Shown here: positions 1 through 64,000 of the stretch, piece by piece | Numbering within the stretch: the first letter of the stretch is position 1 | How the letters are laid out: every line of letters starts with the position of its first letter | From: Ostreococcus lucimarinus | Lineage: Eukaryota | Assembly: GCA_000092065.1 (NCBI GenBank) | Contig: CP000589.1 | Reading direction: 5' to 3' (one strand) | Length of the DNA stretch: 64,000 nucleotides | Program-made: the position numbers and the translations under genes | Notes under the pieces: model-generated | The model's input: only the letters and a program-made list of their open reading frames with translations | Databases searched by the model: none | What the model was told of the DNA's origin: nothing

Positions 1-801
1 GTCTCGCAAGTTTCTCGCCTCTTGCACAAAGTCCAACTCCTCCAACAACTTCTCCGCGAATTCGTCGACTAAGAGCGACGCCGAGCACCCGAGATTGGCT
101 CGCGCATACTTGTCAAAAAATTTCAGCGCCGCCGCGCGCAAAAGAAACAAATCCATCACGCACTGCGCGCGCGTGTTCGGTCGTAAGACTTTTATCGCGA
201 CGTCGGTGCCATCTGTTTTCAGTTTACCTCTGTAAACTTGCCCGATCGACGCCGCCGCGATGGGTTCTTCGGAGATTTCGCTGAAAGTCTCCTCGATGAG
301 CCGGCCCGTTTCTTCCTCGATTATCTTAAACGCCAGCTTTGAATTGAACGGCGGCACGCGATCCTGAAGCTTCGTCAGCTCTTCCATCAGATCCTCGTTC
401 ACCAAATCAGGTCTGTTCGCCAGATTTTGCCCGAGTTTCACGAATAACGGCCCGAGTTCGCACAGCGTCTCCTTCACCGCCGCCCCCCAGCGCGACCCGC
501 CGTCGGCTTCGTCCAGCTTTTGCAAGCGCGCCTGCTTATTCTTCAACTTCCCCAGCACGACCGCCAAACGCGCCGATCGCTGCGCCAGCTCAAACGGTCT
601 CGCCAGCGCTTCCTGACGCACCGCGTCGGGATCGTATCGCGTCACCATTCGACAAAAATCTCGATCCGCCTCGAGCGTTTCCTTATCCTTCACCTTCTTC
701 TCCCGCCCCGCGTCGACTTTCACCGGTTTCGCCTTCACCCTCACCGTCTTCCCGATCGCCCCTCCCCCGCCGCTCTTCGAGACGTCTTCCCCGCTCTCCA
801 T
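1..801 (-). CDS. ABC1/ADCK (UbiB-type) atypical protein kinase, N-terminal part; the C-terminus continues off the left window edge
   Basis: Reverse-strand translation from the ATG at 799-801 gives [14 protein letters not shown]...[24 protein letters not shown]...[28 protein letters not shown]...[16 protein letters not shown]. These are the hallmark ABC1 motifs (LGPxFIKLGQ..[14 protein letters not shown], VAIKVxRP, ELDFxxEAxN). No complete ORF is listed for it because the gene runs off the edge. Confidence 0.8.
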
Positions 802-1695
802 CGGCGGCGGCGCGACCGCGCCCGTGCGCGTCGTCGACCCTCTGCTCGGCGTCCGCGCGCGTCCCGCTCGCCGCGAGGTCGCCGCGTCGTCGCCTCGCCT
901 CCCCACCGCCACCGCGCGCGCCCATCGCGCGCTCGCGCGCGCGCGCGCCGTCGTCGCGATCGCCCGCGTCGACGCGCGCGCGATCCGCGGCATCGCGCGT
1001 CCCGCGCGCGCCGTCGTCGCGCCCGGCGCCGCGATTCCCAACCTCGTCGTCGTCATCGTCGCCGCGCGCGCCGCCGTCGCGCGCGCGCCTCGCCCGCGTC
1101 CGCTACCGGCGCGTCGCCCGCGTCGTCCGCGTCGCCGTCGACGCGCGCGGCTCGATCCGCGCGCGAGTCCGCGCGCGCGTCGCGAACCCGCGCGTCGCGT
1201 TGTCGCCCCGCATTACGACGCGCGGATTCGCGACGCGCCGACGCGCGCCTCGCCGACGCTCGACGTCGATCGACGCCTCGCGCGCGCGACGCCGCGACTC
1301 GCCGCGCCATGGCGTCGCGCGCGCCGCGCGTCGCGACGCCGCGCGTCGCCGTCGCCGCGCGCGGATTTCGTGACGGCGCGCGCGTCCGACGCGCGACGCC
1401 GTGGCGCGCGCGCGACCGCGTCGTCGCCGCCGCGGACGCGCGCGACGGCGCGAGCGACCGCGCGGACGCGTCGCGCGCGGGCGGTCGCGGCCGAGGTGCG
1501 ACCGCGCGACGCGCGAGTTCGCATCGCGCGCGAGCGTCCCTAACGACCTCGATCGACGAATGCGCGACGAATGGGCGACGACTGACGCGCGAAACGCGTG
1601 AAACAGGCGCTGCGCGACAGGGAGGACGCGGACGAGGACGCGGTGCGCGCGGGGGAGGGCGCGGACGGGGCGGCCGGGGACGGGTGCGGATACAG

Positions 1696-3752
1696 AGCGA
1701 TGGGAAACAACACCTCGGGCAGACGCTCGAGTACGCGAAGGAGAAGGCGTTTCCGAGCGCGAGCGCGGACGATTCGGGAGATTTGATCGATGATCCGCCG
1801 CTGAAGATACTGCCGCTCGGTGGGTTGGGTGAGATTGGGATGAATTGCATGCTCGTCGGGAGCGGGGATCGATACGTGCTGCTCGACGCGGGGTTGATGT
1901 TTCCGGAGTGAGTGCGCGAGGGCGAGCGAACGCGGCGCGAGCGAGCGAGCGACGACGAGAGCGCGAGGACTGACATGGGTTGCTTTGCGCGCGCGCGAAC
2001 AGTCACGAGGAATTGGGTATTCAGAAAGTGCTGCCGGACGTGTCGTTTTTGGCGCGTTGGAAGGATAAGATTGAGGCGGTGCTCATCACGCACGGACACG
2101 AGGACCACATCGGGGCGTTGCCGTGGGTCGTGCCCGCGCTCGACCCGTCGACGCCAATCTACGCGGGTTTGTTCACCATGCAGCTCATCAAGCGGCGCAT
2201 GCAGGAATACTCTCTGTGGAACGATCAACGGTTCAAGGTTTTCGACATGAACGAGCGGTTTCAGGCTGGACCGTTTGAGATGGAGGCGGTTCGCGTGACG
2301 CACTCCATTCCGGATTGTTGCGGGTTGATTTTCCGTTCAGAACACGGGACGATCGTGCACACGGGGGATTGGAAAATCGATGAAAATCCAGTCGATGGAC
2401 GCATATTCGATCGCACGTCGTGGGAACGCGTCGGGAACGAGGGCGTGACGCTCATGATGAGCGACAGTACCAACGTTTTGTCGCCGGGGCGCACGATCAG
2501 CGAATCCGCCGTGAGCGAGGGCATCATGCGTAGGGTGTTGGGCCATCGCGGACGGATCATCACCACACAGTTCGCGTCGAACATACATCGACTCTACGGC
2601 GTTCGCGCCGCGGCCGAGGCCACGGGGCGTCAGATTGCGTTCTTGGGCATGTCCTTGACGACGTACCTCGAGGCGGCGAAGCGAGCTGGCATCGCGCCAA
2701 TCGATCCTGAGAAACTCATCCCGGCAGACGAGATCGACAACTGCGATCCCAGTAAGTTACTCATCGTCACCACTGGGTCTCAAGGCGAAGAGCGCGCGCA
2801 ACTCGCCCTCGCTGCGCACGGAAGCTCGCGACTTTTGACGTTGCAACCGGAGGATCTGTTGCTGTATTCGGCGAAGATGATTCCCGGAAACGAAAAGCGA
2901 GTCATGCGTATGATGAATGAAATCGCCAAGCGCGGACCGGAGATCGCGATGGGACGCGAAGATTGCTTGCACTCATCGGGTCACGGGTACAAGGACGAAC
3001 TAGACGAGGTGATCAAGCTATTGAAACCCGAGCACTTCTTACCAGTGCACGGCGAGTATGCGTTTTTACGAGCGCACGAGCAACTTGCACGACAATCTGG
3101 CGTACGACACACGACTGTGATCGGGAACGGCGAGATGCTTGGTGTGACACCTTTAAGGAAGAAGCAATCACACGGCACTATGGGTAACTTTCACCGCATA
3201 GGAAAGGCGCGTTTACAAACAATGTTCAACGACGGAGGTTGGGGGAGCGGCACGTCAGAGGACATGGCCATCGAGGAACGAATGCGCATCGCCGTCGAAG
3301 GTATCATCGTGTGCGACTACGAAATTTCCAACGACGGTAATAATTTAATCGCCGCAAAGGCGCGCGTGACGTCGCGCGGCATGTGGACCGACGACGGTCG
3401 TCTGCTGGAGTCTGTGCGGTCGAGCGCCATCGCCGCGTCCGCCGACATGCCCGTCGGTACCAAGCTCAGCACCGTCGAACGCGCTGTATCCAGCGCCATT
3501 CGTTTCGCCGTGAAGAACTACTGCAACAAGCGACCAGATGTCATCGTCGTCGCGCATCGTGCGGGCGAGTCTTCACGTCCCATCCCCAAACTCGACGCCG
3601 TGGAAGACGACGACGACGACGAAGGCGGGCAAAAGCGATACCCCAAGCGCACGATGTCCCCGACCGACGTCAGACCGCTTCGAGGCGATTACAAAGGACC
3701 GGGACCATCGGGAGGCGAACGCCACAAACGTCGCGACTCGGAGTATCAGTGA
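1696..3752 (+). CDS. RNJ: Ribonuclease J (metallo-beta-lactamase/beta-CASP RNase, chloroplast type); two exons resolved (..1907, 2003..3752); 5' end unresolved
   Basis: Exon 1 ends ...[39 protein letters not shown](D). Exon 2 continues [12 protein letters not shown]...[15 protein letters not shown]...TGDWK.... Joined, this reads MFPD|HEELGIQK, matching plant RNase J MFPDYDELGVQK. Beta-CASP motifs and a C-terminal extension are present. No in-frame ATG lies upstream of PLKILPLGG, so a further 5' exon (probably a transit peptide) is likely. 1696 is only a candidate acceptor. Confidence 0.85.
1908..2002 (+). other. Spliceosomal intron of the RNase J gene (95 nt)
   Basis: Donor GTGAGTG at 1908, CTGAC branch motif at 1970-1974, acceptor AACAG at 2001-2002. 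Splicing removes the in-frame TGA at 1909-1911 and restores the conserved MFPD-HEELG junction. Confidence 0.8.
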
Positions 3753-3863
3753 GCGAGCCGTCGCGAGCGAGCGACATTTTGATTGCGCCGAACAAACGGC
3801 GAAAATTTTAGTACGCAGACTGTGAATATTATTTTACATCTCTCGGAGTCACGTCGACTTTTG

Positions 3864-4313
3864 TCACATGGACTTTTCAACGTACTTCACCATCAGCGCG
3901 TCGTTCCCTCGCACCGTCGTCTCCACCGCCAAATCTCGGAGGGCTTGCCAATCGAAATTCTCCCGCGCGTAGGCGGCCCTCGTCTCCATCAACCTCAACG
4001 CCGCCAATCGCAACTGCGGCTCGTCCCGCATGAGCGCCTCCAACCACTCGTCTCCGTTTCGCAGCGGATGCGTCTCCAAAAACCCCGCGAGCGCGCTCGA
4101 CAGCGCGGTCGATCCGCCTTCGTTGTCGTAGCTCAGCTCTTGGTCGAGCGTCGTGCGAACCGCGGCGACGGTGAACAGCGTCTTCAGCGCCTCGCTCGCC
4201 TTCATCTCGGGCGACACGCCGTAGCCGAACGCGTCGGGCAGCGTCGACGCGCGCGCGCGCGCTCGCGCGCGCCGCGGCGCCGCCAGCGCCGGCCGAAACG
4301 TCCACGTCAGCAT
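3864..4313 (-). CDS. RBCX: RbcX-like RuBisCO assembly chaperone with R/A-rich N-terminal presequence
   Basis: 149 aa, real ATG at 4311-4313. ASEALKTLFTVAAVRTTLDQE...DEWLEALMRDEPQLRLAALRLMETRAAYARENFDW follows the RbcX pattern (LxxYLTYQAVRxVLxQL ... LALRImxVREhiAeE..F). A TGTAA lies on the minus strand 26 nt past the stop (3834-3838). Confidence 0.6.
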   Translation of the reverse strand: MLTWTFRPALAAPRRARARARASTLPDAFGYGVSPEMKASEALKTLFTVAAVRTTLDQELSYDNEGGSTALSSALAGFLETHPLRNGDEWLEALMRDEPQLRLAALRLMETRAAYARENFDWQALRDLAVETTVRGNDALMVKYVEKSM

Positions 4314-4339
4314 GCGTGCGCTTTATTGCGCGACGCTTT

Positions 4340-6295
4340 ATGCGGCTGATCGCGCGCGCGCGCGCGAGGGTCGATCGTCCGACGCGCGCGCGAACGCGAC
4401 GCAAAGCGCGATCGAGCGCGCCGCCGCGCGGCGGGCGCGCGGAGGCGCGAAGCGAGGGCGCGCGCGCGGATTCAGACGCGGCGGCGTGTCGAGTGAAATT
4501 CGCATTCGAAGGCACGGCGCGACTGTACGGTGACGCGCGATACGAGCGGCTGCGCGCGGCGCACGTCCTCGTCGTCGGACTGGGCGGCGTCGGGAGCTGG
4601 GCGGTGGAGGCGCTCGCGCGCACGGGCGTGGGACGGTTGACGCTGATCGATTTGGACGCGGTGTGCGAGACGAACGTGAATCGACAAGCGGAGGCGACGG
4701 TCGAGACGATCGGGGCGTTCAAGGCGGACGCGATGATGGATAGAGTGCGAGCGATAAATCCCGATTGCGACGTGCGCGTCGTGAGAGATTTTGTGCAGCG
4801 AGAGAACGTGGAGGAAATCTTGGGAGGGGCGGCGAGAGAGGTCGGCGGCGGCGTCGATTACGTGCTCGATGCGATCGACAAGGAGAAGGATAAAGCAGCC
4901 ATCATCGCGTATTGCGTGTCGGAGAGGATACGGATATGCTCCACGGGTGGTGCGGGTGGAGTGGATTCGTTGAGTGAGCTGCGCGCGGAGGACTTGGCGA
5001 ACGTGACGTTTAATCGGTTGTTGAGCTCGACGCGAAAGACGTTGCGAAAGCGGTACGCGTTTCCCAAGGAGTCGGGCGACGGCGGGTCGTTTCCCGGGGC
5101 GAATAAGGGCAAGCGTAAGTCGCAGGGGAAGTGGGGCGTGAAGTGCGTGTACGCGCCGGAGAACGATAACACATTTAAAAAGGCCGGGACGAAGGGGCGA
5201 GGTGGGATCGGTTGCGAAGGCGTCGGCGGTTCAGCCGTGTTCGTCACGGGCGCCATCGGGTTCAAGGCGGCGTCGGAAATCGTGATCGATCTTGTGCAAG
5301 ATTCGATGGCGGATGGTAATTCAAGTAATAAACAACCATCGACGGCGACAACTGGGTGGCGCTCGCGCGTGTGGCCGCCGAATGATACGTCCGATACCGC
5401 GGACGATTCGGCGCAAACGCCGAATGAAGACTCGCAAAAAGTTATCCCGGGGCGACAAGACGAACTTCAACCGACGACGGCGAGTCTCGAAGCCGCGCGC
5501 GCGCTAGATTCTGTAGAAATGTTCGATGCGCACTGTCACTGGCATTTGGACGGCGAACGCAAAGCCATTCGCAAGCTTTGCGCGAAACTCGCCGGGGCGG
5601 CGATGACGACGACGAGGCCGGGTGACTGGGGCGCTGCTCAAGCCGTTCGCGAGGGCGACGACGGACTGAACGTGAACGTCCCGATAGCTCTAGGCGTGCA
5701 CCCGTGGTGGGCACACTTAGAAAAGGAAGGTAAAGACGACTGGATGCGAGAGCTACGGCTTAATATCGAATCGACGCCAAACTCCGTCGTCGGCGAAATC
5801 GGCCTCGACAAAGTCGCGACGCCACCAGATGGGTCGCAGCCCGATTACGAAAATCAGCTTGATTGTTTTAAGCGTCAACTAGCACTCGCAACGGATGTGC
5901 GTCGACCGGTCGTCGTACACAGCGTCAAGGCGACAGGGGACATGATGGATATATTCAGGAACTCAGCCGAGTTACCACCTCGAATCTTCATGCACTCGTT
6001 TGGGGGGTCCGAGGATTTTATGAAACAACTCACGAAGATGAAGAAATTCGGCGACCGTTTTTATTACGGATTTTCATCCGTCATTAACCTTCGCTCACCG
6101 AAAACGCAGGGTGTCATAAAGGCTGTACCTGACGACAGACTGCTCCTGGAGAGCGACTTGTGCGACCCGACGTGCGCCGAGGACGAGTTGCGAACGATGC
6201 TAGCAATCATTGCCGACGTAAAAGGGTGGACGGTGAAGGAAGCCGCGCGCGTGACGCGAGAAAATGCGATACGATTCTACTCGTCTAGCGTGTAA
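4340..6295 (+). CDS. Fusion protein: tRNA threonylcarbamoyladenosine dehydratase (TcdA/CsdL, ThiF family) N-terminal domain plus TatD-family metal-dependent hydrolase C-terminal domain
   Basis: TcdA half: GTARLYGDARYERLRAAHVLVVGLGGVGSWAVEALARTGVGRLTLIDLDAVCETNVNRQ...DAIDKEKDKAAIIAYC...STGGAGG (compare E. coli TcdA GTARLYGEKALQLFADAHICVVGIGGVGSWAAEALARTGIGAITLIDMDDVCVTNTNRQ). After a ~70-aa low-complexity linker, the TatD half follows: MFDAHCHWHL...LGVHPWWA...GEIGLD...VVVHSV...FMHSFGGS...LLLESD. The reading frame is continuous with no stop between the halves. The ORF-track start at 4316 is a GTG; the first ATG is 4340. Confidence 0.8.
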   Translation: MRLIARARARVDRPTRARTRRKARSSAPPRGGRAEARSEGARADSDAAACRVKFAFEGTARLYGDARYERLRAAHVLVVGLGGVGSWAVEALARTGVGRLTLIDLDAVCETNVNRQAEATVETIGAFKADAMMDRVRAINPDCDVRVVRDFVQRENVEEILGGAAREVGGGVDYVLDAIDKEKDKAAIIAYCVSERIRICSTGGAGGVDSLSELRAEDLANVTFNRLLSSTRKTLRKRYAFPKESGDGGSFPGANKGKRKSQGKWGVKCVYAPENDNTFKKAGTKGRGGIGCEGVGGSAVFVTGAIGFKAASEIVIDLVQDSMADGNSSNKQPSTATTGWRSRVWPPNDTSDTADDSAQTPNEDSQKVIPGRQDELQPTTASLEAARALDSVEMFDAHCHWHLDGERKAIRKLCAKLAGAAMTTTRPGDWGAAQAVREGDDGLNVNVPIALGVHPWWAHLEKEGKDDWMRELRLNIESTPNSVVGEIGLDKVATPPDGSQPDYENQLDCFKRQLALATDVRRPVVVHSVKATGDMMDIFRNSAELPPRIFMHSFGGSEDFMKQLTKMKKFGDRFYYGFSSVINLRSPKTQGVIKAVPDDRLLLESDLCDPTCAEDELRTMLAIIADVKGWTVKEAARVTRENAIRFYSSSV

Positions 6296-6356
6296 TCTCA
6301 TCGATCGTTTAGAATGTGTGTCGTCTGTTTCAATCTGTTGGTTGCTATCGTTTCGT

Positions 6357-8696
6357 CTAAAAGTAGATGCGTTGGACTTCGCTCTCGGCGAAAGGTAACG
6401 AACATCCTGGACACTTGCGCTGACGTGACACCACGCGTTTGTTGATGCACTCTTCGCAGAACATGTGCCAGCATCGGGTGATGATGACGGCTTTTTGTCT
6501 CTCGCCTTGACACACGTTGCAGTTCATCAACGTCTTGTACGCGTCCACTTCCGCGTGCAAATCCTTAGTCCCGCCCTCTTTGAGTAAGCGGTCGCATTTC
6601 TTTTTCAGGCTGGCGGCAGTAGTTTCAGCCTTAACTCGAGCGGCTTTTTCGGCTTCGAGTTTGGCGATTTCGCTTTCGCTGCGCTTCGTCAACGTCGCGA
6701 CGTTCTTTTCTGATGCGGCGAGCTTATCGCGAACTTCAACGACTTGTTTCTCCATCGCGCGAAGCTGCGCCTTTGATCGGTCTACGTTTTCGCTGTTCCC
6801 ACTGACTTGCTCTTGCATCTTCTCGAACGCCGTTGTGGCTTCGGCGAGTTGTTCCTCGAGCTCTCTCGTTCGTTGGTCTGCGAGCTCGAGATCGCGCTTG
6901 TAATACGCAGCCGTTTCGTTCACTCGCTCGCACTCGTCTTCGAACTTCTTGGCAGAAGATTGCGCCGCGATGCGCTCGCTCGCCGACTTGTTTTGCGCCT
7001 CTTCGCTCGACGCGATGCGACTGAGGAGACGCGTGCTTTGTTCTTGCGCCTCGGCGTACGCGCCTGAAATCGCTTCAATCTCTTCGACGTACATCATCAC
7101 TTCTGCTTGCTTTTCTTCAAGCGCTGCGTTCGCCGCCGTGGCAGTCGCTTCAGCGCCCGCAAGCTGCTCCTTAAGCGTCACAATTTGCTTCTCTAGATCC
7201 GCCGTCTTGGCGGTCGACTTCTTCGCCGCGGACTTTTCGAGAGACGCGACGGATTCGGTGAGCGACTTGACTCGTTCTTCCGCCGCAGCTTTCTCAACCT
7301 TCGCCTTATCGAATAACGCGTACGACTCCTTGAACCTAGTATTTTCATCTTTCAGCACTTTGTTCTCCTTGAGCACGATTTCGAGCATTTTGAGCTTTTC
7401 CTCTTGCGCGACCGCGCCGCCTTGTTTCTGCGTCAGCGAACGCACTTTGTGATCCAATTCATCGCGCAAGGCGCTGATGTGCGAAATGCGCGCTTCCAAC
7501 TCATCCACATGCGCTTCCATTGAGCTCAGACGCTTCATTGCAGCTTCACCACGCTCCGCAGCTTGCCTATCGCGGATCGATTCTTGCATGGCACCGTCCA
7601 TTCGGCGACGGACCGAGCGCAAGTCTTCCGTGAGCTTGTCGTTCTCTTGCTTGGCGTTTTCGTATCGAGTGTTGAGCGCGACGTATGCGGCCGATTTTTC
7701 GATGTTCCCACCATGACTTTGCGCGTCACCTTGCGCGCGAACTTGCACCGCTAACGTTGACTTCTCCTTGTTCAACTCGGCGATGGTCTTCTCTTGAATC
7801 TTCACTTTGGCTTCGAGCTCGGCGATTTCACCGTTGAGCTTGGCTAGATCTCCGGCGGCTGCTTGCGGCGCCGCGGGCGTTCCGGGACGACTATCGGGAC
7901 CGGCCCCGACCTTTGCTCCGTCTGCCACGGCGGCCGCCTTCGCCTGCGCCTCGGCACCCGCCGCGCGAGCGTCCTCCGCCGTCGCCATCTTGGGCAACCC
8001 CTCGATGGTGTCGTCGCCCCCATTCGCCTTGGCGATGGCCAAACGCCGTCGCGTCCCCAAGAGCTGCACCTCCATCTCGTCTAATTCAGCCTGCAACTCC
8101 TTACAACGCGCTGAATCTCGCAAGTACGCGTGCGTCAACGCGTCGTAATCCCGCATCGTCTTCAGCCGACTCGCCTCGAGCGCGTCGATTTTCTTCTTCA
8201 GCTCGGCGTCCCCCGCCCCCGAAGTCTTCGCCTCGATCGCATCCAACACCGCCGCCAATCGTGCCTTGGTATCGTCCGCTTTATCCCTCAAACTCTTCAC
8301 CAGCTTCTCGCGATCCTCATCCTCAAACCTCGACGTCCCGTCCTCCAGTTCGTCCGCCGTCTCGTTCGTTCCGCCCCGTTCGTCGCCGTCGCCTCCGCGT
8401 TTCCGTTTCCCTGTCCCCTCCACCACGTGCTGATCCCCCGCCAGCTCGATCAATCGTTTCAAGAACGGATCGACGTACGCTCCCTCGTTCCCGTCCTCTT
8501 TCTTCGCCGCGCTCGTCTTTTTCGTCCCGTTCGCCTTGGCCGCCAACGCGTCGATCGCCGCGTTCGCCGCGTTCCACTCATTCGTCACGATCCCAAGCAC
8601 GCTCTCGTACTTCTCGCGCAGCTTTTCGTGCGCCGCGAGTTTTCGTTCGAGATCGCGCACTTCCTCGCGCCGCGCTTCGAGCTGTCGCGCGTCCAT
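6357..8696 (-). CDS. BRE1-type E3 ubiquitin ligase (long coiled coil plus C-terminal C3HC4 RING; histone H2B monoubiquitination family)
   Basis: C-terminus CNVCQGERQKAVIITRCWHMFCEECINKRVVSRQRKCPGCSLPFAESEVQRIYF is the BRE1/RNF20 RING. About 700 aa of heptad-rich coiled coil lie upstream. Start taken at MDARQLEARREEV (ATG 8694-8696). The ORF stays open to 9251 but that extension is low-complexity and antisense to TRM1. Confidence 0.75.
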   Translation of the reverse strand: MDARQLEARREEVRDLERKLAAHEKLREKYESVLGIVTNEWNAANAAIDALAAKANGTKKTSAAKKEDGNEGAYVDPFLKRLIELAGDQHVVEGTGKRKRGGDGDERGGTNETADELEDGTSRFEDEDREKLVKSLRDKADDTKARLAAVLDAIEAKTSGAGDAELKKKIDALEASRLKTMRDYDALTHAYLRDSARCKELQAELDEMEVQLLGTRRRLAIAKANGGDDTIEGLPKMATAEDARAAGAEAQAKAAAVADGAKVGAGPDSRPGTPAAPQAAAGDLAKLNGEIAELEAKVKIQEKTIAELNKEKSTLAVQVRAQGDAQSHGGNIEKSAAYVALNTRYENAKQENDKLTEDLRSVRRRMDGAMQESIRDRQAAERGEAAMKRLSSMEAHVDELEARISHISALRDELDHKVRSLTQKQGGAVAQEEKLKMLEIVLKENKVLKDENTRFKESYALFDKAKVEKAAAEERVKSLTESVASLEKSAAKKSTAKTADLEKQIVTLKEQLAGAEATATAANAALEEKQAEVMMYVEEIEAISGAYAEAQEQSTRLLSRIASSEEAQNKSASERIAAQSSAKKFEDECERVNETAAYYKRDLELADQRTRELEEQLAEATTAFEKMQEQVSGNSENVDRSKAQLRAMEKQVVEVRDKLAASEKNVATLTKRSESEIAKLEAEKAARVKAETTAASLKKKCDRLLKEGGTKDLHAEVDAYKTLMNCNVCQGERQKAVIITRCWHMFCEECINKRVVSRQRKCPGCSLPFAESEVQRIYF

Positions 8697-9201
8697 CGTC
8701 GTCAGTCGCGCCGTCGTCCACGCTCGACTCGAGTTCGATCGCGCAATCTTTCCCCGCGTCCATCGCGCCGCGCCCTTCCGCGCGCGTCCGGGCGCGTCGT
8801 TCGCGCGCATCGCGTCGCGCGCGCACCTGTCCGCCGAGCTGTTGGTTTTTAAACCGCAACACCGGCGCGTCTTCGGCCATTTGAAGATGGATTTGCGGCG
8901 TCGAATGCCGCCACGCGCGCGTCTGGTCGCCACTGTTATGCGCGCCGCGTCGCGCCTCACTCGAACGAGCGCGAGAATCCGCGTCGAATCGTCGACGAAG
9001 TTCGCGGTGGCAGAATCGAGCGCGCGCGAGCGCGCGAGCGACGCGTTCGAGGCCGCGGCGCGGGCGTTTTCGTCGAGCTTTCCGAGGTTTCGAGGCGGCG
9101 GCGGCGGCGATCGAACGACGTCGGCGCGCGAGAAGCGCGAGAGAAGCGCCGACGAACGCGCGGGAGGGCGGGACGTGAGCGCGAGCGGTGACGCGCGCGC
9201 G

Positions 9202-10908
9202 ATGGGAGACGGCGGCGCCGATCCGAAGGCGCCCGAGGGGTTTGAAGTCATTCGAGAAGGATGGGCGCGGGCGCTGCAGCGCGCGGGCGGCGACGACGTG
9301 TTTTATAATAAGCCGCAAGTGGTCAATCGCGATCTGTCGCTGGCGGTGATACGTGAATTTCAGAAAGTGCGAGCGACAGAGCACGCGAACGGGCAGTCGA
9401 AGCGGAATAAACGGGCGAAAGGGGCGATGTGTTTGACGCCGAGGGACGACGCGTTGCTGCCGCGTTTGCTCGACGAGGACGACAGAGCGGCGTTGTTTCG
9501 AAGCGCGGAGGAACATCGCGCGTGGGCGGCGGCGCAGGAAGAGGAACGCGCGAAAAATGGCGAATCAGCGGCGGGTGAGGAGAAAGCTGTGAAGCCGTTG
9601 AGGGATATTACGATTCTGGAAGGGATGTCGGCGACGGGATTGCGAGCGTTGCGATACGCGCAAGAGCTCGAAAACGTGGGGTGCGTGGTGGCGAATGACA
9701 TGGATCCCACGGCCGCGGAGGCGATCGAGAGAAACAAAGCGTACAACGCGCTTTGCTCACCGGATAAGGCGGAGGCGATCTCGCGAGTGATTCCCCACAA
9801 CGAAGACGTGCGAATGGTGTGCATGAAGCATGAAAAAATGTTTGACGTCGTCGACTTGGATCCGTACGGAACGCCATCGACGCTCCTGGACAGCGCGGTG
9901 ACGTCGGTGAAAGAGGGAGGACTTTTGCTCGTCACCGCTACCGATATGGCGGTGCTTTGCGGGAACAACGCCGAGGTCGCTTGGGCCAAGTATCAGTCGT
10001 ATCCGCTTCGTGCAAAGTATTGTCACGAAATGGCGGTTCGTACGCTCTTGGCGGCGGTGGAAAACGCCGCGATCAAGCACCGACGGCACATCGTTCCCGT
10101 GATTTCGTTATCGATCGACTTTTACATCCGTGTCTTCGTTCGCGTATACACGAGCCCGCTGCAAATGAAACAGACGCCGAGCAAGCTCAGCTACGTGTTT
10201 CAGTGCGTCGGTTGCGACGCGCACGAGCTCCAAGCCGTCGGTCGTCAGCAGACGAAAGGTAACGTCACCAAATATCAGCCCGGCGTCGGACCCGTGGTGC
10301 CGCAGCGATGTTCTAGCTGTGGATGGCACTATAACATGGGTGGTCCGATCTGGAGCGACCCAATCCACGACAAGACGTGGGTCACCAACGTCAAGAGCGA
10401 ACTCGAGCGAAACAAGGATGCGTACCCGGGGTACGGGAAAGTGCACGCGCTGCTCACGATGGCGAGCGAAGAGCTTTTGGACGTACCGTTGCACTACGAC
10501 TTACACGCCATGGGTGGAACGCTGAAGGCTACGCCACCGAGCTTTTGGTTGTTCAAGTCAGCCGTCATGAACGCCGGGTATCGCGTGAGCGGAAGCCACT
10601 CAAACCCGCTCGCGATTAAAACCGACGCCCCGGTGGACGTGCTTTGGGACATCCTACGATGCTGGGTGAAGGAGCACCCGGTGAAGCCGCAGTCGTCGCC
10701 GACACCAGGGGAAGCGATATTGGCCAAAGAACCGACGGTAATCGCGAATTGGACGCGACGCACCGAAGCTCAAAGCAAGGCGCAGAAAGACGGCGTGGCT
10801 CGGTTCCCGCAAAACCCGACGGCGGATTGGGGTCCGAAAAGACGCGCGGGCAAGTATCGCGAGGAAGAATTAGAAGCCAAACGGCGAAAAGAAGAAGAGG
10901 AAGATTAG
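9202..10908 (+). CDS. TRM1: tRNA (guanine26-N2)-dimethyltransferase TRM1
   Basis: MGDGGADPKAPEGFEVIREGWARALQRAGGDDVFYNKPQVVNRDLSLAVI...ILEGMSATGLRALRYAQE...VVDLDPYGTPSTLLDSAV...LLLVTATDMAVLCG, plus the C-terminal Cys cluster CVGCDAHE...CSSCGW. This is the canonical TRM1 SAM-methyltransferase fold. The ORF-track start at 8536 is an antisense artefact. Confidence 0.85.
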   Translation: MGDGGADPKAPEGFEVIREGWARALQRAGGDDVFYNKPQVVNRDLSLAVIREFQKVRATEHANGQSKRNKRAKGAMCLTPRDDALLPRLLDEDDRAALFRSAEEHRAWAAAQEEERAKNGESAAGEEKAVKPLRDITILEGMSATGLRALRYAQELENVGCVVANDMDPTAAEAIERNKAYNALCSPDKAEAISRVIPHNEDVRMVCMKHEKMFDVVDLDPYGTPSTLLDSAVTSVKEGGLLLVTATDMAVLCGNNAEVAWAKYQSYPLRAKYCHEMAVRTLLAAVENAAIKHRRHIVPVISLSIDFYIRVFVRVYTSPLQMKQTPSKLSYVFQCVGCDAHELQAVGRQQTKGNVTKYQPGVGPVVPQRCSSCGWHYNMGGPIWSDPIHDKTWVTNVKSELERNKDAYPGYGKVHALLTMASEELLDVPLHYDLHAMGGTLKATPPSFWLFKSAVMNAGYRVSGSHSNPLAIKTDAPVDVLWDILRCWVKEHPVKPQSSPTPGEAILAKEPTVIANWTRRTEAQSKAQKDGVARFPQNPTADWGPKRRAGKYREEELEAKRRKEEEED

Positions 10909-10940
10909 AAGAAAGTTTTGTCATGCACAAATAAGGGTAG

Positions 10941-11708
10941 TCAAACAAAGAAGACTTCGTTCGACAAGAAGGATGCAAACTCGAGAGGTTTCGCGATGAG
11001 GGCGCGATGCGGATGTGCGCCGCCGCCGTCCCACCAGCGGCTGCAAAACGCGCCCGTGGTGTGCTCAGACCATCGCGCAATCATTTCGCGTGTCGTTCGC
11101 GTGTCATTTTCGATACCGATCGCCGTCAAAGGCACGTGTACTTTCTCGGTCGATCCCTCATACGATTCGCTCATTCGGAAGTCCTCTCGAAAGGGAGCGA
11201 TCAACGACGTGGACACGCATCGTAACTCGTCACTCACGCCGTAGCGCCGCTCGAACGCTGCCCAAAATGCGTCGTCAGTTTCCAACTCTGACAGTCGAGG
11301 CGTCTCGACGTCGGTATCGTTGAGCCAGTGCCCCAAACATGGCGCTCTGGCGGCCGACACGTACACGCCCGAGACGCGCTCGCCGAGCGCTCGAGCGCAT
11401 TCAAACGCGATCCACGCTCCGGCGCTATGTCCGTACAAATAAAGCGATTCACCTTTCGAGACGCACCCATGTTCGACGATGCGACGCGCAACATCTCTCG
11501 CAAAATCGACAACACTCCATCTCAGAGTTTCTACCTCCGGAACGCATCGCCTCCACCGGCATGGTTTGTCGACGGCGAAGCATCGCGCGTCGACGGCGCG
11601 CGTGAAATCTCCATTAAAGCACGACGCCGTCGCCCCCGCGGGCGGAAAGCAAACTAGAACCCGATCCATGTTCTGTTTTGCCGGCTGACACGTCACCAGG
11701 TCCGCCAT
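10941..11708 (-). CDS. Type-II thioesterase-like alpha/beta hydrolase (stand-alone editing-thioesterase family)
   Basis: 255 aa. LVCFPPAGATASCF (type-II TE N-terminal motif, compare LFCFPHAGGSAS) and the nucleophile elbow LYGHSAGAW (GHSxG). Real ATG at 11706-11708. Convergent with TRM1, with 32 bp between the stop codons. Confidence 0.55.
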   Translation of the reverse strand: MADLVTCQPAKQNMDRVLVCFPPAGATASCFNGDFTRAVDARCFAVDKPCRWRRCVPEVETLRWSVVDFARDVARRIVEHGCVSKGESLYLYGHSAGAWIAFECARALGERVSGVYVSAARAPCLGHWLNDTDVETPRLSELETDDAFWAAFERRYGVSDELRCVSTSLIAPFREDFRMSESYEGSTEKVHVPLTAIGIENDTRTTREMIARWSEHTTGAFCSRWWDGGGAHPHRALIAKPLEFASFLSNEVFFV

Positions 11709-11865
11709 CTCCGATCGTCGGCGTCGTCAAATGTCGCGTCGAGTCGGCGACGCGACTCGCGTTCGCGTCGCCGACTCGCGGCGTCGCCCATCGCCCATCG
11801 CCCATCGCCCGCGCGCGCCGACGCTCGAGCGCATTCGCGTCCGCGATCGGCGCCGTCCGACGAAC

Positions 11866-12060
11866 TCACGTCTTCCGCCTCGAGACGCGTCGGCGCGCGT
11901 CCCGTCGCGTCGTCGTCGCGTCGTCGTCGTCGCGCGCGTTCAAACCGTCGCTCGGCCAATCCTGCGGCGACGACGCGCGCGTGAAGAGCGCGAGCGCGCT
12001 CGCGACGATCGCGAGCGCGGCGGTGACGATCGCGATGTACTTGCGGAGCGGACACGCCAT
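11866..12060 (-). CDS. Hypothetical small protein with one predicted N-terminal transmembrane helix
   Basis: 64 aa, real ATG at 12058-12060: MACPLRKYIAIVTAALAIVASALALFTRASSPQDWPSDG... followed by a charged tail. It sits in the 500-bp gap between the aspartokinase-homoserine dehydrogenase stop and the thioesterase start, on the same strand. No homology recognised. Confidence 0.25.
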   Translation of the reverse strand: MACPLRKYIAIVTAALAIVASALALFTRASSPQDWPSDGLNARDDDDATTTRRDARRRVSRRKT

Positions 12061-12213
12061 CGCGATGGCGTGTGCGGACGGGGAGGGGTCGATGTGATTC
12101 GGGACGCGCGTCCCGGCGACGGCGCGGCGGAATCGACGTCCGATATGTGATGATTAATAAAGGAGGTTACGCGCTGTTCGCTAGTGGTGATCGAAAACGA
12201 TCGTGGGAAATAA

Positions 12214-14916
12214 TTATGACGGAGCGCCGAGGTAGGCGCACACGCGCAAGATGTCGCCGAAGACGCCGCCGGCGGTGACCTCGGCGCCGGCGCCCGGACC
12301 GCGAACGACTAAGGGTCCAGCGGACGTGTAATACTTTGTGGTGAAGGAGACGATGTTGTCGCTGCCCTTGAGCTGAGCGAACGGATGGTCGGCGGGGTAA
12401 CGACGGAGTTCGACCGAGCCCGTGCCGTTCTTGACGTCGACGACACCGACGAAGCACAAGACTTCGCCCGCGGCGGCGGCTTCTTCTTGCTTGGACAAAA
12501 TATCGCCGTCGTACTTGGGAAGCTCCTTCATGAACTCATCCACGCTTTCGATGTCACGCAACGGCTCGGGAACGAGAGATTGAATCGGGACATCGCTGAG
12601 CTCGATGTTCAAACCGCATTCGCGCGCCAAGATGGTCACCTTGCGAGCGACGTCCATACCGCTCAAGTCGTCGCGGGGATCGGGTTCGGTGTATCCCGCT
12701 TCCTTGGCCTGCGCCACGATGTCGCTGAACTTCTTGCCCGGTTCCAAGGTGTTGAAGATGTAAGAAAGCGTACCGGAGAAGATGCCTTCGATGCGCTCGA
12801 CCTTGTCGCCCGAGTTTCGCAGGCTTTGAAGCGTGGCGATGATGGGCAAGCCGGCGCCGACGGTGCCTTCATAAAAGTAGTGCGTGTACGAATTACGTTG
12901 AATGGAACGCAATTCCTTGTAATACGCGAGCGGTCCGCTGTTCGCCTTCTTATTCGGCGTGACGACGTGCAATCCCTTGGACAACCACTCCTTGTAGTGA
13001 CCCGCGACGACGTCGGAGGCGGAGCAGTCGACGATGATTTGGTTTGGCGCCTCCGACTCGAGCACGTGCTTTGTGAAGTCGTCCATGTTCGCCTGCACAC
13101 CACTAGCGTATTCGTCTTCCCACGAATCTAAGTCGATCGCACCGTCGCTGAGCAACATCTTACGACCGCCCGTGATGGCAACCACGCGCAGTTCAACCGC
13201 AAACTCGTCTTGGAGCGTTTCGAGTTGTTCCTTCATTTGGCGAAGCAACGTCTTGCCGACGAGGCCTGGTCCCACGAGACCGACGCTAATCGCGGTCTTG
13301 GAGAGGTAGAATCGACCATGAGCGGCTTGAAGGGCCTTATTGACGTCCTTCTTGGAGACGACGACCGTGATGTTGTACTCGGACGCCCCTTGCGCGATGG
13401 CGATGACGTTGACGGCGCTCTGCGCCAGCGCTTCAAACAACATCGCCGACACGCCCGGCGTTTGGCACATGTTCTGCCCGACGATGGCCAAGATGGAACA
13501 ATCCTTCAAAGGGAGGATTCGAGAGATGCGACCGGCGGCGATGGCTTTCTCGAACGTCTTGTTGAGCGCCGCGACTGCCGCGTCCGCCTCGTGCGAGCGA
13601 ACCGCAAAGCAAATGGAGTGCTCCGAGGAAGCTTGAGAAATCATAACCACGTTGCAGCCAGCTTCCTTGACGGCTTTGAACACAGTGTTGGCCGTGCCCG
13701 GCACACCAACCATGCCCGTACCCTCGACGTTGATGAGGCACACGTCGTCGATGGTGGCGATACCCTTGACGAGCTCGCCGCTCATGTCGCGAGTCTCAAA
13801 CTTGCCGACGTTGCCCTCATCCCCGGCGGGCAGCGGGCACGCCATGCCGATGGACGTCCCTGGCGCGGCTTGGTTGAAGTAGTTGCGCAACGTGACTGGG
13901 ATGTTGTACTTCATCGCCGGTAAAGTCGTGCGCGGGTGGAGAACGTTGGCGCCAAAGTACGCGAGTTCCCACGCTTCGTTGTAGGAAATCGAGTTCAGGC
14001 ACTTGGCCCCCTTCACGCGGCGAGGATCGGCGCTGAATACGCCATCGACGTCGGTCCAGATGGTGATATTTCTCGCTTGCGTGAGCGCACCGAAAATTGT
14101 GGCGGAGTAATCGGAACCGTTACGTTTGAGCGTCGTCGGCACGCCCTCCGGCGTCCTCGCGATGAAACCAGTCACCATGACCACGGCGCCCTCTTGCATA
14201 TGCTCGTCGTACCACTTATCCAAGTTCGCGTTGGACAAGCTGTAGTCGACGTCCACGCCGCCGTCCTCGGATTCTGTGACGACGAGAATGTCTCGCGCGT
14301 CGATCCAGACCGCCTTGCCCCCCTTGCAGCGAATCGTCGCCGCGCACAAGCGCGCCGTCCAGAGCTCTCCGTGTCCGACGACGAAATCCCCGAACGCATC
14401 GGTCGAGCAACCGGCGATGTAAATAGCCTTAAACATCGCTCGTAAATCGTTCAATTCCTCGTTGAACGCCGCGATGTACGCGTCGTACTCGGCTTTATCC
14501 GTCAACAAAGCCTTCGCCGTGGACACGTGCTTATCCTCGAGCTTCGTCAACTCCGCCGCGTACGTATCGTCCCGTTTCGCCGCCATATCCGTCGCGTTTA
14601 TCAAGCAATCCGTCACCTTTGGTTCACCCTTCACCGCGACGCCCATCGCGGACACGATCCCCATCGTCAACTTGGAATCATTCTTCATCAAGAGCTCGCA
14701 CACGCCGCCGATGCGCTCCGCGCTCCCGACGCACGTCCCCCCGAACCTATCGTCGAACCGTTCGCCAGCCGTCAGTCTTCGCGCGCCGCGTCGCGTTCGT
14801 GCCCTTCCCCAAATCACCCGACCGTCGTCGTCGCGCGTCGCGCGCGCCCTCGCGCGCGCCCTCGCCGCGTCCGCGTCCCGTCCCGCCCTCGCGTTCAGGT
14901 TTTCCCCGCGGATCAT
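12214..14916 (-). CDS. AKHSD: Bifunctional aspartokinase / homoserine dehydrogenase (chloroplast type)
   Basis: RFGGTCVGSAERI...KVTD (AK N-terminus), VSAMGV, ACT-domain region, then HSD motifs LVGPGLVGKTLL...VDCSASD...HVVTPNKKA...YEGTVGAGLPII...GIFSGTLSYIFN...EPDPRDDLSGMDVARKV...FVGVVD. Start taken at MIRGENL (ATG 14914-14916), giving 900 aa. The longer listed ORF (to 16377) is antisense to the MATE gene. Confidence 0.9.
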   Translation of the reverse strand: MIRGENLNARAGRDADAARARARARATRDDDGRVIWGRARTRRGARRLTAGERFDDRFGGTCVGSAERIGGVCELLMKNDSKLTMGIVSAMGVAVKGEPKVTDCLINATDMAAKRDDTYAAELTKLEDKHVSTAKALLTDKAEYDAYIAAFNEELNDLRAMFKAIYIAGCSTDAFGDFVVGHGELWTARLCAATIRCKGGKAVWIDARDILVVTESEDGGVDVDYSLSNANLDKWYDEHMQEGAVVMVTGFIARTPEGVPTTLKRNGSDYSATIFGALTQARNITIWTDVDGVFSADPRRVKGAKCLNSISYNEAWELAYFGANVLHPRTTLPAMKYNIPVTLRNYFNQAAPGTSIGMACPLPAGDEGNVGKFETRDMSGELVKGIATIDDVCLINVEGTGMVGVPGTANTVFKAVKEAGCNVVMISQASSEHSICFAVRSHEADAAVAALNKTFEKAIAAGRISRILPLKDCSILAIVGQNMCQTPGVSAMLFEALAQSAVNVIAIAQGASEYNITVVVSKKDVNKALQAAHGRFYLSKTAISVGLVGPGLVGKTLLRQMKEQLETLQDEFAVELRVVAITGGRKMLLSDGAIDLDSWEDEYASGVQANMDDFTKHVLESEAPNQIIVDCSASDVVAGHYKEWLSKGLHVVTPNKKANSGPLAYYKELRSIQRNSYTHYFYEGTVGAGLPIIATLQSLRNSGDKVERIEGIFSGTLSYIFNTLEPGKKFSDIVAQAKEAGYTEPDPRDDLSGMDVARKVTILARECGLNIELSDVPIQSLVPEPLRDIESVDEFMKELPKYDGDILSKQEEAAAAGEVLCFVGVVDVKNGTGSVELRRYPADHPFAQLKGSDNIVSFTTKYYTSAGPLVVRGPGAGAEVTAGGVFGDILRVCAYLGAPS

Positions 14917-15427
14917 CCATCGCGCGCGCTGTCCCGCGTCGCGTCCGTCGCGCGCGCCCTCTCGCGCGGTCGCGCGTCGCGAATCATCGTCCCGCATCGC
15001 GCGCCGTCGTTCGCACGCACTTGTGCACGTCCCAATCGCTTCCGCGCGGGATCGCCGCGCGCGTCTCGAGGTTTCGCCGCGTCGTCGTCGCGCGCGGCGC
15101 GCCTCGCGCGTCGAGCGCGCGCCGGCGCGCGAGCGCGCGTCGCGACGCGACGGGCGCCGTTCGGTGCGACGCGTGTGCGGACATGGCGCTCGGCGGCGTC
15201 CGCGCGGCGGAGTGTCGCGCGCGCGCCGGCGCGCGCGCGCGGGATGGCGTAGCTTTGTATGGGTAAACAGTGTGCGTGTATGGATATCCGCGGTCGGTCG
15301 GACGCGAACGGTCGCGCGACGCCGCCGACGACGACGACGGCGACGCGCGCGCGCACTCCGCGACGCGGTCGACGGCGCGGCGCGCACCGCGAGCGTCCGC
15401 GCGCGCGCGTCGGCGCTCGACCGCGCG

Positions 15428-17158
15428 ATGCTCGCGCGCGTCGGCGTCGGCGTCGGCGCGCGACCGCGCGGCGGCGGCTCGGGGACGGGACGCGCGACGC
15501 GACGCGCGGCGACGGCGACGCGAGGACGCGCGAACGGACGAACGCGCGACGAAACGCGCGGTTTTGGCGCGCGCGCGCGCGCGCGCGTCGCGGTCGCGAA
15601 GACGCGAGCGCGCGAAGGGGCGACGCGAGGCGGGACGCGCGGCGACGGGACGCGACGCGAGGCGACGCGCGACGACGACGACGCGAGGACGCGCGATGCG
15701 GGCGGCGCGGACTCGGTGAAGGGCGCGCGCGGTGAGGACGCGCGCGATGGACGATTGCCGACGATCCCGCGAGGGACGTACGCGTCGCTGGCGACGGCGC
15801 TCGTGGCGCTCGGTTTTCCGGCGCTGTTGAACAGCGTGAACGAACCGGTGGTGTCGCTGTTGGAGACCGTGCTCGTGGCCAGGGTCGGGACGGTGTTTTT
15901 AGCCGCGCTCGCGCCGGCGTCGGCGTTGTTCGGGCTCGTCGAGGAGGTGTGCTTCGCGTTTAGCGTCGTGGTGACGACGGCGGTGAGTTCGGCGCGCGCC
16001 GAGTTTGAAGACGTCGACGCCGCGGTGCCGGAACGCGTGAAACAGACGGTGAGCATGAGCGTGATGGCGTCGTTCATCGCCGGTCTCGGGCTTGCGATCG
16101 GACTGCAAGCGCTGTACGGACCCATTTGCAAAATTATGGTGGTGCCGCGAGAGGTCGAGGCGCTGTTGCGCTCGTACACGGTGTTGCGGTGCGCGGGATT
16201 GCCCATGTTCGGCGCCGCAAACGCGCTCGAGGGGGTGTTTCTCGGAAGCAAAGACGCGCTGACGCCCATGACCGGATGGCTCGTCGCCGGTGTCATCACC
16301 GTCGCGCTGCAGCTGTTCTTCATTACACCGCAGATGAGCGCAAACGCGGCGGTGCGTTGGGCGGGCATCGCCCTCACCGTGGGTCAGACGTTCATTTTCT
16401 TCTATCTGTGGAAGATTGCGCATGGGCGCGGATTATTTTCAATGCGAAGCGTGTTCAAGGGCGCCGAGAGCGTGGGCGCGGCGATCGCGCGCTTGTACAG
16501 GCGTCTTGAGGAGGAGCACATCGCGAGCGAGTTTCGGTGGTTGGTACTGAGCGCGACGGCGCGTATGACGACGTACGTCATCATCACCTCGTGTGCCACG
16601 AATCTCGGGGTGATTTCTGCGGCGGTCAATAAGACGTTGCTGGATCTGTATATTTTATTAGGGTTATGTGCCGAGCCAGTGTTCACCGTCGGCAACGTCT
16701 TATTGCCGAGGAAGAGACGCAGTCTCGTCGAGGTCTTGACGTACCGACGCGCGCTGTTTTACGTCGCGCTGTTCATGGGGTTCACGCTCGCATGCTTGGC
16801 GTACATCCTTTGCGGCTCAACTTTGCTCTCGCACGATCCACACGTCCACGCAGTGGCGACCTCAATGCGGAGCTTGGTCGCGGTGACAATCGGTTTGTCC
16901 ACCGCGGCGTACGCCACCGACGGCTGCGTCATCGGTCTCGGCGGGGCCAGCTTCGTCGGTGCGGCGCAGATGATCAACACATCAATATTTGTGTTGGTTT
17001 TCATCGCGTTCAGGACGATTTACGGCGCCGCGACATCGCTCCAGCACCTCTGGCTGGCGCTCTTGCTGTTCCAGGCGCTCCGCCTGGCGGAGCACGTTTG
17101 GAAATTACGCCACGACGAGCGCGCGCTCGCGTTTCCTCGCACCGCCGCCTTGGCGTAG
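15428..17158 (+). CDS. MATE (multidrug and toxic compound extrusion) family transporter
   Basis: 12 predicted TM helices with MATE-like repeats (ALLNSVNEPVVSLLETVLVARVGT..., GLPMFGAANALEGVFLGSKDALTPM...). Start at MLARVG (ATG 15428), followed by an R/G-rich presequence. Divergent from the aspartokinase-homoserine dehydrogenase gene, with ~510 bp between the start codons. Confidence 0.8.
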   Translation: MLARVGVGVGARPRGGGSGTGRATRRAATATRGRANGRTRDETRGFGARARARVAVAKTRAREGATRGGTRGDGTRREATRDDDDARTRDAGGADSVKGARGEDARDGRLPTIPRGTYASLATALVALGFPALLNSVNEPVVSLLETVLVARVGTVFLAALAPASALFGLVEEVCFAFSVVVTTAVSSARAEFEDVDAAVPERVKQTVSMSVMASFIAGLGLAIGLQALYGPICKIMVVPREVEALLRSYTVLRCAGLPMFGAANALEGVFLGSKDALTPMTGWLVAGVITVALQLFFITPQMSANAAVRWAGIALTVGQTFIFFYLWKIAHGRGLFSMRSVFKGAESVGAAIARLYRRLEEEHIASEFRWLVLSATARMTTYVIITSCATNLGVISAAVNKTLLDLYILLGLCAEPVFTVGNVLLPRKRRSLVEVLTYRRALFYVALFMGFTLACLAYILCGSTLLSHDPHVHAVATSMRSLVAVTIGLSTAAYATDGCVIGLGGASFVGAAQMINTSIFVLVFIAFRTIYGAATSLQHLWLALLLFQALRLAEHVWKLRHDERALAFPRTAALA

Positions 17159-17252
17159 TCGACATCGACGGCATCGCCGCCTCGACGCGTAGACGTCTCT
17201 CGCATTTGCCGGTTTTATAATATTGTTCAACGTTGCTGTAGTCGCCCGCGCG

Positions 17253-17315
17253 CCCCGACACACGCCCGACACGCGCCCGACACACGCCCGACACGCGCGA
17301 ACGCCCCGACACACC
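17253..17315. repeat. Degenerate tandem repeat (CCCGACACRCG)n, ~5 units, in the MATE 3' / DnaJ-Fd 5' intergenic region
   Basis: Seen directly: cgccccgacacacgcccgacacgcgcccgacacacgcccgacacgcgcgaacgccccgacacacc. Confidence 0.8.
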
Positions 17316-17372
17316 TCGCCGCTCCGGTCGCGCCCGCGCACCGCGGCGCGCCCGGTGACGCGAAAGGACGCG

Positions 17373-18506
17373 ATGCGATACCTCGCGGCGTCGCCGCGCG
17401 CGTTCGTCGATGCCGCGCCGACGACGACGTCGTCGCGTCAACGCTTCATCCGACGAACGCGCTCGGATATCACCGCGCGCGTGTTCGGTAACTTCACGCG
17501 ACGCCGCGACGACGCCGTGGAAGAGATGGCCATCGTGCCGAGCGAAAGCTCGGACGCGGACGACGACGCGCGCGGCTCGAAAGATTGGTCGAGGTCGAGG
17601 TCGTGGGAGGAAGGGGACGAGATGCCGGAGGCGTTGGCGAGCGCGATACCGAGCTGTTATTACAGCCTGTTGCAGGTCGACCCCGCGAGCGATCGCGATG
17701 AGATAAAAAAGAATTTTAGACAATTGTTGAAGGCGACGCACCCGGACGTCGCGGGAGAGGCGAGCGTGGAGATTTCTCGAATCATGAACGACGCATATAA
17801 AACGCTCCTGGACGACGTGAAGAGGGAGCTGTACGATCGAGATTTGGCCGAGTTGCGATACGCGATGGCGCTGGCGGGAGAACGCGCGAGCGAAGACTTT
17901 CGACCGTATACGGGAGAGGCGTTGAGTACATTCGTCGGGTCCGATCCGACGGGACAATCGCGCGCGGTGTTCGTAAACGAGTCGGTGTGCATCGGATGTC
18001 GCATGTGCAACCACAGCGCGGCGAAGACGTTCATGATGGAACAAGATTACGGACGCGCGCGCGCGTTTCAACAGTGGGCGGACAGCGAAGAGGACATTCA
18101 GATCGCCATAGACTCCTGTCCGGTGGACTGCATCTCGTGGGTCAACAAGAAGAATTTGCCCATACTCGAGTACGCGATGCAGACCATCGAACGCATCAAT
18201 ATCGCGTCGATGCGCGCTGGAAACGCGCGCGCCGCGGACCCTTTCGACATCGCCAACGGCATGATTCGCCGCGGCGAAGAAGCGAGGGCGCGCTTGGGTG
18301 ATTCGGGTGACACGCTCAACGGCATCGCCACCGTAGGTTCGCAAGCGCTCGCCATTCGCGAGGCGTGGCTCTTATTGAACGAATCCACGCGCGCGCGATG
18401 GCGCACGTACGCCTTAGCGCGCGCGAGCGTCGAGGACTCCTACGACGAATGCGACGACATCGATTGCGAGATCCCCAGCGCATCCATCGACGAAGATTTC
18501 GCGTAG
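17373..18506 (+). CDS. J-domain protein with a 4Fe-4S ferredoxin-type domain (chloroplast DnaJ-Fd family)
   Basis: J domain YYSLLQVDPASDRDEIKKNFRQLLKATHPD. Then CIGCRMCNHSAAKTF...SCPVDCISW, a bacterial-ferredoxin-type Cys cluster. Start at MRYLAASP (ATG 17373). Confidence 0.75.
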   Translation: MRYLAASPRAFVDAAPTTTSSRQRFIRRTRSDITARVFGNFTRRRDDAVEEMAIVPSESSDADDDARGSKDWSRSRSWEEGDEMPEALASAIPSCYYSLLQVDPASDRDEIKKNFRQLLKATHPDVAGEASVEISRIMNDAYKTLLDDVKRELYDRDLAELRYAMALAGERASEDFRPYTGEALSTFVGSDPTGQSRAVFVNESVCIGCRMCNHSAAKTFMMEQDYGRARAFQQWADSEEDIQIAIDSCPVDCISWVNKKNLPILEYAMQTIERINIASMRAGNARAADPFDIANGMIRRGEEARARLGDSGDTLNGIATVGSQALAIREAWLLLNESTRARWRTYALARASVEDSYDECDDIDCEIPSASIDEDFA

Positions 18507-18562
18507 CGCGCCGTCGACCAACCTTGTACAAACCAAACCAAACCAACCAACCGCCGCACATC

Positions 18563-20122
18563 ATGTCGTCCGCGCGCGCCTCTCCGCGCGTCCACGTGCG
18601 CGTGCGCGCCTCTCCGCGCGTCCACGTGCGCGTGCGCGCCGGCGGTCACCTCCACGCGTCCCGCCGCGCGTTCACCACGGCCACGACCTTCGCCGCGTCC
18701 TCGCCGGGCGATTTCTTTGCGAAACTTTTCGACACCTCTCCTCCGGGACGCGCGCAAACGCCCGCGGCATCGTCGCGGCGCGCGCGTCCGACGAACGAGG
18801 TCGTCGACGTGATCGAGGGCATCAGGCACAAGCGCTTGGGCGGTCGGTCGGACATCGTGGTGAGCGAGCTCGCCCTCGGGACCCAGCGTTGGGGCGGCGC
18901 GGATTTCAATTCGCCGGATGAAGCGACGTGTCACGAGTTCATGGACGAGGCCATCTTAGGGCGCGGGATAAATCTCGTCGACACCGCAGAACAGGTGAGT
19001 GATTGGTGTTTTTCGATCGACAGCCTGTTCGCGGACGGTTCGGATGGCTCGAACGGTTCGAATGATCGCGAAACGCGCGACTGACGACGGCTTTCTTCGC
19101 CGCAGTACCCGATTCCGAGCGATCGGCGGCGACCGGAAGGAAGGACCGAGGAAATCATTGGAAGCTGGTTAGCGAAAGATAAGTCGAGGCGTGAAAAAAT
19201 GGTGATCGCGACGAAGATTACCGGCGGCGCGAACGTGACAAAGAAAAATATTGTGAAGGATTTGGAAGGGTCGTTGTTGCGGCTGAAAACCGATTACGTC
19301 GACGTGTACACGCTTCATTGGCCGGCGCGGTACACGCCTCAGAGTAATTGGGGACAGTCGTTGGAGTACGACGTGGATACGGAACGACAACCGTATTATC
19401 GCAACGCGGCGTCGTTTGAAGAAATCACCGAAGCCATGGGCTCGTTGATTCGTCAAGGAAAGATTCGCGGCTACGGCTCCTGCAACGATAACGCCTTTGG
19501 ACTCACGGCTATGTGCTACGCCGCGCGGAGCGTGGGCGCGCCCGAACCGTGCTGCATGCAGGGCGACTTTAGCTTGATCAACCGTCGGAGTCTGGAGAAT
19601 GGTTTAAGCGAGGCGTCCTCGCCCGTGCACGAAAACGCTGGGTGGATGGGATACAACCTGTTGGCGGGCGGCGTGTTAACTGGTAAGTATCGCGAGGTTA
19701 AGGCGGCGGTCGACAACGCGCGAGATCGCGAACTCGCGGAGAAGCTGCTCGCCGATCCCCGAGGTCGCATGGACGAATACGGTTGGGGCCAGACGTTGTA
19801 CCGCTATCGCAGCGCTCCGGCGCTTCGCGCCGTCGACCAATACGCCGCGCTCGCCGACGCCGCCGGCATGTCGCTCACCGAGCTCGCCCTGCGCTGGGCG
19901 CAGCGTAAATCATTCATGACCACCGCTCTCATCGGCCACACCTCGATGACGCAGCTCAAGGAAACCATCGGTCATTTCGACTCGTCCAAGCCGCCGCTCG
20001 ACGACGAACTCATGTGGGCCAGCGACGTCGTCCACATGCGCAACCGCCTGCCGATATTCTCGAGCGAGCGCGTCGGCCTGGACTGGAACGGTCGCGGTGA
20101 AATCGGCGAGCGCGTGCCCTGA
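18563..20122 (+). CDS. Aldo-keto reductase (NADP-dependent oxidoreductase); two exons 18563..18994 and 19106..20122
   Basis: Exon 1: presequence, then SELALGTQRWGG...DEAILGRGINLVDTAEQ. Exon 2: YPIPSDRRRPEGRTEEIIGSWL...VIATKITGG...DVYTLHWP.... The joined sequence reproduces the AKR core (LGTmtfG...LD.A...GIN.fDTAe.Y...SE..lG.WL...ATK). TGTAA at 20124-20128, 2 nt past the stop. The presequence carries an exact 30-bp tandem duplication (RASPRVHVRV x2). Confidence 0.8.
18995..19105 (+). other. Spliceosomal intron of the aldo-keto reductase gene (111 nt)
   Basis: Donor CAG|GTGAGT at 18995, CTGAC at 19081-19085, acceptor CGCAG at 19104-19105. Both exons were listed as separate ORFs in the same frame phase. 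Confidence 0.8.
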
Positions 20123-20123
20123 G

Positions 20124-20128
20124 TGTAA
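20124..20128 (+). terminator. TGTAA putative chlorophyte polyadenylation signal after the aldo-keto reductase stop
   Basis: TGTAA lies 2-25 nt past the stop codon here. The same motif follows the channel (29752-29756), the CLASP-like gene (54815-54819) and NDUFB10 (26506-26510, 26521-26525), and lies on the minus strand after RbcX (3834-3838). TGTAA is the established green-algal poly(A) signal. Whether these copies function is inference. Confidence 0.5.
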
Positions 20129-20305
20129 CGTCACCGCGCGCACAGTTTTAGCATTCATCCAGCACGAACGCGACGGTCGACGCGGTTGACTTCGCGCCCG
20201 CACTGCTCGCCTCGCTTGATGCCCGCGTCGCCCGCGTCGCGCGTCCGCCCTTCGCGCACCCACTCGCGCGCCGCGACGACGACCGCGCGCGGCGTGAAGT
20301 CAACC

Positions 20306-21583
20306 ATGCGCAATCTATTCGCGCGCGCGCGCGACGCCGGCGTCGGCGAGCGCCTGCCCGGGTCGACGTTCGAGCGATGCGTGTACTTGGACTACAACGC
20401 CACGACGCCCATATGGCCCGAAGTCTCTCGCGCCATGGCGCCGTTCCTGCACGAACACTTCGGGAACCCGTCGTCCGGACACGCGTTCGCGACGCCGTGT
20501 CGAGAAGCGATCGACGCCGCGCGCGAATCGACGGGCGCGATGTTGGGGTGCGCGAGCGACGAGGTGACGTTTACTTCGTGCGGAAGCGAGAGCGATAATT
20601 TCGCCATCGATGGCGCGGTGCGTGGGTTTTTGAAGAAGAACGCCGGACGCGGATTGCCGAAGATTGTGACGACGGCGATCGAGCACCCGGCGGTGATCGA
20701 GCACTTGAAGGCGAAGGCGGCGTTCGGGGAATTGACGTACGAGTTGGTCGGCGTCGACGAGGAGGGGTTGGTGAACGCGGACGACGTGATCGACGCTATC
20801 GATGAGAACACGTGCTTGGTGACGGTGATGCACGCGAACAACGAAACGGGAGCGATACAGCCTGTGGCTGAAATCGCGAGACGGGCGCGAGAGCGCGGCG
20901 TGCTGACGCACACGGACGCAGCGCAGAGCGCCGGAAAAGTTCCGGTGAAGGTTGACGCCCTCGGGGTCGACATGGCGACGATCGTTGGGCACAAAATCGG
21001 CGCGCCGAAGGGAGTGGGCGCCTTGTACATCCGTCGGGGTACTGACTTAGGCGACGCCAAGCCGTTTTACGGCGGTGGCCAGGAGAGCGGGCGGCGTGCG
21101 GGCACCGAGAACGTATTGCACATAGTCGGTTTGGGCAAGGCGTGCGAGATCGTCGAGCGCGAGATGGATACGTGCCCGAAACATTTGAAGGCGATGCGAG
21201 ACGATCTGCAGAAGCGGCTGGTTGACGCGCTCGGTGGCACCGATGGTTCGGGCGTGCGCGTGAACGGCCCGCGCGACGATGACAAGCGCTTGCCGAATAC
21301 GCTGAACATCGGCATCAAAGGTTTGCTCGCCTCGATCACGCTTATGGAACTCAGCGAACTGCTCGCCGCGAGTGCGGGCGCGGCGTGTCACACACCAGAC
21401 GCCGCCACGTCGGGCGGTGCGACGGTATCGAGCGTTCTAGAGGCGATGAACGTGCCCATGGAGTACGCCGTCGGCACGTTACGACTGAGTGTCGGTCGAC
21501 ACACCGTCGAGCGAGACGTCGAGCGCGGCGCGGCGTTGTTGATCGACGCCGCGAAAAGACAAAATGCGGGCGCGCCGCGGTGA
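20306..21583 (+). CDS. NifS-like cysteine desulfurase / class-V aminotransferase
   Basis: YLDYNATTPIWPEV...FGNPSSGHAFA...TSCGSESDN...MHANNETGAIQP...HTDAAQSAGKVPV...HKIGAPKGVGALYIR. Start at MRNLFARA (ATG 20306). Confidence 0.85.
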   Translation: MRNLFARARDAGVGERLPGSTFERCVYLDYNATTPIWPEVSRAMAPFLHEHFGNPSSGHAFATPCREAIDAARESTGAMLGCASDEVTFTSCGSESDNFAIDGAVRGFLKKNAGRGLPKIVTTAIEHPAVIEHLKAKAAFGELTYELVGVDEEGLVNADDVIDAIDENTCLVTVMHANNETGAIQPVAEIARRARERGVLTHTDAAQSAGKVPVKVDALGVDMATIVGHKIGAPKGVGALYIRRGTDLGDAKPFYGGGQESGRRAGTENVLHIVGLGKACEIVEREMDTCPKHLKAMRDDLQKRLVDALGGTDGSGVRVNGPRDDDKRLPNTLNIGIKGLLASITLMELSELLAASAGAACHTPDAATSGGATVSSVLEAMNVPMEYAVGTLRLSVGRHTVERDVERGAALLIDAAKRQNAGAPR

Positions 21584-21656
21584 ATAGCGCCGTTAGAGAC
21601 GCAGAAGTTCTTCTACCTAGCAATATTAATACACGATGAGTTATTCGAACGACGCG

Positions 21657-22514
21657 TCAAATTCGCAAGCTCTCCACGCCGAAATCCTCGTCTCGCGCGC
21701 CGCCGCGACTATGCTTGGCACCACCTTTTCCTTTTGATTTCTTCTTCGTCTTCACCTCGGCCCAATCTCCGGTGTCAAATTCCTCGACATCGATCCCATC
21801 CTCCACCGCCTTCTCCCTCGACCGTCGTTCTTCCTCCATCTCTTCCTCCAAGACGTCCGCGCACGCGTCCGCGTCGCCGCGACACGCTCGCAGCGTCCTC
21901 CGCAATCTTTCCGCGTCCACGCACCCCGTCCTGCGCGCCAACGCACACAACTCATCATCCCTCAACATCGCCACGCTCAGCGGTCCCCCCGGCTCGTCGA
22001 ATCGCCTCGAATTCCTCAACCGCACGCTATTATAATGATCGCGCCCCTCGTACGTCACGTGATACGTCTTCGCTCCATCGTCCCTCGCGTCCGCGCCCGC
22101 CACCCATCGCGGCGACCCCGCTTGATGGATGCATATCCCCACTCTCAGCGCCGCCGTCGCCGCGTTCACCTCCAGATGTCCCGCCCACTCCCCGTCCCTC
22201 GCCATTCGTTCGACGTACTCGTCGAACGTCTCGTCGTCCTCCACGAACGGCGCGAACGCCTCTCGTCTCGCCTCCACGCGCGCCACCACGCGTCTTCGCA
22301 CCTCCGCGTGTCTCGACTCGTCGCCGTACCTCTGATCCGCGAGCGCGCGAAAGAAGCAGTTCCCGTCCGCCTCCACCGCGCGTCGCTCGAGGTTCAGCGC
22401 GCGAAGCTGCCGCTCGAGCGTCGCGATCTCGTCCCGCGACGCCGCGTCGCGAGCGTCGCGCGTTATCGCGCCGTCGCGACGCGCGCGATCGCGACGCGCG
22501 CGTCCCTTGCCCAT
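21657..22514 (-). CDS. OTU-domain deubiquitinase-like cysteine protease
   Basis: Catalytic Cys motif VEADGNCFFRALADQ and a downstream His (RDHYNSV), consistent with the OTU fold. Acidic/K-rich C-tail. Real ATG at 22512-22514. Convergent with NifS, 73 bp between stops, across an AT-rich spacer. Confidence 0.75.
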   Translation of the reverse strand: MGKGRARRDRARRDGAITRDARDAASRDEIATLERQLRALNLERRAVEADGNCFFRALADQRYGDESRHAEVRRRVVARVEARREAFAPFVEDDETFDEYVERMARDGEWAGHLEVNAATAALRVGICIHQAGSPRWVAGADARDDGAKTYHVTYEGRDHYNSVRLRNSRRFDEPGGPLSVAMLRDDELCALARRTGCVDAERLRRTLRACRGDADACADVLEEEMEEERRSREKAVEDGIDVEEFDTGDWAEVKTKKKSKGKGGAKHSRGGARDEDFGVESLRI

Positions 22515-22599
22515 CGAGGCGCGCGATCAGCGGCGCATCGCGTCGGCGCGTCGGCGCGTGACGCCGCCGCCACTCCGCGACGCGCGCGACGCGATCGAC

Positions 22600-23718
22600 A
22601 TGCCGCGCGCGAAGCGATCGGCGTCGGAACCGAGCGACGCGACGCGCGCGATCGTCGACGCGCGCGCGCCGAAGCGCTCCAGGACGCGCGAGGACGACGC
22701 GCGCGACGACGGCGCGGCGCTCGACGGGGCGATCTCGCTGCGAGCGGCGGGGCGAAAGAAAAATGCCGCGCCGACGCGCACGAGCGCGCTCGCGGCGCCC
22801 ATCATGGCGCTGACGAGGGGACACGAGGGCGGGGTGAACGCGGTGGCGTTCTCGCGGAGCGGCGCGACGCTGGCGAGCGCGGGACACGACGGGGGATTGG
22901 CGCTGTGGCGCGTGGGCGACGCGAGCGCGAGCGCGAATTTTATGACGGCGAGGGGGTGTAAAAACGCCGTCACGGACGCGTGTTACACGATGGACGACGA
23001 GTGCGCGGTGACGAGCGACGCGGATGGGGTCGTGAGGGTGTGGGACGCGGAGACTGGGGGGCAGGTGAAGTCGTACGCGTCGACGCGAGGGAAGTGCGCG
23101 AACGCGGTGAGCGCGGCGAGAGGGGATTTGGTGATGAGCGCGAGCGACGACGGGAGCGCGTGCGTGTGGGATTTGAGGGTGAAAAAGCGAGCGGCAAGGA
23201 CGTACGCGCACGCGGTGCCGCAGACGGCGTGCGTGATGAGCGCGCACGGGGATCGCGCGTACGTCGGAGGCGTGGACGACGTCGTTCGCGCGTGGGACGC
23301 TAGAATGGAGAATAAATCGCTGATGACGCTCGAAGGGCACGAAGACACGATCACCGGACTAGACATTTCGCCGTGCGGGTCGTTCGTGCTGAGTAACTCG
23401 ATGGATAACACGCTGAGGATGTGGGACACGCGCGCGTTCGTCGAGGGCGAACGCGAGACGAAGCGATTCGTCGGGCACTCGCACAATTTTGAAAAGGCAC
23501 TCTTGCGATGCGCGTTCAACGCCGACGGCACGCGCGTGGGGTCTGGGTCCGCGGACTCTTGCGTGTACGTCTGGGAAGTCGAGAACGCCAAGCTGAAGTA
23601 CAAGCTTCCGGGGCACAAGGGCGTGGTGTCCGGCGTCGCGTTTAGCCCGGCGGAAAACCCCGTCATCGCGAGCGGCGGCGCGGACGGCGTCGTCTTCGTG
23701 GGCGAATTGGATCGATGA
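22600..23718 (+). CDS. SNRNP40: U5 snRNP 40 kDa WD40-repeat protein (SNRNP40/PRP8-binding protein)
   Basis: APIMALTRGHEGGVNAVAFSRSGATLASAGHDGGLALWRV... aligns along its length with human SNRNP40 ([39 protein letters not shown] ... NFEKNLLRCSWSPDGS...GSADRFVYVWD). Start at MPRAKRS (ATG 22600). Confidence 0.9.
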   Translation: MPRAKRSASEPSDATRAIVDARAPKRSRTREDDARDDGAALDGAISLRAAGRKKNAAPTRTSALAAPIMALTRGHEGGVNAVAFSRSGATLASAGHDGGLALWRVGDASASANFMTARGCKNAVTDACYTMDDECAVTSDADGVVRVWDAETGGQVKSYASTRGKCANAVSAARGDLVMSASDDGSACVWDLRVKKRAARTYAHAVPQTACVMSAHGDRAYVGGVDDVVRAWDARMENKSLMTLEGHEDTITGLDISPCGSFVLSNSMDNTLRMWDTRAFVEGERETKRFVGHSHNFEKALLRCAFNADGTRVGSGSADSCVYVWEVENAKLKYKLPGHKGVVSGVAFSPAENPVIASGGADGVVFVGELDR

Positions 23719-23772
23719 GTCATCGTTTGTCATATAATTTACATGCAGTAAGTAGTCTATCGGCGTGCGTCG

Positions 23773-25866
23773 TCAGCCGTCGCTGCTATAATATCCAGCG
23801 CTCGCGCGCGCCGTAAACGCTTCGCCGTCCAATCCGCGCGTCGCCTCGATGACGTCAACCTTTGCGGGTCGACGTTTCGGTGTCGTCGCTTTGCTCGATC
23901 GTCGAGACGACGTGCGATGGATGCCGACGCGCTCTTCCCCGCTCTCTAACGAATCTGAGCGGTCACCGAGCGATCGTCGCGATCCGCCGCGAGACGAACG
24001 GTCGCGCGAGCGACGACTACGATCTCGCGAACGGTCGCGCGAGCGACGCCGTCGCGGTGATCTGTCTCGCGAGCGATCGCGTCGCCGTCTGTCCCGGTCG
24101 TCATATCGATCGTCGTAACCCCCTGGATGATGATATCCAGGAGGTGGAGGCATGCCTGGATATTGCGCCGCCATGTACATGGGATGCATCGGCATCATCG
24201 GCGCCGCGTACGCGTAGGGCATCGCCATGTACGGCTGTGGCACACCGTACGGCTGCATCGGAGGCGGATGCCCGTGCGCGCTCGGCGGTCCGCGCGGGTA
24301 CCCTGAGGAATCGTACGAGGCGTGCGATCTATCGTCGCTGTATTCACTATTCGAGCGGCTGCGCGCGACGTAGCCGCCGGGTTCGCTTCGTTGTCGCGGG
24401 ACGTCGTGTCCACCGAAAGAGTCCGCTCGAGTAAACGCGTCCGCGGACGCGACGCTGCGACTCGAAGATGGTACGCCTCGAGGATAGCCGTCGTGGTTGG
24501 CGCCCGGACGCTGCGACTCGATCCAACGCTGCATTCGAGACTCGTGCGCGCGCGCCTTCATCTCCGGCGTGGTGAGCGTTTCGCGCGCGTCGTTCGGTTC
24601 GAGCCCTTCGTAACAGCACAGGCCGTGAACATTCGTGATCGTGTCCGAGGCCCCGAGCGAGAGTAAGTACTCGCCGAGCGCCTGATAGCCGTAAGCGAAA
24701 CAAAAGTGCAAACCGGTGTGCCCGTTGTTCGTTTGAGCGTCGATGAGTTCCAACCTCGGCGGCTTTGATTTATAATCCGTGCTCTTCAGCACCAATTTCG
24801 CCGACCGTCGCTGATTGTTTTGACACGCGATGTGCAACAGGGTCAGCCCGTTGCCGTCGCGAACTCTCGGATCGACGCCCGAGGCGAACAACTTTTGCAA
24901 CTCCTTCACGCGACCGTGACGGGCGCGACTGAATGCCTCGATCACCAGCGCGTCGCCACCCGCGCTCGAACCTCCCCAAGAGCTGCCTCCGTCGTCGTCC
25001 GAGAAGTCGGAGCGGTCGCTCGAACGCTCCGATCCGATGTCTGAGATGTCGCACCTCGTCAGACGCGCTTGATTTCTAAACTGCGTGGCGAGCTCGTCCA
25101 CCCCACCCTGGGTTTGCAGCAGCGGCCGTCGCGCGTTCGACGCGGTTTTATTCGTCAGACTTTCGTCTTCGCCGAAATTCGGCACGCCGAGGTCTTCGCG
25201 ACGAGCCGCGCGCCGACTCGACGGGCTCGCCTCGGGCGAAACGGAAATCATCACGTGTCCGTCGTTGGCGCCGACGGCGCCCGCGCGCGTGGGCGTCGAC
25301 GGTTCCGGAACGAACGCTCGCGCTTGAGACGCCGAGTTCGCGCGTCCGCGCTCGAGTCGCGCGCCCCCGACGTCGTCGTCGTCGTCGGTGTCGTCTAGGT
25401 TGCTCTCCGCGTCGTCGTCGTCCACCGCCTCCAGCGCTTGGTTCGCCCCCGCGCTCTCCGCGTACTCCCGCACGACGATCGCCAGCCCGCGCTCCCACAT
25501 CGCCGCCTGCGCCACCGTCTGTCCCGTGAGCTCGACCACGTCCCCGTCGCGCTTGATCAACCGCACCACCAGCCCGTCGCCTCGTCGCTCCACTCTCGAC
25601 ACGTTTTTAAACGCGCACATCCTCGTCAACCTCGCCTCGTCCGCCGCCCCTCGAACCTCCCCCCACCGCACGCTCGCCCCGTTCGCGTCCACCTTGGCGA
25701 ACACGCACCGCCCGCCGCTCCCGCGCGCGGACCCATCCGTCGCGAACTCTCGCGCCGCCGCCAGCGTCCCGCCCGCTCGCAGTCGCCTCGTCGCCTCGTC
25801 GTCGCCCTCGCGCGTCGTCGACGCCGTCGTCCCGTCCGCCTCGAACAGCGGGTTCGTCCGTCGCAT
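23773..25866 (-). CDS. Ankyrin-repeat protein with PH-like N-terminal region and RD/RS- and Y/M/P-rich C-terminal tail
   Basis: ANK repeats: GNGLTLLHIACQNNQRRSAKLVL...NNGHTGLHFCFAYGYQALGEYLLSLGA. C-tail PPMQPYGVPQPYMAMPYAYAAPMMP...DRDRRRRDRSRDRSPRRRRSRDRS. Start at MRRTNPLFEADG (ATG 25864-25866). Confidence 0.55.
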   Translation of the reverse strand: MRRTNPLFEADGTTASTTREGDDEATRRLRAGGTLAAAREFATDGSARGSGGRCVFAKVDANGASVRWGEVRGAADEARLTRMCAFKNVSRVERRGDGLVVRLIKRDGDVVELTGQTVAQAAMWERGLAIVVREYAESAGANQALEAVDDDDAESNLDDTDDDDDVGGARLERGRANSASQARAFVPEPSTPTRAGAVGANDGHVMISVSPEASPSSRRAARREDLGVPNFGEDESLTNKTASNARRPLLQTQGGVDELATQFRNQARLTRCDISDIGSERSSDRSDFSDDDGGSSWGGSSAGGDALVIEAFSRARHGRVKELQKLFASGVDPRVRDGNGLTLLHIACQNNQRRSAKLVLKSTDYKSKPPRLELIDAQTNNGHTGLHFCFAYGYQALGEYLLSLGASDTITNVHGLCCYEGLEPNDARETLTTPEMKARAHESRMQRWIESQRPGANHDGYPRGVPSSSRSVASADAFTRADSFGGHDVPRQRSEPGGYVARSRSNSEYSDDRSHASYDSSGYPRGPPSAHGHPPPMQPYGVPQPYMAMPYAYAAPMMPMHPMYMAAQYPGMPPPPGYHHPGGYDDRYDDRDRRRRDRSRDRSPRRRRSRDRSRDRSRRSRDRSSRGGSRRSLGDRSDSLESGEERVGIHRTSSRRSSKATTPKRRPAKVDVIEATRGLDGEAFTARASAGYYSSDG

Positions 25867-26165
25867 GTTCGCGCGTCCCTCGCGGCGCTCTCGCGTCGCT
25901 CGCGTCGGTTTTCGCGCGCGATCGCGCTTACGGTCGTTCGTTCGCGCGCTTTCAATTCGCGTCTTCGACGCCCTCGCGCTCGACGTCGCGCGCCGCTCGA
26001 CCGCGCGCGCGCTCACTCGACGCGCATGCCGCGCGCGCGCGATCCCGCGTCGCGCGCCCCGCGCGCGTCGCGTCGCGTCGCGTCGTCTTCTCCCGGATTC
26101 GCGTCGTCGCCCCGCGCGCCGAATCCCCAATCGCCGACGCGCGTGCTGGTCGCGCGCCGCGCGCC

Positions 26166-26492
26166 ATGGTGGACGCGCGCACTTTTGCCGGCGCGCGCGC
26201 GTCCCTCGATCCCGCCAGCGCGCCGCGCGCGCCCGCGGACGTCCCCGGATTCGATCGCGCGAACCCTCGCCGGAGCGCCCCCGCTTCGGTGCTCGCCGCG
26301 CGCGAGGTCGCCGCGCGCGAGACCGCGGTCGCCGTCGAGCGCGCGAAATTGCTCCGCGAGAGCGTCGTCGCGTGTTATCGCGCGGAGGGGGTGAATCACC
26401 TCGAGCGGTGCGGCGCGCGCGTCAGGGCGTACCTCGAGGCGATCGGAAACGTCGGCGCGCATCGAATCAACGCGGGCGAGCGCGACCGATAG
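26166..26492 (+). CDS. NDUFB10: NADH dehydrogenase [ubiquinone] 1 beta subcomplex subunit 10-like (NDUFB10/PDSW)
   Basis: 108 aa, real ATG in the context GCGCCATGG. AKLLRESVVACYRAEGVNHLERCGARVRAYLEAIGNVG matches the plant PDSW core (AKILREKVKWCYRVEGVNHYQKCRHLVQQYLDSTRGVGWG), including the CX11C motif. TGTAA at 26506-26510 and 26521-26525. Confidence 0.7.
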   Translation: MVDARTFAGARASLDPASAPRAPADVPGFDRANPRRSAPASVLAAREVAARETAVAVERAKLLRESVVACYRAEGVNHLERCGARVRAYLEAIGNVGAHRINAGERDR

Positions 26493-26694
26493 CGAGCGAC
26501 GCGATTGTAACGAACGACGATGTAACGACGAACGATGACGAACGCGTCGGCGCGTCGACGGACGCGCGAATCGCGAGTCGCGCGGATTGCATTGAATTAA
26601 ATTAAATCATCGAACGAACGACAGACGTCGACGCGGCGCGCGACGACGACGGCGCGACGCGCGCGACGCGCGCGCGCGCGAGGGACGCGGGACG

Positions 26695-29600
26695 ATGTCG
26701 AGCGACGACGACGCGGGACGGCGTGCGCGGGGGGAGGCGAACGCGGGCGAACACCCTGGACGGGAGCGACGGACGGCGACGGACGACGAGGACGACGGCG
26801 ACGCGGGGGCGGGGGGGGGGGCGAGGGACGAGGGCGCGCGGCGCGAGGGCGGGCGCGAGGGCGGGAGGGCGCGGGAGGCGCGGGAGGGGGCGGGCGACGC
26901 GCGGACGACGCGCGAACGCGAACGCGAGCGCGAGCGCGAGCGCGAACGCGAGCGCGAGCGCGAGCGCGAGAGCGAGAGCGAGAGCGAGAGCGATTCGGCG
27001 TCGACGTCGACGTCGGACGGATCGACGACGACGGATGGGGAGACGCGCGCGGGCGCGGCGCCGGCGACGGAGGAGTACGACGTCGAGGGCCGACTTCCGT
27101 CTCGAACGCCTCCCGCGGGCGATTCGCGAGGATTCTGGACGCGCTGCTATCACGAGGGCGCGAAGTTTTGCGGACTCGGGGTTTTGTTGGAGGAAATTCC
27201 GTCGGAGAGTTCTTCGAGCGAGAGTTCGAGCGATTCCGACAGCGAATCGGACAGCGAAGGATCTCGACGACGTCACAGGTTGCGCGCGTTGGATAGCTTT
27301 AAGAGCAACATGTCGGAGGGTTCAGAACTTGATGAAGCAGATCTCAACGACGAGGTTAAGCAGAGAGTTCTAGACGAAGGGAAGGCGAACATTTACCCGT
27401 CTCTGGCGATCATGGAGGTGCTGTTCAACAAAATGCAGGAACGACTCTCGAAGAAAGCGGTTCGCGACGAAATGCTCGAGGCGAAACGCGCGGACGAAGC
27501 TGTTACGGCCGCACACCGGAATCGCAGGCAACGGTCGAGAGCGTGGCTGTTGCATCAGTTTGTCTCGTCCAAGTTCTTTACGTTTCTCACCGCGTCGATG
27601 ATTTTCTATTCCAGCATCGTGTGCGGCATCGTGTCGCAGGATCCCGACAAATGGTTTGACACGAAGTTCGAAGATGTTAGCTTCTTAGTGCTGAACATCG
27701 GGTTCGCCGTCGAAGCGGTCATGCGCATCATGTCTAGCGGCGTCATCATCAAAGAGGATGGCGTCAAACACTTGGTCGAGTTGAGGCCTCATTACTACTT
27801 TCACGACCCCGTTAACTGCGTCGATTTCGTCGTGACAGTGCTGTCGTTTATGGAGTACGTCGTCAGCGGTAATTCTCTGGACGCCGTGCGAACTTTCCGT
27901 CTCATTCGATTGCTTCGTCTGATTCAGATGGTCGAAGACATGCGTGTAATTTTGGATGGCGTCATCCAAGGCGTCCTGAGCATAGTCTGGATTCTCGTTC
28001 TCCTTACGGTCGTCGTGTACATCTACGCTGTGATCGGTGCGGTGTTGTTCGGTGAAAACGATCCGCGCAACTTCAGAAGTCTGAGCATCGCGTTCAAGAC
28101 GGTTATATCGATGACGACGATGTCGGACTGGCTAGACTTTCTGTACATCAATTATCATGGCTGCGACCAGTACGGCTACGACGGAGCAGACGCGTCTTAT
28201 TGTACGAACCCAAAGTCGCAGAAGGTATTGGCGACTGCGTACATTATGTCTCTCATCGTCATTCTCGGTAATATCATGATGAGCCTGTTCATCGGGGTCA
28301 TCACAAACAAGATGGAGGACGCCGCGCTCGAACTGAAGGATTCCAAAGACGCGAAAAAGAGGAAGACGAAAGCCGCAGTCGCAGCTGAGGTGTGGGACGA
28401 TCCGGCGTTAACTCCGTTAAAAATCGGTGCCGAGCAGTACGCGCAGTTGCTGTATCACCTGAATTTACTCTCCGGCGTGCGAGCGGAAGGGGTTGTCAGG
28501 CCGCTGCCAGATCTGCCAAAGTGGAAACGCGCGCAACTCTGGTTGAAAAGAATGGTCACGAACACAGTGTTCGAGTGGGGTGTCGTGATGATGATCATCG
28601 CCGTGGCTATTACTTCGGGTCTTGGTCTTGAATACAACCAGCAAGGCAAAGAATGGTACAAGACAACTGAGGCGTTTTTCATAGCCGCCTTTACGGCTGA
28701 ACTCATCATAAAGTTTTTCGCCTACCTCGACAGAAGTCTTTCGTTTTACACGGGCAAGCAAAAGTGGTGGAACTTGTTTGACACATTCGTGGTGCTGGTT
28801 GGGCTCATACCCAGTTCGTATCAGAAGGCGGCGGTCGTTGTGCGACTTCTTCGGCTCCTTAGAATCCTGCGCCTCGTACGCGTGATCAAGCAGCTGCAAG
28901 TCGTCGTTCTCTCGCTCATCGCGGGAATGAACTCGATTGTTTACGTCGCGGTGTTTATGAGCGTCATCTTCTTTGTCTACGCCGTGGCAGGCGTACAAGT
29001 GTTTCGATTGAACGATCCATTCCATTTTTGCGATTTGTCCAACGCCGTGGTGACGCTTTTCACGGTATCCTTCTTGGAAGACTGGCGACCGGTGTTTGAC
29101 ATCAATTTTTACGGCTGCGACAAAAATTTGTTCGGCGATACCGATGGCGGCGTATATTACGCGTCGACGATTGATGTTGACATATCGAACGGCTCGACCG
29201 TGGTGTGCTCGCATCCACAGCAGCACAAGATGTTTGCGTTCTTCTTCTTCAGCTCGTACATTCTGTTGTCAGCCATGGTCCTCGTGTCCGCGTTCGTCGG
29301 TATCATCGTGACGAGTATGCAAAGCGCGTCCACGATGGTCCGCCAGCGCCTTGCCTCCGAAGAGCGCCTGAAAATGATCGAAGAATTCTTCCAACTCGAC
29401 GAACACGCATCAAAACAAACTGTTTACGTATACAATCTTCTTGACAGCGGATTTGAAGGCGAGCTCACGCCGGAGAAGATTATGGAGAAGATGGCGCTCT
29501 TTGACATTCCCACGAACCCGGAACTCCTCAAACGCGCGCATCAAACCGTGAACGGGCTCATGGACGCCCCGTTCGACGCGGCCGACTTCTTGCTTCTCAC

Positions 29601-29733
29601 GGTTCTCGCCGAACGCGCGAGAAAAGTACAGGAAAAGCTCGATGAAGACGGCCAAGTCGGCTCGCTCGAAGACGTCGATTTTATTCGCGCGCGCCTGAAC
29701 CAATCGGGTCACCACGATATCGGTGCGCCCTAA
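26695..29733 (+). CDS. Two-repeat (2 x 6TM) voltage-gated cation channel; acidic/Arg-rich N-terminal region with an RE/SE dipeptide repeat; true start codon uncertain
   Basis: Repeat I: S4 RTFRLIRLLRLIQMV, pore FRSLSIAFKTVISMTTMSDWLDF. Repeat II: S4 AVVVRLLRLLRILRLVRVIKQL, pore FCDLSNAVVTLFTVSFLEDWRPVF. Both filters have Cav/Nav-style T..(S/E)DW; TPC filters lack the W. RERERERERERERERERERESESESES is encoded by a (GCGARC)n microsatellite at 26911-26994. TGTAA at 29752-29756. Confidence 0.85.
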   Translation: MSSDDDAGRRARGEANAGEHPGRERRTATDDEDDGDAGAGGGARDEGARREGGREGGRAREAREGAGDARTTRERERERERERERERERERESESESESDSASTSTSDGSTTTDGETRAGAAPATEEYDVEGRLPSRTPPAGDSRGFWTRCYHEGAKFCGLGVLLEEIPSESSSSESSSDSDSESDSEGSRRRHRLRALDSFKSNMSEGSELDEADLNDEVKQRVLDEGKANIYPSLAIMEVLFNKMQERLSKKAVRDEMLEAKRADEAVTAAHRNRRQRSRAWLLHQFVSSKFFTFLTASMIFYSSIVCGIVSQDPDKWFDTKFEDVSFLVLNIGFAVEAVMRIMSSGVIIKEDGVKHLVELRPHYYFHDPVNCVDFVVTVLSFMEYVVSGNSLDAVRTFRLIRLLRLIQMVEDMRVILDGVIQGVLSIVWILVLLTVVVYIYAVIGAVLFGENDPRNFRSLSIAFKTVISMTTMSDWLDFLYINYHGCDQYGYDGADASYCTNPKSQKVLATAYIMSLIVILGNIMMSLFIGVITNKMEDAALELKDSKDAKKRKTKAAVAAEVWDDPALTPLKIGAEQYAQLLYHLNLLSGVRAEGVVRPLPDLPKWKRAQLWLKRMVTNTVFEWGVVMMIIAVAITSGLGLEYNQQGKEWYKTTEAFFIAAFTAELIIKFFAYLDRSLSFYTGKQKWWNLFDTFVVLVGLIPSSYQKAAVVVRLLRLLRILRLVRVIKQLQVVVLSLIAGMNSIVYVAVFMSVIFFVYAVAGVQVFRLNDPFHFCDLSNAVVTLFTVSFLEDWRPVFDINFYGCDKNLFGDTDGGVYYASTIDVDISNGSTVVCSHPQQHKMFAFFFFSSYILLSAMVLVSAFVGIIVTSMQSASTMVRQRLASEERLKMIEEFFQLDEHASKQTVYVYNLLDSGFEGELTPEKIMEKMALFDIPTNPELLKRAHQTVNGLMDAPFDAADFLLLTVLAERARKVQEKLDEDGQVGSLEDVDFIRARLNQSGHHDIGAP
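26911..26994 (+). repeat. Coding hexanucleotide microsatellite (GCGAAC/GCGAGC/GAGAGC)n, ~14 units
   Basis: Seen directly in the sequence. It encodes the (RE)n(SE)n stretch in the channel N-terminus; the opposite strand reads (AL)n. Confidence 0.9.
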
Positions 29734-29862
29734 CCAATGCCCGCGTAAACATGTAATCACATCTTGGATTCTCAGCGATCCGATCCTCGTCCGATCCTCG
29801 ATCGACGCCGAACGCCGCCGCGGGCGCGACGCCAGACCCAGCCTCGTGGTGAATCGTCACCC

Positions 29863-31277
29863 ATGACGAAACGCACGGTGCGTCTCCGCGCTCGAATTCG
29901 CTCGCGGCTGAACGCGCGCGCGTCGCGCGGCGCACACACACGTTCGAGCGTCGCGATCGACGCTCACGAGCGTCACCGCGCGCGAACGCTTCGACGCCGT
30001 GACGGCGATCGATCGATCGACTGACGACGAATTCCCCGGGAAAACGCGCGCAGAAGGACGCCGATGTCGAAGATACCCCGCGACGACGCGCGCGTAATCA
30101 CGTCGATATCCCTCCCGGCACGGAACTCCCGCTCGAGCTCGGGACGAAGGTGCACTGTCGGTGGCGAGGAAAGGATGAGTTTTACCAGGCAAAGGTCATC
30201 GAGCGACGACCGGGACGAGGGAAATCGGACGAGGATTACGAGTATTACGTGCACTACGAACAGTTTAATCGACGGATGGACTCGTGGGTGAGCTTGGGAG
30301 AGATGGATCTGTCGACCTTGGTGGTTGTGGAGAAGACAGAAGACGGGAAGAAGAAGAAGGACGCGCACGAGCCAGACGCCGAGCACGCGGAGTTTGATCC
30401 GAAGGCGTTGCAGGAGCACGAAGAGTTCACCAAGGTTCGTAACATCTTGCAGATCGAACTCGGGAAGCACGAGATGGACACGTGGTATTTCTCACCGTTC
30501 CCACCAGAGTATAACGACTGTCAAAAGTTGTACTTTTGCGAGTACACGTTGCAGTTTTTCAAGCGTAAAGAGCAGCTACAGCGTCACTTGAAGAAGAATG
30601 AGATGCGACACCCGCCCGGGGATGAGATTTACCGCAAAGGCAAGCTGAGCTTTTTCGAGATCGATGGGAAGAAGCACAAGTTGTTTTGTCAAAACTTGTG
30701 TTACTTGGCGAAACTGTTTTTAGATCACAAGACGCTGTACTACGACGTCGACTTGTTTTTGTTCTACGTCTTGATGGAGTGCGACGAACGCGGGTATCAC
30801 ATCGTCGGTTACTTTTCCAAGGAAAAGTGCTCAGAAGAAGGATACAACTTGGCGTGTATCCTCACGTTACCCCCGTACCAGCGAAAGGGTTACGGGAAGC
30901 TGTTGATATCGTTCTCTTACGAGCTGTCCAAGATCGAAGGCAAGGTCGGCACCCCCGAGCGTCCGCTCAGCGATCTCGGTTTGGTATCGTACCGCGGCTA
31001 CTGGACGCGCGAGCTGTTAAAAATTCTCGGCGACGAGTCCAAGCAGTTCCTCTCCATAAAAGACCTGAGCGAGATGACGATGATCAAGACCGAGGACATC
31101 ATCTCCACCCTCCAGCACCTCGGTTTGCTCGCCTACACCAAGGGCGCGTACGTCATCTGCGCTTCGCCCGAGCTCATCGAGAAGCATTTCAAAGCCGCCG
31201 GCAGCGGCGGCGTACCGTGCGATCCCGAAGCGATCATTTGGTCCCCGTACGACCCCGAGCGCGCGAGGGACTTGTAA
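29863..31277 (+). CDS. MYST-family histone acetyltransferase (Esa1/Tip60/HAM-like); main exon 30054..31277; proposed 15-nt first exon 29863..29877
   Basis: Main exon: ELPLELGTKVHCRWRGKDEFYQAKVIERR (tudor-knot, compare Arabidopsis HAM1 MPLEVGTRVMCRWRDGKYHPVKVIERR), C2HC zinc finger LYFCEYTLQFFKRKEQLQRH, acetyl-CoA site QRKGYGKLLISFSYELSK. The tudor-knot frame has an in-frame stop at 30000-30002 and no upstream ATG. Proposed exon 1 ATGACGAAACGCACG|GTGCGT (29863-29877), CTGAC at 30022-30026, acceptor CAG at 30051-30053, giving MTKRT-KDADVEDTP...ELPLELG. Exon 1 is inference. Confidence 0.8.
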
Positions 31278-31356
31278 TTTCACACCTAGCCACGATAGAC
31301 AGAACCTCCGTCGCGCGCGTAACCGCCGCAGTCGGCGCCTCGCGCGCGCTCTCCCC

Positions 31357-32850
31357 ATGCGCGACCGCGCGCGCGAGATTCGCCTCGTCACCCTCGGTCT
31401 GTCGCCCCGGGACACGCACGCGAGATGCGTCGACCTCGCGCGCGAGCTCGACGACGCGGTGCGCGACGTGACGGCGCGCATCGACGCCCGCGCGACCGCA
31501 CACGCGAATGCGCTCGCGACGCTTCGACGACGCATCGAACACCTGCGCGCGCGCGTGCGCGACGTCGGGTCGAGCTCGAGCGCGCGGACGGTGATGCACG
31601 CGGCGCGGTACCCGATGGGCGCGCGAAACGGAGACGTGGAACGGATGTTCGGGACGAGCGCGCCGACGACGGCGGCGAGCGCGGCGGAGGACGAAGGCGA
31701 CGCGGAACGGAAAATGATGGAGGAGTTACTGGCGATCGAACGACAGACGGTACATCGAGAGATGACGGCGGAGATGTTTTATGCGAGCGAGACGCGCGAG
31801 AGCGCGAGCGGGCGCGCGCGGGTGGTGAGCGGGCGGGACGGATTGGGGACGTTGCCGGCGAGTTTGGAGAGCTTGAACGAGTGTTTGTTGTTTAATTCCG
31901 ACGTGAATCCGTACGTGGAGTACGCGCTGGTGGATAATTTGATGGACGGTGAGGACGATGGTGGTCGGGGCGATGAAGACGGCGAAGACGAGGGAACGCG
32001 CGAGGGAGGGGAGTACGAGGACGATTGGAAAAATTTGGCCGAGGCGCCAAAGTCGATGCAAAACGCGTTGTATGATTCCATGCAAGCCACGCAGTTTGGA
32101 TTTCGACCGACGATGGGCGCGATGCCGTCGCTGGATTTACCCACATCGCTGCCTTCGTTACGCTATGCGGCGGACATCAGCTGGTCCGGGGCGACGAAGA
32201 CGGCGGCCCCCATAGCGCCTTCGTCCACGGCGACGCCGCTACCTGACGTCGTCGTGACGCCCTCGGTGCTGGCGCCGCCGCCACCTTTGCCACCGACGCC
32301 GCCACCACCGCCACCACTGCCTCGGGAAAATTTGCACGCGTCCGCGCCGCCGGCGCAGCTCCCACCGGGCGCGAACGTCGGCGACGGCGGGCGGAGCGCG
32401 CTCATGGACGCGATTCGCAACAAGGACAACAAATCGAGGTTGCGCAAACGTGGGTCAGCGGCGCCGAGCGCGGACGCCGCACCGCCGCCACCTCGCGGCG
32501 CGCCGATGGAGCCCGACTTACGAGGCGCGCTCATGGACGCTATTCGCGCGAAACCGATGCTGAAATCGTCGAGTCGCCCCGAGTTGAGCGACGGCGATCC
32601 GCCCGCCGCGGCGCCGCCCGCGCCGCCGCGACAAATGTCCATGATGGAGGAGTTAGCGAACAGTTTAGGACGACGTCGCTCCGCCATCGTGGCATCCGGC
32701 GACCACGACGTGCGCGAGAAGGTCATCGAGACGACGACCCAACGCCCGAGTGGCATCGTCGGCTTGGGCGATTTCATCAAGGCGAAGGAGAGTGCGACGA
32801 ACTGCGACGAAGACCAAGACGACGACGTGAGCGATTGGGATAGCGACTAA
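31357..32850 (+). CDS. WASH-like Arp2/3 nucleation-promoting factor (WAHD1-like N-terminus, poly-Pro, two WH2 motifs, acidic Trp-containing C-terminus)
   Basis: N-terminus EIRLVTLGLSPRDTHARCVDLARELDDAVRDVTARIDARATAHANALATLRRRIEHLRARVRDVGSSSSARTVMHAARYP parallels human WASH1 ([82 protein letters not shown]). PPPPLPPTPPPPPPLP. WH2 RSALMDAIRNKDNKSRLRK and RGALMDAIRAKPMLKS. Tail DEDQDDDVSDWDSD (VCA-type). Confidence 0.6.
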   Translation: MRDRAREIRLVTLGLSPRDTHARCVDLARELDDAVRDVTARIDARATAHANALATLRRRIEHLRARVRDVGSSSSARTVMHAARYPMGARNGDVERMFGTSAPTTAASAAEDEGDAERKMMEELLAIERQTVHREMTAEMFYASETRESASGRARVVSGRDGLGTLPASLESLNECLLFNSDVNPYVEYALVDNLMDGEDDGGRGDEDGEDEGTREGGEYEDDWKNLAEAPKSMQNALYDSMQATQFGFRPTMGAMPSLDLPTSLPSLRYAADISWSGATKTAAPIAPSSTATPLPDVVVTPSVLAPPPPLPPTPPPPPPLPRENLHASAPPAQLPPGANVGDGGRSALMDAIRNKDNKSRLRKRGSAAPSADAAPPPPRGAPMEPDLRGALMDAIRAKPMLKSSSRPELSDGDPPAAAPPAPPRQMSMMEELANSLGRRRSAIVASGDHDVREKVIETTTQRPSGIVGLGDFIKAKESATNCDEDQDDDVSDWDSD

Positions 32851-32902
32851 GAATATAGAACTAGACGCGCTAAGATGCTACCACCGCCCCTGATCGCGAC
32901 GA

Positions 32903-33646
32903 TCAAAGCTTTGACCGCCGCGCGTTGAACGCGGCAAACTTTTCCCGCGCCACGGCTCTGTAATTCGCGAACGCGCGCCGCCGTTCCGCCGCGCGCGCCT
33001 CATCCACGCCCAGCCCATCGTGAATCGCGCGCTTAATCGCGCTCGCCCCTCCCGGCGCCATCTCGCACACCGCCATCGCCATCTCCATCGCCTTCGCCTT
33101 CGCCGACGCCGCGTCCTTCGTCGTCGCGCACGTCAACCCCAGCGCCTCCGCCCGCCTCGCGTCCATCGCTCGTCCGAACACCGAGCACGCCCGCGCCGCG
33201 TTCGCCCCGACGCTCCGACTCAGCTTCACGCTCAGTCCCCAGCTCGGTAAGATCCCGATCGTCGCGTGCGTGTCCACGAACCGCGCGTCCTCGCTCGCCA
33301 CCAACGCGTCGCACCCGAGCGCGAGCTCGAATCCCGCGTTCACGCAGTCCCCGTGCACCGCGCCCACGATCGGCGCCTCGCACGCCTCCATCGCCAGAAC
33401 CGGATCGCTCGCGACGTCCCGCTCGTCCATCGCGAACACCTCGCGCGCGGCGCGCAGATCGATTCCGCTGCAAAAGTGTCTCGACGCGCCGCTCCCGCAC
33501 AGCACGACGACGCGCGCGCCGTCGTCCCGCGCGAGCGCCCGCGCGAGCGCGCGCACCGCGTCCGCGCTCGCGAGCGCGTTCCCGCGCGCGGGATTATCGA
33601 TCGTGATCACGCGCACGCCGCGCGCGTCGAGCGTCACGTCGATCAT
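32903..33646 (-). CDS. Enoyl-CoA hydratase/isomerase (crotonase) family protein
   Basis: MIDVTLDARGVRVITIDNPARGNAL...VVLCGSGASRHFCSGIDL...PIVGAVHGDCVNAGFELALGCDALVASEDARF...TIGILPSWG, the crotonase oxyanion-hole pattern. ATG at 33644-33646. Convergent with WASH, 52 bp between stops. Confidence 0.8.
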   Translation of the reverse strand: MIDVTLDARGVRVITIDNPARGNALASADAVRALARALARDDGARVVVLCGSGASRHFCSGIDLRAAREVFAMDERDVASDPVLAMEACEAPIVGAVHGDCVNAGFELALGCDALVASEDARFVDTHATIGILPSWGLSVKLSRSVGANAARACSVFGRAMDARRAEALGLTCATTKDAASAKAKAMEMAMAVCEMAPGGASAIKRAIHDGLGVDEARAAERRRAFANYRAVAREKFAAFNARRSKL

Positions 33647-34289
33647 CGCGTCGCGTAGCTCGCGTCGCGCGCGCGTCGAAGTGCGCGACGCGTCGCTCGC
33701 GCGCGCCCGCGGCGCGTCCACTCCGATTCCAATTCCAATTCCAACGCGTTCGTTCGCGACGCCGCGCGACGCGTCGAGGCGACGTCTCGCGCGCTCGCCT
33801 CGCGTCGCGTCGCGCTCTACTCGGTCGCCTCGCCGCGTCGCGCGTCGTCGCCGAACGTCGGCGCGGGCGCTTTCGTCGTCGTCGCGCGTCGCGCGGCTTC
33901 GAATCGCGCCGTCGCGGCTTTCGCCGGATCGTACGTCGATCCGGGGAGCTTGTACCGCGGCTCGCCGTTCGGCGGCGGCGGCGTGCACGGCGTGATCATA
34001 TCGCACGTCACCTCGGCGCGCGCGGCGGACGCCGTCGCGAGCGTCGTCGCGAGGGCGACGGTGACGACGCATCCGACGATCGCGCGGTCGCGCGCGGCGT
34101 CGGCGTCGGCGTCGGCGGCGCGCGACGCGCGGGCGACGCGCGCGCGCGGCGTCGCGCGGCGCGCGCGCGCGGGCGTCGACGCGCGCGCGGCGGGGCGCGC
34201 GAGAGGCGCGCGGGCGAGCATGGCGACGGCGCGATGGGCGTCGACGAGTGCCGCAACGGTCGCGACGACACTCGCGCGCGACGCGATCG

Positions 34290-35189
34290 ATGCGCGGCGA
34301 CGACGGCGACGGCGACGCGAACGAGGAGGACGAGGCACGACGCGCGGCGGAGTGCGACGCGCTTCGCGCGATCTACGGCGACGAGCGCGTCGTCGTCGCG
34401 ACGGTGGACGCGCGCGGGACGCGCGTCGTCGAGGTGTCGCTCCGGCGCGGCGCGTGGCGGTGTCGCGCGACGCTCGGTGAGAGATACCCATCGCGCGAAC
34501 CTCCGGACGTGCGGTTCGTGTGTTTGACGACGCGGGACGCGCGCGCGCGGGCGTGCGAGCGCGCGGCGGAGGCGGGGGTGGAGGACGCGTGGGAGGCGAC
34601 GGGGAGGGAGTGCTGCGTCTTCGCGCTCATCGAACGCGCGCGCGAACGCGTGGACGCGCTCGAGGACGGCGATCGGCGCGCGCGCGAGGACGAGGGTGCG
34701 GGTGCGGGTGCGGGTGACGTCGACGCGGCGCCGGCGGCGATCGCGGGGACGGCGGGGACGGCGGGCGCGGAGGACGACGCGAGACGGGCCGACGTGCGAT
34801 CGAGGTTGACGTCTCGCGAGCCCGTGGTGGAGAAGAAGAGCGTGTTTCAGGCGCACGTGTGCGTGGGGGTGAAAGACGTGAGTGAAGTGGCGATCGTGAT
34901 GGATATTTTGAACGAGTCGAGGAGGGTGCGAGCGGCGACGCATAATATTTTGGCGTATCGAGTGTCGAGGAACGACGCGTCGAAAACGTTTTACCAGGAT
35001 CACGACGACGACGGCGAGACCGCGGCGGGTGGGCGATTGCTTCGGTTGCTCGTGCTCGCAGACGCGCGAGACGTCGTCGTAGTCGTCTCGCGCTGGTACG
35101 GGGGGATCCATCTGGGACCGGCGAGATTTCACGTCATAAACGCGTGCGCCAAGGACGCTCTCGTGGCTCTAGGAGAGATTCATCAATAG
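34290..35189 (+). CDS. IMPACT-family protein (RWD domain plus YigZ/UPF0029 domain)
   Basis: RWD: AAECDALRAIYGDERVVVAT...EVSL.... UPF0029: KKSVFQAHVCVGVKDVSEVAIVMDIL...HNILAYRV...DHDDDGE...LLVLADARDVVVVVSRWYGGIHLGPARF. Start at MRGDDGDGD (ATG 34290). Confidence 0.75.
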   Translation: MRGDDGDGDANEEDEARRAAECDALRAIYGDERVVVATVDARGTRVVEVSLRRGAWRCRATLGERYPSREPPDVRFVCLTTRDARARACERAAEAGVEDAWEATGRECCVFALIERARERVDALEDGDRRAREDEGAGAGAGDVDAAPAAIAGTAGTAGAEDDARRADVRSRLTSREPVVEKKSVFQAHVCVGVKDVSEVAIVMDILNESRRVRAATHNILAYRVSRNDASKTFYQDHDDDGETAAGGRLLRLLVLADARDVVVVVSRWYGGIHLGPARFHVINACAKDALVALGEIHQ

Positions 35190-35254
35190 CGCGTCGTAAG
35201 ACGTTGTAGCGGCTAGTACTAGTACACCAAGAGTAGATCTCTCGACGATTCATT

Positions 35255-35977
35255 CTACGTCGGCGCGTCGTTCGCGACGATGCGCGCCCAAAGCCTTCTC
35301 AACTCGCGTACCCCCAACGCCTCTAAATACTCGGCGTTGCGCTCGCGAATGTCCTCGCGTTCCTCCAGGCGATACCACGTGTCTTCCGCCCTTTCGATGT
35401 CGCACGCGCGGAGCAAGTGTACCGTCGGAAACGGACTCCTCGACGTGTAATTCGACGCCTCGCTCTCGCCGTCGAACGCGGCGAGCGGATGAAACGGCAC
35501 GACGGTCACCGTCTCGCCGCCCGTCGTCGCCTCGCACGCGTCCTCCGCCTCGCGCACCGGTCCGCGCATGAATCCTTCCCAGTCATCGTTCCATCCGTTT
35601 TCAAACACGATGAGCGTCGTCGCGCTCTCGTCTCGCGCGCACGCCGCCAGTCGCCGCGTCTCTCGCGCGAGGACGTCCCCGTAGCCGCCGCCGCCGCCGT
35701 CGCCGCGCACGACCTCGATCGCGAACGTCTTCGCCATCGACGCCCTCGCGAACGGACACAAATTCATGCCGATGATGACGTCGGTCAACCAGCGCGTCGT
35801 GGCGTCGCGCGCGTCGCGCGCGGCGGCGCCGTCCGACGAAGCTCTAACTGTCCTGACGCGCGTTCGCGCCGCTCGTCGCGCGCGCGAACGGCGCGCGCGC
35901 GCGAGCGGGGGCGACGCGCGCGACGACGACGCATCGCGCGACGCCGCGACGCGCGCGCGCGCGAGGAAACGGGACAT
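35255..35977 (-). CDS. Conserved hypothetical protein, DUF1415-like, with plastid-type presequence
   Basis: After an R/A/S-rich presequence: TTRWLTDVIIGMNLCPFARAS, the W-L-x-x-F-V-I-G-L-x-L-C-P-[FW]-A signature of the DUF1415 family. Real ATG at 35975-35977. Confidence 0.45.
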   Translation of the reverse strand: MSRFLARARVAASRDASSSRASPPLARARRSRARRAARTRVRTVRASSDGAAARDARDATTRWLTDVIIGMNLCPFARASMAKTFAIEVVRGDGGGGGYGDVLARETRRLAACARDESATTLIVFENGWNDDWEGFMRGPVREAEDACEATTGGETVTVVPFHPLAAFDGESEASNYTSRSPFPTVHLLRACDIERAEDTWYRLEEREDIRERNAEYLEALGVRELRRLWARIVANDAPT

Positions 35978-36019
35978 GCGCGCCGATGTGTGTGGATTTA
36001 AAACGACGCGCGACGACGC

Positions 36020-38227
36020 TCAACTAAAAGCGCGTCGGAGCATGAACAAGTGCAAGACGATGAGATAGACGGAAAACGCCGTGCGAGTCGCCCTGCTCTT
36101 CATGAGCATCTTTCCGCTCGTCAAACCGATGCGATCGTGAATCGGAAGCGAGGACGCGGAGTCTTCGACCTCCCGCTCGCGAAACGCGGCGAAGGGGTTC
36201 AAGCGCGCCAGGTATCGACGGCGATACCGCTGGACGACGCCGCCGGCGTCGCCGCCGGGGATGTCTGACTCGGCGTTGACGCCACCGAAACAACCGTAAC
36301 GCGCGGCGCGGCGCCGCATGCCGTCGACCGCGGCTGCCGTACGTTCGCTTTCGATGTTGACCGTCACCGCGCCGCACGAATAACGCGCGTTCTTCGCGCT
36401 TTGCGACGGCGCCGTAGACGCCGCGACGGCGCCGTCGGTGACGGGTATGCCTTCCGCGTCGACGCGCAGGATTGTCGTCCGGCCACCCGACGACGCTAAT
36501 TGCTTGGAATAGTAATTTTGCACGTACTGAAGTTTTTCGAACAGCTGCACGCTGTCGGCTTCGAGCTTTGCCTTCGCGTCCTCGGCGGCGATTTTGTCCT
36601 GCTCGAGCCTAGCCGCGCGCTCGTCCAGTTCACCCACCCTACGCTTGAATCGATCGCGTTGAGATGTGAGGATCGTGAGCAAATCTGTCGACTCCGAGGA
36701 CGCCGCGTTCACTTTCATCGGAGACCCGTTCACGGCTCTATCCTCGATGATTTCCGAGAGTCGCGTCGCTAAATCGGTCTCGAGCGTCGCGACCATCTCC
36801 GCCGTTTCGGTGTACTTGCGCTCGGCACTCGCTTGCGCACCTCGTGCGATTTCAAGAGAAGTGGTCGCTTCTTCTGTTTCGCGCCTTGCTACCGTGAGTT
36901 CGGCGGCGAGCTTTTTGTTTCGCTCGCGCAACGATTGCATCGCCTCCGCGCCGCTCGCCGACGATTCGTCACCGCCCGCCGCGGCGTCGTCATCGCCGAC
37001 CTCCAGGCCACTGATTTCTTGCAACATCTTGACGCGATTCGTTAGTGTGGCTATTTCAGCCTTTAACTTTAACGTCGCCGACTCAGACGGTTGCGCCGTT
37101 TCGCGCGCTTTCAAAACCTCTTGTCTAAGCGCGACGATTTGCGCGTTCAGCGATTCCCGTTCGGCGGCGTGTTTTTCTTCAGACTCCTTCGCACGCGCCG
37201 CGTTCGATTCGACCTCCGCCGCGAGCTGAGACACCATGCGTTCCTTTACCGCGAGCTTCTCGGCGAGCCTGGACTCGGCGTGCTCGTCTCGACTCGTCGT
37301 CGCCCTTTCCGTAGCGCGCGCGGCTTCGACGTGCGCCTCCAACGCCTCCTCGCGACGACGCAATTCCTCACCCAAAGTCACCAACTCTTCTTTTTCCGCC
37401 GCGTTTCTCGCCTCGTTCGTCTCCATCGCGTTCTCAGCGTCGAATAATTTACTCGCCATCTCGTCGTATTGCTTCTGTAAAGCACCGAGCTTTTGTTCCG
37501 CCGCCGCTTTGCCTTGTCGCGCCGCATCCGCGCTCGATTCCGCCGCGCGCTTCTTCGCCTCCATCGTCTTCATCGCCTCGTCAATCTTCTCCTGCATTTT
37601 CTCTTTCATCGCACTCATCAAGCTCTCCGCGTTCGCCCCCGACGTGGACGCCGCGAACGACGCCTTTTTCGCCGCGTCCCGTTCCACGCGCGCCGCCTCC
37701 AGCTCGCGCCGACACGTCGCCATCGTCGACAACGCCTCCTCCGGCGCTCCGGCCACCAGCACCGCCCCGTCCCCGATGATCGCGCGCACGCACGCTAAGT
37801 CTTCCTCCCTGCACCGCGTCAACCGCTTCACCTCCTCGGTGAGCGCCAGCGTCGTCGCCTCGCCGTCGCTCGCCGCGCGCGTCAGCTTCTCCTTCAATCG
37901 CCGTTTCTCCTCCCGTTCCGCCGCCGCGCTCGCGTCGCACCGCGCCCGCGCGTCGCGCATCGCCCGTTGCACCTCGTTCCAGTTCAAATCTCTCCATTGA
38001 CGCGCCAGGCGCGACGCGTCGTCGTCGAACGTCGCCGATGTCGCGCTCGAGCGATCGTCGCTGAACAGCGATTCCGCCGCGCCGTCGATCGCGTCCAGCG
38101 CGCTCGTGATGGCGCTGTCGAAGTCCTCGAACGACGGCGCGTACGCCGCGAGCGACGGCGCGAGCGACGCCGACGCGGGCGCGGGCGCCGGTGGCGACGG
38201 CGACGGCGGTTCGGCGTCGTCAACCAT
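36020..38227 (-). CDS. CASP-type golgin (long coiled coil plus CASP C-terminal domain with tail-anchor helix)
   Basis: C-terminus QRDRFKRRVGELDE...VQLFEKLQYVQNY...RYSCGAVTVN...RRYLARLNPFAAFREREV...RIGLTSGKMLMKSRATRTAFSVYLIVLHLFMLRRAFS parallels the CASP C-terminal domain (QRDRFRARNQELE...KLYEKIRFLQSY...YEERLDPFSSFSKRER...TIGFFYTLFLHCLVFLVLY). Start at MVDDAEPPS (ATG 38225-38227). Confidence 0.7.
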   Translation of the reverse strand: MVDDAEPPSPSPPAPAPASASLAPSLAAYAPSFEDFDSAITSALDAIDGAAESLFSDDRSSATSATFDDDASRLARQWRDLNWNEVQRAMRDARARCDASAAAEREEKRRLKEKLTRAASDGEATTLALTEEVKRLTRCREEDLACVRAIIGDGAVLVAGAPEEALSTMATCRRELEAARVERDAAKKASFAASTSGANAESLMSAMKEKMQEKIDEAMKTMEAKKRAAESSADAARQGKAAAEQKLGALQKQYDEMASKLFDAENAMETNEARNAAEKEELVTLGEELRRREEALEAHVEAARATERATTSRDEHAESRLAEKLAVKERMVSQLAAEVESNAARAKESEEKHAAERESLNAQIVALRQEVLKARETAQPSESATLKLKAEIATLTNRVKMLQEISGLEVGDDDAAAGGDESSASGAEAMQSLRERNKKLAAELTVARRETEEATTSLEIARGAQASAERKYTETAEMVATLETDLATRLSEIIEDRAVNGSPMKVNAASSESTDLLTILTSQRDRFKRRVGELDERAARLEQDKIAAEDAKAKLEADSVQLFEKLQYVQNYYSKQLASSGGRTTILRVDAEGIPVTDGAVAASTAPSQSAKNARYSCGAVTVNIESERTAAAVDGMRRRAARYGCFGGVNAESDIPGGDAGGVVQRYRRRYLARLNPFAAFREREVEDSASSLPIHDRIGLTSGKMLMKSRATRTAFSVYLIVLHLFMLRRAFS

Positions 38228-38587
38228 GACGGGGCGTCGGCGCGCGCGTCGCGGTGTGGCGACGCGCGACGCGCGCGCGTCGCGTCGGCGCCGAGGCGCG
38301 TCGAAATGCCCTCCGGCGCCTCCCGGCGCGAAGGCGTCGGAATCGACGCGCGCGCGGTGGACGCGCGCGACGACGGCGTGGGAATCCAACCGACACTTCA
38401 CGACGCGCGGCTCGCGCGGCGCATGCGCGCGCGCGCGCCCTCGTCGACGGCCTCGATCGCGGCGCATCGAACGCGCACTACTACACCGGCGCCGACGCGC
38501 CGACGCGTCGCGAGACGCGCGGAAACGACGACGGCGCGCGCGGACGAGACGCGCGCGAGAGGTCGAGACGGTCGACGAGACGGCGGG

Positions 38588-41526
38588 ATGACGAGACGCG
38601 CGCCGAGCGTCGCGCGCGCGCGTCGACGCGGCGGCGGCGGTCTGTGCGGGCTGGGCGCGACGTCGTCCCGCGCGGTTTCGAAGGATTCCGTCATCTTCAC
38701 GTTCGAGCGCGGTCGCGCGGACGGTGCGCGCGCGCGTCGCGCGTCGGGAGCGAACGAGACCGCGCGAACGAGACTGCGCGCGCGTCGCGCGTCGGGAGCG
38801 AACGAGACTGACGCGCCGCGTTCGCAGGTTCCAAGGACATGAAAGAGCTGCTCGGTAGCAAGGGCAGCGGGTTGGCGGAGATGGCGAGATTAGGTTTGCG
38901 CGTTCCCGCGGGTTTCACCGTCTCGACGCGGTGCTGCGAGCGTTACGAGCAGTCGGGAATGGACTTCGTGCGTCGGGAGCTCTGGGAAGAAGTTTTGGAC
39001 GGCGTCGCGTTCATCGAGAAGACGACGAAGCGGACGGTGTTTCGATCCGGGTGCTCGTTGGTAGCCGCGCCGCCGCTGTTGCTGAGCGTTCGATCGGGCG
39101 CGGCGGCGAGCATGCCGGGGCAGATGGACACGGTGTTGAATCTCGGGATGAACGACGAGTGCGCGCAAGCGTGCGTGAACGCCGGGTTCGATGCGCGATG
39201 GGTCTACGATTCGTACCGCCGTTTGATCTCGATGTTCGGCGACGTCGTCGAACATCTTCCGAAACAAGATTTTGAACGCGCGCTCACGAAGGCGAAGGAA
39301 ACGAATAACGCTCGTTACGACACCGAACTCGACGCCGAGGCGCTGAAACTGCTTTGCGGGGAATTCAAAGACATCTACGCGAAGCACGGCAAAGTCTTCG
39401 AGCAGGACGCGATGAAACAGTTGGAACAGAGTGTCGTCGCGGTTCTTGAATCGTGGAACACGCCGCGCGCGGTCGAGTATCGCGAAATCAATCGCATCAC
39501 TGGTCTTCGCGGCACGGCGGTAAACGTACAGCAGATGGTTTTCGGGAACATCAACGACAATTCCGGCGCCGGCGTGTGCTTCACGCGCAATCCGGCTGAC
39601 GGCGCGGATGAGACGTACGGTGAGTACCTCGCGCAATCGCAAGGAGAAGACGTCGTCTCGGGCGTGCGGACACCGATGGGGCTGAAAGCTATGGCGGAAT
39701 CGCAACCGAAGGCGGCGGAAGAGCTCGAATCGGTGTGCGACGCGCTCGAGGACGATTTCAAAGACATGTTAGACATCGAGTTTACGATCGAAGATGGCGA
39801 GCTTTACATTTTGCAATGTCGTGTCGGCAAAAGAACGGGAACGGCGGGCGTGCGAATCGCAACGGAGATGTTTGCGGAGGGAATCATTTCAAAAGATGAA
39901 GCACTCATGAAAGTCAACGCGCAAAGTCTCGAGCAGGTTCTGCATCCAGTTTTTCTTCTCGACGCCGCGTCGCCGGATTACTCGTCGAAAATCGTCGCCA
40001 GCGGTTTACCCGCGTCTCCAGGCGCGGCCGTCGGTCGAATCGTGTTTTCTTCCAAGGAAGCGAAAGAGTACAAATCACAAGGGAAACCGTGCATTCTGGT
40101 GAGGGAAGAGACGAGCGCAGACGACATAGGAGGCATGTACGCGGCGGAAGGCATTTTGACCGCGCGGGGAGGGATGACATCGCACGCCGCCGTCGTCGCT
40201 CGGGGATGGGGCAAGCCGTGCGTGAGCGGATGTGGCGCCATCAGCTTTAAGAATGATCGCGAGATTCGCTTCGGGACGAGCGATCGCACGTATCGCGCCG
40301 GTCACACGATTTCCATCAACGGCGCGACCGGTGAGGTGATCGACGCAGAACTCGCGGTGGCGCCGAGCACGATTGACACTTTCTTACCTCTCAAGACTCT
40401 GATGCACTGGGCCGATGAGAAGCGCCGTGTTGAGATCCGAGCCAACGCGGACACGCCCGAGGACGCGGCGGCGGCGATTCGCAACGGCGCGAAGGGCATC
40501 GGATTGGTTCGCACAGAACACATGTTCTTCTCATCGACCGAACGCGTGCACGCAATTCGCGAGTTTATCATCGCGCAAGATGAGCAAGCGCAAAAGGTGG
40601 CGCTCGAAAAGTTGGAAAAGTTTCAGTACGAAGATTTCAAAGGAATTCTGAAATCTGCCGGGGGCTTTCCCGTGACGATGCGCTTGATCGATCCACCTCT
40701 TCACGAATTCTTGCCGTCCCGCGAAAAACTGCGCGAAGGAGCGGCGAACGAAATGTCCAAGTACATTCACGGAAAATCAGCGCACGACATCATCGAAATC
40801 GCGGAGAGCATGCGCGAGCACAACCCAATGCTTGGTTTCCGCGGCTGCCGATTAGGATGCGTCAAGCCTCGCATTACGCGCATGCAAGTCCACGCGTTTT
40901 GTCGAGCCGCGATCGATCTCATCGCCGAGGGCGTGCCCGTGGAACCTGAAATCATGGTCCCGCTCGTGAGCACAGTGGAGGAGTTTCACAACCAACGGGA
41001 TTTGATCTGGGATGTCATACGAGATCTCGGGCGCGAAAATCAGGCTCCGCCGATGCGCGTGCAAGTCGGCGCCATGATCGAAACTCCGCGAAGCGCGCTC
41101 ATCGCCGGCGAGCTCACGCGCGCAGGCGCCAGCTTCTTCTCTTTCGGCACAAATGATCTCACGCAAATGACGTACGGATTCTCCCGCGACGATAGCGACG
41201 CCTTCGTCAAGCCTTACAAAGACATGGGCATTCTCCAAAGCGACCCGTTCGAGATTCTGGACACCGTCGGCGTGCGCGAACTCATCTCCATCGCCGCCGA
41301 ACGCGCGCGCGCCGTGCGCCCGGACGTCGAGCTCGGGATATGTGGCGAGCACGGCGGTGATCCAAAGTCTTTAGTCACCATCGACGCGCTGGACTTGGAC
41401 TACGCCTCGTGTTCGCCGTCGCGCGTGCTCGTCGCGCGCCTCGCCGCCGCGCAAGCCGCCGTCGGCGGCGCGCCGTCCAAACAGCGAAAGCGCGCCGCGC
41501 GCTCGCACGCCTCCCCAGCCGCGTGA
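38588..41526 (+). CDS. PPDK: Pyruvate, phosphate dikinase; exon 1 38588..38723, exon 2 38828..41526
   Basis: Exon 2: MKELLGSKGSGLAEMARLGLRVPAGFTVST...SVRSGAAASMPGQMDTVLNLG...TARGGMTSHAAVVARGWGKPCVSGC...GLVRTEHMFF...ICGEHGG...CSPSRVLVARLAAAQA. Exon 1 (MTRRAPSV...SKDSVIFTFERGRADG) joins to give FTFERGRADGSKDMKELLG, the same length as plant FTFGKGKSEGNKTMKELLG. The ORF-track start is the internal Met. Confidence 0.9.
38724..38827 (+). other. Proposed 5' intron of PPDK (104 nt) containing a 2 x ~30-bp direct repeat
   Basis: Donor GAC G|GTGCGC at 38724, CTGAC at 38810-38814, acceptor TTCGCAG at 38825-38827. An in-frame TGA at 38806-38808 would otherwise stop the upstream reading. GCGCGTCGCGCGTCGGGAGCGAACGAGAC occurs twice at ~38733-38808. 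Confidence 0.55.
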
Positions 41527-41581
41527 TCCACCCTTACACTTTAGATTTTACGCTTTTACGACGCCATCACGTTTCTTCGTC

Positions 41582-41617
41582 CGTCGAATCGTCGAATCGT
41601 CGAGTCGTCGAGTCGTC
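41582..41617. repeat. Hexamer tandem repeat (CGTCGARTx6) between the PPDK stop and the CLC start
   Basis: Seen directly: cgtcgaatcgtcgaatcgtcgagtcgtcgagtcgtc, just downstream of an AT-richer stretch (ttagattttacgcttttacg). Confidence 0.8.
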
Positions 41618-41725
41618 TCGCCGCGGCCACCTGGCGCCAACGACCACATGACGACAGTGTTCATCGGGTCGCGTCACACCGCGGCGCGCGTCCGCCGACG
41701 CGCGGCCGCGTGAGAAACGCGCGCG

Positions 41726-44527
41726 ATGGAGAGCTTCCACGAGCACTCCTACGAGCTCTCGCGCCTGGCGCGCGGTGAAAGCAGCGCCGACGTCGCGCGC
41801 GCCAAAGATGATTTCCAAGCGACGTCGCCCGCGAATTACGTCCCCACGCGCGCCGAACTCGTCGGAGGCGTCGTCGGAGGCTCGGAAACCGACGCCACGC
41901 ACCTGCGTTTGCAACGCATGGCGGCGTTCGAGTCGCACGATTACGACCCGATCGATAACGATCTCGAGGAGGACGCGCTGCGGGGACGCACGCGAGAAGA
42001 CTATAAACGCGAGCGAGCGTGGAAGTGGGCGACGAGCGTGATGATCGGTGCGGTGATGGGAATCGTGGCGTTCGTGATCGATGGATTGGTGGATAAGCTG
42101 AATTTGTTTCGGTACGGGGTGATCGGAGATAAGGTTGGGACGGACGGATACGCGCGGTTCGTCGCGTGGTTGCTGCACGCGGTGGTGAGCTGCGCGTTCG
42201 CGGCTGTCGCGGGAGGGCTGGTGTCGTACGTGGAACCGCTCGCCGCGGGATCGGGGATCCCGGAGTTGAAGACATACTTGAACGGCGTCCACCTCAAGGG
42301 GCTTTTGCGGTTGAAGACGGTGGTGGCGAAGCTGGGGGGGATTTCGTTTAGCATCGGCGCGGGATTAATCGCGGGCAAGGAGGGACCGTTCGTGCACGGA
42401 GGTGGGTTAGTCGGGGGTGGGTTGAGCGCGTTCGGGTCAAACACGCTCGGCTTCAAATTGAAATATCCCGCGTGGTTCCGAGATGATCGACATAAACGGG
42501 ACTTTGTCGCCATCGGCACCGCCACAGGCGTGGCGGTGGCGTTCGCCGCGCCCATCGGCGGCATGTTGTTCACCGTGGAGGAGGGTGCGAGTTTTTACAA
42601 CTCGGACATGTTATGGCGCGGGTTTTTAGCGACGTGCACGGGCGTGCTCACGATGCACTGGCTTGAACAGCTCGATTTCGACGCCGGAGACTTCGCGCGC
42701 GCGCGGTTCGGCACCCATCGCGACTTTGGATTGTACACGGACAGCGAGGCGGATTACTCAAAGAATTATTGGTGGTACTTTTGGGAGGTACCGATTTTCA
42801 TCGCCATGGGTGTGTGCGGTGGTTTACTCGGCGCTGCGTTCGTGAACTTGAACGTGAAAATCACGCAGTGGCGCGCCAAGTACATTCCCGTGACGGATCG
42901 GAGAAAGCGCTTGCTCGAAGTGATCGCCATTGCGGGGATCACGTCGACGCTATTTTTCTTCTTCATGTCCGTGTCGCCGTGTAAGGATATCCCTCTGCCG
43001 TTGCGAGCTGGGACGGCGGACAGTCTCGACGACATGTCCAATTCGAGCTTTGAGTACGGGGTGGAGACGAGAGACGAGATTCGCAACGATTTCTTCAAGC
43101 AGCTGTATTGCCCGGATGGTCAATACTCGGTGTACGGGCAATTATTTTACAACCCACTGGCGACGTCGTTCAAGTTTTTGCTCCATCTCGGCGAAGTCGG
43201 CGAGTTTGGCGGTGACAGTGCGCACCCTTTCCCGATCGGTGCGTTGATATGGTACTTCCTCTTGACGTTCTGTTTGATGACGGTGACGTACGGCATCGGA
43301 GCCCCGACGGGGCTCTTCGTGCCGTCGCTCGCCGTCGGGGCTTCTTTCGGTCAACTCTGCGGACGCGTGGTGGCACACATCGCCGCTTCGCGAGGAAGCG
43401 ATGTGAAGATTAACTTGCACGCCTACGCCATCATCGGCGCGGCGGCAAATCTCGGCGGGGCGACGAGAATGACCATTTCGATCACCGTTTTAGTCATGGA
43501 AACGACGGGTTCGATGCAGTTAATTATTCCACTCATGTTGACGATTTTCACCGCCAAGGCCGTGGGTGATCGATACGGGCACGGCATTTACGACACGCAC
43601 ATCAAAATCCGCGGAGCGCCGTTCTTGGAAGAGCCCGAGCTCGCTGGACCGACTGGAGACAAGCTTCGAGTGAACGAAGTCATGAGCGACGAGTTGGTGA
43701 CGCTTCAGCCCGTGATGCGCGTGAAGGATTTGCTACAGATCCTCACTCAAACCCCGCACGGGGCGTATCCAGTGACCGAACACCCGCCCGCGTACGCGGG
43801 CGAAGATTTCGAGCTGCACGGCTCCATCACGAGGAATCTGTTGCTCAAGATGCTCCTGCACAGAATTTCCTTCGTCGACGCGAGCGGCGGTGGACGCGTG
43901 GGCGGAGACAATCTGTTCACCAACCCGCGCGAACGCGACGATTTGCTCGAGCAATTGAAGCAAATTCCGTTCAAAGTGCCGAGCGCGCGCGAGGTGGCCC
44001 ATCGCGTGTCGGAAGAAGACATTCGCACGATGTCCGTCGACTTGCGAAGTTTCATGCAGCGCCACCCGTTCCTCGTGCACGCCGACGCGCGCGTCAGCCG
44101 CGCCTACCGTCAATTCCGAACGATGGGTTTGCGTCACATGTACGTCATGCCTTCCCGCCCTCGCGTCGTCGGCTTGCTCACGCGCAAAGACATCATTCAA
44201 GAGCGCACGAGCCTGACGTTGGGCTTGTACGCGCGCGGCTTGGCGCGTCCGCCCGCGCGACCCGTCTCCCGCACGTCGGAGCCCCCCCACGACGCTCGCG
44301 ACGCCGCCGTCGCGTCCACCGCCACCGCCCTCACCCCGAGCGCCGCCATCGACGACGACGACGACGCCAAGCTCCCCTACATTCCCTACTACGCCAACAA
44401 CTCGGCGACGACGGACGACGGCGACGACGCCGCCGCGAGCGCTCGCGCGTCCCACGCTTCCGACCTCGACGCCGCGCGCGCGTCCAACCCATTCATCGAC
44501 GCCGCGTCGACGCTCCGTCGTCGATGA
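41726..44527 (+). CDS. CLC-family chloride channel / Cl-/H+ antiporter with C-terminal CBS pair
   Basis: GSGIPE (41726-ORF residues ~185), GKEGPFVH (gating Glu present), GAPTGLFVPSL, GAAANLGGATRMTIS. Two CBS-like segments follow (VMSDELVTL..., RHMYVMP...VGLLTRKDI). Real ATG at 41726. Confidence 0.9.
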   Translation: MESFHEHSYELSRLARGESSADVARAKDDFQATSPANYVPTRAELVGGVVGGSETDATHLRLQRMAAFESHDYDPIDNDLEEDALRGRTREDYKRERAWKWATSVMIGAVMGIVAFVIDGLVDKLNLFRYGVIGDKVGTDGYARFVAWLLHAVVSCAFAAVAGGLVSYVEPLAAGSGIPELKTYLNGVHLKGLLRLKTVVAKLGGISFSIGAGLIAGKEGPFVHGGGLVGGGLSAFGSNTLGFKLKYPAWFRDDRHKRDFVAIGTATGVAVAFAAPIGGMLFTVEEGASFYNSDMLWRGFLATCTGVLTMHWLEQLDFDAGDFARARFGTHRDFGLYTDSEADYSKNYWWYFWEVPIFIAMGVCGGLLGAAFVNLNVKITQWRAKYIPVTDRRKRLLEVIAIAGITSTLFFFFMSVSPCKDIPLPLRAGTADSLDDMSNSSFEYGVETRDEIRNDFFKQLYCPDGQYSVYGQLFYNPLATSFKFLLHLGEVGEFGGDSAHPFPIGALIWYFLLTFCLMTVTYGIGAPTGLFVPSLAVGASFGQLCGRVVAHIAASRGSDVKINLHAYAIIGAAANLGGATRMTISITVLVMETTGSMQLIIPLMLTIFTAKAVGDRYGHGIYDTHIKIRGAPFLEEPELAGPTGDKLRVNEVMSDELVTLQPVMRVKDLLQILTQTPHGAYPVTEHPPAYAGEDFELHGSITRNLLLKMLLHRISFVDASGGGRVGGDNLFTNPRERDDLLEQLKQIPFKVPSAREVAHRVSEEDIRTMSVDLRSFMQRHPFLVHADARVSRAYRQFRTMGLRHMYVMPSRPRVVGLLTRKDIIQERTSLTLGLYARGLARPPARPVSRTSEPPHDARDAAVASTATALTPSAAIDDDDDAKLPYIPYYANNSATTDDGDDAAASARASHASDLDAARASNPFIDAASTLRRR

Positions 44528-44705
44528 GCGTCGAGAATAGCGCGCATCAGCATCGTTGTAACGCCGCGCGTTCGCGTCTCGCGTCTCGCGTCTCGCCTCG
44601 GCGCTCAAACTCAAAACCCTAACCGGCTGACGTGGTCGACGCGTGTCGTTTCTCCGGCGTCAAATCGCCCCTCGCACAACGGCGCGCTTTGACGCGTCGC
44701 GCGCG

Positions 44706-46150
44706 ATGGGGGCGTACCTCAGCCAACCGGTCACGCGCAAGGACTCCACCGACGGCGCCGACGCGCGCTTCGCGTACGGCACGACCGCGATGCAGGGGTG
44801 GCGAACGAACATGGAGGTGCGACGACGACGAGATGACGCGGACGCGACGACGCGACGACGACGGCGCGCGCGTCGTCGCGACGAGCGGCGAACGCGACGA
44901 CGACGGACGCGCGATGGGAAAGAAACGCGACGCGACGACGCGCGCGCGCGAGCGATGGAGACGACGACGCGCGAGGGACGGCGAAAGAGCGCGACGGCGG
45001 GGACGACGACGACCTGGCGAAGACGCGAGGCGGAGGCGCGAAAGCGGAGGGACTGACGAGCGCGCGACGCGCGATGAAACAGGACGCGCACGCGACGATA
45101 TTGGATTTGGACGCGGATACGGCGTTTTTTGCGGTGTTCGATGGACACGGGGGGAAGGAGGTGGCGATGTACGCGGCGAAGCGCCTGCACGAGACGCTGA
45201 AGGAGACGGAGAGCTACGTCGCGGGGGACGTCGCGAGAGGATTGGAGGAGAGTTTTCTCGCGCTCGACCGGAAAATGCTGGCGAAGGAGGCGGCGGGAGA
45301 GTTGAAGGCGTTCAGGGCGGGCGGAGAAAAGGACGATTCGAGCGGGTTCGGGGGATTGCTGGGGGACGGCGCGAGCGCCGAGGAGCAAAAGAATCGGCGA
45401 GCGGAGATCAACGCCAAGCTTCGCGCGGCGTTGATCGAACAGGTCAAGGAGTCCAACCCGGACATCGATGAAAATGATATTAAATTTGATTTTGAATTGG
45501 AGGATGGAGATTTTAACGAAATTGCGAGCTCGAGCGGCGGCGACGGCGCCGACGACGCCTCGCACGAAAATTGGACGGGCCCGCAAGCGGGCGCGACCTC
45601 GGTCGTGGTGTGCGTTCGCGGTGACAAGGTGTATTGCGCCAACGCCGGGGACTCTCGAGCGGTATTCTCGCGGAAAGGCGGCGAGGCTGTCGAGATGAGT
45701 GAGGACCACAAACCGATGAATGACGGCGAGCGCAAGCGCATCATAAACGCGGGCGGTTTCGTCAGCGAAGGACGAGTCAACGGCTCGTTGGCACTGTCTC
45801 GCGCGTTGGGAGACTTTGAGTACAAGATGAACAAAGAGCTCGACGAAAAGCAGCAAGCGGTGACGGCGTTTCCGGAGATTAGAGAATTCCAACTGCAAGA
45901 GGGCGATGAGTTCATGATTCTCGCGTGCGACGGCATTTGGGATGTCATGTCGTCGCAAGAGTGCGTGAATTTCGTGAGAGAGCGACTCGTTGCGAAGCTC
46001 AAGTCGGGCGAGAGCGACTTGAAACTGAGTCAAATATGCGAGGAGCTTTGCGACAGGTGTCTGGCGCCCGACACCAGAGGCTCGGGCCTGGGATGCGATA
46101 ACATGAGCGTCGTCGTCGTCCTACTGAAGAAATTTTGTTCGATTGCGTGA
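44706..46150 (+). CDS. PPM-type protein phosphatase 2C with acidic insert (PPM1G-like); exon 1 44706..44816, exon 2 45083..46150
   Basis: Exon 1 MGAYLSQPVTRKDSTDGADARFAYGTTAMQGWRTNME. Exon 2 DAHATILDLDADTAFFAVFDGHGG...VCVRGDKVYCANAGDSRAVFSRKG...LSEDHKP...GSLALSRALGDFEYK...DEFMILACDGIWDVM. The junction TNME|DAHA matches the PP2C consensus MEDAH. Intron 44817-45082: donor GTGCGA, CTGAC at ~45052, acceptor AAACAG. Confidence 0.85.
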
Positions 46151-46224
46151 GCGAGCATCGAGCGGAAGGCGTAATCACGCGTAGACTTCTTAATACTGTT
46201 GTTGAAACCATACAAGTACTACTA

Positions 46225-46686
46225 CTACCGCACCCGCTCCTCGTCTCTCGCGTTCAACACGTCGACGCCTTCTCGCTCGAGCTCGTCCGCCAGAGCCATG
46301 ACGAGGGGTTTGTGGAACCGAGCGCGCGCGTTGATGAAGAAGTTGCCGATGGCAAACTCGCTCGACCCGATCTCGCGCGCCAACCGCCGCTTCTCCTCCC
46401 GCGTCGGGAACGGATGATCGAAATGGGCCAGTATCCACGACCGCAGCACTCGCTGCCCCTCCTTCGACCCGAGCCTTCGACGCCGCGGCTCGGCGTCCCT
46501 CGACGCGACGGCTCGCGCCTTCTCCGCCCGCAGTCGCGCCGACGCGAACGCCGCGCGAATCCCCGACCTCGCGCACTTCGTGATTCCCGACGGAAGCGTG
46601 AGCTCCATTTTCGCCCGCAGCGTCTCGAATCGCCGCTCGACGTCGTCCAGTCGCCGCTCGTACGCCGCGAGCGCGTCGTCGCGCAT
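46225..46686 (-). CDS. TALE-class homeodomain protein (small; KNOX/BELL-type atypical homeobox)
   Basis: KEGQRVLRSWILAHFDHPFPTREEKRRLAREIGSSEFAIGNFFINARARFHKP is the three-amino-acid-loop-extension homeodomain (compare LRSWLFEHFLHPYP...QVSNWFINARVRLWKP). Start placed at MRDDALAAYERRL (ATG 46684-46686). The ORF is open to 46914. Convergent with PP2C, 74 bp between stops. Confidence 0.65.
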   Translation of the reverse strand: MRDDALAAYERRLDDVERRFETLRAKMELTLPSGITKCARSGIRAAFASARLRAEKARAVASRDAEPRRRRLGSKEGQRVLRSWILAHFDHPFPTREEKRRLAREIGSSEFAIGNFFINARARFHKPLVMALADELEREGVDVLNARDEERVR

Positions 46687-47004
46687 GTCGCGTCGAGTGT
46701 CGATTTGAGTCCTCGAGCGGCGCGCGCGACGCCACTCGGCGACGTCCCTCGGCGACGATCGCGCGCGACGAGCGTCTCGCGCGCTTGATCGAGCGTTTCC
46801 CGCGCGGTCCTCACGCGCGCTCCCGCGCGTCGTCGCGCGTCGTCGTGTGTCGAGTCGAGCGTTGTGAAAAAGGTGTTCAGTGTTGGCGTCGCGCGCGCGC
46901 GGCATCGACACCATCTCGCGACGCGCGCGACCGCGCGCGACGGTCGATCGCTCGAACGCCGAGTCTCGCGCGCGAACGGACGCGACGCGACCGCGGTACG
47001 GTCG

Positions 47005-47036
<32 letters not shown>

Positions 47037-47063
47037 GAGACGGAGACTCGACTCAACACTAAA

Positions 47064-49565
47064 ATGTTGAGCGGCGCGCCGATCGACGGCGCGCGACGCG
47101 AGGCGAAGGGCTCGAACGACGTCGCGACGGGACGACGCGATGGGAAGGATTTGGACATGTCGCCGGTGCGAGCGTCGACGAAGCTGGCGACGCGGGCGCG
47201 GTACGCGGCGATCGACGAGGACGCGGGCGAGGAGGACGCGGCGAGCTTCGTCGACGCGGATGATCGAATGCCGTTCGGTCGCGCGAGTGATTTCCCGCCG
47301 TCTTACGGCGAGGCGAAGGCGTTGAAACGCGTTGAGGGCGAGGCGTCGGTGAGCGGGGAGCCGTCGAGCGAGGAGGAGGATCTCGAGGCGGCGACGCCGA
47401 GGGACGAACTCGGATTTGAAGTTCCGGAGAGTCTGCGGGAGACGCACGAGGCGCGACGCGCGGTGCGCGCGGATCACAGGATTCGACAGATGGAATATTT
47501 AGAGGTGTATCGGAACGTACCGGAGAAGCAGAGGGGCGTGGGCGGAGACGCGTGTTTGGCGCTCGCGGTGAATGGAATTCATCCGGACCACCGCGCGGAG
47601 ATTTGGGCGGAAAAGCTCAAGGCGCATGTGAAGCAGTACTCGAGTTCGCATTCGTTTTATCAGTACTTGGAACTCGGGCAGGCGTCGTTGAGCGACGCCG
47701 AGCGAGAGCTCATCGAGGGTGACGTGCGCGCGGCGTGCCCGACGCATCCACTGCTTCGCTCGGATGTCGCGGAATCGACGTCCAGATCGACGTCTTCGTC
47801 TTTCACGCACGCGTTCGCGAACACGGCGAGCGAGGGGTTCGTGCTCGGTGGAAAGGGCGTCGCATTTCAAGATTTCCCTAGGACGCTGATAAACATATTG
47901 ATAGCCGCCGCCGAGCGGAGTCCGCACGGGTACTGCTCAGGATTCGTCGTTCCCGCCGCCGTGATGCTGTTGCTCACCGAAGACGAAGAGGCGTCGTTTT
48001 GGATGCTCGCTGGGTTCACGGAAGACGTGCTGTCGAGCGTCATCTCGCGCTCGTGCATAAATCTGTACGCCGAAGCCAAGTACATCGACTTGGACGTCAT
48101 GCTCCACGAACCCGAATTGGCGGCGCATTTGAACGAAGGCGACTGCCGACCGAGCGTCGTCGTCGCCGGCTTGCTCACGCGCGTGGGCTTGGGCGTTCTT
48201 CCCACCGAAAGCGTGCTTCGATTGTGGGACGCGCTCATTCTTGAAGGCGGCCAGGTACTGGCACCGTTTAGCATTTTGGTGATGAAGGCTGCGAAGGAGC
48301 AGCTTCTCGCCGCCGCCGTCGGCGACCTGTGCGAGACGTTTGACGCCGAGGCGGCGCGGATGCACGACGTCGGCGATACTTTGATGGACGCCATCGTCGC
48401 CTCGAGGGAAATGAGTTCAAAATTTGACTCATTGAGCATAAGATTGGGCGAACGCGAGGTCACTGCGGATGTGTTGAACAATCTCTTCAACTTTAGAGAC
48501 GTCGTACGTTCGCTCTCAGAGAGCGCCGGCCCGGAGGGCATCGGGCGACAGGAAATCATCACTCGCGAAGAGCTTGAGGAGGTCGTGTGCGCGACGTACT
48601 GCCTCGAGCAGTTCACCGACGTGGACACGGCGGTCGACAAAAAGTACCAGAGTCGTGAGTTGCTCATGGCGTACGATTTAGCCGTGCGTCACAAAGAAGA
48701 GCTCAAGACGAAGGGCTTGCGCTTCGACGAGTTCATGAAAGTGTTACGCGTCAAGTCGAGCACGTCGAGCAAGCTGAAGATGCTCGCGGTAAAGGGTGAC
48801 ACCGTGGAAGCGCGGGTGAAGAATTTCATCATCGGTGAGACGAACGACGGTATGCCTACCGAAAAGTCGGTCAAGTTGGCGCTCTTTGTCGCCAACGGCG
48901 TCATTCCCACGCAGCGCCTGAGCAGCGCGCCGGTGGAGAGCAAGATTTTGAACGGACTCGCTTCGAGCGAAAATTGGTACTGCGAGATGCGCATGAACGC
49001 CCGCGCGGCGTTAATTCTCGCAAATTTCGCCATTCCGCTCTTCATAACCGAAGACGCCGTCCCGAGCATGGAACGCGACGACGCGAGCGACTCGAAAGAC
49101 GCCTTTGACGTCTCGATCATCGCGTCCAAAGCGAAAGCGCTGGACGATTCTCCGCGCGCGTTCGGCGGTCTCGTGCCGCTCGCGCACACCGAGTATCACA
49201 TTCTCGTGCAAACGCGAGAAGGCCCGCCTCGAGTGGTGAAGAAACGCTTCAGCGACTTCAAATCGCTTCACGAAGAGCTCCGCAAAAGCGGATGCTACAA
49301 CGTCACTCGCGTCGCCGAAAACGCCATCGGCACCGACGCCGCGCTGAGCGTCGACCCACACGTCGTCGCCTCACGTTCGGTGAGCTTACAGCGATATCTC
49401 GATCAACTCAACGCGTGCGGCTTACCGAAAGTCCATCGCTTTTTGCGCGCGTTTCTCGGTTTGGACGAGCCCAAATCCCGAGTCTCGCGTCTGCGTTCGC
49501 TCTGCGCCGCGTGTTCGCCCGCGCGCATCGTCTGCGGTTTCACCGCTCGCGCGCGACGACGATAA
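47064..49565 (+). CDS. Rab-GAP/TBC-domain protein with C-terminal PX (phosphoinositide-binding) domain
   Basis: TBC-like core: VNGIHPDHRAEIWAEKL...PTESVLRLWDALILEGGQVLAPFSILVMKAAKEQLL. PX near the C-terminus: HTEYHILVQTREGPPRVVKKRFSDFKSLHEELRKSGCYNV...SVSLQRYLDQL. Start at AAAATGT context (47064). Confidence 0.5.
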   Translation: MLSGAPIDGARREAKGSNDVATGRRDGKDLDMSPVRASTKLATRARYAAIDEDAGEEDAASFVDADDRMPFGRASDFPPSYGEAKALKRVEGEASVSGEPSSEEEDLEAATPRDELGFEVPESLRETHEARRAVRADHRIRQMEYLEVYRNVPEKQRGVGGDACLALAVNGIHPDHRAEIWAEKLKAHVKQYSSSHSFYQYLELGQASLSDAERELIEGDVRAACPTHPLLRSDVAESTSRSTSSSFTHAFANTASEGFVLGGKGVAFQDFPRTLINILIAAAERSPHGYCSGFVVPAAVMLLLTEDEEASFWMLAGFTEDVLSSVISRSCINLYAEAKYIDLDVMLHEPELAAHLNEGDCRPSVVVAGLLTRVGLGVLPTESVLRLWDALILEGGQVLAPFSILVMKAAKEQLLAAAVGDLCETFDAEAARMHDVGDTLMDAIVASREMSSKFDSLSIRLGEREVTADVLNNLFNFRDVVRSLSESAGPEGIGRQEIITREELEEVVCATYCLEQFTDVDTAVDKKYQSRELLMAYDLAVRHKEELKTKGLRFDEFMKVLRVKSSTSSKLKMLAVKGDTVEARVKNFIIGETNDGMPTEKSVKLALFVANGVIPTQRLSSAPVESKILNGLASSENWYCEMRMNARAALILANFAIPLFITEDAVPSMERDDASDSKDAFDVSIIASKAKALDDSPRAFGGLVPLAHTEYHILVQTREGPPRVVKKRFSDFKSLHEELRKSGCYNVTRVAENAIGTDAALSVDPHVVASRSVSLQRYLDQLNACGLPKVHRFLRAFLGLDEPKSRVSRLRSLCAACSPARIVCGFTARARRR

Positions 49566-49604
49566 TGTACAACACTCTGCATCAATACAATCTCTGACGT
49601 CTAG

Positions 49605-50000
49605 CTAGCCCTCCGCGAGCGCCCACGCGTCCACCGCGCGTTCGCCGTGCGGATCCAGTCTCCTGTCCTCTTTCCGCTGCGAGAAATCGCTCTCGATCCT
49701 CCTGAGCGCGCTCGTCCGCACCACCGCGTCCTCCGCCTCGTCCGACTCGACCCACACGTGACGCTCGCTCTCGCTTCGCCGCAGCGCGCGCACGACGGCC
49801 TCGCGCCCGTCGTCGCGCGTCTCCACGACGGCGTACTTCCCCGACCGCCCGCTCGAATCGTCGACGAATTCCACGCAATCGTGCGCCGCGATCGCCGCGC
49901 GCGCGCGCGCGGACCCCCTCCGCGCGCGCACAGACGTCCGTCGTCGCGCCGCGGCGCGCGACCTCGCGCCCGCGCGCGTCACCGGCGCCGCCCGCGCCAT
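49605..50000 (-). CDS. Hypothetical protein with R/A-rich organellar-type presequence
   Basis: 131 aa, real ATG 49998-50000. MARAAPVTRAGARSRAAARRRTSVRARRGSARARAAIAAHDCVEFVDDSSGRSGKYAVVETRDDGREAVVRALRRSESERHVWVES.... It occupies the only gap between the RabGAP and Sm-F genes. No family recognised. Confidence 0.3.
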   Translation of the reverse strand: MARAAPVTRAGARSRAAARRRTSVRARRGSARARAAIAAHDCVEFVDDSSGRSGKYAVVETRDDGREAVVRALRRSESERHVWVESDEAEDAVVRTSALRRIESDFSQRKEDRRLDPHGERAVDAWALAEG

Positions 50001-50074
50001 CGCGCGTCGCGATGCGGCGCTAGGTCACGCCCCGCGTCGCCGCACACGCGCGCGCGCGCCGCGCCGACGACGCG

Positions 50075-50314
50075 ATGAGCGCGCCGATCAATCCCAAGCC
50101 CTTCCTCGCGTCGCTCACGGGGAAGAAAGTCGCGGTGAAGCTCAAGTGGGGGATGGAGTACCGCGGATTCTTGGTGTCGACGGATGCGTACATGAATCTG
50201 CAGCTCGCGTCGACGGAGGAGTACGTCGACGGCGAGCGCCAGGGCGCGCTGGGAGAGGTGCTGATTCGATGTAATAACGTGATGTATCTCAAGGCGGCGG
50301 ACGAGGAGGCGTGA
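50075..50314 (+). CDS. SNRPF: Small nuclear ribonucleoprotein F (Sm-F)
   Basis: [79 protein letters not shown] is near-collinear with human SNRPF ([74 protein letters not shown]). Single exon. AATAAA at ~50416. Confidence 0.9.
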
Positions 50315-50475
50315 GAGAGCGTCGGGCGAGCGCGTTCGGGAGGGAAAGAGGGAACGATCGAGGGACGCGGCGGCTGGCCGAACGAGGAGAACGAGACGCG
50401 ACGAGACGCGCTCGAGAATAAACGTGTTTGTAGTGATGATGAAAACGACGTGATCGTCGATGAATCGTTAACGGG

Positions 50476-51519
50476 CTACGCGGAGGCGTCGAACGGGGAC
50501 GCGCCCGAGACGCCGTCGAATTTGCAATTCGAAAAGTCCATCTCGGGGTGCGCCGCCATGAATTTTTTGAGCGCGTCTTGCTTCGTCTGCTCGTCCGCCG
50601 TGGGCAAGCCCATCGCCTTTTGCCTTTGATCGTACATCATTTTTTCCACCGTCGAGCGCGTTTCGCCGTCGAGATCGTCCAGGCGGCTGTTCTCGGGTTC
50701 GACCTTTTTGGTGTCGATTTTCGGGTCGTCGACGAGGACGTGCGGCCACCACTCGGCGCCGGTTTTCGCTTTTTGTAAAAAGCACGACACGTAGGCGTTG
50801 TCCTCCAGCGTCCAGTAGCACTCGTCCGGGGTGATGGCGGCGTAGAACTCGCCCTCGATGCGCGGCTCCCCGCTCGCCGTTTTAAGCTTGAACGAGAATC
50901 TATTCTTCGCGAAGGCGCACTCGATCTCCTTCGACTTGGTCCCCGGCGGCACCGCCACGCGCACCTCCAAATCATCCAACGTCTGCGTCCACACGTACTT
51001 CTCCGCTTCGCCGCCGTTCCCTTTATTCGGCATCATCGTTCCCGGCGCGAGCGCGTGCGGATCCTCCTCTTCCGCGTCGTTCGTCGTCGTCGTCGCCGTC
51101 GCCGCCGCCTCGGCGTCCTCGGTCACCTCCGTCAATTTTCCCTTACTTTTCTCCATCTGCATCTCCAGCGTTCGCGCTCGCAGCGCCTCCACGCGCTGTC
51201 TCTCCGCCTCCTCCATCGCCCGCGCCTTCGCCGCGTCTCTCTCCGCCTTCAACCGCGCCGCGTCGTCGTCGCTCGCCGTCGCCGTCGTCGCCGCCTTCGC
51301 CGCCTTCGCCGCCGCTCGACCCCGCGTCGTCTTTCCCAGCGCCTCCCGCACCGCCGCCCCCGCGCGCTCGGCGTCGACGAAGAAATCCGTTTTCTCATCC
51401 AGGAACGCGAAGAACGCGTCCAGCAGCGTCGCGATCGGCGTTTCCCCGGGCGCGGCGTTCGCCGCGCAAATCTGCGCCGCATTGATGAAAAGCGCGTCCG
51501 TCTGCCGTCTGTGCGCCAT
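50476..51519 (-). CDS. NUDC: NudC (nuclear distribution protein C; CS-domain co-chaperone)
   Basis: N-terminus DALFINAAQICAANAAPGETPIATLLDAFFAFLDEKTDFF, a charged coiled-coil, then the CS domain YVWTQTLDDLEVRVAVPPGTKSKEIECAFAKNRFSFKLK...YWTLED. C-terminus MMYDQRQKAMGLPTADEQ. Start at MAHRRQTD (ATG 51517-51519). The listed ORF is longer because it is open antisense to the next gene. Confidence 0.85.
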   Translation of the reverse strand: MAHRRQTDALFINAAQICAANAAPGETPIATLLDAFFAFLDEKTDFFVDAERAGAAVREALGKTTRGRAAAKAAKAATTATASDDDAARLKAERDAAKARAMEEAERQRVEALRARTLEMQMEKSKGKLTEVTEDAEAAATATTTTNDAEEEDPHALAPGTMMPNKGNGGEAEKYVWTQTLDDLEVRVAVPPGTKSKEIECAFAKNRFSFKLKTASGEPRIEGEFYAAITPDECYWTLEDNAYVSCFLQKAKTGAEWWPHVLVDDPKIDTKKVEPENSRLDDLDGETRSTVEKMMYDQRQKAMGLPTADEQTKQDALKKFMAAHPEMDFSNCKFDGVSGASPFDASA

Positions 51520-51814
51520 CGCTCGCGCCGCGCGCGCGTCCACGCGTCGCGTCGATCGCGACGAGGCCCTCGCGCGCGCGCTCGCGCGAACGCCGTCGAC
51601 GTCGCGACGCGACGCGCTCGATAGTGCCGCGTCGTGGATTCGAATCGCGTCGCGCGCGCCACTCCATCGCGCCCGTCGTCGCGCGCGCCGCTCGACCGCG
51701 CGCGGGCGTCGAGCGCGTTGTCGTCGACGTCGGCGCGCGCGCCGCGACGCCGCGACGCGCCGTCGGCGGCGGCGAACGCGCGCGAAAGATTCAAATCCGC
51801 GACAGCTGCGCGCG

Positions 51815-54811
51815 ATGACGACGACGACGATGGCGAGCGACGCGCTGAAGGCGCTGGAACCGGCGACGAGGGACGCGAACGCGTTCAAAGCGCGCGCGGC
51901 GCTGATCGCGATGCGTGAGATCATCGATGGGACGACGGAGGCGACGGAGGCGGGCGTCGGCGCGCGAGCGTGCTGGTCGGGCTGCCGCGAGTGGCTGGGA
52001 TCGGGAAAGAAAGACGCGAGAAAAGACGCGGTGAAGACGACGCTGGCGCTCATGCGGTGCGGAATAACGAGGGAAGAGATGGAGGATAAGCTGTCGTTCG
52101 CGTGGAAGCACGCGAACTGGCGGTTTCGAGTTTCGGCGATTGAAATTTTGAGCGCGACGATGGCGACGACGGAGGACGACGCGTTCGCGAGACGATGCTT
52201 TGATGCGTTCGCGCGGACGCTGGGGGATCGCGAAGGCGAAGTGCGCGAACAGGCGATGGATGGAATCGCGGTGGTGTTTGAAAAGTTTCCGCGCGTCGGG
52301 CGAGAGGCGCTCGAGGCGACGAAAGACGCGATGCGACCGCAACACGTCAAGGAGATCGAACGACGGTTGGACGGCGCGAAAGCGGAGACGAACGAGATGG
52401 AGACGTCGAAGTCGGCGAGCGAGAGCATGAGCGCGAGTGCGGTGGTGAAACCGCTGGGCGATGGATTGGTGCCGCCGCCGCCCGAACGTATATCCAACGA
52501 ACGAGAATTCACGCGCGCGATGGATCGCGTCACGCGAGACTTGCGCCCAGACGTGGATTGGCTGAAAAGAATCGCGGCTATGGTGCGTTTAGAGGCCATC
52601 ACGCTCGGCGGTGGCGGAGAGGTTTTCGAAGACGCGTTCACGTCGTCGCTCGGAAGAGCCGTGGAGGTGCTCTTGGCGCAAATTAGCGACAGACGAAGCG
52701 CCGTGGTGAAGCAAGTTTCTCACCTGCTCGTCACTCTGGCGCGCGGCGCGACGAAATCTTTCGCCCAATACGTCGATCATTTTGTCATGGCGCTCCTGAA
52801 AACGACTGTGGTTACCGTTGGTGTCATTGCCGACAGCGGAAATGCGTGCATTCGAGGCATCATCGAGCACTGCCACGCGCCGAAATTGGTCCAAAGATTA
52901 ACGGACGCCGTCGTCGCGGAGCGCGCGCCGAAGATGCGAGGCTGCATCGTGGAGTATCTTTCAATCATTTTGAAATCGTGGGAGTTGAGCAACCGTCACA
53001 TCGACGCCATCGGCGACGCTCTTCGAGTCACGTTGTCTGACGCGGATGCTACGGTTCGAGCGAATTCGAAAGCTTGCTTTGAGATCTTATCCGTGACGTC
53101 GCCGACGGCGAGCGGCGATCTCTTGACGCGCGTAGACTCGAAGCTCGCGAGAAGTTTGTCCAACTTGACCAACGACAGTGAGTCCGAAGAGACATCTTCC
53201 GTCGCTAGACGCGGTCGAAGCGGTTCGCTCTCGAGCGCGCCCAGTCGAATCGCGCCGGAAGCGCCTGCCGCCAAGAAACTGCCGACGCCGGCGCCCACCG
53301 AGGCGCGGGACATCGCTTCGGCGGTCATGTTCGCCGAACGCGTTGAACGCGCGGCTGAAAGAGCGAGTCGAGCCGAGGCAAGTTCGAGATTACGCGGCGC
53401 ACTCGACGACGCCGATGCACGCACGCACGGTGCGCGGGCGGCGCAGTTTGAGGCGCAGGTGACCCTGCACGCAGCGCGCATTGCCGAGCTTCTCTTGGGC
53501 TACATTTCTGACTCCAACGCCCTCGTTCTCGATCCTGCGCTCGAATCGATCGCCACGCTGGTGTACATCGCTTCGGAAGACTTGAAGCAAGTCATGCCAG
53601 ATTTGTGCTTGGGCGTATTCGAGTGCTTGACCGACCACCGCGAGTCGACGCGCTCTCTCTCCTCCGAAGCGCTCACCGCCATAGGCGACGTGCACAAGCC
53701 GAACGCTCTCTTGCCGGCGCTCTTGCGCTCATTACATCTCGCCTCGACGGCAAAAACAAAAACGGGTGTGTTAGAGTTCGCTTTATACGTTCTTTCCGGG
53801 CGCGGGGGCGGCGCGGATGAGGTCGTACACACGCCGGCGTCGGTATCCGCGAACTTGGAGTCGTGGATCGACCTCGTCGTTGAATTGGCGTGCGACGTCA
53901 ACGAACCGCTAGCCAAGGCGGCGGGGTCAAACTTGGGGGCGATCCACGTGCACGTCGACGGCGCAGTCGTACCGCGTCGGTTGTTGGCGAGCTCGGAATA
54001 TAAGCGAGTTCGGTTTATGGAAGCCATCGAGCGGCGCGTGCCTAAGCTCGCGGAAATGTTGCGACCATTTCTCGAAGCGCCGCCGACGCCGCCGCCAGCG
54101 CCGCCGCCAGCGCCAGCGCCCTCGCCACCGGTCGTCACAGCTACGATGCACGACGTTGGATACGACAGCCTTGACGAAGAACACGGGTATGAAGACCAGA
54201 ACATGGGGTCGCTGAACCGGTCCTATGAAACGATGCGTATCGAGGCGTCCGCAGGCAAGTCTCGCCACGCCGGCGTCGGCGAGCGAATCGTCGAGGCGAT
54301 GGAAGGCTTACGCGATGAGAATATCGACACGGTCGTGCGTTCGCTGCGCACGATCGCCTCGAGTGCCGAAGACTGCTTCGCACACTTCAAACCGTACATG
54401 CCGTTGCTCGTGCCTACCGTGTGTTCGGCGATGGACGATGAGAATGAACTCGTCGCCGCTCACGCCTATGGGGCACTTCGTGCAATTTTTCAACATCGAG
54501 AAATTGATACTGAGGACGCGTTTACCGCGCTCGCACCTTTGATTAACGCATATAGCGCGTCCACAGCGCCGCTCATATGCGCGCACATGATCATCGAAAC
54601 CGCCGATGCGGCGAGCGTGGAGTCATCGTTGCCGCTCGTCTTGCCGAGCGTCGCGGATGTGTGCGCGAGCAAGACCGTCGCCATTCGCCATCGCGCTTTG
54701 AACGCGCTCGGTGCGTGTCAACGCACATTCGGCGCGGCTTCGCTTTCGCCATACGTCGAAGCGTTATCGGTCACCCATCGCGCTGTGCTCGCCCATTACG
54801 CACGCAATTGA
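51815..54811 (+). CDS. TOG/HEAT-repeat microtubule-regulator-like protein (CLASP-like)
   Basis: About 1000 aa of HEAT repeats with TOG-type signatures: KLSFAWKHANWRFRVSAIEIL, LRPDVDWLKRIAAMVRLEAITLGG, and further repeats to the C-terminus. Start at MTTTTMASDALKALE (ATG 51815). TGTAA at 54815-54819. Divergent from NudC across ~295 bp. Confidence 0.45.
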   Translation: MTTTTMASDALKALEPATRDANAFKARAALIAMREIIDGTTEATEAGVGARACWSGCREWLGSGKKDARKDAVKTTLALMRCGITREEMEDKLSFAWKHANWRFRVSAIEILSATMATTEDDAFARRCFDAFARTLGDREGEVREQAMDGIAVVFEKFPRVGREALEATKDAMRPQHVKEIERRLDGAKAETNEMETSKSASESMSASAVVKPLGDGLVPPPPERISNEREFTRAMDRVTRDLRPDVDWLKRIAAMVRLEAITLGGGGEVFEDAFTSSLGRAVEVLLAQISDRRSAVVKQVSHLLVTLARGATKSFAQYVDHFVMALLKTTVVTVGVIADSGNACIRGIIEHCHAPKLVQRLTDAVVAERAPKMRGCIVEYLSIILKSWELSNRHIDAIGDALRVTLSDADATVRANSKACFEILSVTSPTASGDLLTRVDSKLARSLSNLTNDSESEETSSVARRGRSGSLSSAPSRIAPEAPAAKKLPTPAPTEARDIASAVMFAERVERAAERASRAEASSRLRGALDDADARTHGARAAQFEAQVTLHAARIAELLLGYISDSNALVLDPALESIATLVYIASEDLKQVMPDLCLGVFECLTDHRESTRSLSSEALTAIGDVHKPNALLPALLRSLHLASTAKTKTGVLEFALYVLSGRGGGADEVVHTPASVSANLESWIDLVVELACDVNEPLAKAAGSNLGAIHVHVDGAVVPRRLLASSEYKRVRFMEAIERRVPKLAEMLRPFLEAPPTPPPAPPPAPAPSPPVVTATMHDVGYDSLDEEHGYEDQNMGSLNRSYETMRIEASAGKSRHAGVGERIVEAMEGLRDENIDTVVRSLRTIASSAEDCFAHFKPYMPLLVPTVCSAMDDENELVAAHAYGALRAIFQHREIDTEDAFTALAPLINAYSASTAPLICAHMIIETADAASVESSLPLVLPSVADVCASKTVAIRHRALNALGACQRTFGAASLSPYVEALSVTHRAVLAHYARN

Positions 54812-55064
54812 CTTTGTAAATATTAAAAACAACCTGCTTGCCGAAGAGTTTACGCGACTGCACACGCTCCGTCATCCGTCGCCTCGCACGCGTCACCGAG
54901 CGCGGGTTTCCAATCGAACGGATCAACCCACGGCCCGAACGCGATAGCGTCATTAGCGTTGCCCGCCTTGCGCGAGGAGAGGCGACGAAGATGGATCGAA
55001 TTTAAAACGGTATCGCGCGCGATGCGGTGGCGCGCGCGTCATCGCGAGCGAGTGCGCGGAAATA

Positions 55065-56076
55065 TCATCGCTGAATGACGACGGCGCCGGCGAGACCGGC
55101 GTCGGCGATGACGGCGTCGTCGTCGGAGAGCGTTTTCGGCGGAAAGCCCGAGAGCTGCAGCGTGTACGCGAAGGATTCATCCGGGCGCGATCTCGCGATG
55201 AAAGAGTGGATGTGCGCGACGGTGTGCGTGGTGTTGAACTTGGCCACCAAACGGCTTCCGTCGCGAAGTCTGATTTGAATCGACGTCGTCGGTTGGGACT
55301 CGTCGACGTTCCACTCGACCGTCGACGCGGGCGCCGTCGATGCGGGCGCCGGTTCGCTGTCGCTCGCGAGCGTGCGCCCGGATCCACCGAACGCCCTGTA
55401 CTTTGGCTCTTTCGGCGGTACGTACGGCTCGTGACGCTGCACTAAATTGATGTTCACCCGTTCGGTTCTGCTCCGCGGCGCGAGCTCCGCCGGCGCCTCG
55501 CCGCGTCCGATGGACTCCATGAACGCCACGTTCGCGGGGTCATCGAACGTGCGCAGCGGTCCATCATCGACCGTGAACCCATTCTGCCAAAACGTGACGA
55601 CGCGACTGACGATCCCATCGTCCGCGTTCGCCGCCGTCGCCGCGCTCGCTTCCTCTTCGTCCGCGGCTTCTTCCTCCGCGCTCGAGTTCAGCGTTCGCCC
55701 GCGTCCTCGAAACGCCGTCGCCGCCCCGCCTCGCGCGCCTCGACTTTCATTCGGGTTCAAATCCTCCGCCGTGCCGTCCATCGCACCGTGCGCGCGAGCG
55801 CTGTCGAACATCGACGCCAGTCGCGCGTCGGGTCGCTCTCGCGGGTCGATCACCGCCTGCCCACTCGACGCGCCGCCCGTGTACCACTCCTGCGGATCGG
55901 GGCCGTTCGAGTCGGAGGCATCGTCGTTGCGTTCGTTCACGTCGCGCAGGCCGCGAACGTTGGACTGCGAGCGCGGTCAGTCGGTTGATTTCGATGTCGT
56001 TGAGATTACTGAGATGACCACGCGAGCGCGCGTCGCGCGTCGATCGGGACGAATCGCGCGCGCGCGGGCGTACCAT
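55065..56076 (-). CDS. p47/NSFL1C-like Cdc48 cofactor (SEP plus UBX domains); exon 2 55065..55964, proposed ATG-only exon 1 56074..56076
   Basis: SNVRGLRDVNERNDDASDSNGPDPQEWYTGGASSGQAVIDP (compare Arabidopsis PUX [41 protein letters not shown]). SEP: VTFWQNGFTVDDGPLRTFDDPANVAFMESIGRGEAP. UBX: TSIQIRLRDGSRLVAKFNTTHTV...LQLSGFPPKTLSDDDAVIADAGLAGAVVIQR. The listed ORF starts on a GTG. Its frame has a TGA upstream and no ATG before MFDSA, which would cut the conserved segment. Confidence 0.8.
55965..56073 (-). other. Proposed intron immediately after the p47 start codon (109 nt)
   Basis: Minus strand: ATG|GTACGCCC... ...AATCAACCGACTGACCGCGCTCGCAG|TCCAAC. It has a GT donor directly after the ATG, CTGAC 11 nt before the CAG, and removes the in-frame TGA. 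It is the only ATG on this strand between the GYF stop and the conserved coding block. Confidence 0.5.
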
Positions 56077-56231
56077 GTCGCGCGTGTTTCGTCGTGCGCG
56101 CCGTCGAGCGATCGGGAGACGTCGCGTCGCGAGGTGAGGTTCGTAACTGCTCCCGACTGGAACTACAATGACAAAGAGAAGAGTCGCTAGGCGTCTTCGT
56201 CGCCGGCGCCAATGCGGCGCCAAGGTGTCGG

Positions 56232-58991
56232 CTATTTCTTACCGCGGCGCTTCTTCTCCGCGGACGCCCAGCCGGCTTCGTTGTCCTCGCCGTCGGCACC
56301 GGAGAACCCGGGACCGGCGCCTTGAGCGGCCACCTTGGCGAGCTCGCCGTTGCCCAAACCTTCGGCGAGCGACGGGTCGGCGCGCTTTTGACGGATGAGC
56401 TCGACCGCGAACGCGCTAGCCTGCGGGGTTTTGCCCAAGTATAACGCGACGTACTCTTGAACCTCGCCCGCGGAGGGTAAACCGAGCAAGAAATCCACCA
56501 AAGTCATGTCGTCTGAATTGTTCAACTGGGACATTTGCGCCTTGCACCACGCGCGCAGGGCGTTTTTGTTGTTCAAAGGAGGCAAACCTGAAGGCAAGGG
56601 GGCGCTCGACGACATCGCGGACTGCGTGAGAGGGGCGACCGCGTTACCGATGACGGGTCGAGCCTTTGGCGCCTGCGACTGAGGCACAGACCTCGGCACC
56701 ACCATCGGCGCGGACGGACGCGGCGCGACTTGACTCGGCGCCGCGGCGGCGGCCCAGCCTCCAGAAGTTTGCATCGCCTGGTTTTGCTGGGCCATCGCCG
56801 CTTCAGCCTCGTGTTTCGCCGCGGCGCGCAACGCTTCCTCTTCCTGGATTTGCTTCAAGCTCTTGCCACCGCCGCCAGCGTTGCCACCCCAAGCCCCGCC
56901 GAAAGCGGTGTGCGTGCTCGGGGGCGGCGCGTTCTTCGCCGCTTGCGCGGCGCGCGCCTCTTCCTCGCGTTGAATATCCAGGAGCGTCTTACCGGCGACC
57001 GCCGCTGGTAGTGCAGGAGCGGCACCACCCCAGGCTGGTCCAGTCGGCGCCGCCTTCGCGGGTTCTGGTGCGGGTTCGACGCGCGGCGGCATCGTGACGG
57101 GGGGGGGCATCGCCGGCTGCGGCGGCGGTTGACGCGGCACATCTCGCGCTGCCGGTGGCGCGTCCCACTTCGAAGACGCATCCGCGCTCGCGACTTCTTG
57201 TCTACCACTTCTATCGTGCATGTGTCTGTTCTCGATGTCCGCGAGCGTCATACCGCGAGCTCGTGGCGGCGCCCCGCCCGCTTGACTAGATATCCCCAAG
57301 CCCGCGGCAAAGTTGGCGAGAGCGTTCGATCTCGCCGCTTGCTGCGACATGGCTTTAGGAGCGATGCCGTGCGACTGCTCTATCTCTTCTAACGTGAGAC
57401 CTCGCGGTGGAGGCGCTCCGGAAGGTTGCGCCTGCTGCGAGAGCCACGGTGGTAAACCGCCCTGCTGTCGCGGCGGCGGCGCCTGTTGTTGCGGCGGCGG
57501 CGCCTGTTGCATCGGGATGCGGTAGCGCCAGCCGTTTTGCAAGAGTTCGATTAACGGCATGAAGGGCGCACCGGCCGGAGCGTCGATCGGTTTGCACGGT
57601 AAATCGTTCGGAAAGAAGCCGCCTTGATGCCATTCTATGAGCTCTTGACGCGTGAACGGGCCCTGTTGCTGTCCCGAAGGATCGAGATAGAGCCAGTCGA
57701 CGTTTGCCGGTACCGGAGGCGGCAACTGCTGCTGCGTAGGCGGCATCTGTTGTCGTTGCTGCGGTGGGATCTGTTGCTGCGGCGGCGGCATCTGCATCGG
57801 CGGCATCTGCATCGGCGGCATCTGCACCGTTTGTTGCGGCGGCGCCTGCATCATGCCTCCGATGTGAGAGAGGTGCGGCATGAGCGTCTCGTCCTCTTCT
57901 AAAGCGACGAATCGAGATGTTCTCGATTGTTCTTGCGCTGGAACCGCGGGCTTGCCGAGACCAGCCAAACCGAGTCGTTCCTCCGCCGTGAGCTGCGGCA
58001 GCGCGGTACCCAAGAAAGAATCGTCCGTCAAGCTGGCGTCAGCCAAAGAGTTGCCTTCTTGAGCCCACTCGGGGACGTCGTCTTTCGCCTTACGGGTCGT
58101 CGTCGCCGCCGACGCCGCCGTCTTCGGTTCGGGCACCGGTTCCTTCTTCTTCTGCCAGTCGCCGTGGCGACCAATCATCGTCAGCTCCCACATCGGATCT
58201 CCCGGTTTGATCGCCTTCAACGGCACGTTCGTCCCGCACACGTCTTCTGGCAACTTACACGTCTGCAAAGCCTCCATCTCGCGCAGAATCGTCACCAACT
58301 GGGCGGCATCGTAGCGATACTTGGCGCCGTTCTCCTTCTTTTCTGGCGGCGTCTCCGCCGGCGCCGCGTCGTCGCCCGTCTTTTCGCCGTCGTCCGCAAA
58401 CTGCCCGCTCGCCGCTTTTCTCGCCATCACCGCATCGAAGAACGCATCGCTCACGCTGCTCACTTGCAACGCCCCCAAACTCAGCTCCAACGCCTGCCCG
58501 CCGCTCTTCCCGCGTCCCATCGTAAAACCGCGACCGGCGGGTCTCGTCGGAATCCCTTCCCGCGCCTGCGCGCGTCCGCTTCCGTGTCGTCCGCGCCCTT
58601 CGCCTCCCTCCGCCTTCGCATCGCCTCCCTCCGCTCGCTTCCCATCGCCGTCGATCCACGCCTTGGACCCCCACGAATCCCTCGCGTCTCGCTTGCCCCA
58701 CCCCGGCGGTCCGCCATCCTTCCCGTACTTCTCCCGTCGCTCACCTCGACTCGCGCGCTCGCGTCTCGACCCCCCGCTCGCCGCGCCCTGTCCATCGCCA
58801 TCGCCTCGCCACTTTACCTTCGCTTCCTCGCGCGTGTCGCTCTCTCGTCTCGCGCCGCCGTCGTGCGACTTTCGCGCGTCGCCGTCGCGATCGCGGTGTC
58901 CGTGCCCGTGCGCCGTGTGCCACCCCCCCCCGTCGTCCTGCCCGCGCGCGCTCGTCGCCCTCGACCCATCGTCGCCTTTCGCGTCGCTCAT
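56232..58991 (-). CDS. GYF-domain protein (proline-rich-sequence binder; GIGYF/EXA1-like), Q/P-rich
   Basis: GYF domain WLYLDPSGQQQGPFTRQELIEWHQGGFFPNDLPCKP. Long low-complexity Q/P/A stretches include a 15-nt x3 tandem repeat (MQMPP x3). Real ATG at 58989-58991. Confidence 0.75.
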   Translation of the reverse strand: MSDAKGDDGSRATSARGQDDGGGWHTAHGHGHRDRDGDARKSHDGGARRESDTREEAKVKWRGDGDGQGAASGGSRRERASRGERREKYGKDGGPPGWGKRDARDSWGSKAWIDGDGKRAEGGDAKAEGGEGRGRHGSGRAQAREGIPTRPAGRGFTMGRGKSGGQALELSLGALQVSSVSDAFFDAVMARKAASGQFADDGEKTGDDAAPAETPPEKKENGAKYRYDAAQLVTILREMEALQTCKLPEDVCGTNVPLKAIKPGDPMWELTMIGRHGDWQKKKEPVPEPKTAASAATTTRKAKDDVPEWAQEGNSLADASLTDDSFLGTALPQLTAEERLGLAGLGKPAVPAQEQSRTSRFVALEEDETLMPHLSHIGGMMQAPPQQTVQMPPMQMPPMQMPPPQQQIPPQQRQQMPPTQQQLPPPVPANVDWLYLDPSGQQQGPFTRQELIEWHQGGFFPNDLPCKPIDAPAGAPFMPLIELLQNGWRYRIPMQQAPPPQQQAPPPRQQGGLPPWLSQQAQPSGAPPPRGLTLEEIEQSHGIAPKAMSQQAARSNALANFAAGLGISSQAGGAPPRARGMTLADIENRHMHDRSGRQEVASADASSKWDAPPAARDVPRQPPPQPAMPPPVTMPPRVEPAPEPAKAAPTGPAWGGAAPALPAAVAGKTLLDIQREEEARAAQAAKNAPPPSTHTAFGGAWGGNAGGGGKSLKQIQEEEALRAAAKHEAEAAMAQQNQAMQTSGGWAAAAAPSQVAPRPSAPMVVPRSVPQSQAPKARPVIGNAVAPLTQSAMSSSAPLPSGLPPLNNKNALRAWCKAQMSQLNNSDDMTLVDFLLGLPSAGEVQEYVALYLGKTPQASAFAVELIRQKRADPSLAEGLGNGELAKVAAQGAGPGFSGADGEDNEAGWASAEKKRRGKK

Positions 58992-59234
58992 CGCGCGATT
59001 CGCGCGTCGTCAGCGTCGTCGGCGCGCGGATTCTCCCGCCCGCGTCCGATCGACCGATTCGATCGAATCCGGCGTCGCGTCGCCTCGCGCGCGCTCCGCG
59101 GTGGCGCGGCGCGCGTCGTCGTCGACCGCGACGTCGTCGCCGAGAGCGCGTCGTCGCGACGCCGTGCGCGTCGCCGAGTCGCGCGCGCGCGTCGAATTGT
59201 CGCGCGATTCGATGCGTCGTCACTCCGCGTCGTC

Positions 59235-59972
59235 ATGCGCGCCGCGGCGCGCGTCGCCGGGGCGCTCGCGAGGCCCGGGCGCGCGCGTCGTCGAGCGTTC
59301 GCGCCGCGGCGCGCGTCGCCGCGTCGCGCGTCGACGCGCGCGGGCGCGGGCGCGCGCGACGACGGGGACGGCGGGCGACGCTTCGTCGCGCCGAGCGAGG
59401 GCGCGACGGCGGCGCTCGCGCGGGCGCTCGCGCGCGTCGCGCGCGAGGGAGACGTGATATGCCTGCGCGGCGACGTGGGGGCGGGAAAGAGCGCGTTCGC
59501 GCGGGCGTTCACGCGCGCGGCGACGGGGGACGACGGGCTGGACGTGCCGTCGCCGACGTATCTGGTGCAACAGCGGTACGACGCGCGCGAGGGAAGCGAT
59601 GGCGGGAGAGGGATGCGCGTGCATCACTACGATTTGTATCGCCTGCGGGACGCGAGCGAGATCGAGGCGATGGTGGATCTGGAGGAGAGCGCGGAGAGCG
59701 CGGTTTCGGTGCTGGAGTGGAGCGAACGGTTGGGACGGTTGACGCCGGAGACGCGGTTGGAGGTGCGAGTGCGCGCGATCGGGGCGGGAGAGCGCGCGTG
59801 CGGTGAGGTGGTGGATGACTCGGGCGAGACGGCGAGCGAGGAGGGCGACGAGGAGGGCGAGGAGGAGGAGGAGGAGACGGACGCGGCGTACGTGGACGTC
59901 GCCGCGCGATCGTTTCGGTTCGTCGGTTTCGGCGGCGATTGGGCGGATCGAATCGCGCGGATATCGCCGTAG
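59235..59972 (+). CDS. TSAE: TsaE/YjeE-family P-loop ATPase (bacterial-type t6A biosynthesis component, organellar)
   Basis: ALARALARVAREGDVICLRGDVGAGKSAFARAFTRAA...VPSPTYLVQQRY...HHYDLYRL...SVLEWSERL, the canonical TsaE pattern (GDvi.L.GdLGAGKTtf.rg...SPTF.Lv..Y....HfDLYRL......EW). Acidic C-terminal extension. Start at MRAAARVAG (ATG 59235), divergent from the GYF gene. Confidence 0.75.
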   Translation: MRAAARVAGALARPGRARRRAFAPRRASPRRASTRAGAGARDDGDGGRRFVAPSEGATAALARALARVAREGDVICLRGDVGAGKSAFARAFTRAATGDDGLDVPSPTYLVQQRYDAREGSDGGRGMRVHHYDLYRLRDASEIEAMVDLEESAESAVSVLEWSERLGRLTPETRLEVRVRAIGAGERACGEVVDDSGETASEEGDEEGEEEEEETDAAYVDVAARSFRFVGFGGDWADRIARISP

Positions 59973-60000
59973 TGCGCGCGATGAAAAATATGTAGAATTA

Positions 60001-61500
60001 CTAGTCGACGTTCGATCGCACGAGATCGTCGAGATCTTCCGGCCCCCAGTCGTCGTCTTCGTCCTCGCACGCCTCGTCCCAATCGCCGTCGACGCACGCG
60101 ACGTCGTCGTCGAAATCGATTTCGTCGCACGCGTCGTCGCGCGCGATGTTCATTTTCGCCGTGAGCGCGCGTATTAAACTCGCCTGCATGGAGTTGAGCG
60201 TCTGCACGTTTTCAATCGTGCCTTCGAGCGCGCCCGCGTGCACGGCGGCGCCGAGCGCGACGGCTTCGTCGGGGTTGACGAGCGATACGTTTGGCTTTCG
60301 ACCTAGAGTGTTTTCGACGAACCGTCGCACGCACGGCGATTTCGTCGCGCCGCCGACTAGGAGAATTTGATCGAACGGTCTTCCCGCCGCGCGTGACGCA
60401 CCATCTTTCTTCAGCGAGTTCTCCATGATGGCTTCCAAATCGACCCCCGCGCTGTCCGCGGCGGCGCTCACGGGACGCCGCATGCGGCGAAGGACGTCGA
60501 TGACGAGTTTTTCAAACAGTGAGCGAGTGATGATGCGCTTACTCCCATCAGGCATCGGCACCTCGACCTGCTCTTGATCACTCAACGCCTCGCGCGCCTT
60601 GCGAGCGACGCTCAACGCGCCTCTGGGATCGACGTCGGCGCCGAGCGATTTCGCCTCGGACGCGAGCCAAACCGCGATGATGCGATCAAAGTCGTCCCCG
60701 CCTAAGTTTGGGTCGCCACCCGTGGCTAACACCTCCACGGTTCCACCGCCCACCTCCAGCACGCTCACGTCGAACGTCCCTCCCCCGAGATCAAACACGA
60801 AGACGGTTTCGTCTTCGTCCACGTCCACGCCGTACGCCAACGCCGCGGCGACGGGTTCCTTCAGCAACCGCACGACGTTCAACCCCGCGAGATGTCCCGC
60901 GCGCGTCGTCGCTTCCATTTGCAAATCATCAAAGTACGCCGGCACCGTTATCACCGCCTTATCGATCGTCGTTCCTAACTCGGCCTCCGCCGCGTCCAAC
61001 AGCGTTCGCAGCACGTGCGCGCTCGCCTCCTCCGGTAGCACCAAGTACTCTTCCCCGCTCTCATCCACCGCCGCGATCGCCGCAAACTTCGTCTCGGGGT
61101 GTGGGACGACCCTGTACGGCACGTCTTTCGCCTGCGCCTTGCATTTTTTGTACTTTCGTCCGATGAACCGTTTCACGCTGTGCAGCGCGTTGCGCGAATC
61201 CTTTTGCATTCTTTTCTTCGCCTCTACGCCCACCGTCACCGCGCCGTCGGGGCCGAGGGCGACGACGGACGGAATCGTGCGAAGGCCTTGACACGGCACG
61301 ATCTCCGCGCGGCCGTCGCGGACGATGGCGACGGCGCTATTCGTCGTGCCGAGGTCGATGCCGCAAATTGAGCATCGAATCGACGCGGGCGCGGAGCGGC
61401 GTGAAACCGGGGCGCGCGAGCGCAGCGCGCGCGAGGGGGACGTCGACGACGTCGCGGTCGACGCGCGGTGAGGGGTGACGGCGCGCGAGGGCGCGAACAT
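60001..61500 (-). CDS. Hsp70-family protein consisting of presequence plus nucleotide-binding domain only, with an acidic Cys/Trp-containing C-terminal tail (no substrate-binding domain)
   Basis: CGIDLGTTNSAVAIV...AVITVPAYFDDLQMEATTRAG...NVVRLLKEPVAAALAYG...VFVFDLGGGTFDVSVLEV...ILLVGGATKSPCVRRFV...VNPDEAVALGAAVHA. The protein ends about 60 aa later with DDACDEIDFDDDVACVDGDWDEACEDEDDDWGPEDLDDL. Start at MFAPSRAV (ATG 61498-61500). Stop only 28 bp from the TsaE stop. Confidence 0.8.
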   Translation of the reverse strand: MFAPSRAVTPHRASTATSSTSPSRALRSRAPVSRRSAPASIRCSICGIDLGTTNSAVAIVRDGRAEIVPCQGLRTIPSVVALGPDGAVTVGVEAKKRMQKDSRNALHSVKRFIGRKYKKCKAQAKDVPYRVVPHPETKFAAIAAVDESGEEYLVLPEEASAHVLRTLLDAAEAELGTTIDKAVITVPAYFDDLQMEATTRAGHLAGLNVVRLLKEPVAAALAYGVDVDEDETVFVFDLGGGTFDVSVLEVGGGTVEVLATGGDPNLGGDDFDRIIAVWLASEAKSLGADVDPRGALSVARKAREALSDQEQVEVPMPDGSKRIITRSLFEKLVIDVLRRMRRPVSAAADSAGVDLEAIMENSLKKDGASRAAGRPFDQILLVGGATKSPCVRRFVENTLGRKPNVSLVNPDEAVALGAAVHAGALEGTIENVQTLNSMQASLIRALTAKMNIARDDACDEIDFDDDVACVDGDWDEACEDEDDDWGPEDLDDLVRSNVD

Positions 61501-61667
61501 CGCGCGAGTGTGTGGGGGCGGGGACGACGCGCGCTGACGAGGCGAGCGCGGCGACGGACGCGCGAAACAATCGTGGCTAAATGTCGCGCAATACAACGTC
61601 GGAGCGCGCGCGAACGGTGCGCACGTGGTCGCGAAACGACGTCGAGCGTCGCGATCGCGGGGCGTCG

Positions 61668-64000
61668 CTAAGGCCCGCGCGATTTGATTGGCGATTGCGC
61701 GGGCGTGTTCGCCGCCGACGGCAACCGACTCGACGGGCGCGGGACGACGGCGAAGGCGTCGTCACCGAGCGACGATCCGATTTGAACCTTGACGGGCAGC
61801 GGCACGGCTAAATTGAATTCGTTCGCGACGGATTCCATGGCGTGTCGCACGATTTGTGCGATGGCTTTGGCGCTGCGCGCGTCGCACTCGAAAACGCACT
61901 CGTCGTGCACCGTCAACACGAGCTGACATCGTTCGATGAGATACTTTGTGCGCAAAGTATCGATGACGCGCACGACTGCGGTCTTGAAGATATCTGCCGC
62001 GCTGCCTTGGCACACCGTGTTCACCGCCTGCCGCTCCGCGGCGGCCCTGTCGTCGTTATTCTTTGAGTGCAAATCTGGAAAATATCTGTGCCGAGCGCTG
62101 ATGGTCGTCACTCGAGCGATTGGCTTTTCCTCTCGCGCGCGGATGACGATGCCGTCTAGCCATTCCATCAGACGTGGAAGCATAGATTTGAATCGAGCGA
62201 CCTCGGATTTCGCCGCTTCTTCGCACATGCGCAAATCAGATGCCAATTTCTTAGCTCCGCTGCCGTACAACAATCCGTATACCAAATTTTTGCAATTCGT
62301 TCGCTCTTCGGCGAGCACGGTGTCGGGGGCTTTTCTGTACCACTTGCTAGCGAGCATCGTAAACGGGTCGTCTTTTAAGTTGTTTGGTTCAGGATTTTGA
62401 AGCATGTGAATCAGCGTGCGATCTCCACTGAAGTGCGCCATGATTCGAAGCTCCAGCTGCGAATAATCCGCGCGAACGAACACCTTGGCCGCCGGGGGCA
62501 CGAAGGCGGACCGTATCGATATCTTCGGCGCGTCGAGGCCGTAGAATTGATCACCACACGTCATGTCGTGCGCTAGCGAGTGAAAATTTGGTTCGCTGTG
62601 CGCCAACCTTCCACAGTCGTGATTGGTTTGAAAGATGGAATAGCGAATGCGAGAGTCATCGGCGTACATGCCGAGAATGGTGTCGGCGAAACCGCGTCTC
62701 TTGAACACGCTCCTGTGTTCTATGATGAGCAACGGAAACGGATGATTACTTTGCTCGTAGAGCTTGCGCAAGTTGTTGGCGTCGATACTGGTCTTCGCGC
62801 CCGGCGGCGGCGTGAGTTTCAAATGTTTGTACAGACGATCTTGCAGGTAGGTGTTGTTCGTCAGCGCTCTGCGTGCGATCGACACCGAAGAATCGAGAAC
62901 TATCCATTTTTGTGTCAAAGCGTATTCCTCTAGCTTCTTGAGACGATCATCCATCGTCGCCATCTCCTCGCGCATCTTGCGTGCGTCGAAAGGAATTCGG
63001 ACGGTTTGCATCGCCACGATCGGAGCTACAAACGGCATTTCGATCTCCATGAGAGGTCGGAGAAGCTCTTTCTCTTGACACTCTTTCCAAGTTAGGTGAC
63101 CCATGGCGTAGCACGCCGCGGTTGCTCGCGATAACGGTTTTAGATGGTCTCGATCTTTACCAAATCGATCCACAATATGACACGCCGCCTCGACGCCGCT
63201 CGTCGCTTCGCCCAACTCGGCGCTAAAGAGTTTCATAAGCGGATCGGTCGGGTCTGTCCCACGCATCAGCGCATCGTGTGCGCTTGCTTTGACTTCATCC
63301 GCACTTGGACGAAGAAGCCACGCGGCGATACGCACGTCCACGCACGGCTGTGCGAAACAGAAGAGACGGGCGGCGTACGTACTCGCTCGCGCGTCGACAA
63401 TGTTGCAGAGCTGTGACTGCAAGTCGATCGTAAACTTTCTTGGGCCTTCTTTCGATAGAATCTCGAGCGCACGCGCGATAGGGATGCCGACTATCTCGCG
63501 ATTTCTGATCGCATTCTTCTGCTCGTGCCTGTCGTACAAAAGCTTGGCGATGAACACAGCGCGCGAATTCAACGCCACAGCGATGCGCGTCGGCTCCTCG
63601 AACGCTCGACGCTCCCCCGACGACTCGTGAACGCTTTTCGGCTGGAAAATCACGGAATATGCCGAGGAATCCTGCCATATGCTCAAGAACGTCTCGATAT
63701 CTTCCGAGGTTTCGAGCAAGGTTGTGCCGACTGCCGTTCGCACATCGAGTTCAATCGCCAGATCTAACGAGTTCTCATTCGCCATGCCGGCTTCGATTTC
63801 TCGTATCTCGGCTAATCTAGTCTCAGTCTCTTCGCGTTCCTCCCGCGTCTGCTCTGCTACAATTTCTCTGGCGCGAGCTAAAATCTCCCGAGCCGCTCGC
63901 ACGATGGCCGAGGGCGCCATGCCGTTCTTGTTGTACTGCTTCAACACGGCGGCGATTTTATCGACACTACCCAAAGTCACGATGGCTTTCGGCGTCGTGA
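61668..64000 (-). CDS. Family-A DNA polymerase, Pol-theta/Pol-nu-like polymerase domain (C-terminal ~770 aa; the N-terminus continues beyond the right window edge)
   Basis: Motif A ADYSQLELRIMAHFS, motif B RTNCKNLVYGLLYGSGAKKLA (POLQ-type ..YG..YG.GAK.L), motif C LTVHDECVFEC, with an inactive-exonuclease-like region upstream. The listed ORF begins on GTG at 63978-63980 and the frame stays open to position 64000. Confidence 0.8.
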   Translation of the reverse strand, partial: TTPKAIVTLGSVDKIAAVLKQYNKNGMAPSAIVRAAREILARAREIVAEQTREEREETETRLAEIREIEAGMANENSLDLAIELDVRTAVGTTLLETSEDIETFLSIWQDSSAYSVIFQPKSVHESSGERRAFEEPTRIAVALNSRAVFIAKLLYDRHEQKNAIRNREIVGIPIARALEILSKEGPRKFTIDLQSQLCNIVDARASTYAARLFCFAQPCVDVRIAAWLLRPSADEVKASAHDALMRGTDPTDPLMKLFSAELGEATSGVEAACHIVDRFGKDRDHLKPLSRATAACYAMGHLTWKECQEKELLRPLMEIEMPFVAPIVAMQTVRIPFDARKMREEMATMDDRLKKLEEYALTQKWIVLDSSVSIARRALTNNTYLQDRLYKHLKLTPPPGAKTSIDANNLRKLYEQSNHPFPLLIIEHRSVFKRRGFADTILGMYADDSRIRYSIFQTNHDCGRLAHSEPNFHSLAHDMTCGDQFYGLDAPKISIRSAFVPPAAKVFVRADYSQLELRIMAHFSGDRTLIHMLQNPEPNNLKDDPFTMLASKWYRKAPDTVLAEERTNCKNLVYGLLYGSGAKKLASDLRMCEEAAKSEVARFKSMLPRLMEWLDGIVIRAREEKPIARVTTISARHRYFPDLHSKNNDDRAAAERQAVNTVCQGSAADIFKTAVVRVIDTLRTKYLIERCQLVLTVHDECVFECDARSAKAIAQIVRHAMESVANEFNLAVPLPVKVQIGSSLGDDAFAVVPRPSSRLPSAANTPAQSPIKSRGP

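Follow-up and report, generated by a model that had tools for sequence, protein, structure and literature searches.

In E. coli TcdA (CsdL; PDB 4D79, 4D7A, 4RDH, and 4YED), Arg72 serves as the arginine finger and Lys85 contacts the beta-phosphate (PMC13139853). Its product ct6A is a hydantoin in tRNA that hydrolyses to t6A (PMC5389693; PMC11245014). Fungal Tcd enzymes carry an HNH-fold domain devoid of catalytic residues C-terminally, after the ThiF domain (PMC13139853), and pandoraviruses encode a TsaD-TsaC-SUA5-TcdA fusion (PMC10484737). It had been stated in the first-pass annotation of the DNA studied here that TcdA normally stands alone, which holds roughly, the fungal and pandoravirus proteins being the exceptions. 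Among TatD enzymes, an N-terminal HxH motif defines Group II and (G/A)xN defines Group I, and the activities reported in vitro for Group II are DNA 3'-exonuclease and AP-endonuclease (PMC10085689). The TatD-family proteins DTD3 of Synechocystis and YcfH of E. coli hydrolyse D-aminoacyl-tRNA (PMC10711561); consequently, the TatD fold can act on tRNA. The physiological roles of the Group II members YjjV, TATDN3, and Scn1 are poorly defined, in-vitro nuclease activities alone being reported for them in the literature searched. A fusion of TcdA with TatD was not mentioned in any paper found in that literature, where the pairing of a ThiF-type TcdA with a TatD hydrolase is thus undescribed.

Such a fusion is encoded in the window (the whole stretch of 64,000 nucleotides that was analysed). 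According to the ORF listing of the window, positions 4316..6295 (+) form a single ORF of 659 aa counted from GTG, and its earliest ATG, at 4340, gives a protein of 651 aa (Table 1). The protein consists of an Arg/Ala-rich N-terminal presequence, the TcdA domain, a linker of 67 residues, and a complete TatD domain. The ORF listing and the two profile matches thus bear out the earlier description of TcdA and a complete TatD domain joined in one uninterrupted frame between 4340 and 6295. An intact protein of the same length (P0122, 651 aa), recorded from 16 contigs, differs from the window protein by one residue.

Table 1. Features of the TcdA–TatD fusion gene (window positions; residues numbered from the ATG at 4340)
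Feature	Residues	Position (nt)	Strand	Basis or remark
TcdA-linker-TatD fusion CDS, complete		4340..6295	+	651 aa, stop included; single ORF; Pfam ThiF and TatD_DNase
N-terminal presequence	1-52	4340..4495	+	Arg/Ala/Ser-rich, non-conserved, predicted disordered
TcdA domain (tRNA t6A37 dehydratase, ThiF/E1-like, bacterial-type)	55-326	4502..5317	+	E. coli TcdA by phmmer and Foldseek; NCBIfam
GLGGVGS nucleotide-binding loop	80-86	4577..4597	+	G82, G83, G85, and S86 invariant in alignment A1, at least 90% in alignment A2
NVNRQ to K128	112-116 to 128	4673..4726	+	Invariant in 54 fused sequences
Interdomain linker	327-393	5318..5518	+	'NSSNKQPSTATTGWRSRVWPP...'; predicted disordered part: residues 351-374 (nt 5390-5461), pLDDT <50
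GWRSRVWP motif	339-346	5354..5377	+	Directly 3' of the last TcdA helix; conserved
TatD-family metal-dependent hydrolase domain, Group II (HxH)	394-648	5519..6283	+	Pfam, PDB matches, Foldseek, model
DAHCH, HxH metal-binding motif	D396, H398, H400	5525..5539	+	At least 90% conserved in alignment A2
Other predicted TatD metal ligands	E486 (GEIGLD), H527 (VVHS), H552 (FMHSF), D606 (LESD)	5792..6157	+	Alignments

In the N-terminal half, Pfam ThiF (PF00899) was matched at residues 62–206 (E = 1.5e-35), and the top NCBIfam model was TcdA PRK15116 (residues 55–319, profile positions 12–261 of 268, 188.5 bits), followed by ThiF (99 bits). The score is below the PRK15116 equivalog cutoff of 304 bits, as expected of a divergent eukaryotic homologue. 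In a phmmer search of PDB sequences, this half matched E. coli TcdA with E = 6e-51, ThiF/MoeB with E of about 1e-11, and yeast Tcd1 with E = 4e-11; it is consequently of the bacterial type and, by both phmmer and NCBIfam, closer to TcdA than to ThiF, MoeB, or the ubiquitin-type E1 enzymes. Foldseek comparison with E. coli TcdA gave target-normalised TM-scores of 0.82–0.90 at 38–40% identity. The residues of the ATP site (the Gly-rich loop, the arginine finger, and the Lys85 equivalent) are all present, R115 corresponding to Arg72 and K128 to Lys85 of E. coli TcdA, both with an offset of 43 residues. The dN/dS ratio of this half was 0.10. From these sequence features, it is best explained as a predicted ATP-dependent ct6A synthase.

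The algal domain matches E. coli TcdA over the full length of the latter and shares with it the ThiF/E1-like fold, the GxGGxGS loop, and the two catalytic equivalents; it differs in a presequence of approximately 52 residues, in low-confidence basic loop insertions (residues 246–261 and 280–296), and in the C-terminal addition of a WRxxW tail, a linker, and a whole TatD domain. Fungal Tcd1/Tcd2 and the Tcd of S. pombe resemble the algal protein in being eukaryotic ct6A dehydratases with an extra C-terminal nuclease-fold domain and a link to an organelle, in their case the mitochondrial outer membrane (PMC13139853). However, their additional domain is a small, catalytically dead HNH domain, whereas the alga has a full TatD TIM barrel in its place, in which every predicted metal ligand is conserved; moreover, the fungal proteins possess an N-terminal membrane anchor and are distant (E = 4e-11, target-normalised TM-score of about 0.57), whereas the algal TcdA is bacterial-type. 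Pandoravirus TsaN (PDB 8IDE; PMC10484737) is likewise a natural fusion including a TcdA-like domain, but its partners are the upstream t6A-synthesis enzymes, with no hydrolase among them, and its TcdA part is more distant (25% identity).

The C-terminal half, for which a failure to match TatD profiles had been named in advance as a refuting outcome, matched the full length of the TatD_DNase profile (PF01026, profile positions 1–253 of 253, residues 395–648, E = 6.4e-39). The search of PDB sequences returned YjjV, YcfH, and TATDN3 (E = 1e-10 to 3e-8), and Foldseek gave target-normalised TM-scores of 0.74–0.79 against TM0667, YcfH, and YjjV. The half is a divergent member of the family, scoring 100–104 bits against the NCBIfam TIGR00010 cutoff of 206 bits. 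As QatD of the Qat anti-phage system it scored 66–69 bits (NF041926 cutoff 230), with no Qat genes in the neighbourhood. Among the predicted metal ligands, H527 and H552 were invariant in alignments A1 and A2, E486 was invariant in A1 and conserved to at least 90% in A2, and D606 was conserved to at least 90%; the dN/dS ratio was 0.09. Judging from the invariance or near-invariance of the catalytic residues, the dN/dS of about 0.1 in each half, and the confirmed folds, both halves are probably functional.

The HxH motif, the Glu/His/His/Asp ligands, and the TIM-barrel fold are shared with YjjV, the S. pombe Scn1-like protein, the plant 'TatD related DNase', and human TATDN3, which are stand-alone proteins with approximately 23–31% identity to the algal domain. 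Insofar as a physiological substrate is presumed for these proteins, it is DNA. In a neighbour-joining tree constructed without any DTD3 sequence and without TATDN3, the algal TatD domain grouped with stand-alone proteins from plants, fungi, and PVC bacteria; the YjjV group was adjacent, and YcfH lay outside this assemblage (deep nodes with less than 50% support). The closest stand-alone relatives were found in Pseudoscourfieldia, in land plants, and among fungal Scn1-like proteins; since these relatives stand alone, the fusion is dispensable. Synechocystis DTD3 and E. coli YcfH, for which tRNA-directed hydrolysis is documented, are Group II enzymes like the algal domain, but YcfH groups elsewhere.

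The earlier remark that neither a stop codon nor an intron separates the domains agrees with the frame counts: across 5300–5520, the gene frame contains 0 stops, and the other two frames contain 2 and 5. It should be noted that the stop-free linker by itself carries little statistical weight (when the 195-nt linker was shuffled by mononucleotide, 9.7% of the shuffles contained no stop); the weight comes from the retention of the open frame in many independent lineages, not from the stop count of one window. The linker contains a conserved tail. Its motif reads GW[RQ]S[RK]VW in Mamiellales; Tribonema and Heterococcus have WR..W, and the motif was not found in the C-termini of bacterial TcdA. 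In a Bathycoccus-like pair, dN/dS was 0.44 for the linker and 0.10 for the GWRSRVWP motif, and the pLDDT of the motif was 72–81 in the full-length model and fell to 35–48 once the TcdA domain was deleted. Linker length differs widely between homologues. An in-frame 201-nt 'intron' (GT at 5317, AG at 5516–5517), which would remove exactly residues 327–393, was considered and rejected, because this stretch encodes the conserved GWRSRVWP motif (dN/dS of 0.10 in the related pair) and the frame is kept in all lineages. The in-frame Met reported at the TatD start is indeed present (Met394, nt 5519); homologues have M, I, or L there, however, so this Met does not represent a second start codon, and separate translation of TatD from Met394 was rejected on these grounds.

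The same architecture was found in approximately 68 protein clusters at 90% identity and approximately 20–25 at 50% identity. Its carriers include Ostreococcus-like, Bathycoccus-like, and GC-rich Mamiellales loci, as well as Prasinoderma, Tetraselmis, Tribonema, Heterococcus, and Prymnesium. A lineage-specific gene fusion, as had been suggested, is therefore not what was observed: the fusion is Mamiellales-wide with synteny and extends to Prasinoderma, Tetraselmis, the xanthophytes, and one haptophyte. In the syntenic loci (GC of 0.48–0.50, 0.63, and 0.70), RNase J is followed by the fusion and then, on the opposite strand, by a RING protein; in the window, the neighbours of the fusion gene are RNase J, RbcX, and the RING protein. 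The Ostreococcus entry A0A7R9WA70 of UniRef is also fused (681 aa) and may be derived from a transcriptome; the Logan contig L091 (3985 nt), with a fused homologue, showed neither a poly(A) tail nor any other mark of cDNA.

Split gene calls occurred in a few related contigs. In metagenome contig L092 (approximately 99% identical over the aligned stretch), the linker carries one inserted nucleotide at about window position 5447, which divides the gene calls; in L089, a G12/(GGC)n run lies where the TcdA and TatD ORFs overlap; and L090 contains single-base indels, some of them inside the conserved motif. Two 'TcdA-only' proteins (P0053/P0055) were considered as products of gene fission and rejected: the TatD ORF begins 97 nt downstream in another frame. 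The frame breaks inside the linker of L089/L090 and of L092 are most simply read as frameshift or assembly errors. Thus, on the evidence of the open frame, the shared architecture, the synteny, the linker motif, the non-conserved Met394, and the dN/dS of linker and motif, the TcdA–TatD fusion is a single nuclear gene and not two genes read together; it belongs to an Ostreococcus-like green alga of the Mamiellales, and its product is bifunctional.

Among bacteria, no fused tcdA–tatD gene was found in the best 80 of approximately 600 TcdA loci or by profile search; a candidate from the tblastn search (L051) was rejected, its tatD and then tcdA being two overlapping ORFs. Of these 80 loci, 6 had a YjjV-like tatD gene no more than 4 kb from tcdA (adjacent on the same strand in one and adjacent but divergent in two), and the remaining 74 had no tatD nearby. 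The tatD genes adjoining bacterial tcdA clustered with E. coli YjjV (bootstrap 70%), and such neighbours were seen in several gammaproteobacterial lineages. Together with this neighbourhood, the conserved covalent tie of this TatD lineage to a ct6A synthase provides a 'Rosetta-stone' clue that the hydrolase belongs to tRNA metabolism. A P. aeruginosa tRNA-modification screen was consulted for an influence of TatD on ct6A, and no TatD entry was found in the supplementary files consulted.

The presequence cannot be aligned between homologues and is not present in bacterial TcdA, matches to which start at residue 56. Its first 40 residues contain 14 Arg and Lys against 3 Asp and Glu, and residues 1–42 had pLDDT below 50 in the full-length model. 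Fused homologues from green algae have Arg-rich, non-conserved N-termini, and several non-green ones have hydrophobic, signal-peptide-like N-termini comparable to bipartite plastid-targeting sequences. By composition and hydrophobicity heuristics, the presequence is probably an organelle transit peptide, most likely for the plastid. The structure models comprised two confident domains with no confident packing between them (pTM of 0.57 for the full-length protein and 0.81 for the TatD domain alone), and no contact was predicted between the TcdA and TatD active sites. Consequently, the packing of the two domains against each other, which had been proposed for checking by structure prediction, was not recovered as a confident interface, and in the models TatD looks flexibly tethered to TcdA.

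Taken together, the protein is read here, with a probability of about one half, as a ct6A synthase, probably plastid-targeted, with a tethered active hydrolase that works in tRNA metabolism. The basic presequence would direct the protein to an organelle, most likely the plastid, where the TcdA domain would, as in E. coli, dimerise, bind ANN-decoding tRNAs carrying t6A37, and dehydrate t6A to ct6A with ATP. The short conserved WRxxW tail may pack back onto the TcdA domain, and the flexible tether that follows, of variable length (approximately 24 disordered residues in the window protein, and a much longer stretch in certain relatives), would bear a TatD hydrolase that belongs to Group II (HxH) and to the YjjV/Scn1 lineage and lacks none of its predicted metal ligands. 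The tether could thereby hold the hydrolase at high local concentration beside the TcdA-bound tRNA, where it would supply a second activity in the same organellar tRNA metabolism, directed, for example, at the tRNA 3' end, an ester, or a modified base; no fixed composite active site would be involved. A functional link between TatD and TcdA is indicated because the fusion persists across distant algae, the genes are neighbours in bacteria, and DTD3 and YcfH act on tRNA. The fusion thus hints that a poorly understood TatD hydrolase works on tRNA.

Several other explanations were weighed against this reading. That the two halves are neighbouring genes that happen to share one open frame, or that the single frame is an artefact of sequencing or assembly, is extremely improbable: chance alone leaves about 10% of shuffled linkers without a stop, a Met lies in frame at the TatD start, and L089, L090, and L092 have split calls, but the frame is open in dozens of independent assemblies from distant lineages, the linker motif is conserved (dN/dS 0.10), Met394 is not, and the split calls coincide with the G12/(GGC)n run, with single-base indels where the coding sequence is conserved, or, in one contig, with an additional base. 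A tentative alternative, somewhat unlikely in our assessment, is that the domains are uncoupled and share a promoter and a transit peptide in compact algal genomes, with TcdA forming ct6A on the tRNAs of the organelle and TatD acting independently as an organellar DNA/RNA 3'-exonuclease or AP-endonuclease for repair or turnover; the locus would then be an ordinary co-targeting fusion. The 3'-exonuclease and AP-endonuclease activities demonstrated for Group II TatD (PMC10085689) suit it, as do the non-confident interdomain packing in the models, the disordered linker of very variable length, the stand-alone orthologues in Pseudoscourfieldia, land plants, and fungi, and the absence of tatD near most bacterial tcdA loci. 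Indeed, the wide variation in linker length and the lack of a modelled interface would fit mere co-expression or co-targeting equally well. However, the pairing is retained across very distant algae (the 20–25 or so clusters at 50% identity), tcdA and YjjV-like tatD adjoin in several lineages of gammaproteobacteria, in which shared targeting plays no part, and a neutral fusion should break more often than was seen, the observed breaks resembling frameshift errors.

The TatD domain might instead reverse or edit the product of its partner, for example, by reopening the ct6A hydantoin to t6A, so that one plastid polypeptide would set the ct6A/t6A ratio. Hydantoinases are members of the amidohydrolase superfamily, as is TatD; the TatD metal site is intact here under strong purifying selection, and this TatD lineage is linked to TcdA in particular, both by the fusion and by the gene neighbourhood in bacteria; in addition, ct6A, as noted above, is a hydantoin that hydrolyses to t6A, and no ct6A hydrolase or other ct6A-removing or turnover enzyme turned up in the literature searched. 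On the other hand, no TatD member is reported to cleave a cyclic amide, the known substrates being phosphodiesters and aminoacyl esters, the two active sites have no predicted contact, and ATP would be wasted in a futile cycle unless this was regulated. Moreover, the TatD lineage is also found in organisms not known to have ct6A: TATDN3-type proteins occur in animals, including humans, in which neither TcdA nor ct6A is known, and this argues against a role devoted only to ct6A. Hydrolysis of ct6A by the TatD half is thus speculative, and this explanation is quite improbable; if true, it would provide a single-chain writer–eraser of an anticodon-loop modification in algal plastids and reveal the physiological substrate class of the YjjV/TATDN3-type TatD proteins. 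Very unlikely is a role of TatD in aminoacyl-tRNA proofreading, in which it would be brought to the tRNA by TcdA and correspond, in the plastid, to the D-aminoacyl-tRNA deacylase of cyanobacteria: Synechocystis DTD3 and E. coli YcfH, which hydrolyse D-aminoacyl-tRNA (PMC10711561), are Group II enzymes like the window domain, and the protein is probably plastid-targeted, but the algal domain falls with the YjjV/Scn1/plant group with YcfH outside (in the tree without DTD3 and with deep nodes below 50%), and TcdA is limited to ANN-decoding tRNAs, whereas a chirality proofreader should meet all tRNAs.

The first-pass annotation had also drawn attention to TsaE in the same window. The gene is indeed present near 59.4 kb (+; PF02367, E = 3.5e-27); lying 53 kb away in a eukaryotic genome, however, it carries no linkage information. 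The occurrence of TsaE and the fusion in one window suggests an organellar t6A-to-ct6A pathway of bacterial type in these algae.

An ORF scan of the plus strand revealed a single ORF at 4316..6295, whose first ATG at 4340 gives a product of 651 aa. In Pfam, residues 62–206 of this product matched ThiF (E-value = 1.5 × 10−35) and residues 395–648 matched TatD_DNase completely (profile positions 1–253 of 253, E-value = 6.4 × 10−39), so that the first-pass annotation was borne out both in placing TcdA and a complete TatD domain in one uninterrupted frame and in attributing the second half to TatD. The top NCBIfam model was TcdA (PRK15116, residues 55–319), with a score of 188.5 bits, which is below the 304-bit equivalog cutoff of this model. 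Among PDB sequences, the N-terminal half matched E. coli TcdA with an E-value of 6 × 10−51 and yeast Tcd1 with merely 4 × 10−11, and was therefore assigned to bacterial-type TcdA, while the C-terminal half matched YjjV, YcfH, S. aureus TatD, TATDN3, and TATDN1 (E-values from 1 × 10−10 to 3 × 10−7). Between 5300 and 5520, no stop codons were found in the fusion frame, with two and five in the other two frames; since about 10% of shuffled linkers were also stop-free, the window alone was not decisive for one gene.

Features of the fusion gene, its neighbours, and bacterial loci with tcdA and tatD adjacent or close together
Feature	Sequence	Position (nt)	Strand	Remark
Linker	window	5318–5518	+	residues 327–393
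Met394	window	5519	+	in-frame, at TatD start
RNase J	window	1980–3752	+	flanks fusion
Coiled-coil RING-finger protein, possibly Bre1-like	window	6357–9251	−	flanks fusion
Thioesterase	window	10941–11708	−	flanks fusion
tatD, tcdA	L051, Acidiferrobacterales MAG	132–1750		tatD then tcdA, same strand, overlapping
tcdA, tatD	L042, gammaproteobacterial MAG	3051–4768		adjacent, divergent
tcdA, tatD	L009, gammaproteobacterial MAG	3286–4744		adjacent, divergent
tcdA, tatD	L029, L076, L082, three Microbulbifer species	~4001–7254		convergent, 1.7 kb apart

The relatives settled the question in favor of one gene rather than two. The same two-domain architecture was present in ~68 clusters at 90% identity in the protein search, and when 1.84 billion representatives were searched exhaustively with HMMER, about 20–25 fused ones at 50% identity were recovered; one 63%-identical fused cluster contains a UniRef entry named for Ostreococcus. 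Fused homologues beyond Mamiellales were found in Prasinoderma coloniale, Tetraselmis striata, Tribonema minus, Heterococcus, and Prymnesium, and the fusion is thus more widespread than the lineage-specific event considered in the first-pass annotation. The order RNase J, fusion, and RING-finger protein (opposite strand) was kept beside 41–43%-identical homologues (GC 0.48–0.50, Bathycoccus-like) as well as in loci with GC 0.63 and 0.70, which indicates long-lived microsynteny across Mamiellales. In the alignment of homologues, linker length varied widely, a TcdA-proximal motif was conserved (GW[RQ]S[RK]VW in Mamiellales and WR..W in xanthophytes), and the position of Met394 was occupied by M, I, or L. 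The dN/dS values for one Bathycoccus-like pair, which are rough owing to dS near saturation, were 0.10 for TcdA, 0.10 for the motif, 0.44 for the rest of the linker, and 0.09 for TatD. Together with the alignment, these values imply that the linker is translated and that selection constrains the two halves with equal strength.

Broken frames were observed in three related contigs. In the GC-rich contigs L089 and L090, TcdA and TatD were called as separate genes with 97 nt between them: in L089, the two ORFs lie in different frames and their overlap spans a G12/(GGC)n run (7085–7212), and in L090, single-base indels occur at ~6905 and ~6945, even inside the conserved motif. In contig L092, which matches the window at ~99% identity where the two align, a single base is inserted at ~5447 of the window, within the linker's disordered segment. 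These breaks are probably assembly errors; alternatively, the linker, being disordered and rich in repeats, may carry rare frameshift alleles in nature. That the fusion itself is an artefact is improbable; the intact 651-aa protein, one residue off that of the window, was recorded from 16 contigs. In the NCBI record P0138, as in other 595-aa NCBI entries of this kind in the P0002 cluster, the gene model starts with MEALARTGVG, inside TcdA and past the Gly-rich ATP loop, and the annotated start of that record is probably too far downstream.

A gene for RbcX (PF02341, E-value = 4.7 × 10−12) lies at 3864–4313 (−), head-to-head with the fusion; as the start codons are 26 nt apart (4314–4339), the 5′ transcript ends must overlap the neighboring gene or be almost leaderless. 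RbcX at this position was present in L092 and absent in the syntenic loci L001 and L003 (Bathycoccus-like) and L089 and L090 (GC-rich). Within 4340–6295, third-position GC, taken over windows of 30 codons, was roughly 0.65–0.9 in the TcdA half and lower, roughly 0.45–0.8, from the linker through TatD.

Residues invariant or conserved at ≥90% over 54 fused sequences included the Gly-rich loop GLGGVGS of TcdA (80–86), R115 of NVNRQ (E. coli Arg72), K128 (E. coli Lys85), and the TatD ligands H398/H400 (HxH), E486, H527, H552, and D606, with roles taken from PMC13139853 and PMC10085689. The HxH motif assigns the algal TatD to Group II, together with TATDN2/3, YjjV, and YcfH. The C-terminal HNH-fold appendage of fungal Tcd is devoid of catalytic residues, whereas the algal fusion retains the predicted TatD ligands. 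As judged from sequence, the fusion is a single conserved gene with two intact catalytic domains and a bacterial-type TcdA.

The full-length AlphaFold2 model, based on the 54-sequence alignment, had a mean pLDDT of 82.6 and a pTM of 0.57, with disordered segments at 1–42, 246–261, 280–296, and 351–374. Foldseek confirmed the TcdA fold (target-normalised TM-score up to 0.90) and the TatD fold (0.74–0.79 against TatD proteins). Residues 322–651 modelled alone gave a pTM of 0.81; the pLDDT of the motif (GWRSRVWP, residues 339–346) fell from 72–81 to 35–48 in this model, whose alignment was shallower than the full-length one, and helix 380–388 preceding TatD was confident in both. The models suggest that the WRxxW tail rests against TcdA, that the helix belongs to TatD, and that the two modules are joined by a flexible tether; packing of the domains against each other, considered in the first-pass annotation, did not appear as a confident fixed interface.

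The nearest stand-alone relatives of the TatD domain were eukaryotic, namely, a Pseudoscourfieldia marina 'TatD related DNase' (47% identity), land-plant TatD-related DNases, fungal 'Cut9-interacting protein scn1', and metallo-hydrolases, followed by PVC-group bacteria (Haloferula and Kiritimatiellaeota). In a rough neighbor-joining tree (100 bootstraps), fused algal domains grouped with plant, fungal, and PVC-bacterial stand-alone proteins; an adjoining group, supported at 70%, combined E. coli YjjV and those bacterial tatD genes that neighbor tcdA, and YcfH and TatD fell outside this assemblage, with support below 50% for deep nodes. Within its family, this Group II TatD belongs on the side of YjjV and Scn1; the flexible linker that attaches it carries a conserved TcdA-proximal motif.

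Among the best 80 of ~600 bacterial TcdA loci, mostly from Gammaproteobacteria, Betaproteobacteria, and Verrucomicrobia (36–43% identity), no fused tcdA-tatD gene was found, and a YjjV-like tatD lay within 4 kb of tcdA in six. The chance expectation is ~0.5 in 80 (a rough figure assuming ~three TatD paralogues per 4-Mb genome) and the three Microbulbifer cases are not independent, so this enrichment is suggestive but modest. A Verrucomicrobiales MAG (L050) has its TcdA match at the C-terminal end of an open frame of 683 codons (stop to stop) that ends at ~4795; the match may be preceded by an N-terminal extension or by some fusion partner different from TatD.

The first ~50 residues of the fusion are Arg/Ala/Ser-rich, with 14 basic and 3 acidic residues in the first 40; this N-terminus is non-conserved, predicted to be disordered, and missing in bacterial TcdA. 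Several non-green fused homologues, including that of Prymnesium, have a hydrophobic signal-peptide-like start (maximum Kyte–Doolittle 11-residue mean of 2–3), resembling the bipartite targeting sequences of complex plastids. By this simple heuristic of composition and hydrophobicity, a plastid destination would be favored over a mitochondrial one. The window also contains the TsaE reported in the first-pass annotation, a bacterial-type homologue (PF02367, E-value = 3.5 × 10−27) at ~59394–59777 (+) inside ORF 57927–59972, with Walker A GDVGAGKS at ~59478. TsaE and the bacterial-type TcdA suggest an organellar bacterial-style t6A-to-ct6A pathway.

In the proposed mechanism, the fusion protein would be organellar, probably plastid-localized, its TcdA domain would synthesize ct6A on organellar tRNAs, and its TatD hydrolase would be functionally linked to tRNA metabolism. 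That the tethered hydrolase acts in the same tRNA process as TcdA has a probability of about 0.5. An uncoupled fusion serving only to co-target TcdA and TatD is possible but less likely: a flexible tether would suit it, and the recurrence of tatD near tcdA in bacteria is set against it. A TatD 'eraser' reopening ct6A, for which the conserved ligands would speak, is unlikely. Proofreading of the kind performed by DTD3, a cyanobacterial D-aminoacyl-tRNA deacylase, has a small probability; DTD3 shows that the TatD fold can work on tRNA, but it is closest to YcfH (PMC10711561), which lies outside the algal group, so that orthology between DTD3 and the algal domain is not obvious. The fusion may help to show what YjjV/TATDN3-type TatD enzymes do and how ct6A is turned over.

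In the searched literature, neither TcdA nor ct6A was found together with TatD, ThiF and TatD occurred together in a single, unrelated paper, and no discussion of the TcdA-TatD architecture was found. A TcdA fusion, pandoravirus TsaN (PMC10484737), and a TcdA appendage, the fungal HNH-fold domain (PMC13139853), are already known. The architecture is visible in databases, since the JGI automatic annotation names both halves ('tRNA A37 threonylcarbamoyladenosine dehydratase/Tat protein secretion system quality control protein'). Precomputed Pfam matches of P0119, a protein of 406 aa, comprise EPSP synthase (PF00275) and ThiF (PF00899), which, if correct, is another odd ThiF/TcdA-like combination.

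Follow-up and report, generated by a model that had tools for sequence, protein, structure and literature searches.

A highly probable WASH orthologue with tandem WH2 motifs in the green alga Ostreococcus lucimarinus

The window analyzed here, a stretch of 64,000 nucleotides from the Ostreococcus lucimarinus contig CP000589.1, raises the question of what kind of protein is encoded by a gene whose translation includes a proline tract, WH2-like motifs, and an acidic C-terminus, and whether that protein adds to what is known. A sequence-only reading had taken it to be a WASH-type Arp2/3 activator from a green alga of the class Mamiellophyceae. The open reading frame runs unbroken from ATG to stop, and in-frame stop codons lie 5' of the ATG. 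An exact look-up showed that the protein is 100% identical to O. lucimarinus CCE9901 XP_001419630.1 (= ABO97923.1 = UniProt A4S306). The host had been named correctly, since O. lucimarinus CCE9901 belongs to the Mamiellophyceae, where it is placed in the family Bathycoccaceae. The labels attached to XP_001419630.1 vary from 'predicted protein' (NCBI) to 'WH2 domain-containing protein' (UniRef) and 'WAS family protein 1' (JGI). Table 1 lists the features recognized in the gene and its product.

Table 1. Features of the gene and its product, with residue numbers of the protein and positions in the window
Feature	Residues (aa)	Positions	Strand	Basis
Coding sequence of the highly probable WASH orthologue		31357..32850	+	ORF list and exact-sequence look-up; single exon, 497 aa plus stop
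Long N-terminal alpha-helix (predicted)	17-72	31405..31572	+	AlphaFold2, block pLDDT 81-95
WASH homology domain (WAHD)	18-297	31408..32247	+	Pfam PF11945
Conserved WASH motif DGLGTLPASLESLNECLLFNSDVNPYVEY	161-189	31837..31923	+	Alignment of 12 homologues
Conserved WASH motif PIAPSSTATPLPDV	285-298	32209..32250	+	Alignment of 12 homologues
Poly-proline tract APPPPLPPTPPPPPPLP	306-322	32272..32322	+	Sequence; columns P307-P320 conserved
WH2 motif 1 (V1) GRSALMDAIRNKDNKSRLRKR	345-365	32389..32451	+	Pfam WH2, Cordon-bleu match, helix, conservation
WH2 motif 2 (V2) DLRGALMDAIRAKPMLKSS	387-405	32515..32571	+	Pfam WH2, Cordon-bleu match, helix, conservation
C (central/connector) region RQMSMMEELANSLGRRRSAIVASGD	425-449	32629..32703	+	Published C-domain pattern, helix, algal conservation
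C-to-A spacer	450-482	32704..32802	+	Alignment; short conserved element, G469 invariant
Acidic (A) tail CDEDQDDDVSDWDSD	483-497	32803..32847	+	Composition; Arp2/3-binding Trp

The WASH homology domain and the N-terminal region

The Pfam WASH_WAHD profile (PF11945) matched the protein with 85 bits (E = 8e-24), which exceeds the gathering cutoff of 24.2 bits by 60 bits. The alignment pairs aa 18-297 with positions 16-271 of the profile and so spans 256 of its 292 positions. The similarity to the WAHD had been described for the N-terminal ~100 amino acids; it is real, but its extent was understated. The assignment of the N-terminus to WASH rather than to SCAR/WAVE or WASP holds as well. WASH_WAHD was the only family listed for the N-terminal 300 residues at E <= 10, and neither a WASP WH1 (EVH1) domain, nor a CRIB/GBD/PBD, nor the SCAR/WAVE homology domain appeared in the Pfam scan at that threshold.

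A word-indexed protein search found 19 relatives, and all 19 carry a precomputed WASH_WAHD annotation. Nearly all of the homologues come from environmental sequencing. Twelve of these relatives, which are 26-58% identical to the query, form the alignment used throughout this work, and the V, C, and A elements (the WH2 motifs, the C region, and the acidic tail) are all conserved among the algal relatives. An exhaustive search with the family profile through 1.84 billion cluster representatives returned 1,225 at E <= 1e-3, 240 of them at E <= 1e-30. Among the matches listed, most begin within the first 25 positions of the profile, which correspond to the WAHD part. The WASH family is large and well populated.

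Two short motifs stand out in the alignment of the 12 homologues. The DGLGTLP...LLFNSDVNPY motif, which lies within the Pfam match, has the invariant residues G162, L163, G164, P167, S172, L177, F179, N180, N184, P185, and Y186, and in the IAPS...LP motif A287, P288, S289, A292, and P296 are invariant. Short motifs that lie after the N-terminal helix and before the proline region occur in every WASH protein according to Kollmar 2012 (PMC3298513). BLASTP was also run against an approximate human WASH1 sequence, as a lead only. The alignment was collinear over aa 23-346 (E = 2e-11, 26% identity) and took in the GLGxLP...LLFN and IAPS motifs in the same order; the former aligned with its counterpart in the human sequence and the latter with human GIAPSAPGTIPELP. 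The close algal family additionally carries an acidic Trp-containing insert, EYEDDWKNLAEAP, at aa 217-231.

An AlphaFold2 run with the 12-sequence alignment gave a model with a mean pLDDT of 52 and a pTM of 0.22. The long N-terminal helix is its sole confidently predicted structured element. Short helices coincide with V1 (344-354), V2 (388-398), and the C region (429-445), and the remainder is disordered. The predicted combination of one long helix, short V and C helices, and disorder is the usual anatomy of WASP-family nucleation-promoting factors.

Tandem WH2 motifs, C region, and acidic tail

The long poly-proline tract expected from the first inspection is present, and proline makes up 26% of aa 295-425. 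The tract is presumed to bind profilin or SH3 domains.

Two WH2 motifs had also been proposed, and they are borne out by the Cordon-bleu matches, the predicted helices, and conservation, with Pfam WH2 scores below the gathering cutoff of 23.1 bits. Taken alone, V1 scored 16.8 bits (E = 0.0053) and V2 scored 14.5 bits (E = 0.03), and the two jointly, in the whole protein, reached 19.9 bits (E = 5.8e-4). The single protein matched the tandem WH2 repeats of Cordon-bleu (PDB 4jhd) with E = 2.6e-4, and the algal family profile matched Cordon-bleu WH2 repeats with E = 1.1e-9 in one alignment that runs across V1 and V2; the similarity to Cordon-bleu is limited to the WH2 motifs. Residues R346, L349, A352, I353, and R354 of the V1 core are invariant in the 12 homologues, and L392, M393, and A395 of the V2 core are at least 90% conserved. 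A recent DNA duplication was considered as the origin of the two motifs and rejected because homologues that are only 31-58% identical share the duplication.

The C region follows the WH2 motifs, and its residues M429, L433, L437, RRR439-441, and I444 are an exact fit to the C-domain pattern of Kollmar 2012 (PMC3298513). This region is conserved in the algal family, as judged from the 12-homologue alignment. The spacer that separates it from the acidic tail is ~33 aa long and was considered as a possible oddity; this was rejected because human WASH1 likewise has ~30 aa between C and A. The C-terminus, DEDQDDDVSDWDSD, has 10 acidic and no basic amino acids among its last 20 residues. The acidic ending DDVSDWDSD is present as read, with W494 invariant in 12 of 12 homologues. 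The tail had been described as WH2-WH2-acidic, and although all the named parts are there, the canonical C helix was missed, and the real order is V-V-C-spacer-A.

The frequency of this layout was estimated with a simple regular expression that counted WH2 cores in the best 150 of the 1,225 representatives and five further sequences. An acidic tail with a Trp was found in 108 of those. One WH2 core was counted in 89 and two in 6, including the O. lucimarinus protein, and in the remaining 13 the pattern recognized none. Tandem WH2 motifs thus occur in ~6% of the WASH representatives with a complete tail, a figure that is approximate, the regular expression being crude. P0031, a high-GC algal relative at 31% identity encoded on a Tara scaffold, has two WH2 cores and keeps the V-V-C-A layout; its tail escaped the tail test, and it is therefore not among the 108. 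The tandem WH2 arrangement is a minority yet recurrent variant of WASH, conserved in this algal clade and not unique to it.

We conclude that the gene very probably encodes the WASH (WASHC1) orthologue of O. lucimarinus, which would act on the Arp2/3 complex as a class I nucleation-promoting factor. This assignment is made because of the WAHD score, the WH2 motifs, the C helix, the acidic tail with its Trp, the predicted anatomy, the name given by JGI, and the literature. It agrees with the WASH-type Arp2/3 activator named by the sequence-only reading, which is supported by the PF11945 score and by V, C, and A elements that are both present and conserved. The likeness to WASH/WASHC1 proteins such as human WASH1 and Dictyostelium WshA extends over the WAHD, the GLGxLP...LLFN and IAPS motifs, the proline tract, WH2, the C helix, a spacer of ~30 aa, and the acidic-Trp tail, all in the same order and within a similar overall length (about 470-500 aa). 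The algal protein differs in having two tandem WH2 motifs instead of one, in the extra acidic-Trp insert of its close family, and in sharing only about 26% identity over the WAHD with the approximate human WASH1 sequence.

Alternative readings and a proposed mechanism

WASP-family proteins share a proline-VCA module, and the resemblance to WASH could in principle come from that module in a protein of another branch, SCAR/WAVE or WASP/N-WASP. No WASH1 chain was found among PDB sequences, whether the query was the single protein or the family profile, and the matches were to WH2/VCA modules only. The VCA part of the profile matched WAVE1 (3p8c_D, E = 5.8e-4; 4n78_D, E = 0.0035) and N-WASP (2vcp_D, E = 0.066). 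Profile positions 20-71 also showed a faint likeness to the N-terminal helix of WAVE1 (7usc_C), which at E = 0.027 is not significant, and tandem WH2 motifs are typical of N-WASP, in which two WH2 motifs likewise stand ahead of C and A. However, these matches are either confined to the shared VCA module or not significant, and the Pfam result for the N-terminal 300 residues points to WASH only. N-WASP, moreover, has an N-terminal WH1 domain together with an autoinhibitory CRIB/GBD module, and neither of the two was detected in the O. lucimarinus protein. SCAR/WAVE proteins resemble it in having an N-terminal helix, used to build a regulatory complex of five subunits, and after it a proline region and VCA, and the two complexes, WASH and WAVE, are regarded as structural analogues (Jia 2010, cited in PMC3689024); the WAVE homology domain, in contrast, has no significant match here, and its only trace is the helix already mentioned. 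Membership in another branch is therefore largely refuted and extremely improbable.

The best matches among solved structures being the Cordon-bleu WH2 repeats, and two WH2 motifs being present where most WASH proteins have one, the gene might be thought to encode a nucleator or actin-monomer sequesterer of the Cordon-bleu or Spire kind that works independently of Arp2/3 on a WASH scaffold. We consider this very unlikely, as the parts through which Arp2/3 is engaged, namely the canonical C helix and the acidic tail with its invariant Trp, come after the WH2 motifs. Known WH2-only nucleators have three or more WH2 motifs or extra domains (e.g., KIND) and no CA region, whereas the algal protein has only two such motifs and then a canonical C and A. 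In addition, ARP2/3 has been reported in Ostreococcus (Kollmar 2012, PMC3298513). It is also scarcely credible that the gene is a decaying, non-functional relic comparable to the WASH fragments of monocots, even though Viridiplantae have repeatedly lost WASH or kept it as fragments (Kollmar 2012, PMC3298513) and the genome and cell of Ostreococcus are reduced. The reading frame is intact, and the functional motifs are all invariant or nearly so in homologues with as little as 26-58% identity; P0031, at 31% identity, retains the V-V-C-A layout. Furthermore, 467 contigs carry the exact protein, and its 90%-identity cluster has 83 member sequences.

As a WASH orthologue, the protein would act as reportedly described for WASH in animals and Dictyostelium by Derivery in 2009, Gomez and Billadeau in 2009, and Jia in 2010, whose work is the source of the mechanism proposed here. 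By analogy, the helix at aa 17-72 would assemble with CCDC53 and FAM21 onto strumpellin/SWIP, giving the WASH regulatory complex of five subunits, which would then be brought to endosomal membranes. Each WH2 motif would deliver one actin monomer, and the C helix and acidic-Trp tail would bind and activate Arp2/3. The small branched actin patches produced in this way would assist the scission of membrane tubules and the recycling of cargo. By analogy with N-WASP, the second WH2 motif may raise potency. An Ostreococcus cell measures about 1 micrometre and its endomembrane system is minimal, so what the protein does there may not be the same as in animals.

A stronger version of this last idea is that the V-V-C-A WASH of Ostreococcus and related picoplanktonic algae is a variant with a function of its own and greater potency that, with the acidic-Trp insert EYEDDWKNLAEAP, serves a role other than endosomal recycling. 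We regard it as unlikely. The observation behind it is the conservation of the layout. An example of such a role would be the scission of organelles or membranes at division, in a cell that is ~1 micrometre in size, non-phagocytic, and poor in endomembranes. The tandem-WH2 variant could be compared in vitro with WASH proteins that have a single WH2 motif.

Published record and genomic context

The O. lucimarinus WASH is already known, both from databases and from papers published in 2012 and 2013. Kollmar, Lbik, and Enge (2012, BMC Res Notes 5:88; PMC3298513) reported that species of Ostreococcus have homologues of WASH as well as the ARP2/3 complex, and found that Micromonas and Chlorella encode neither ARP2/ARP3 nor WASH. 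Yanagisawa, Zhang, and Szymanski (2013, Front Plant Sci 4:166; PMC3689024) described an O. lucimarinus WASH with an intact WA domain and stated that this species appears to encode all five subunits of the WASH complex. The two papers are in line with the prediction of the sequence-only reading that Arp2/3 and the other WASH-complex subunits are encoded elsewhere in the genome. The five-subunit statement cites Kollmar 2012, the text of which places the other members of the complex out of scope (PMC3298513). The WASH of these two papers is the same protein from the same species, with an intact WA/VCA region and no substantive difference from the one described here. Subunits of the WASH complex were also reported in Chloropicon, Crustomastix, and Mesostigma (Bock 2021, PMC8245530), and the strain list that forms part of the supplement to that paper includes O. 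tauri and O. mediterraneus. Literature searches for strumpellin in Ostreococcus, for work after 2014 on WASH and Arp2/3 in Ostreococcus, and for the WASH complex of the last eukaryotic common ancestor and Archaeplastida returned nothing useful.

The novelty implied by the sequence-only reading consequently fails, and its premise that land plants lost WASH is correct only in part. The lineage assigned the loss is the ancestor of eudicots, and WASH has been reported in Physcomitrella (a moss), Selaginella, and Picea (a conifer), with fragments in some monocots (Kollmar 2012, PMC3298513). The gene does bear on the ancestry of WASH in Viridiplantae, as had been suggested, although an ancestral WASH is already the accepted view (Kollmar 2012). 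The Ostreococcus WASH underlies two accepted conclusions, namely that WASH was present in the last eukaryotic common ancestor and that its loss in Viridiplantae was stepwise and did not occur at their origin. The conclusions of Kollmar 2012 drew on the Ostreococcus WASH among others, and therefore finding the gene again adds no inference. Ostreococcus could serve as a model in which a complete WASH/Arp2/3 system is studied in a cell of very small size.

The only detail that may be slightly new is the tandem WH2 layout. A single VCA is general to WASH according to Kollmar 2012 (PMC3298513), the exceptions being trypanosomes (no WH2) and stramenopiles (two tandem VCA), and the texts of Kollmar 2012 and Yanagisawa 2013 make no mention of a V-V-C-A arrangement with tandem WH2 motifs in the Ostreococcus WASH.

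The gene is closely flanked on both sides. Upstream, the 3' end of a MYST histone acetyltransferase gene is 79 nt away from the WASH start codon; downstream, a convergent enoyl-CoA hydratase gene has its end 52 nt from the stop codon. Farther neighbors encode a RING protein, an aspartokinase-homoserine dehydrogenase, an ion channel, a CASP golgin, a pyruvate phosphate dikinase, a CLC channel, a CLASP, and a GYF protein. The neighbors are housekeeping genes unrelated to WASH, with the tight packing expected for Ostreococcus, and none has a bearing on WASH function.

Conserved architecture and gene neighbourhood of WASH

The WASH protein encoded in the window and P0031, an algal relative found on a Tara Oceans scaffold (L001) with a GC content of 69.7%, share the same V-V-C-A layout (two WH2 motifs, a C helix and an acidic Trp tail) despite being only 31% identical. 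The contigs carrying members of the P0031 cluster reach up to about 2 Mb. An enoyl-CoA hydratase (ECH) gene directly adjoins WASH on L001 as well as in the window, and the two ECH products are homologous (38% identity, E = 4e-40). Therefore, the WASH-ECH adjacency is conserved, with a different orientation of the genes in each arrangement. Kollmar et al. 2012 (PMC3298513) described Micromonas as lacking both WASH and ARP2/3. If the lineage of P0031 were Micromonas, the presence of this gene would conflict with that claim.

The segments coding for the ALMDAIR helices of the two WH2 motifs match at 22 of 23 nucleotides. In spite of this near identity, sequence comparison indicates that the WH2 duplication is old, because it is also present in homologues that are just 31-58% identical to the window protein. 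The similarity of the helix-coding segments could stem from a strong bias in codon usage, or from gene conversion.

Features of the window and of scaffold L001
Feature	Location	Strand	Size or remark
Aspartokinase-homoserine dehydrogenase, bifunctional, mechanical ORF	window 12214-16377	-	1,387 aa
Spacer, MYST histone acetyltransferase gene stop to WASH start codon	window 31278-31356		79 nt
Internal acidic motif with Trp, EYEDDWKNLAEAP	window 32005-32049		aa 217-231, inside WAHD region
DNA for WH2 helices	window 32396-32418 and 32525-32547		
Spacer, convergent stops of WASH and ECH gene	window 32851-32902		52 nt
ECH gene adjoining WASH	window 32903-34072	-	
ECH gene adjoining P0031	L001:1881-2702	+	
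P0031, WASH relative	L001:3001-4737	+	578 aa

Internal acidic motif and partner subunits

The EYEDDWKNLAEAP motif resembles, at the sequence level, an Arp2/3-binding acidic motif. Among the 12 aligned homologues, it is kept in nine close algal proteins and missing from three more distant ones. BLASTP against human WASH1 paired it with the C-terminal EDEDDWES, a match that was not significant (E = 1.8).

According to Yanagisawa et al. 2013 (PMC3689024), who cite Kollmar et al. 2012, O. lucimarinus appears to have all five WASH-complex subunits. Since the cited study declared that it did not cover the other members of the complex, what primary evidence there is for the four O. lucimarinus partner subunits needs direct re-checking.

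Other features of the window

The first Pfam domain of the aspartokinase-homoserine dehydrogenase ORF starts only at about aa 545. The domain-free N-terminal stretch may have arisen because the ORF was extended too far, to a GTG start; it may also represent a long transit peptide or N-terminal extension, or belong to a gene or exon further upstream that has not been recognised. The very short intergenic spacers flanking WASH on both sides are typical of the compact Ostreococcus genome.

What the first reader, a model, noticed from the sequence alone, without database searches (positions are those of the whole stretch)
55965..56076. p47 gene appears to begin with an ATG-only coding exon followed at once by an intron
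The conserved p47/PUX N-terminal segment (SNVRGLRDVNERNDD...PQEWYTGG) has an in-frame TGA upstream and no in-frame ATG before it. The only ATG on that strand in the 270-bp gap to the next gene is followed directly by GTACG. 109 nt later come CTGAC and CAG, which put SNVRGL... in frame and give M-SNVRGLRD.... This pattern, 5'UTR plus ATG, then an intron, would be missed by ORF-based annotation.
Basis: inference. Interest (0 to 1): 0.5.

Follow-up and report, generated by a model that had tools for sequence, protein, structure and literature searches.

The report
Start-codon intron in Ostreococcus p47 gene

Summary
Confirmed and supported. The window is Ostreococcus lucimarinus CCE9901. On the minus strand a single ATG (56076-56074) lies between the upstream GYF gene and the conserved p47 block. 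It is followed directly by GTACGC. A 109-nt GT-AG intron (56073-55965; branch-like CTGAC, acceptor CAG) joins it in phase 0 to TCC AAC GTT (SNVRGL...). Eight assembled contigs from eight public sequencing runs, 99.3-99.9% identical to the window, carry exactly the junction 56074|55964. A UniRef protein of Ostreococcus sp. 'lucimarinus' (A0A7R9XS43, 300 aa) starts MSNVRGLRDV. The NCBI reference model (XP_001419840.1) is flagged partial and starts 6 nt inside the intron. The same ATG|GT[AG]CG...[C/T]AG architecture occurs in seven Ostreococcus lineages (introns 70-167 nt, otherwise unconserved). Two further lineages also have intron-less, transcript-like sequences. Micromonas-like relatives instead have a UBA-encoding first exon. 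Bathycoccus has neither a UBA domain nor this intron. Introns directly after the start codon are a described class (Nielsen and Wernersson 2006). The result is therefore a correct gene-model repair, not a new mechanism. Interest is low.

The parts
56074..56076 (-). Start codon ATG, the whole coding part of exon 1. The 5'UTR lies upstream (56077 onward); the transcription start was not determined.
   Evidence: It is the only minus-strand ATG in the 267-nt gap. It is joined directly to TCCAAC in 8 intron-less contigs. P0122 starts MSNVRGL.
55965..56073 (-). Phase-0 GT-AG spliceosomal intron, 109 nt.
   Evidence: Exactly these 109 nt are absent from contigs L003-L010, which otherwise match the window at 99.3-99.9%. 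An intron sits at the same position in 7 Ostreococcus lineages.
56068..56073 (-). 5' splice site GTACGC.
   Evidence: Read directly from the sequence. GT[AG]CG[CT] is conserved in all 7 lineages and in the Micromonas-like introns of the same gene.
55976..55980 (-). Branch-point-like CTGAC. The A at 55977 is 12 nt upstream of the last intron base. The motif also contains the in-frame TGA.
   Evidence: Read directly from the sequence. CTGAC or CTAAC lies 16-48 nt from exon 2 in 6 of 7 lineages. Its use as the branch point is inferred.
55965..55967 (-). 3' splice site CAG.
   Evidence: The junction in the contigs lies directly after this AG. The acceptor is CAG in 6 lineages and TAG in L019.
55065..55964 (-). 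Exon 2: codons 2-300 plus the stop (TAA, 55067-55065). It encodes a UBA-less SEP-UBX (p47-type) protein.
   Evidence: Translation. Pfam SEP 2.7e-27 and UBX 4e-15. Aligns to human p47 residues 73-368. NCBI XP_001419840.1 equals 'SQ' plus this exon exactly.
54940..55064 (-). Probable 3'UTR (125 nt), ending at a probable poly(A) site.
   Evidence: Five of the eight intron-less contigs end at the same base, window 54940. That this base is a poly(A) site is inferred.

Best explanation
This is an ordinary U2-type spliceosomal intron in phase 0, placed between codon 1 and codon 2 of the Ostreococcus lucimarinus gene for a UBA-less p47/Shp1/PUX-type Cdc48 adaptor (SEP + UBX domains). Exon 1 carries the 5'UTR and only the ATG. 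Splicing removes 56073-55965 (GTACGC...CTGAC...CAG) and joins ATG to TCC AAC GTT, giving a 300-aa protein that starts MSNVRGLRDV. Splicing is obligatory: read from the same ATG, the unspliced RNA gives a 109-aa out-of-frame product. What is shown: the sequence signals, the exact junction in intron-less assemblies, and the conserved position across the genus. What is inferred: that those assemblies derive from RNA, that CTGAC is the branch point, and that the product binds Cdc48.
For: (1) All sequence elements are in place and the ATG is unique in the gap. (2) Contigs L003-L010 come from 8 runs (SRR28369095, DRR066263, SRR7814522, SRR28369057, SRR25907260, DRR699222, SRR28369091, JGI 3300019261). 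All contain 40 nt of upstream sequence + ATG + 40 nt of exon 2 as one exact string with the 109 nt removed, and they match the window at 99.3-99.9%. (3) All 16 contigs carrying this protein are under 5 kb, and 5 of the 8 examined end at the same base 125 nt after the stop. The intron-containing form lies on contigs up to 526 kb. This is the pattern expected for transcripts versus genomic DNA. (4) P0122, UniRef A0A7R9XS43 of Ostreococcus sp. 'lucimarinus', is 300 aa, starts MSNVRGL and differs from the window model at 2 residues. (5) Second lineage: L001 lacks exactly the 70 nt GTGCGT...CAG that follow the ATG in L002, with 100% identical flanks. The intron-less form is only on contigs of 3.3 kb or less, and the intron-containing form on contigs up to 563 kb. 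(6) Third lineage: the MMETSP transcript ORF P0141 starts MVNVRSL, while the genomic loci L011/L012 read ATG|GTACGT...140-141 nt...CACAG|GTCAAC. (7) Seven lineages have ATG|GT[AG]CG[CT] and [C/T]AG at the same position. Their intron lengths (109, 114, 136, 70, 140, 150, 167 nt) differ by non-multiples of 3, so the segment cannot be coding. (8) The NCBI model is flagged partial and equals 'SQ' + exon 2.
Against: The library type (RNA or DNA) of the runs behind the intron-less contigs could not be looked up, and no paper in the library mentions them. The contigs also include the upstream GYF gene, so they do not reveal the transcription start. No read-level data were available, so splicing efficiency is unknown.
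Confidence: 0.95

Rival explanations
1. The intron-less contigs are genomic DNA of strains that have lost the intron (a presence/absence polymorphism). In CCE9901 the segment would not be spliced, and translation would start elsewhere, for example at internal Met-53 (MFDSARAHG).
For: Library types are unverified. L001 also spans part of the convergent CLASP gene, which a genomic contig would do naturally.
Against: A precise loss of a GT...AG segment is itself the signature of a spliced intron. Intron-less forms occur only on short contigs in two lineages (16 of 16 under 5 kb; 7 of 7 at 3.3 kb or less), while intron-containing forms reach 526-563 kb. Five contigs share the same 3' end. An MMETSP transcript ORF shows the same join in a third lineage. 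Starting at Met-53 would drop the block conserved across green algae and plants (NVRG...PQEWYTGG). It would also require ribosomes to skip the only upstream AUG, whose 109-codon ORF (ending at 55747) extends past the Met-53 codon in another frame.
Confidence: 0.03
2. The gene has a further upstream coding exon (for example a UBA domain, as in Micromonas and most p47 proteins). The ATG at 56076 would then be internal or not the real start.
For: Micromonas-like orthologues do have a UBA-encoding exon 1 followed by an intron. Canonical p47 has a UBA domain (Pfam columns).
Against: The intron-less contigs are colinear with the window from inside or upstream of the GYF gene down to the ATG, with no other splice. 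The gap to the GYF stop is only 155 nt. The frame upstream of the ATG in the spliced form is not a UBA domain. tblastn of outgroup UBA exons against the whole window finds nothing better than E = 0.3. Pfam finds only SEP and UBX. The sister genus Bathycoccus also lacks UBA.
Confidence: 0.01
3. The signal is a chance juxtaposition of splice-like motifs and no functional intron exists. The protein would be made from a non-AUG start on an unspliced RNA.
For: The genome is GC-rich (63%), and GT[AG]CG[CT] is frequent (277 in 128 kb).
Against: ATGGT[AG]CG occurs only 4 times in 128 kb, and the site is the only one in the window that passes the combined filter. The architecture is conserved in 7 lineages although the intron interior is unconserved. 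The exact junction is observed.
Confidence: 0.01

Closest known systems
Start-codon introns: phase-0 introns between codons 1 and 2 (Nielsen and Wernersson 2006, BMC Genomics 7:256, PMC1626468)
   Same: The intron sits exactly after the ATG in phase 0, so the first coding exon is only the start codon. It is a conventional GT-AG spliceosomal intron that ORF-based annotation tends to miss.
   Different: [quoted passage not shown] Here the host gene is a Cdc48 adaptor in a prasinophyte alga, and the intron is restricted to one genus among the relatives examined.
NSFL1 cofactor p47 / yeast Shp1 (UBX domain-containing protein 1) / plant PUX proteins
   Same: It has SEP and UBX domains and two FxGxGxxL SHP-like motifs, at residues 86 and 193. 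It aligns end to end with human p47 residues 73-368 (E = 2.6e-42) and with yeast UBX domain-containing protein 1.
   Different: It lacks the N-terminal UBA domain and linker. In this it resembles UBA-less relatives such as UBXN2B/p37 and the roughly 300-aa Arabidopsis PUX listed. That comparison rests on my own knowledge and on protein lengths, not on a test run here.
Orthologous p47 genes of Micromonas-like Mamiellales (L015-L017)
   Same: The downstream neighbour (CLASP) and the intron signals (GTGCGT...CTGAC...CAG) are the same, and the NV[RK]G...PQEWYTGG block is shared.
   Different: Exon 1 encodes a 39-aa UBA domain. The intron is in phase 1 and lies about 55-60 codons upstream of NVRG. 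L017 has a second intron in the linker.

Membership tests
Start-codon intron (phase 0, between codons 1 and 2) | The intron begins immediately after the ATG and ends so that codon 2 follows in frame. | tested here: met
   ATG 56076-56074 | GT at 56073; AG at 55966-55965 | TCC at 55964. The junction ATG|TCCAAC is present in 8 contigs.
Start-codon intron (phase 0, between codons 1 and 2) | Spliceosomal GT-AG boundaries with a branch-point-like motif. | tested here: met
   GTACGC ... CTGAC ... CAG. The same signals occur in 7 lineages. Use of the branch site itself is not testable here.
Start-codon intron (phase 0, between codons 1 and 2) | The intron is removed from the mature mRNA. | tested here: met
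   There are intron-less contigs from 8 runs plus a UniRef protein starting MSNVRGL, and parallel cases in two other lineages. The RNA origin of the contigs is inferred, not read from metadata.
Start-codon intron (phase 0, between codons 1 and 2) | Typical host: a short, lysine-rich, conserved protein, often ribosomal. This is a tendency, not a requirement. | tested here: not met
   The host is a 300-aa SEP-UBX adaptor. This does not affect membership, which is defined by position.
p47 / Shp1 / PUX (SEP-UBX Cdc48 adaptors) | SEP domain. | tested here: met
   PF08059, E = 2.7e-27, residues 124-198.
p47 / Shp1 / PUX (SEP-UBX Cdc48 adaptors) | C-terminal UBX domain. | tested here: met
   PF00789, E = 4e-15, residues 223-299. 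PDB p47 UBX hits.
p47 / Shp1 / PUX (SEP-UBX Cdc48 adaptors) | SHP box (FxGxGxxL). | tested here: met
   FRGRGRTL at residue 86 and FGGSGRTL at residue 193. The motif definition comes from my own knowledge.
p47 / Shp1 / PUX (SEP-UBX Cdc48 adaptors) | N-terminal UBA domain (canonical p47). | tested here: not met
   There is no UBA in Pfam and no UBA-like sequence in the window. The protein is therefore a UBA-less member of the SEP-UBX group, not a canonical p47.
p47 / Shp1 / PUX (SEP-UBX Cdc48 adaptors) | Binds Cdc48/p97. | not testable with these tools
   Inferred from the domains only.
U12-type (minor spliceosome) intron | Extended donor [AG]TATCCTT and a TCCTTAAC-type branch site. | tested here: not met
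   The donor is GTACGCCC and the branch-like motif is CTGAC. The consensus sequences are from my own knowledge.

The most novel reading that the evidence does not exclude
The ATG-only exon is the eroded remnant of the ancestral UBA-encoding first exon. On this reading, the lineage leading to Ostreococcus lost the UBA domain and linker but kept the 5' intron. All seven Ostreococcus lineages then retained it because a 5'-proximal splicing event benefits export or expression in this very compact genome. That is the idea proposed for Ostreococcus introns in general by Lanier et al. 2008 (PMC2367439). The evidence allows this: Micromonas-like orthologues have a UBA exon followed by an intron with the same signals. 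It does not demonstrate it: the outgroup intron is in phase 1 and about 55-60 codons upstream, and Bathycoccus has neither UBA nor intron. A de novo gain in the Ostreococcus ancestor is equally possible.
Probability: 0.25. Interest if true: 0.4.

Novelty: new member of a known kind. Interest (0 to 1): 0.2.

Why it matters
It completes a reference gene model. XP_001419840.1 of O. lucimarinus CCE9901 is 5'-partial and starts inside the intron. The corrected CDS is join(56076..56074, 55964..55065) on the minus strand of the window. The case also shows that some 'partial' or start-less models in Ostreococcus genomes may be repaired by looking for ATG|GTRCG. [quoted passage not shown] The case further documents loss of the UBA domain from the p47-type adaptor in Bathycoccaceae. 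None of this changes how introns or p47 are understood.

Tried and rejected
(1) A snoRNA or other RNA in the intron: the Rfam E-value scan of 55800-56400 gave only a sub-threshold radC hit outside the intron (17 bits against a gathering score of 40). The intron interior is also unconserved between lineages. (2) A gene on the opposite strand or in another frame: the overlapping ORFs 55447-56190(+), 55747-56223(-) and 56006-56299(-) have no Pfam hit, and such shadow ORFs are expected at 63% GC. (3) A hidden UBA exon: tblastn of outgroup UBA exons against the window gave nothing better than E = 0.3. (4) Other start-codon introns in the window: a motif and ORF scan found only this one. The filter is strict (GTRMG donor, CTRAY within 55 nt, ORF of at least 100 aa), so it is not an exhaustive survey. 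(5) Library type of the runs: a full-text search for six run accessions found no paper. (6) Literature on Ostreococcus start-codon introns: neither Lanier et al. 2008 nor the 2026 O. tauri T2T preprint mentions them. (7) Named O. tauri or other annotated orthologues: the clusters of the other lineages carry no species names, so I could not tell whether another reference annotation already models the ATG-only exon. (8) A script artefact: the script chose an ATGGT inside the L002 intron. The real donor, ATG|GTGCGT with a 70-nt intron, is fixed by the L001/L002 comparison.

Full report
**Observation**

The gene lies on the minus strand.
- ATG at 56076-56074, followed directly by GTACGC (56073-56068).
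- CTGAC at 55980-55976.
- CAG at 55967-55965.
- TCC AAC GTT CGC GGC CTG (SNVRGL) from 55964, in a frame open to the stop at 55067-55065.

The frame of the conserved block is closed upstream by TGA at 55979-55977. Between the stop of the upstream gene (a 919-aa GYF-domain protein, ORF 58991-56232) and 55964 there is only one minus-strand ATG, and it is out of frame with the block. The proposed intron is 109 nt.

The combination is not common. ATGGT[AG]CG occurs 4 times among 1387 ATGs on both strands of the window. A scan of the whole window for ATG+GTRMG, then CTRAY, then YAG, then an ORF of at least 100 aa returns only this site.

**Identity of the sequence and state of the annotation**

The protein has SEP and UBX domains. 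It aligns to human NSFL1 cofactor p47 over residues 73-368 of 370, and also to yeast UBX domain-containing protein 1.

A database search and cluster look-up identify the organism. The NCBI protein XP_001419840.1/ABO98133.1 is annotated 'predicted protein, partial [Ostreococcus lucimarinus CCE9901]'. It is 301 aa and equals 'SQ' plus the translation of exon 2 without a single difference. The window is therefore this reference genome or something indistinguishable from it here.

The reference model is 5'-incomplete and starts at 55970, 6 nt inside the intron. Prokaryote-style gene callers on metagenomes start the ORF at the GTG at 55940 instead (MNERNDD/VNERNDD).

**Direct evidence for the splice**

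The same cluster holds P0122, which is UniRef100_A0A7R9XS43 of Ostreococcus sp. 'lucimarinus'. It is 300 aa and starts MSNVRGLRDVNERNDD. It differs from the spliced window model only at R191K and H254R.

Sixteen contigs encode exactly this protein, and all are shorter than 5 kb. I aligned the eight with the most DNA to the window. They come from eight different runs: SRR28369095, DRR066263, SRR7814522, SRR28369057, SRR25907260, DRR699222, SRR28369091 and JGI 3300019261.
- Each is 99.3-99.9% identical to the window in two blocks. The first block ends at 56074.
- The 83-nt string made of window 56116-56074 joined to 55964-55925 is present exactly in all eight.
- Five of them end at the same base, window 54940, which is 125 nt past the stop. 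That fits a poly(A) site.
- The intron-containing version of the gene lies on contigs up to 526 kb.

Short intron-less contigs with a shared 3' end, next to long intron-containing contigs, is the pattern expected of transcript versus genome assemblies. I could not read the run metadata, and a full-text search for the accessions found nothing. RNA origin is therefore a strong inference, not a recorded fact.

**Two further lineages show the same thing**

P0004 and P0005 are about 72% identical to the window protein and nearly identical to each other, but their read-through N-termini differ. Their contigs L001 (2.5 kb) and L002 (from a 40.5-kb contig) are 100% identical over 588 nt upstream and 301 nt downstream. 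L001 lacks exactly the 70 nt GTGCGT...CTGACCGAGATCCCGCAG that follow the ATG in L002, which gives ...AAG ATG|TCC AAC ATC (M-SNIRGF). In that lineage too, the intron-less form is only on contigs of 3.3 kb or less, and the intron-containing form is on contigs up to 563 kb.

In a third lineage, an MMETSP transcript ORF labelled complete (P0141) starts MVNVRSL. The genomic loci L011/L012 read ATG|GTACGT...140-141 nt...CACAG|GTC AAC GTT.

**Conservation**

Seven Ostreococcus lineages were examined, with 68-98% protein identity to the window.

| Lineage | Intron length (nt) |
|---|---|
| Window | 109 |
| L019 | 114 |
| L013 | 136 |
| L002 | 70 |
| L011/L012 | 140-141 |
| L014 | 150 |
| L020 | 167 |

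- All have an ATG followed directly by GT[AG]CG[CT], and an intron that ends in CAG (TAG in L019) exactly before [S/A/V]N[V/I]R.
- Six of seven have CTGAC or CTAAC 16-48 nt before exon 2.
- The interior is otherwise unconserved, and the lengths differ by non-multiples of three. This excludes a coding segment and any conserved embedded RNA. Rfam also finds nothing in it.
- Gene order (TsaE, GYF, p47, CLASP) is shared.

**Outgroups**

In Micromonas-like contigs (L015-L017), the orthologue has a first exon that encodes a 39-aa UBA domain (...AISAFF|G). An intron with the same signals follows (gtgcgt...ctgac...cag). The second exon starts at EHGD, about 55-60 codons upstream of the NVRG block. L017 has one more intron in the linker.

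Other green-algal and plant homologues have UBA, a linker, and then [S/G]NVRGF.

Bathycoccus, from the same family as Ostreococcus, has no UBA. Its ORF runs uninterrupted from the ATG: M-GGDNTN-NTPRTLKDI...PQEWYTGG.

Among the relatives examined, UBA is therefore absent from both Bathycoccaceae genera, and the start-codon intron is found only in Ostreococcus. Two origins are possible. The intron may be the ancestral post-UBA intron that survived erosion of exon 1 down to ATG. Alternatively, it may be a gain in the Ostreococcus ancestor. These data cannot decide between them, because position and phase differ from the Micromonas intron and Bathycoccus has no intron there.

**Mechanism**

This is a conventional U2-type GT-AG intron in phase 0 between codons 1 and 2.
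- The donor is GTACGC, which does not resemble a U12 donor.
- The branch-like CTGAC places its A 12 nt from the 3' end of the intron.
- Splicing is required for the protein. Translation of unspliced RNA from the same and only AUG gives a 109-aa out-of-frame product.
- The next in-frame Met, residue 53, lies downstream of the conserved N-terminal block.
- The mature protein is a UBA-less SEP-UBX adaptor with two SHP-like FxGxGxxL motifs, at residues 86 and 193.
- Its binding to Cdc48 is inferred from the family and was not tested.

**Comparison with what is known, and novelty**

[quoted passage not shown] This case meets the positional definition but not the typical host class.

The correct protein sequence is already in UniRef, from a sequence of the same species. 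What is missing is the genomic model in the NCBI reference annotation. I found no paper that mentions start-codon introns in Ostreococcus. I could not check the JGI or ORCAE gene models.

The finding is correct and is a useful annotation repair. Biologically it is a new member of a known kind, and I score its interest at 0.2. The most novel reading still open is that the ATG-only exon is a vestige of the lost UBA exon, kept because a 5' splicing event is advantageous. I rate this at about 0.25 probability and moderate interest.

Noticed in passing
window 54889-54973 (minus strand), within and just beyond the p47 3'UTR: Five related Ostreococcus lineages (L011, L013, L014, L019, L020) carry a rhodanese-domain gene between p47 and CLASP. 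The window has a clean deletion of about 809 nt relative to the 90%-identical L019 (L019 2472-3280; junction at window 54973/54970). Only the last 27 codons of the rhodanese gene remain (54969-54889, 93% aa identity, E = 1e-11). The probable p47 poly(A) site at 54940 falls inside this remnant. L002 also lacks the gene and has no detectable remnant.
   Followed up: partly
window 59076-54940 (minus strand); loci L003-L010: The intron-less, transcript-like contigs join the complete GYF gene and the p47 gene in one contig. L003 runs from 85 nt upstream of the GYF ATG to 125 nt past the p47 stop, and only 155 nt separate the GYF stop from the p47 ATG. Either the two transcripts overlap and were merged by the assembler, or read-through (bicistronic) RNA exists. 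The p47 transcription start is unknown.
   Followed up: no
L021 (Bathycoccus prasinos, OZ117189.1) 1501-3153: The NCBI Bathycoccus model P0099 appears to splice out a conserved in-frame stretch right after PQEWYTGG (GASSGQNVIDPSK...). It also has a C-terminal extension of about 80 aa unrelated to UBX, encoded some 380 nt downstream, which suggests a mis-modelled or fused gene. In addition, p47 is inverted relative to its CLASP and GYF neighbours compared with Ostreococcus.
   Followed up: partly
L016 1123-1560, L017 881-1620; protein P0013: In Micromonas-like metagenome contigs the post-UBA intron is sometimes free of stops in frame, so prokaryotic gene callers report an intron-retaining 436-aa 'protein' (P0013...AFFGAPRPSVSPRS...EHGD). 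Such database entries overstate the linker length.
   Followed up: partly
window 50858-54811 (+): The mechanical 1317-aa ORF for the CLASP-like gene starts with about 330 aa of low-complexity, Ala/Ser/Arg-rich sequence before a plausible Met (…MTTTTMASDALKALEP…). The true start is therefore probably internal, and the upstream part is GC-driven open frame.
   Followed up: no
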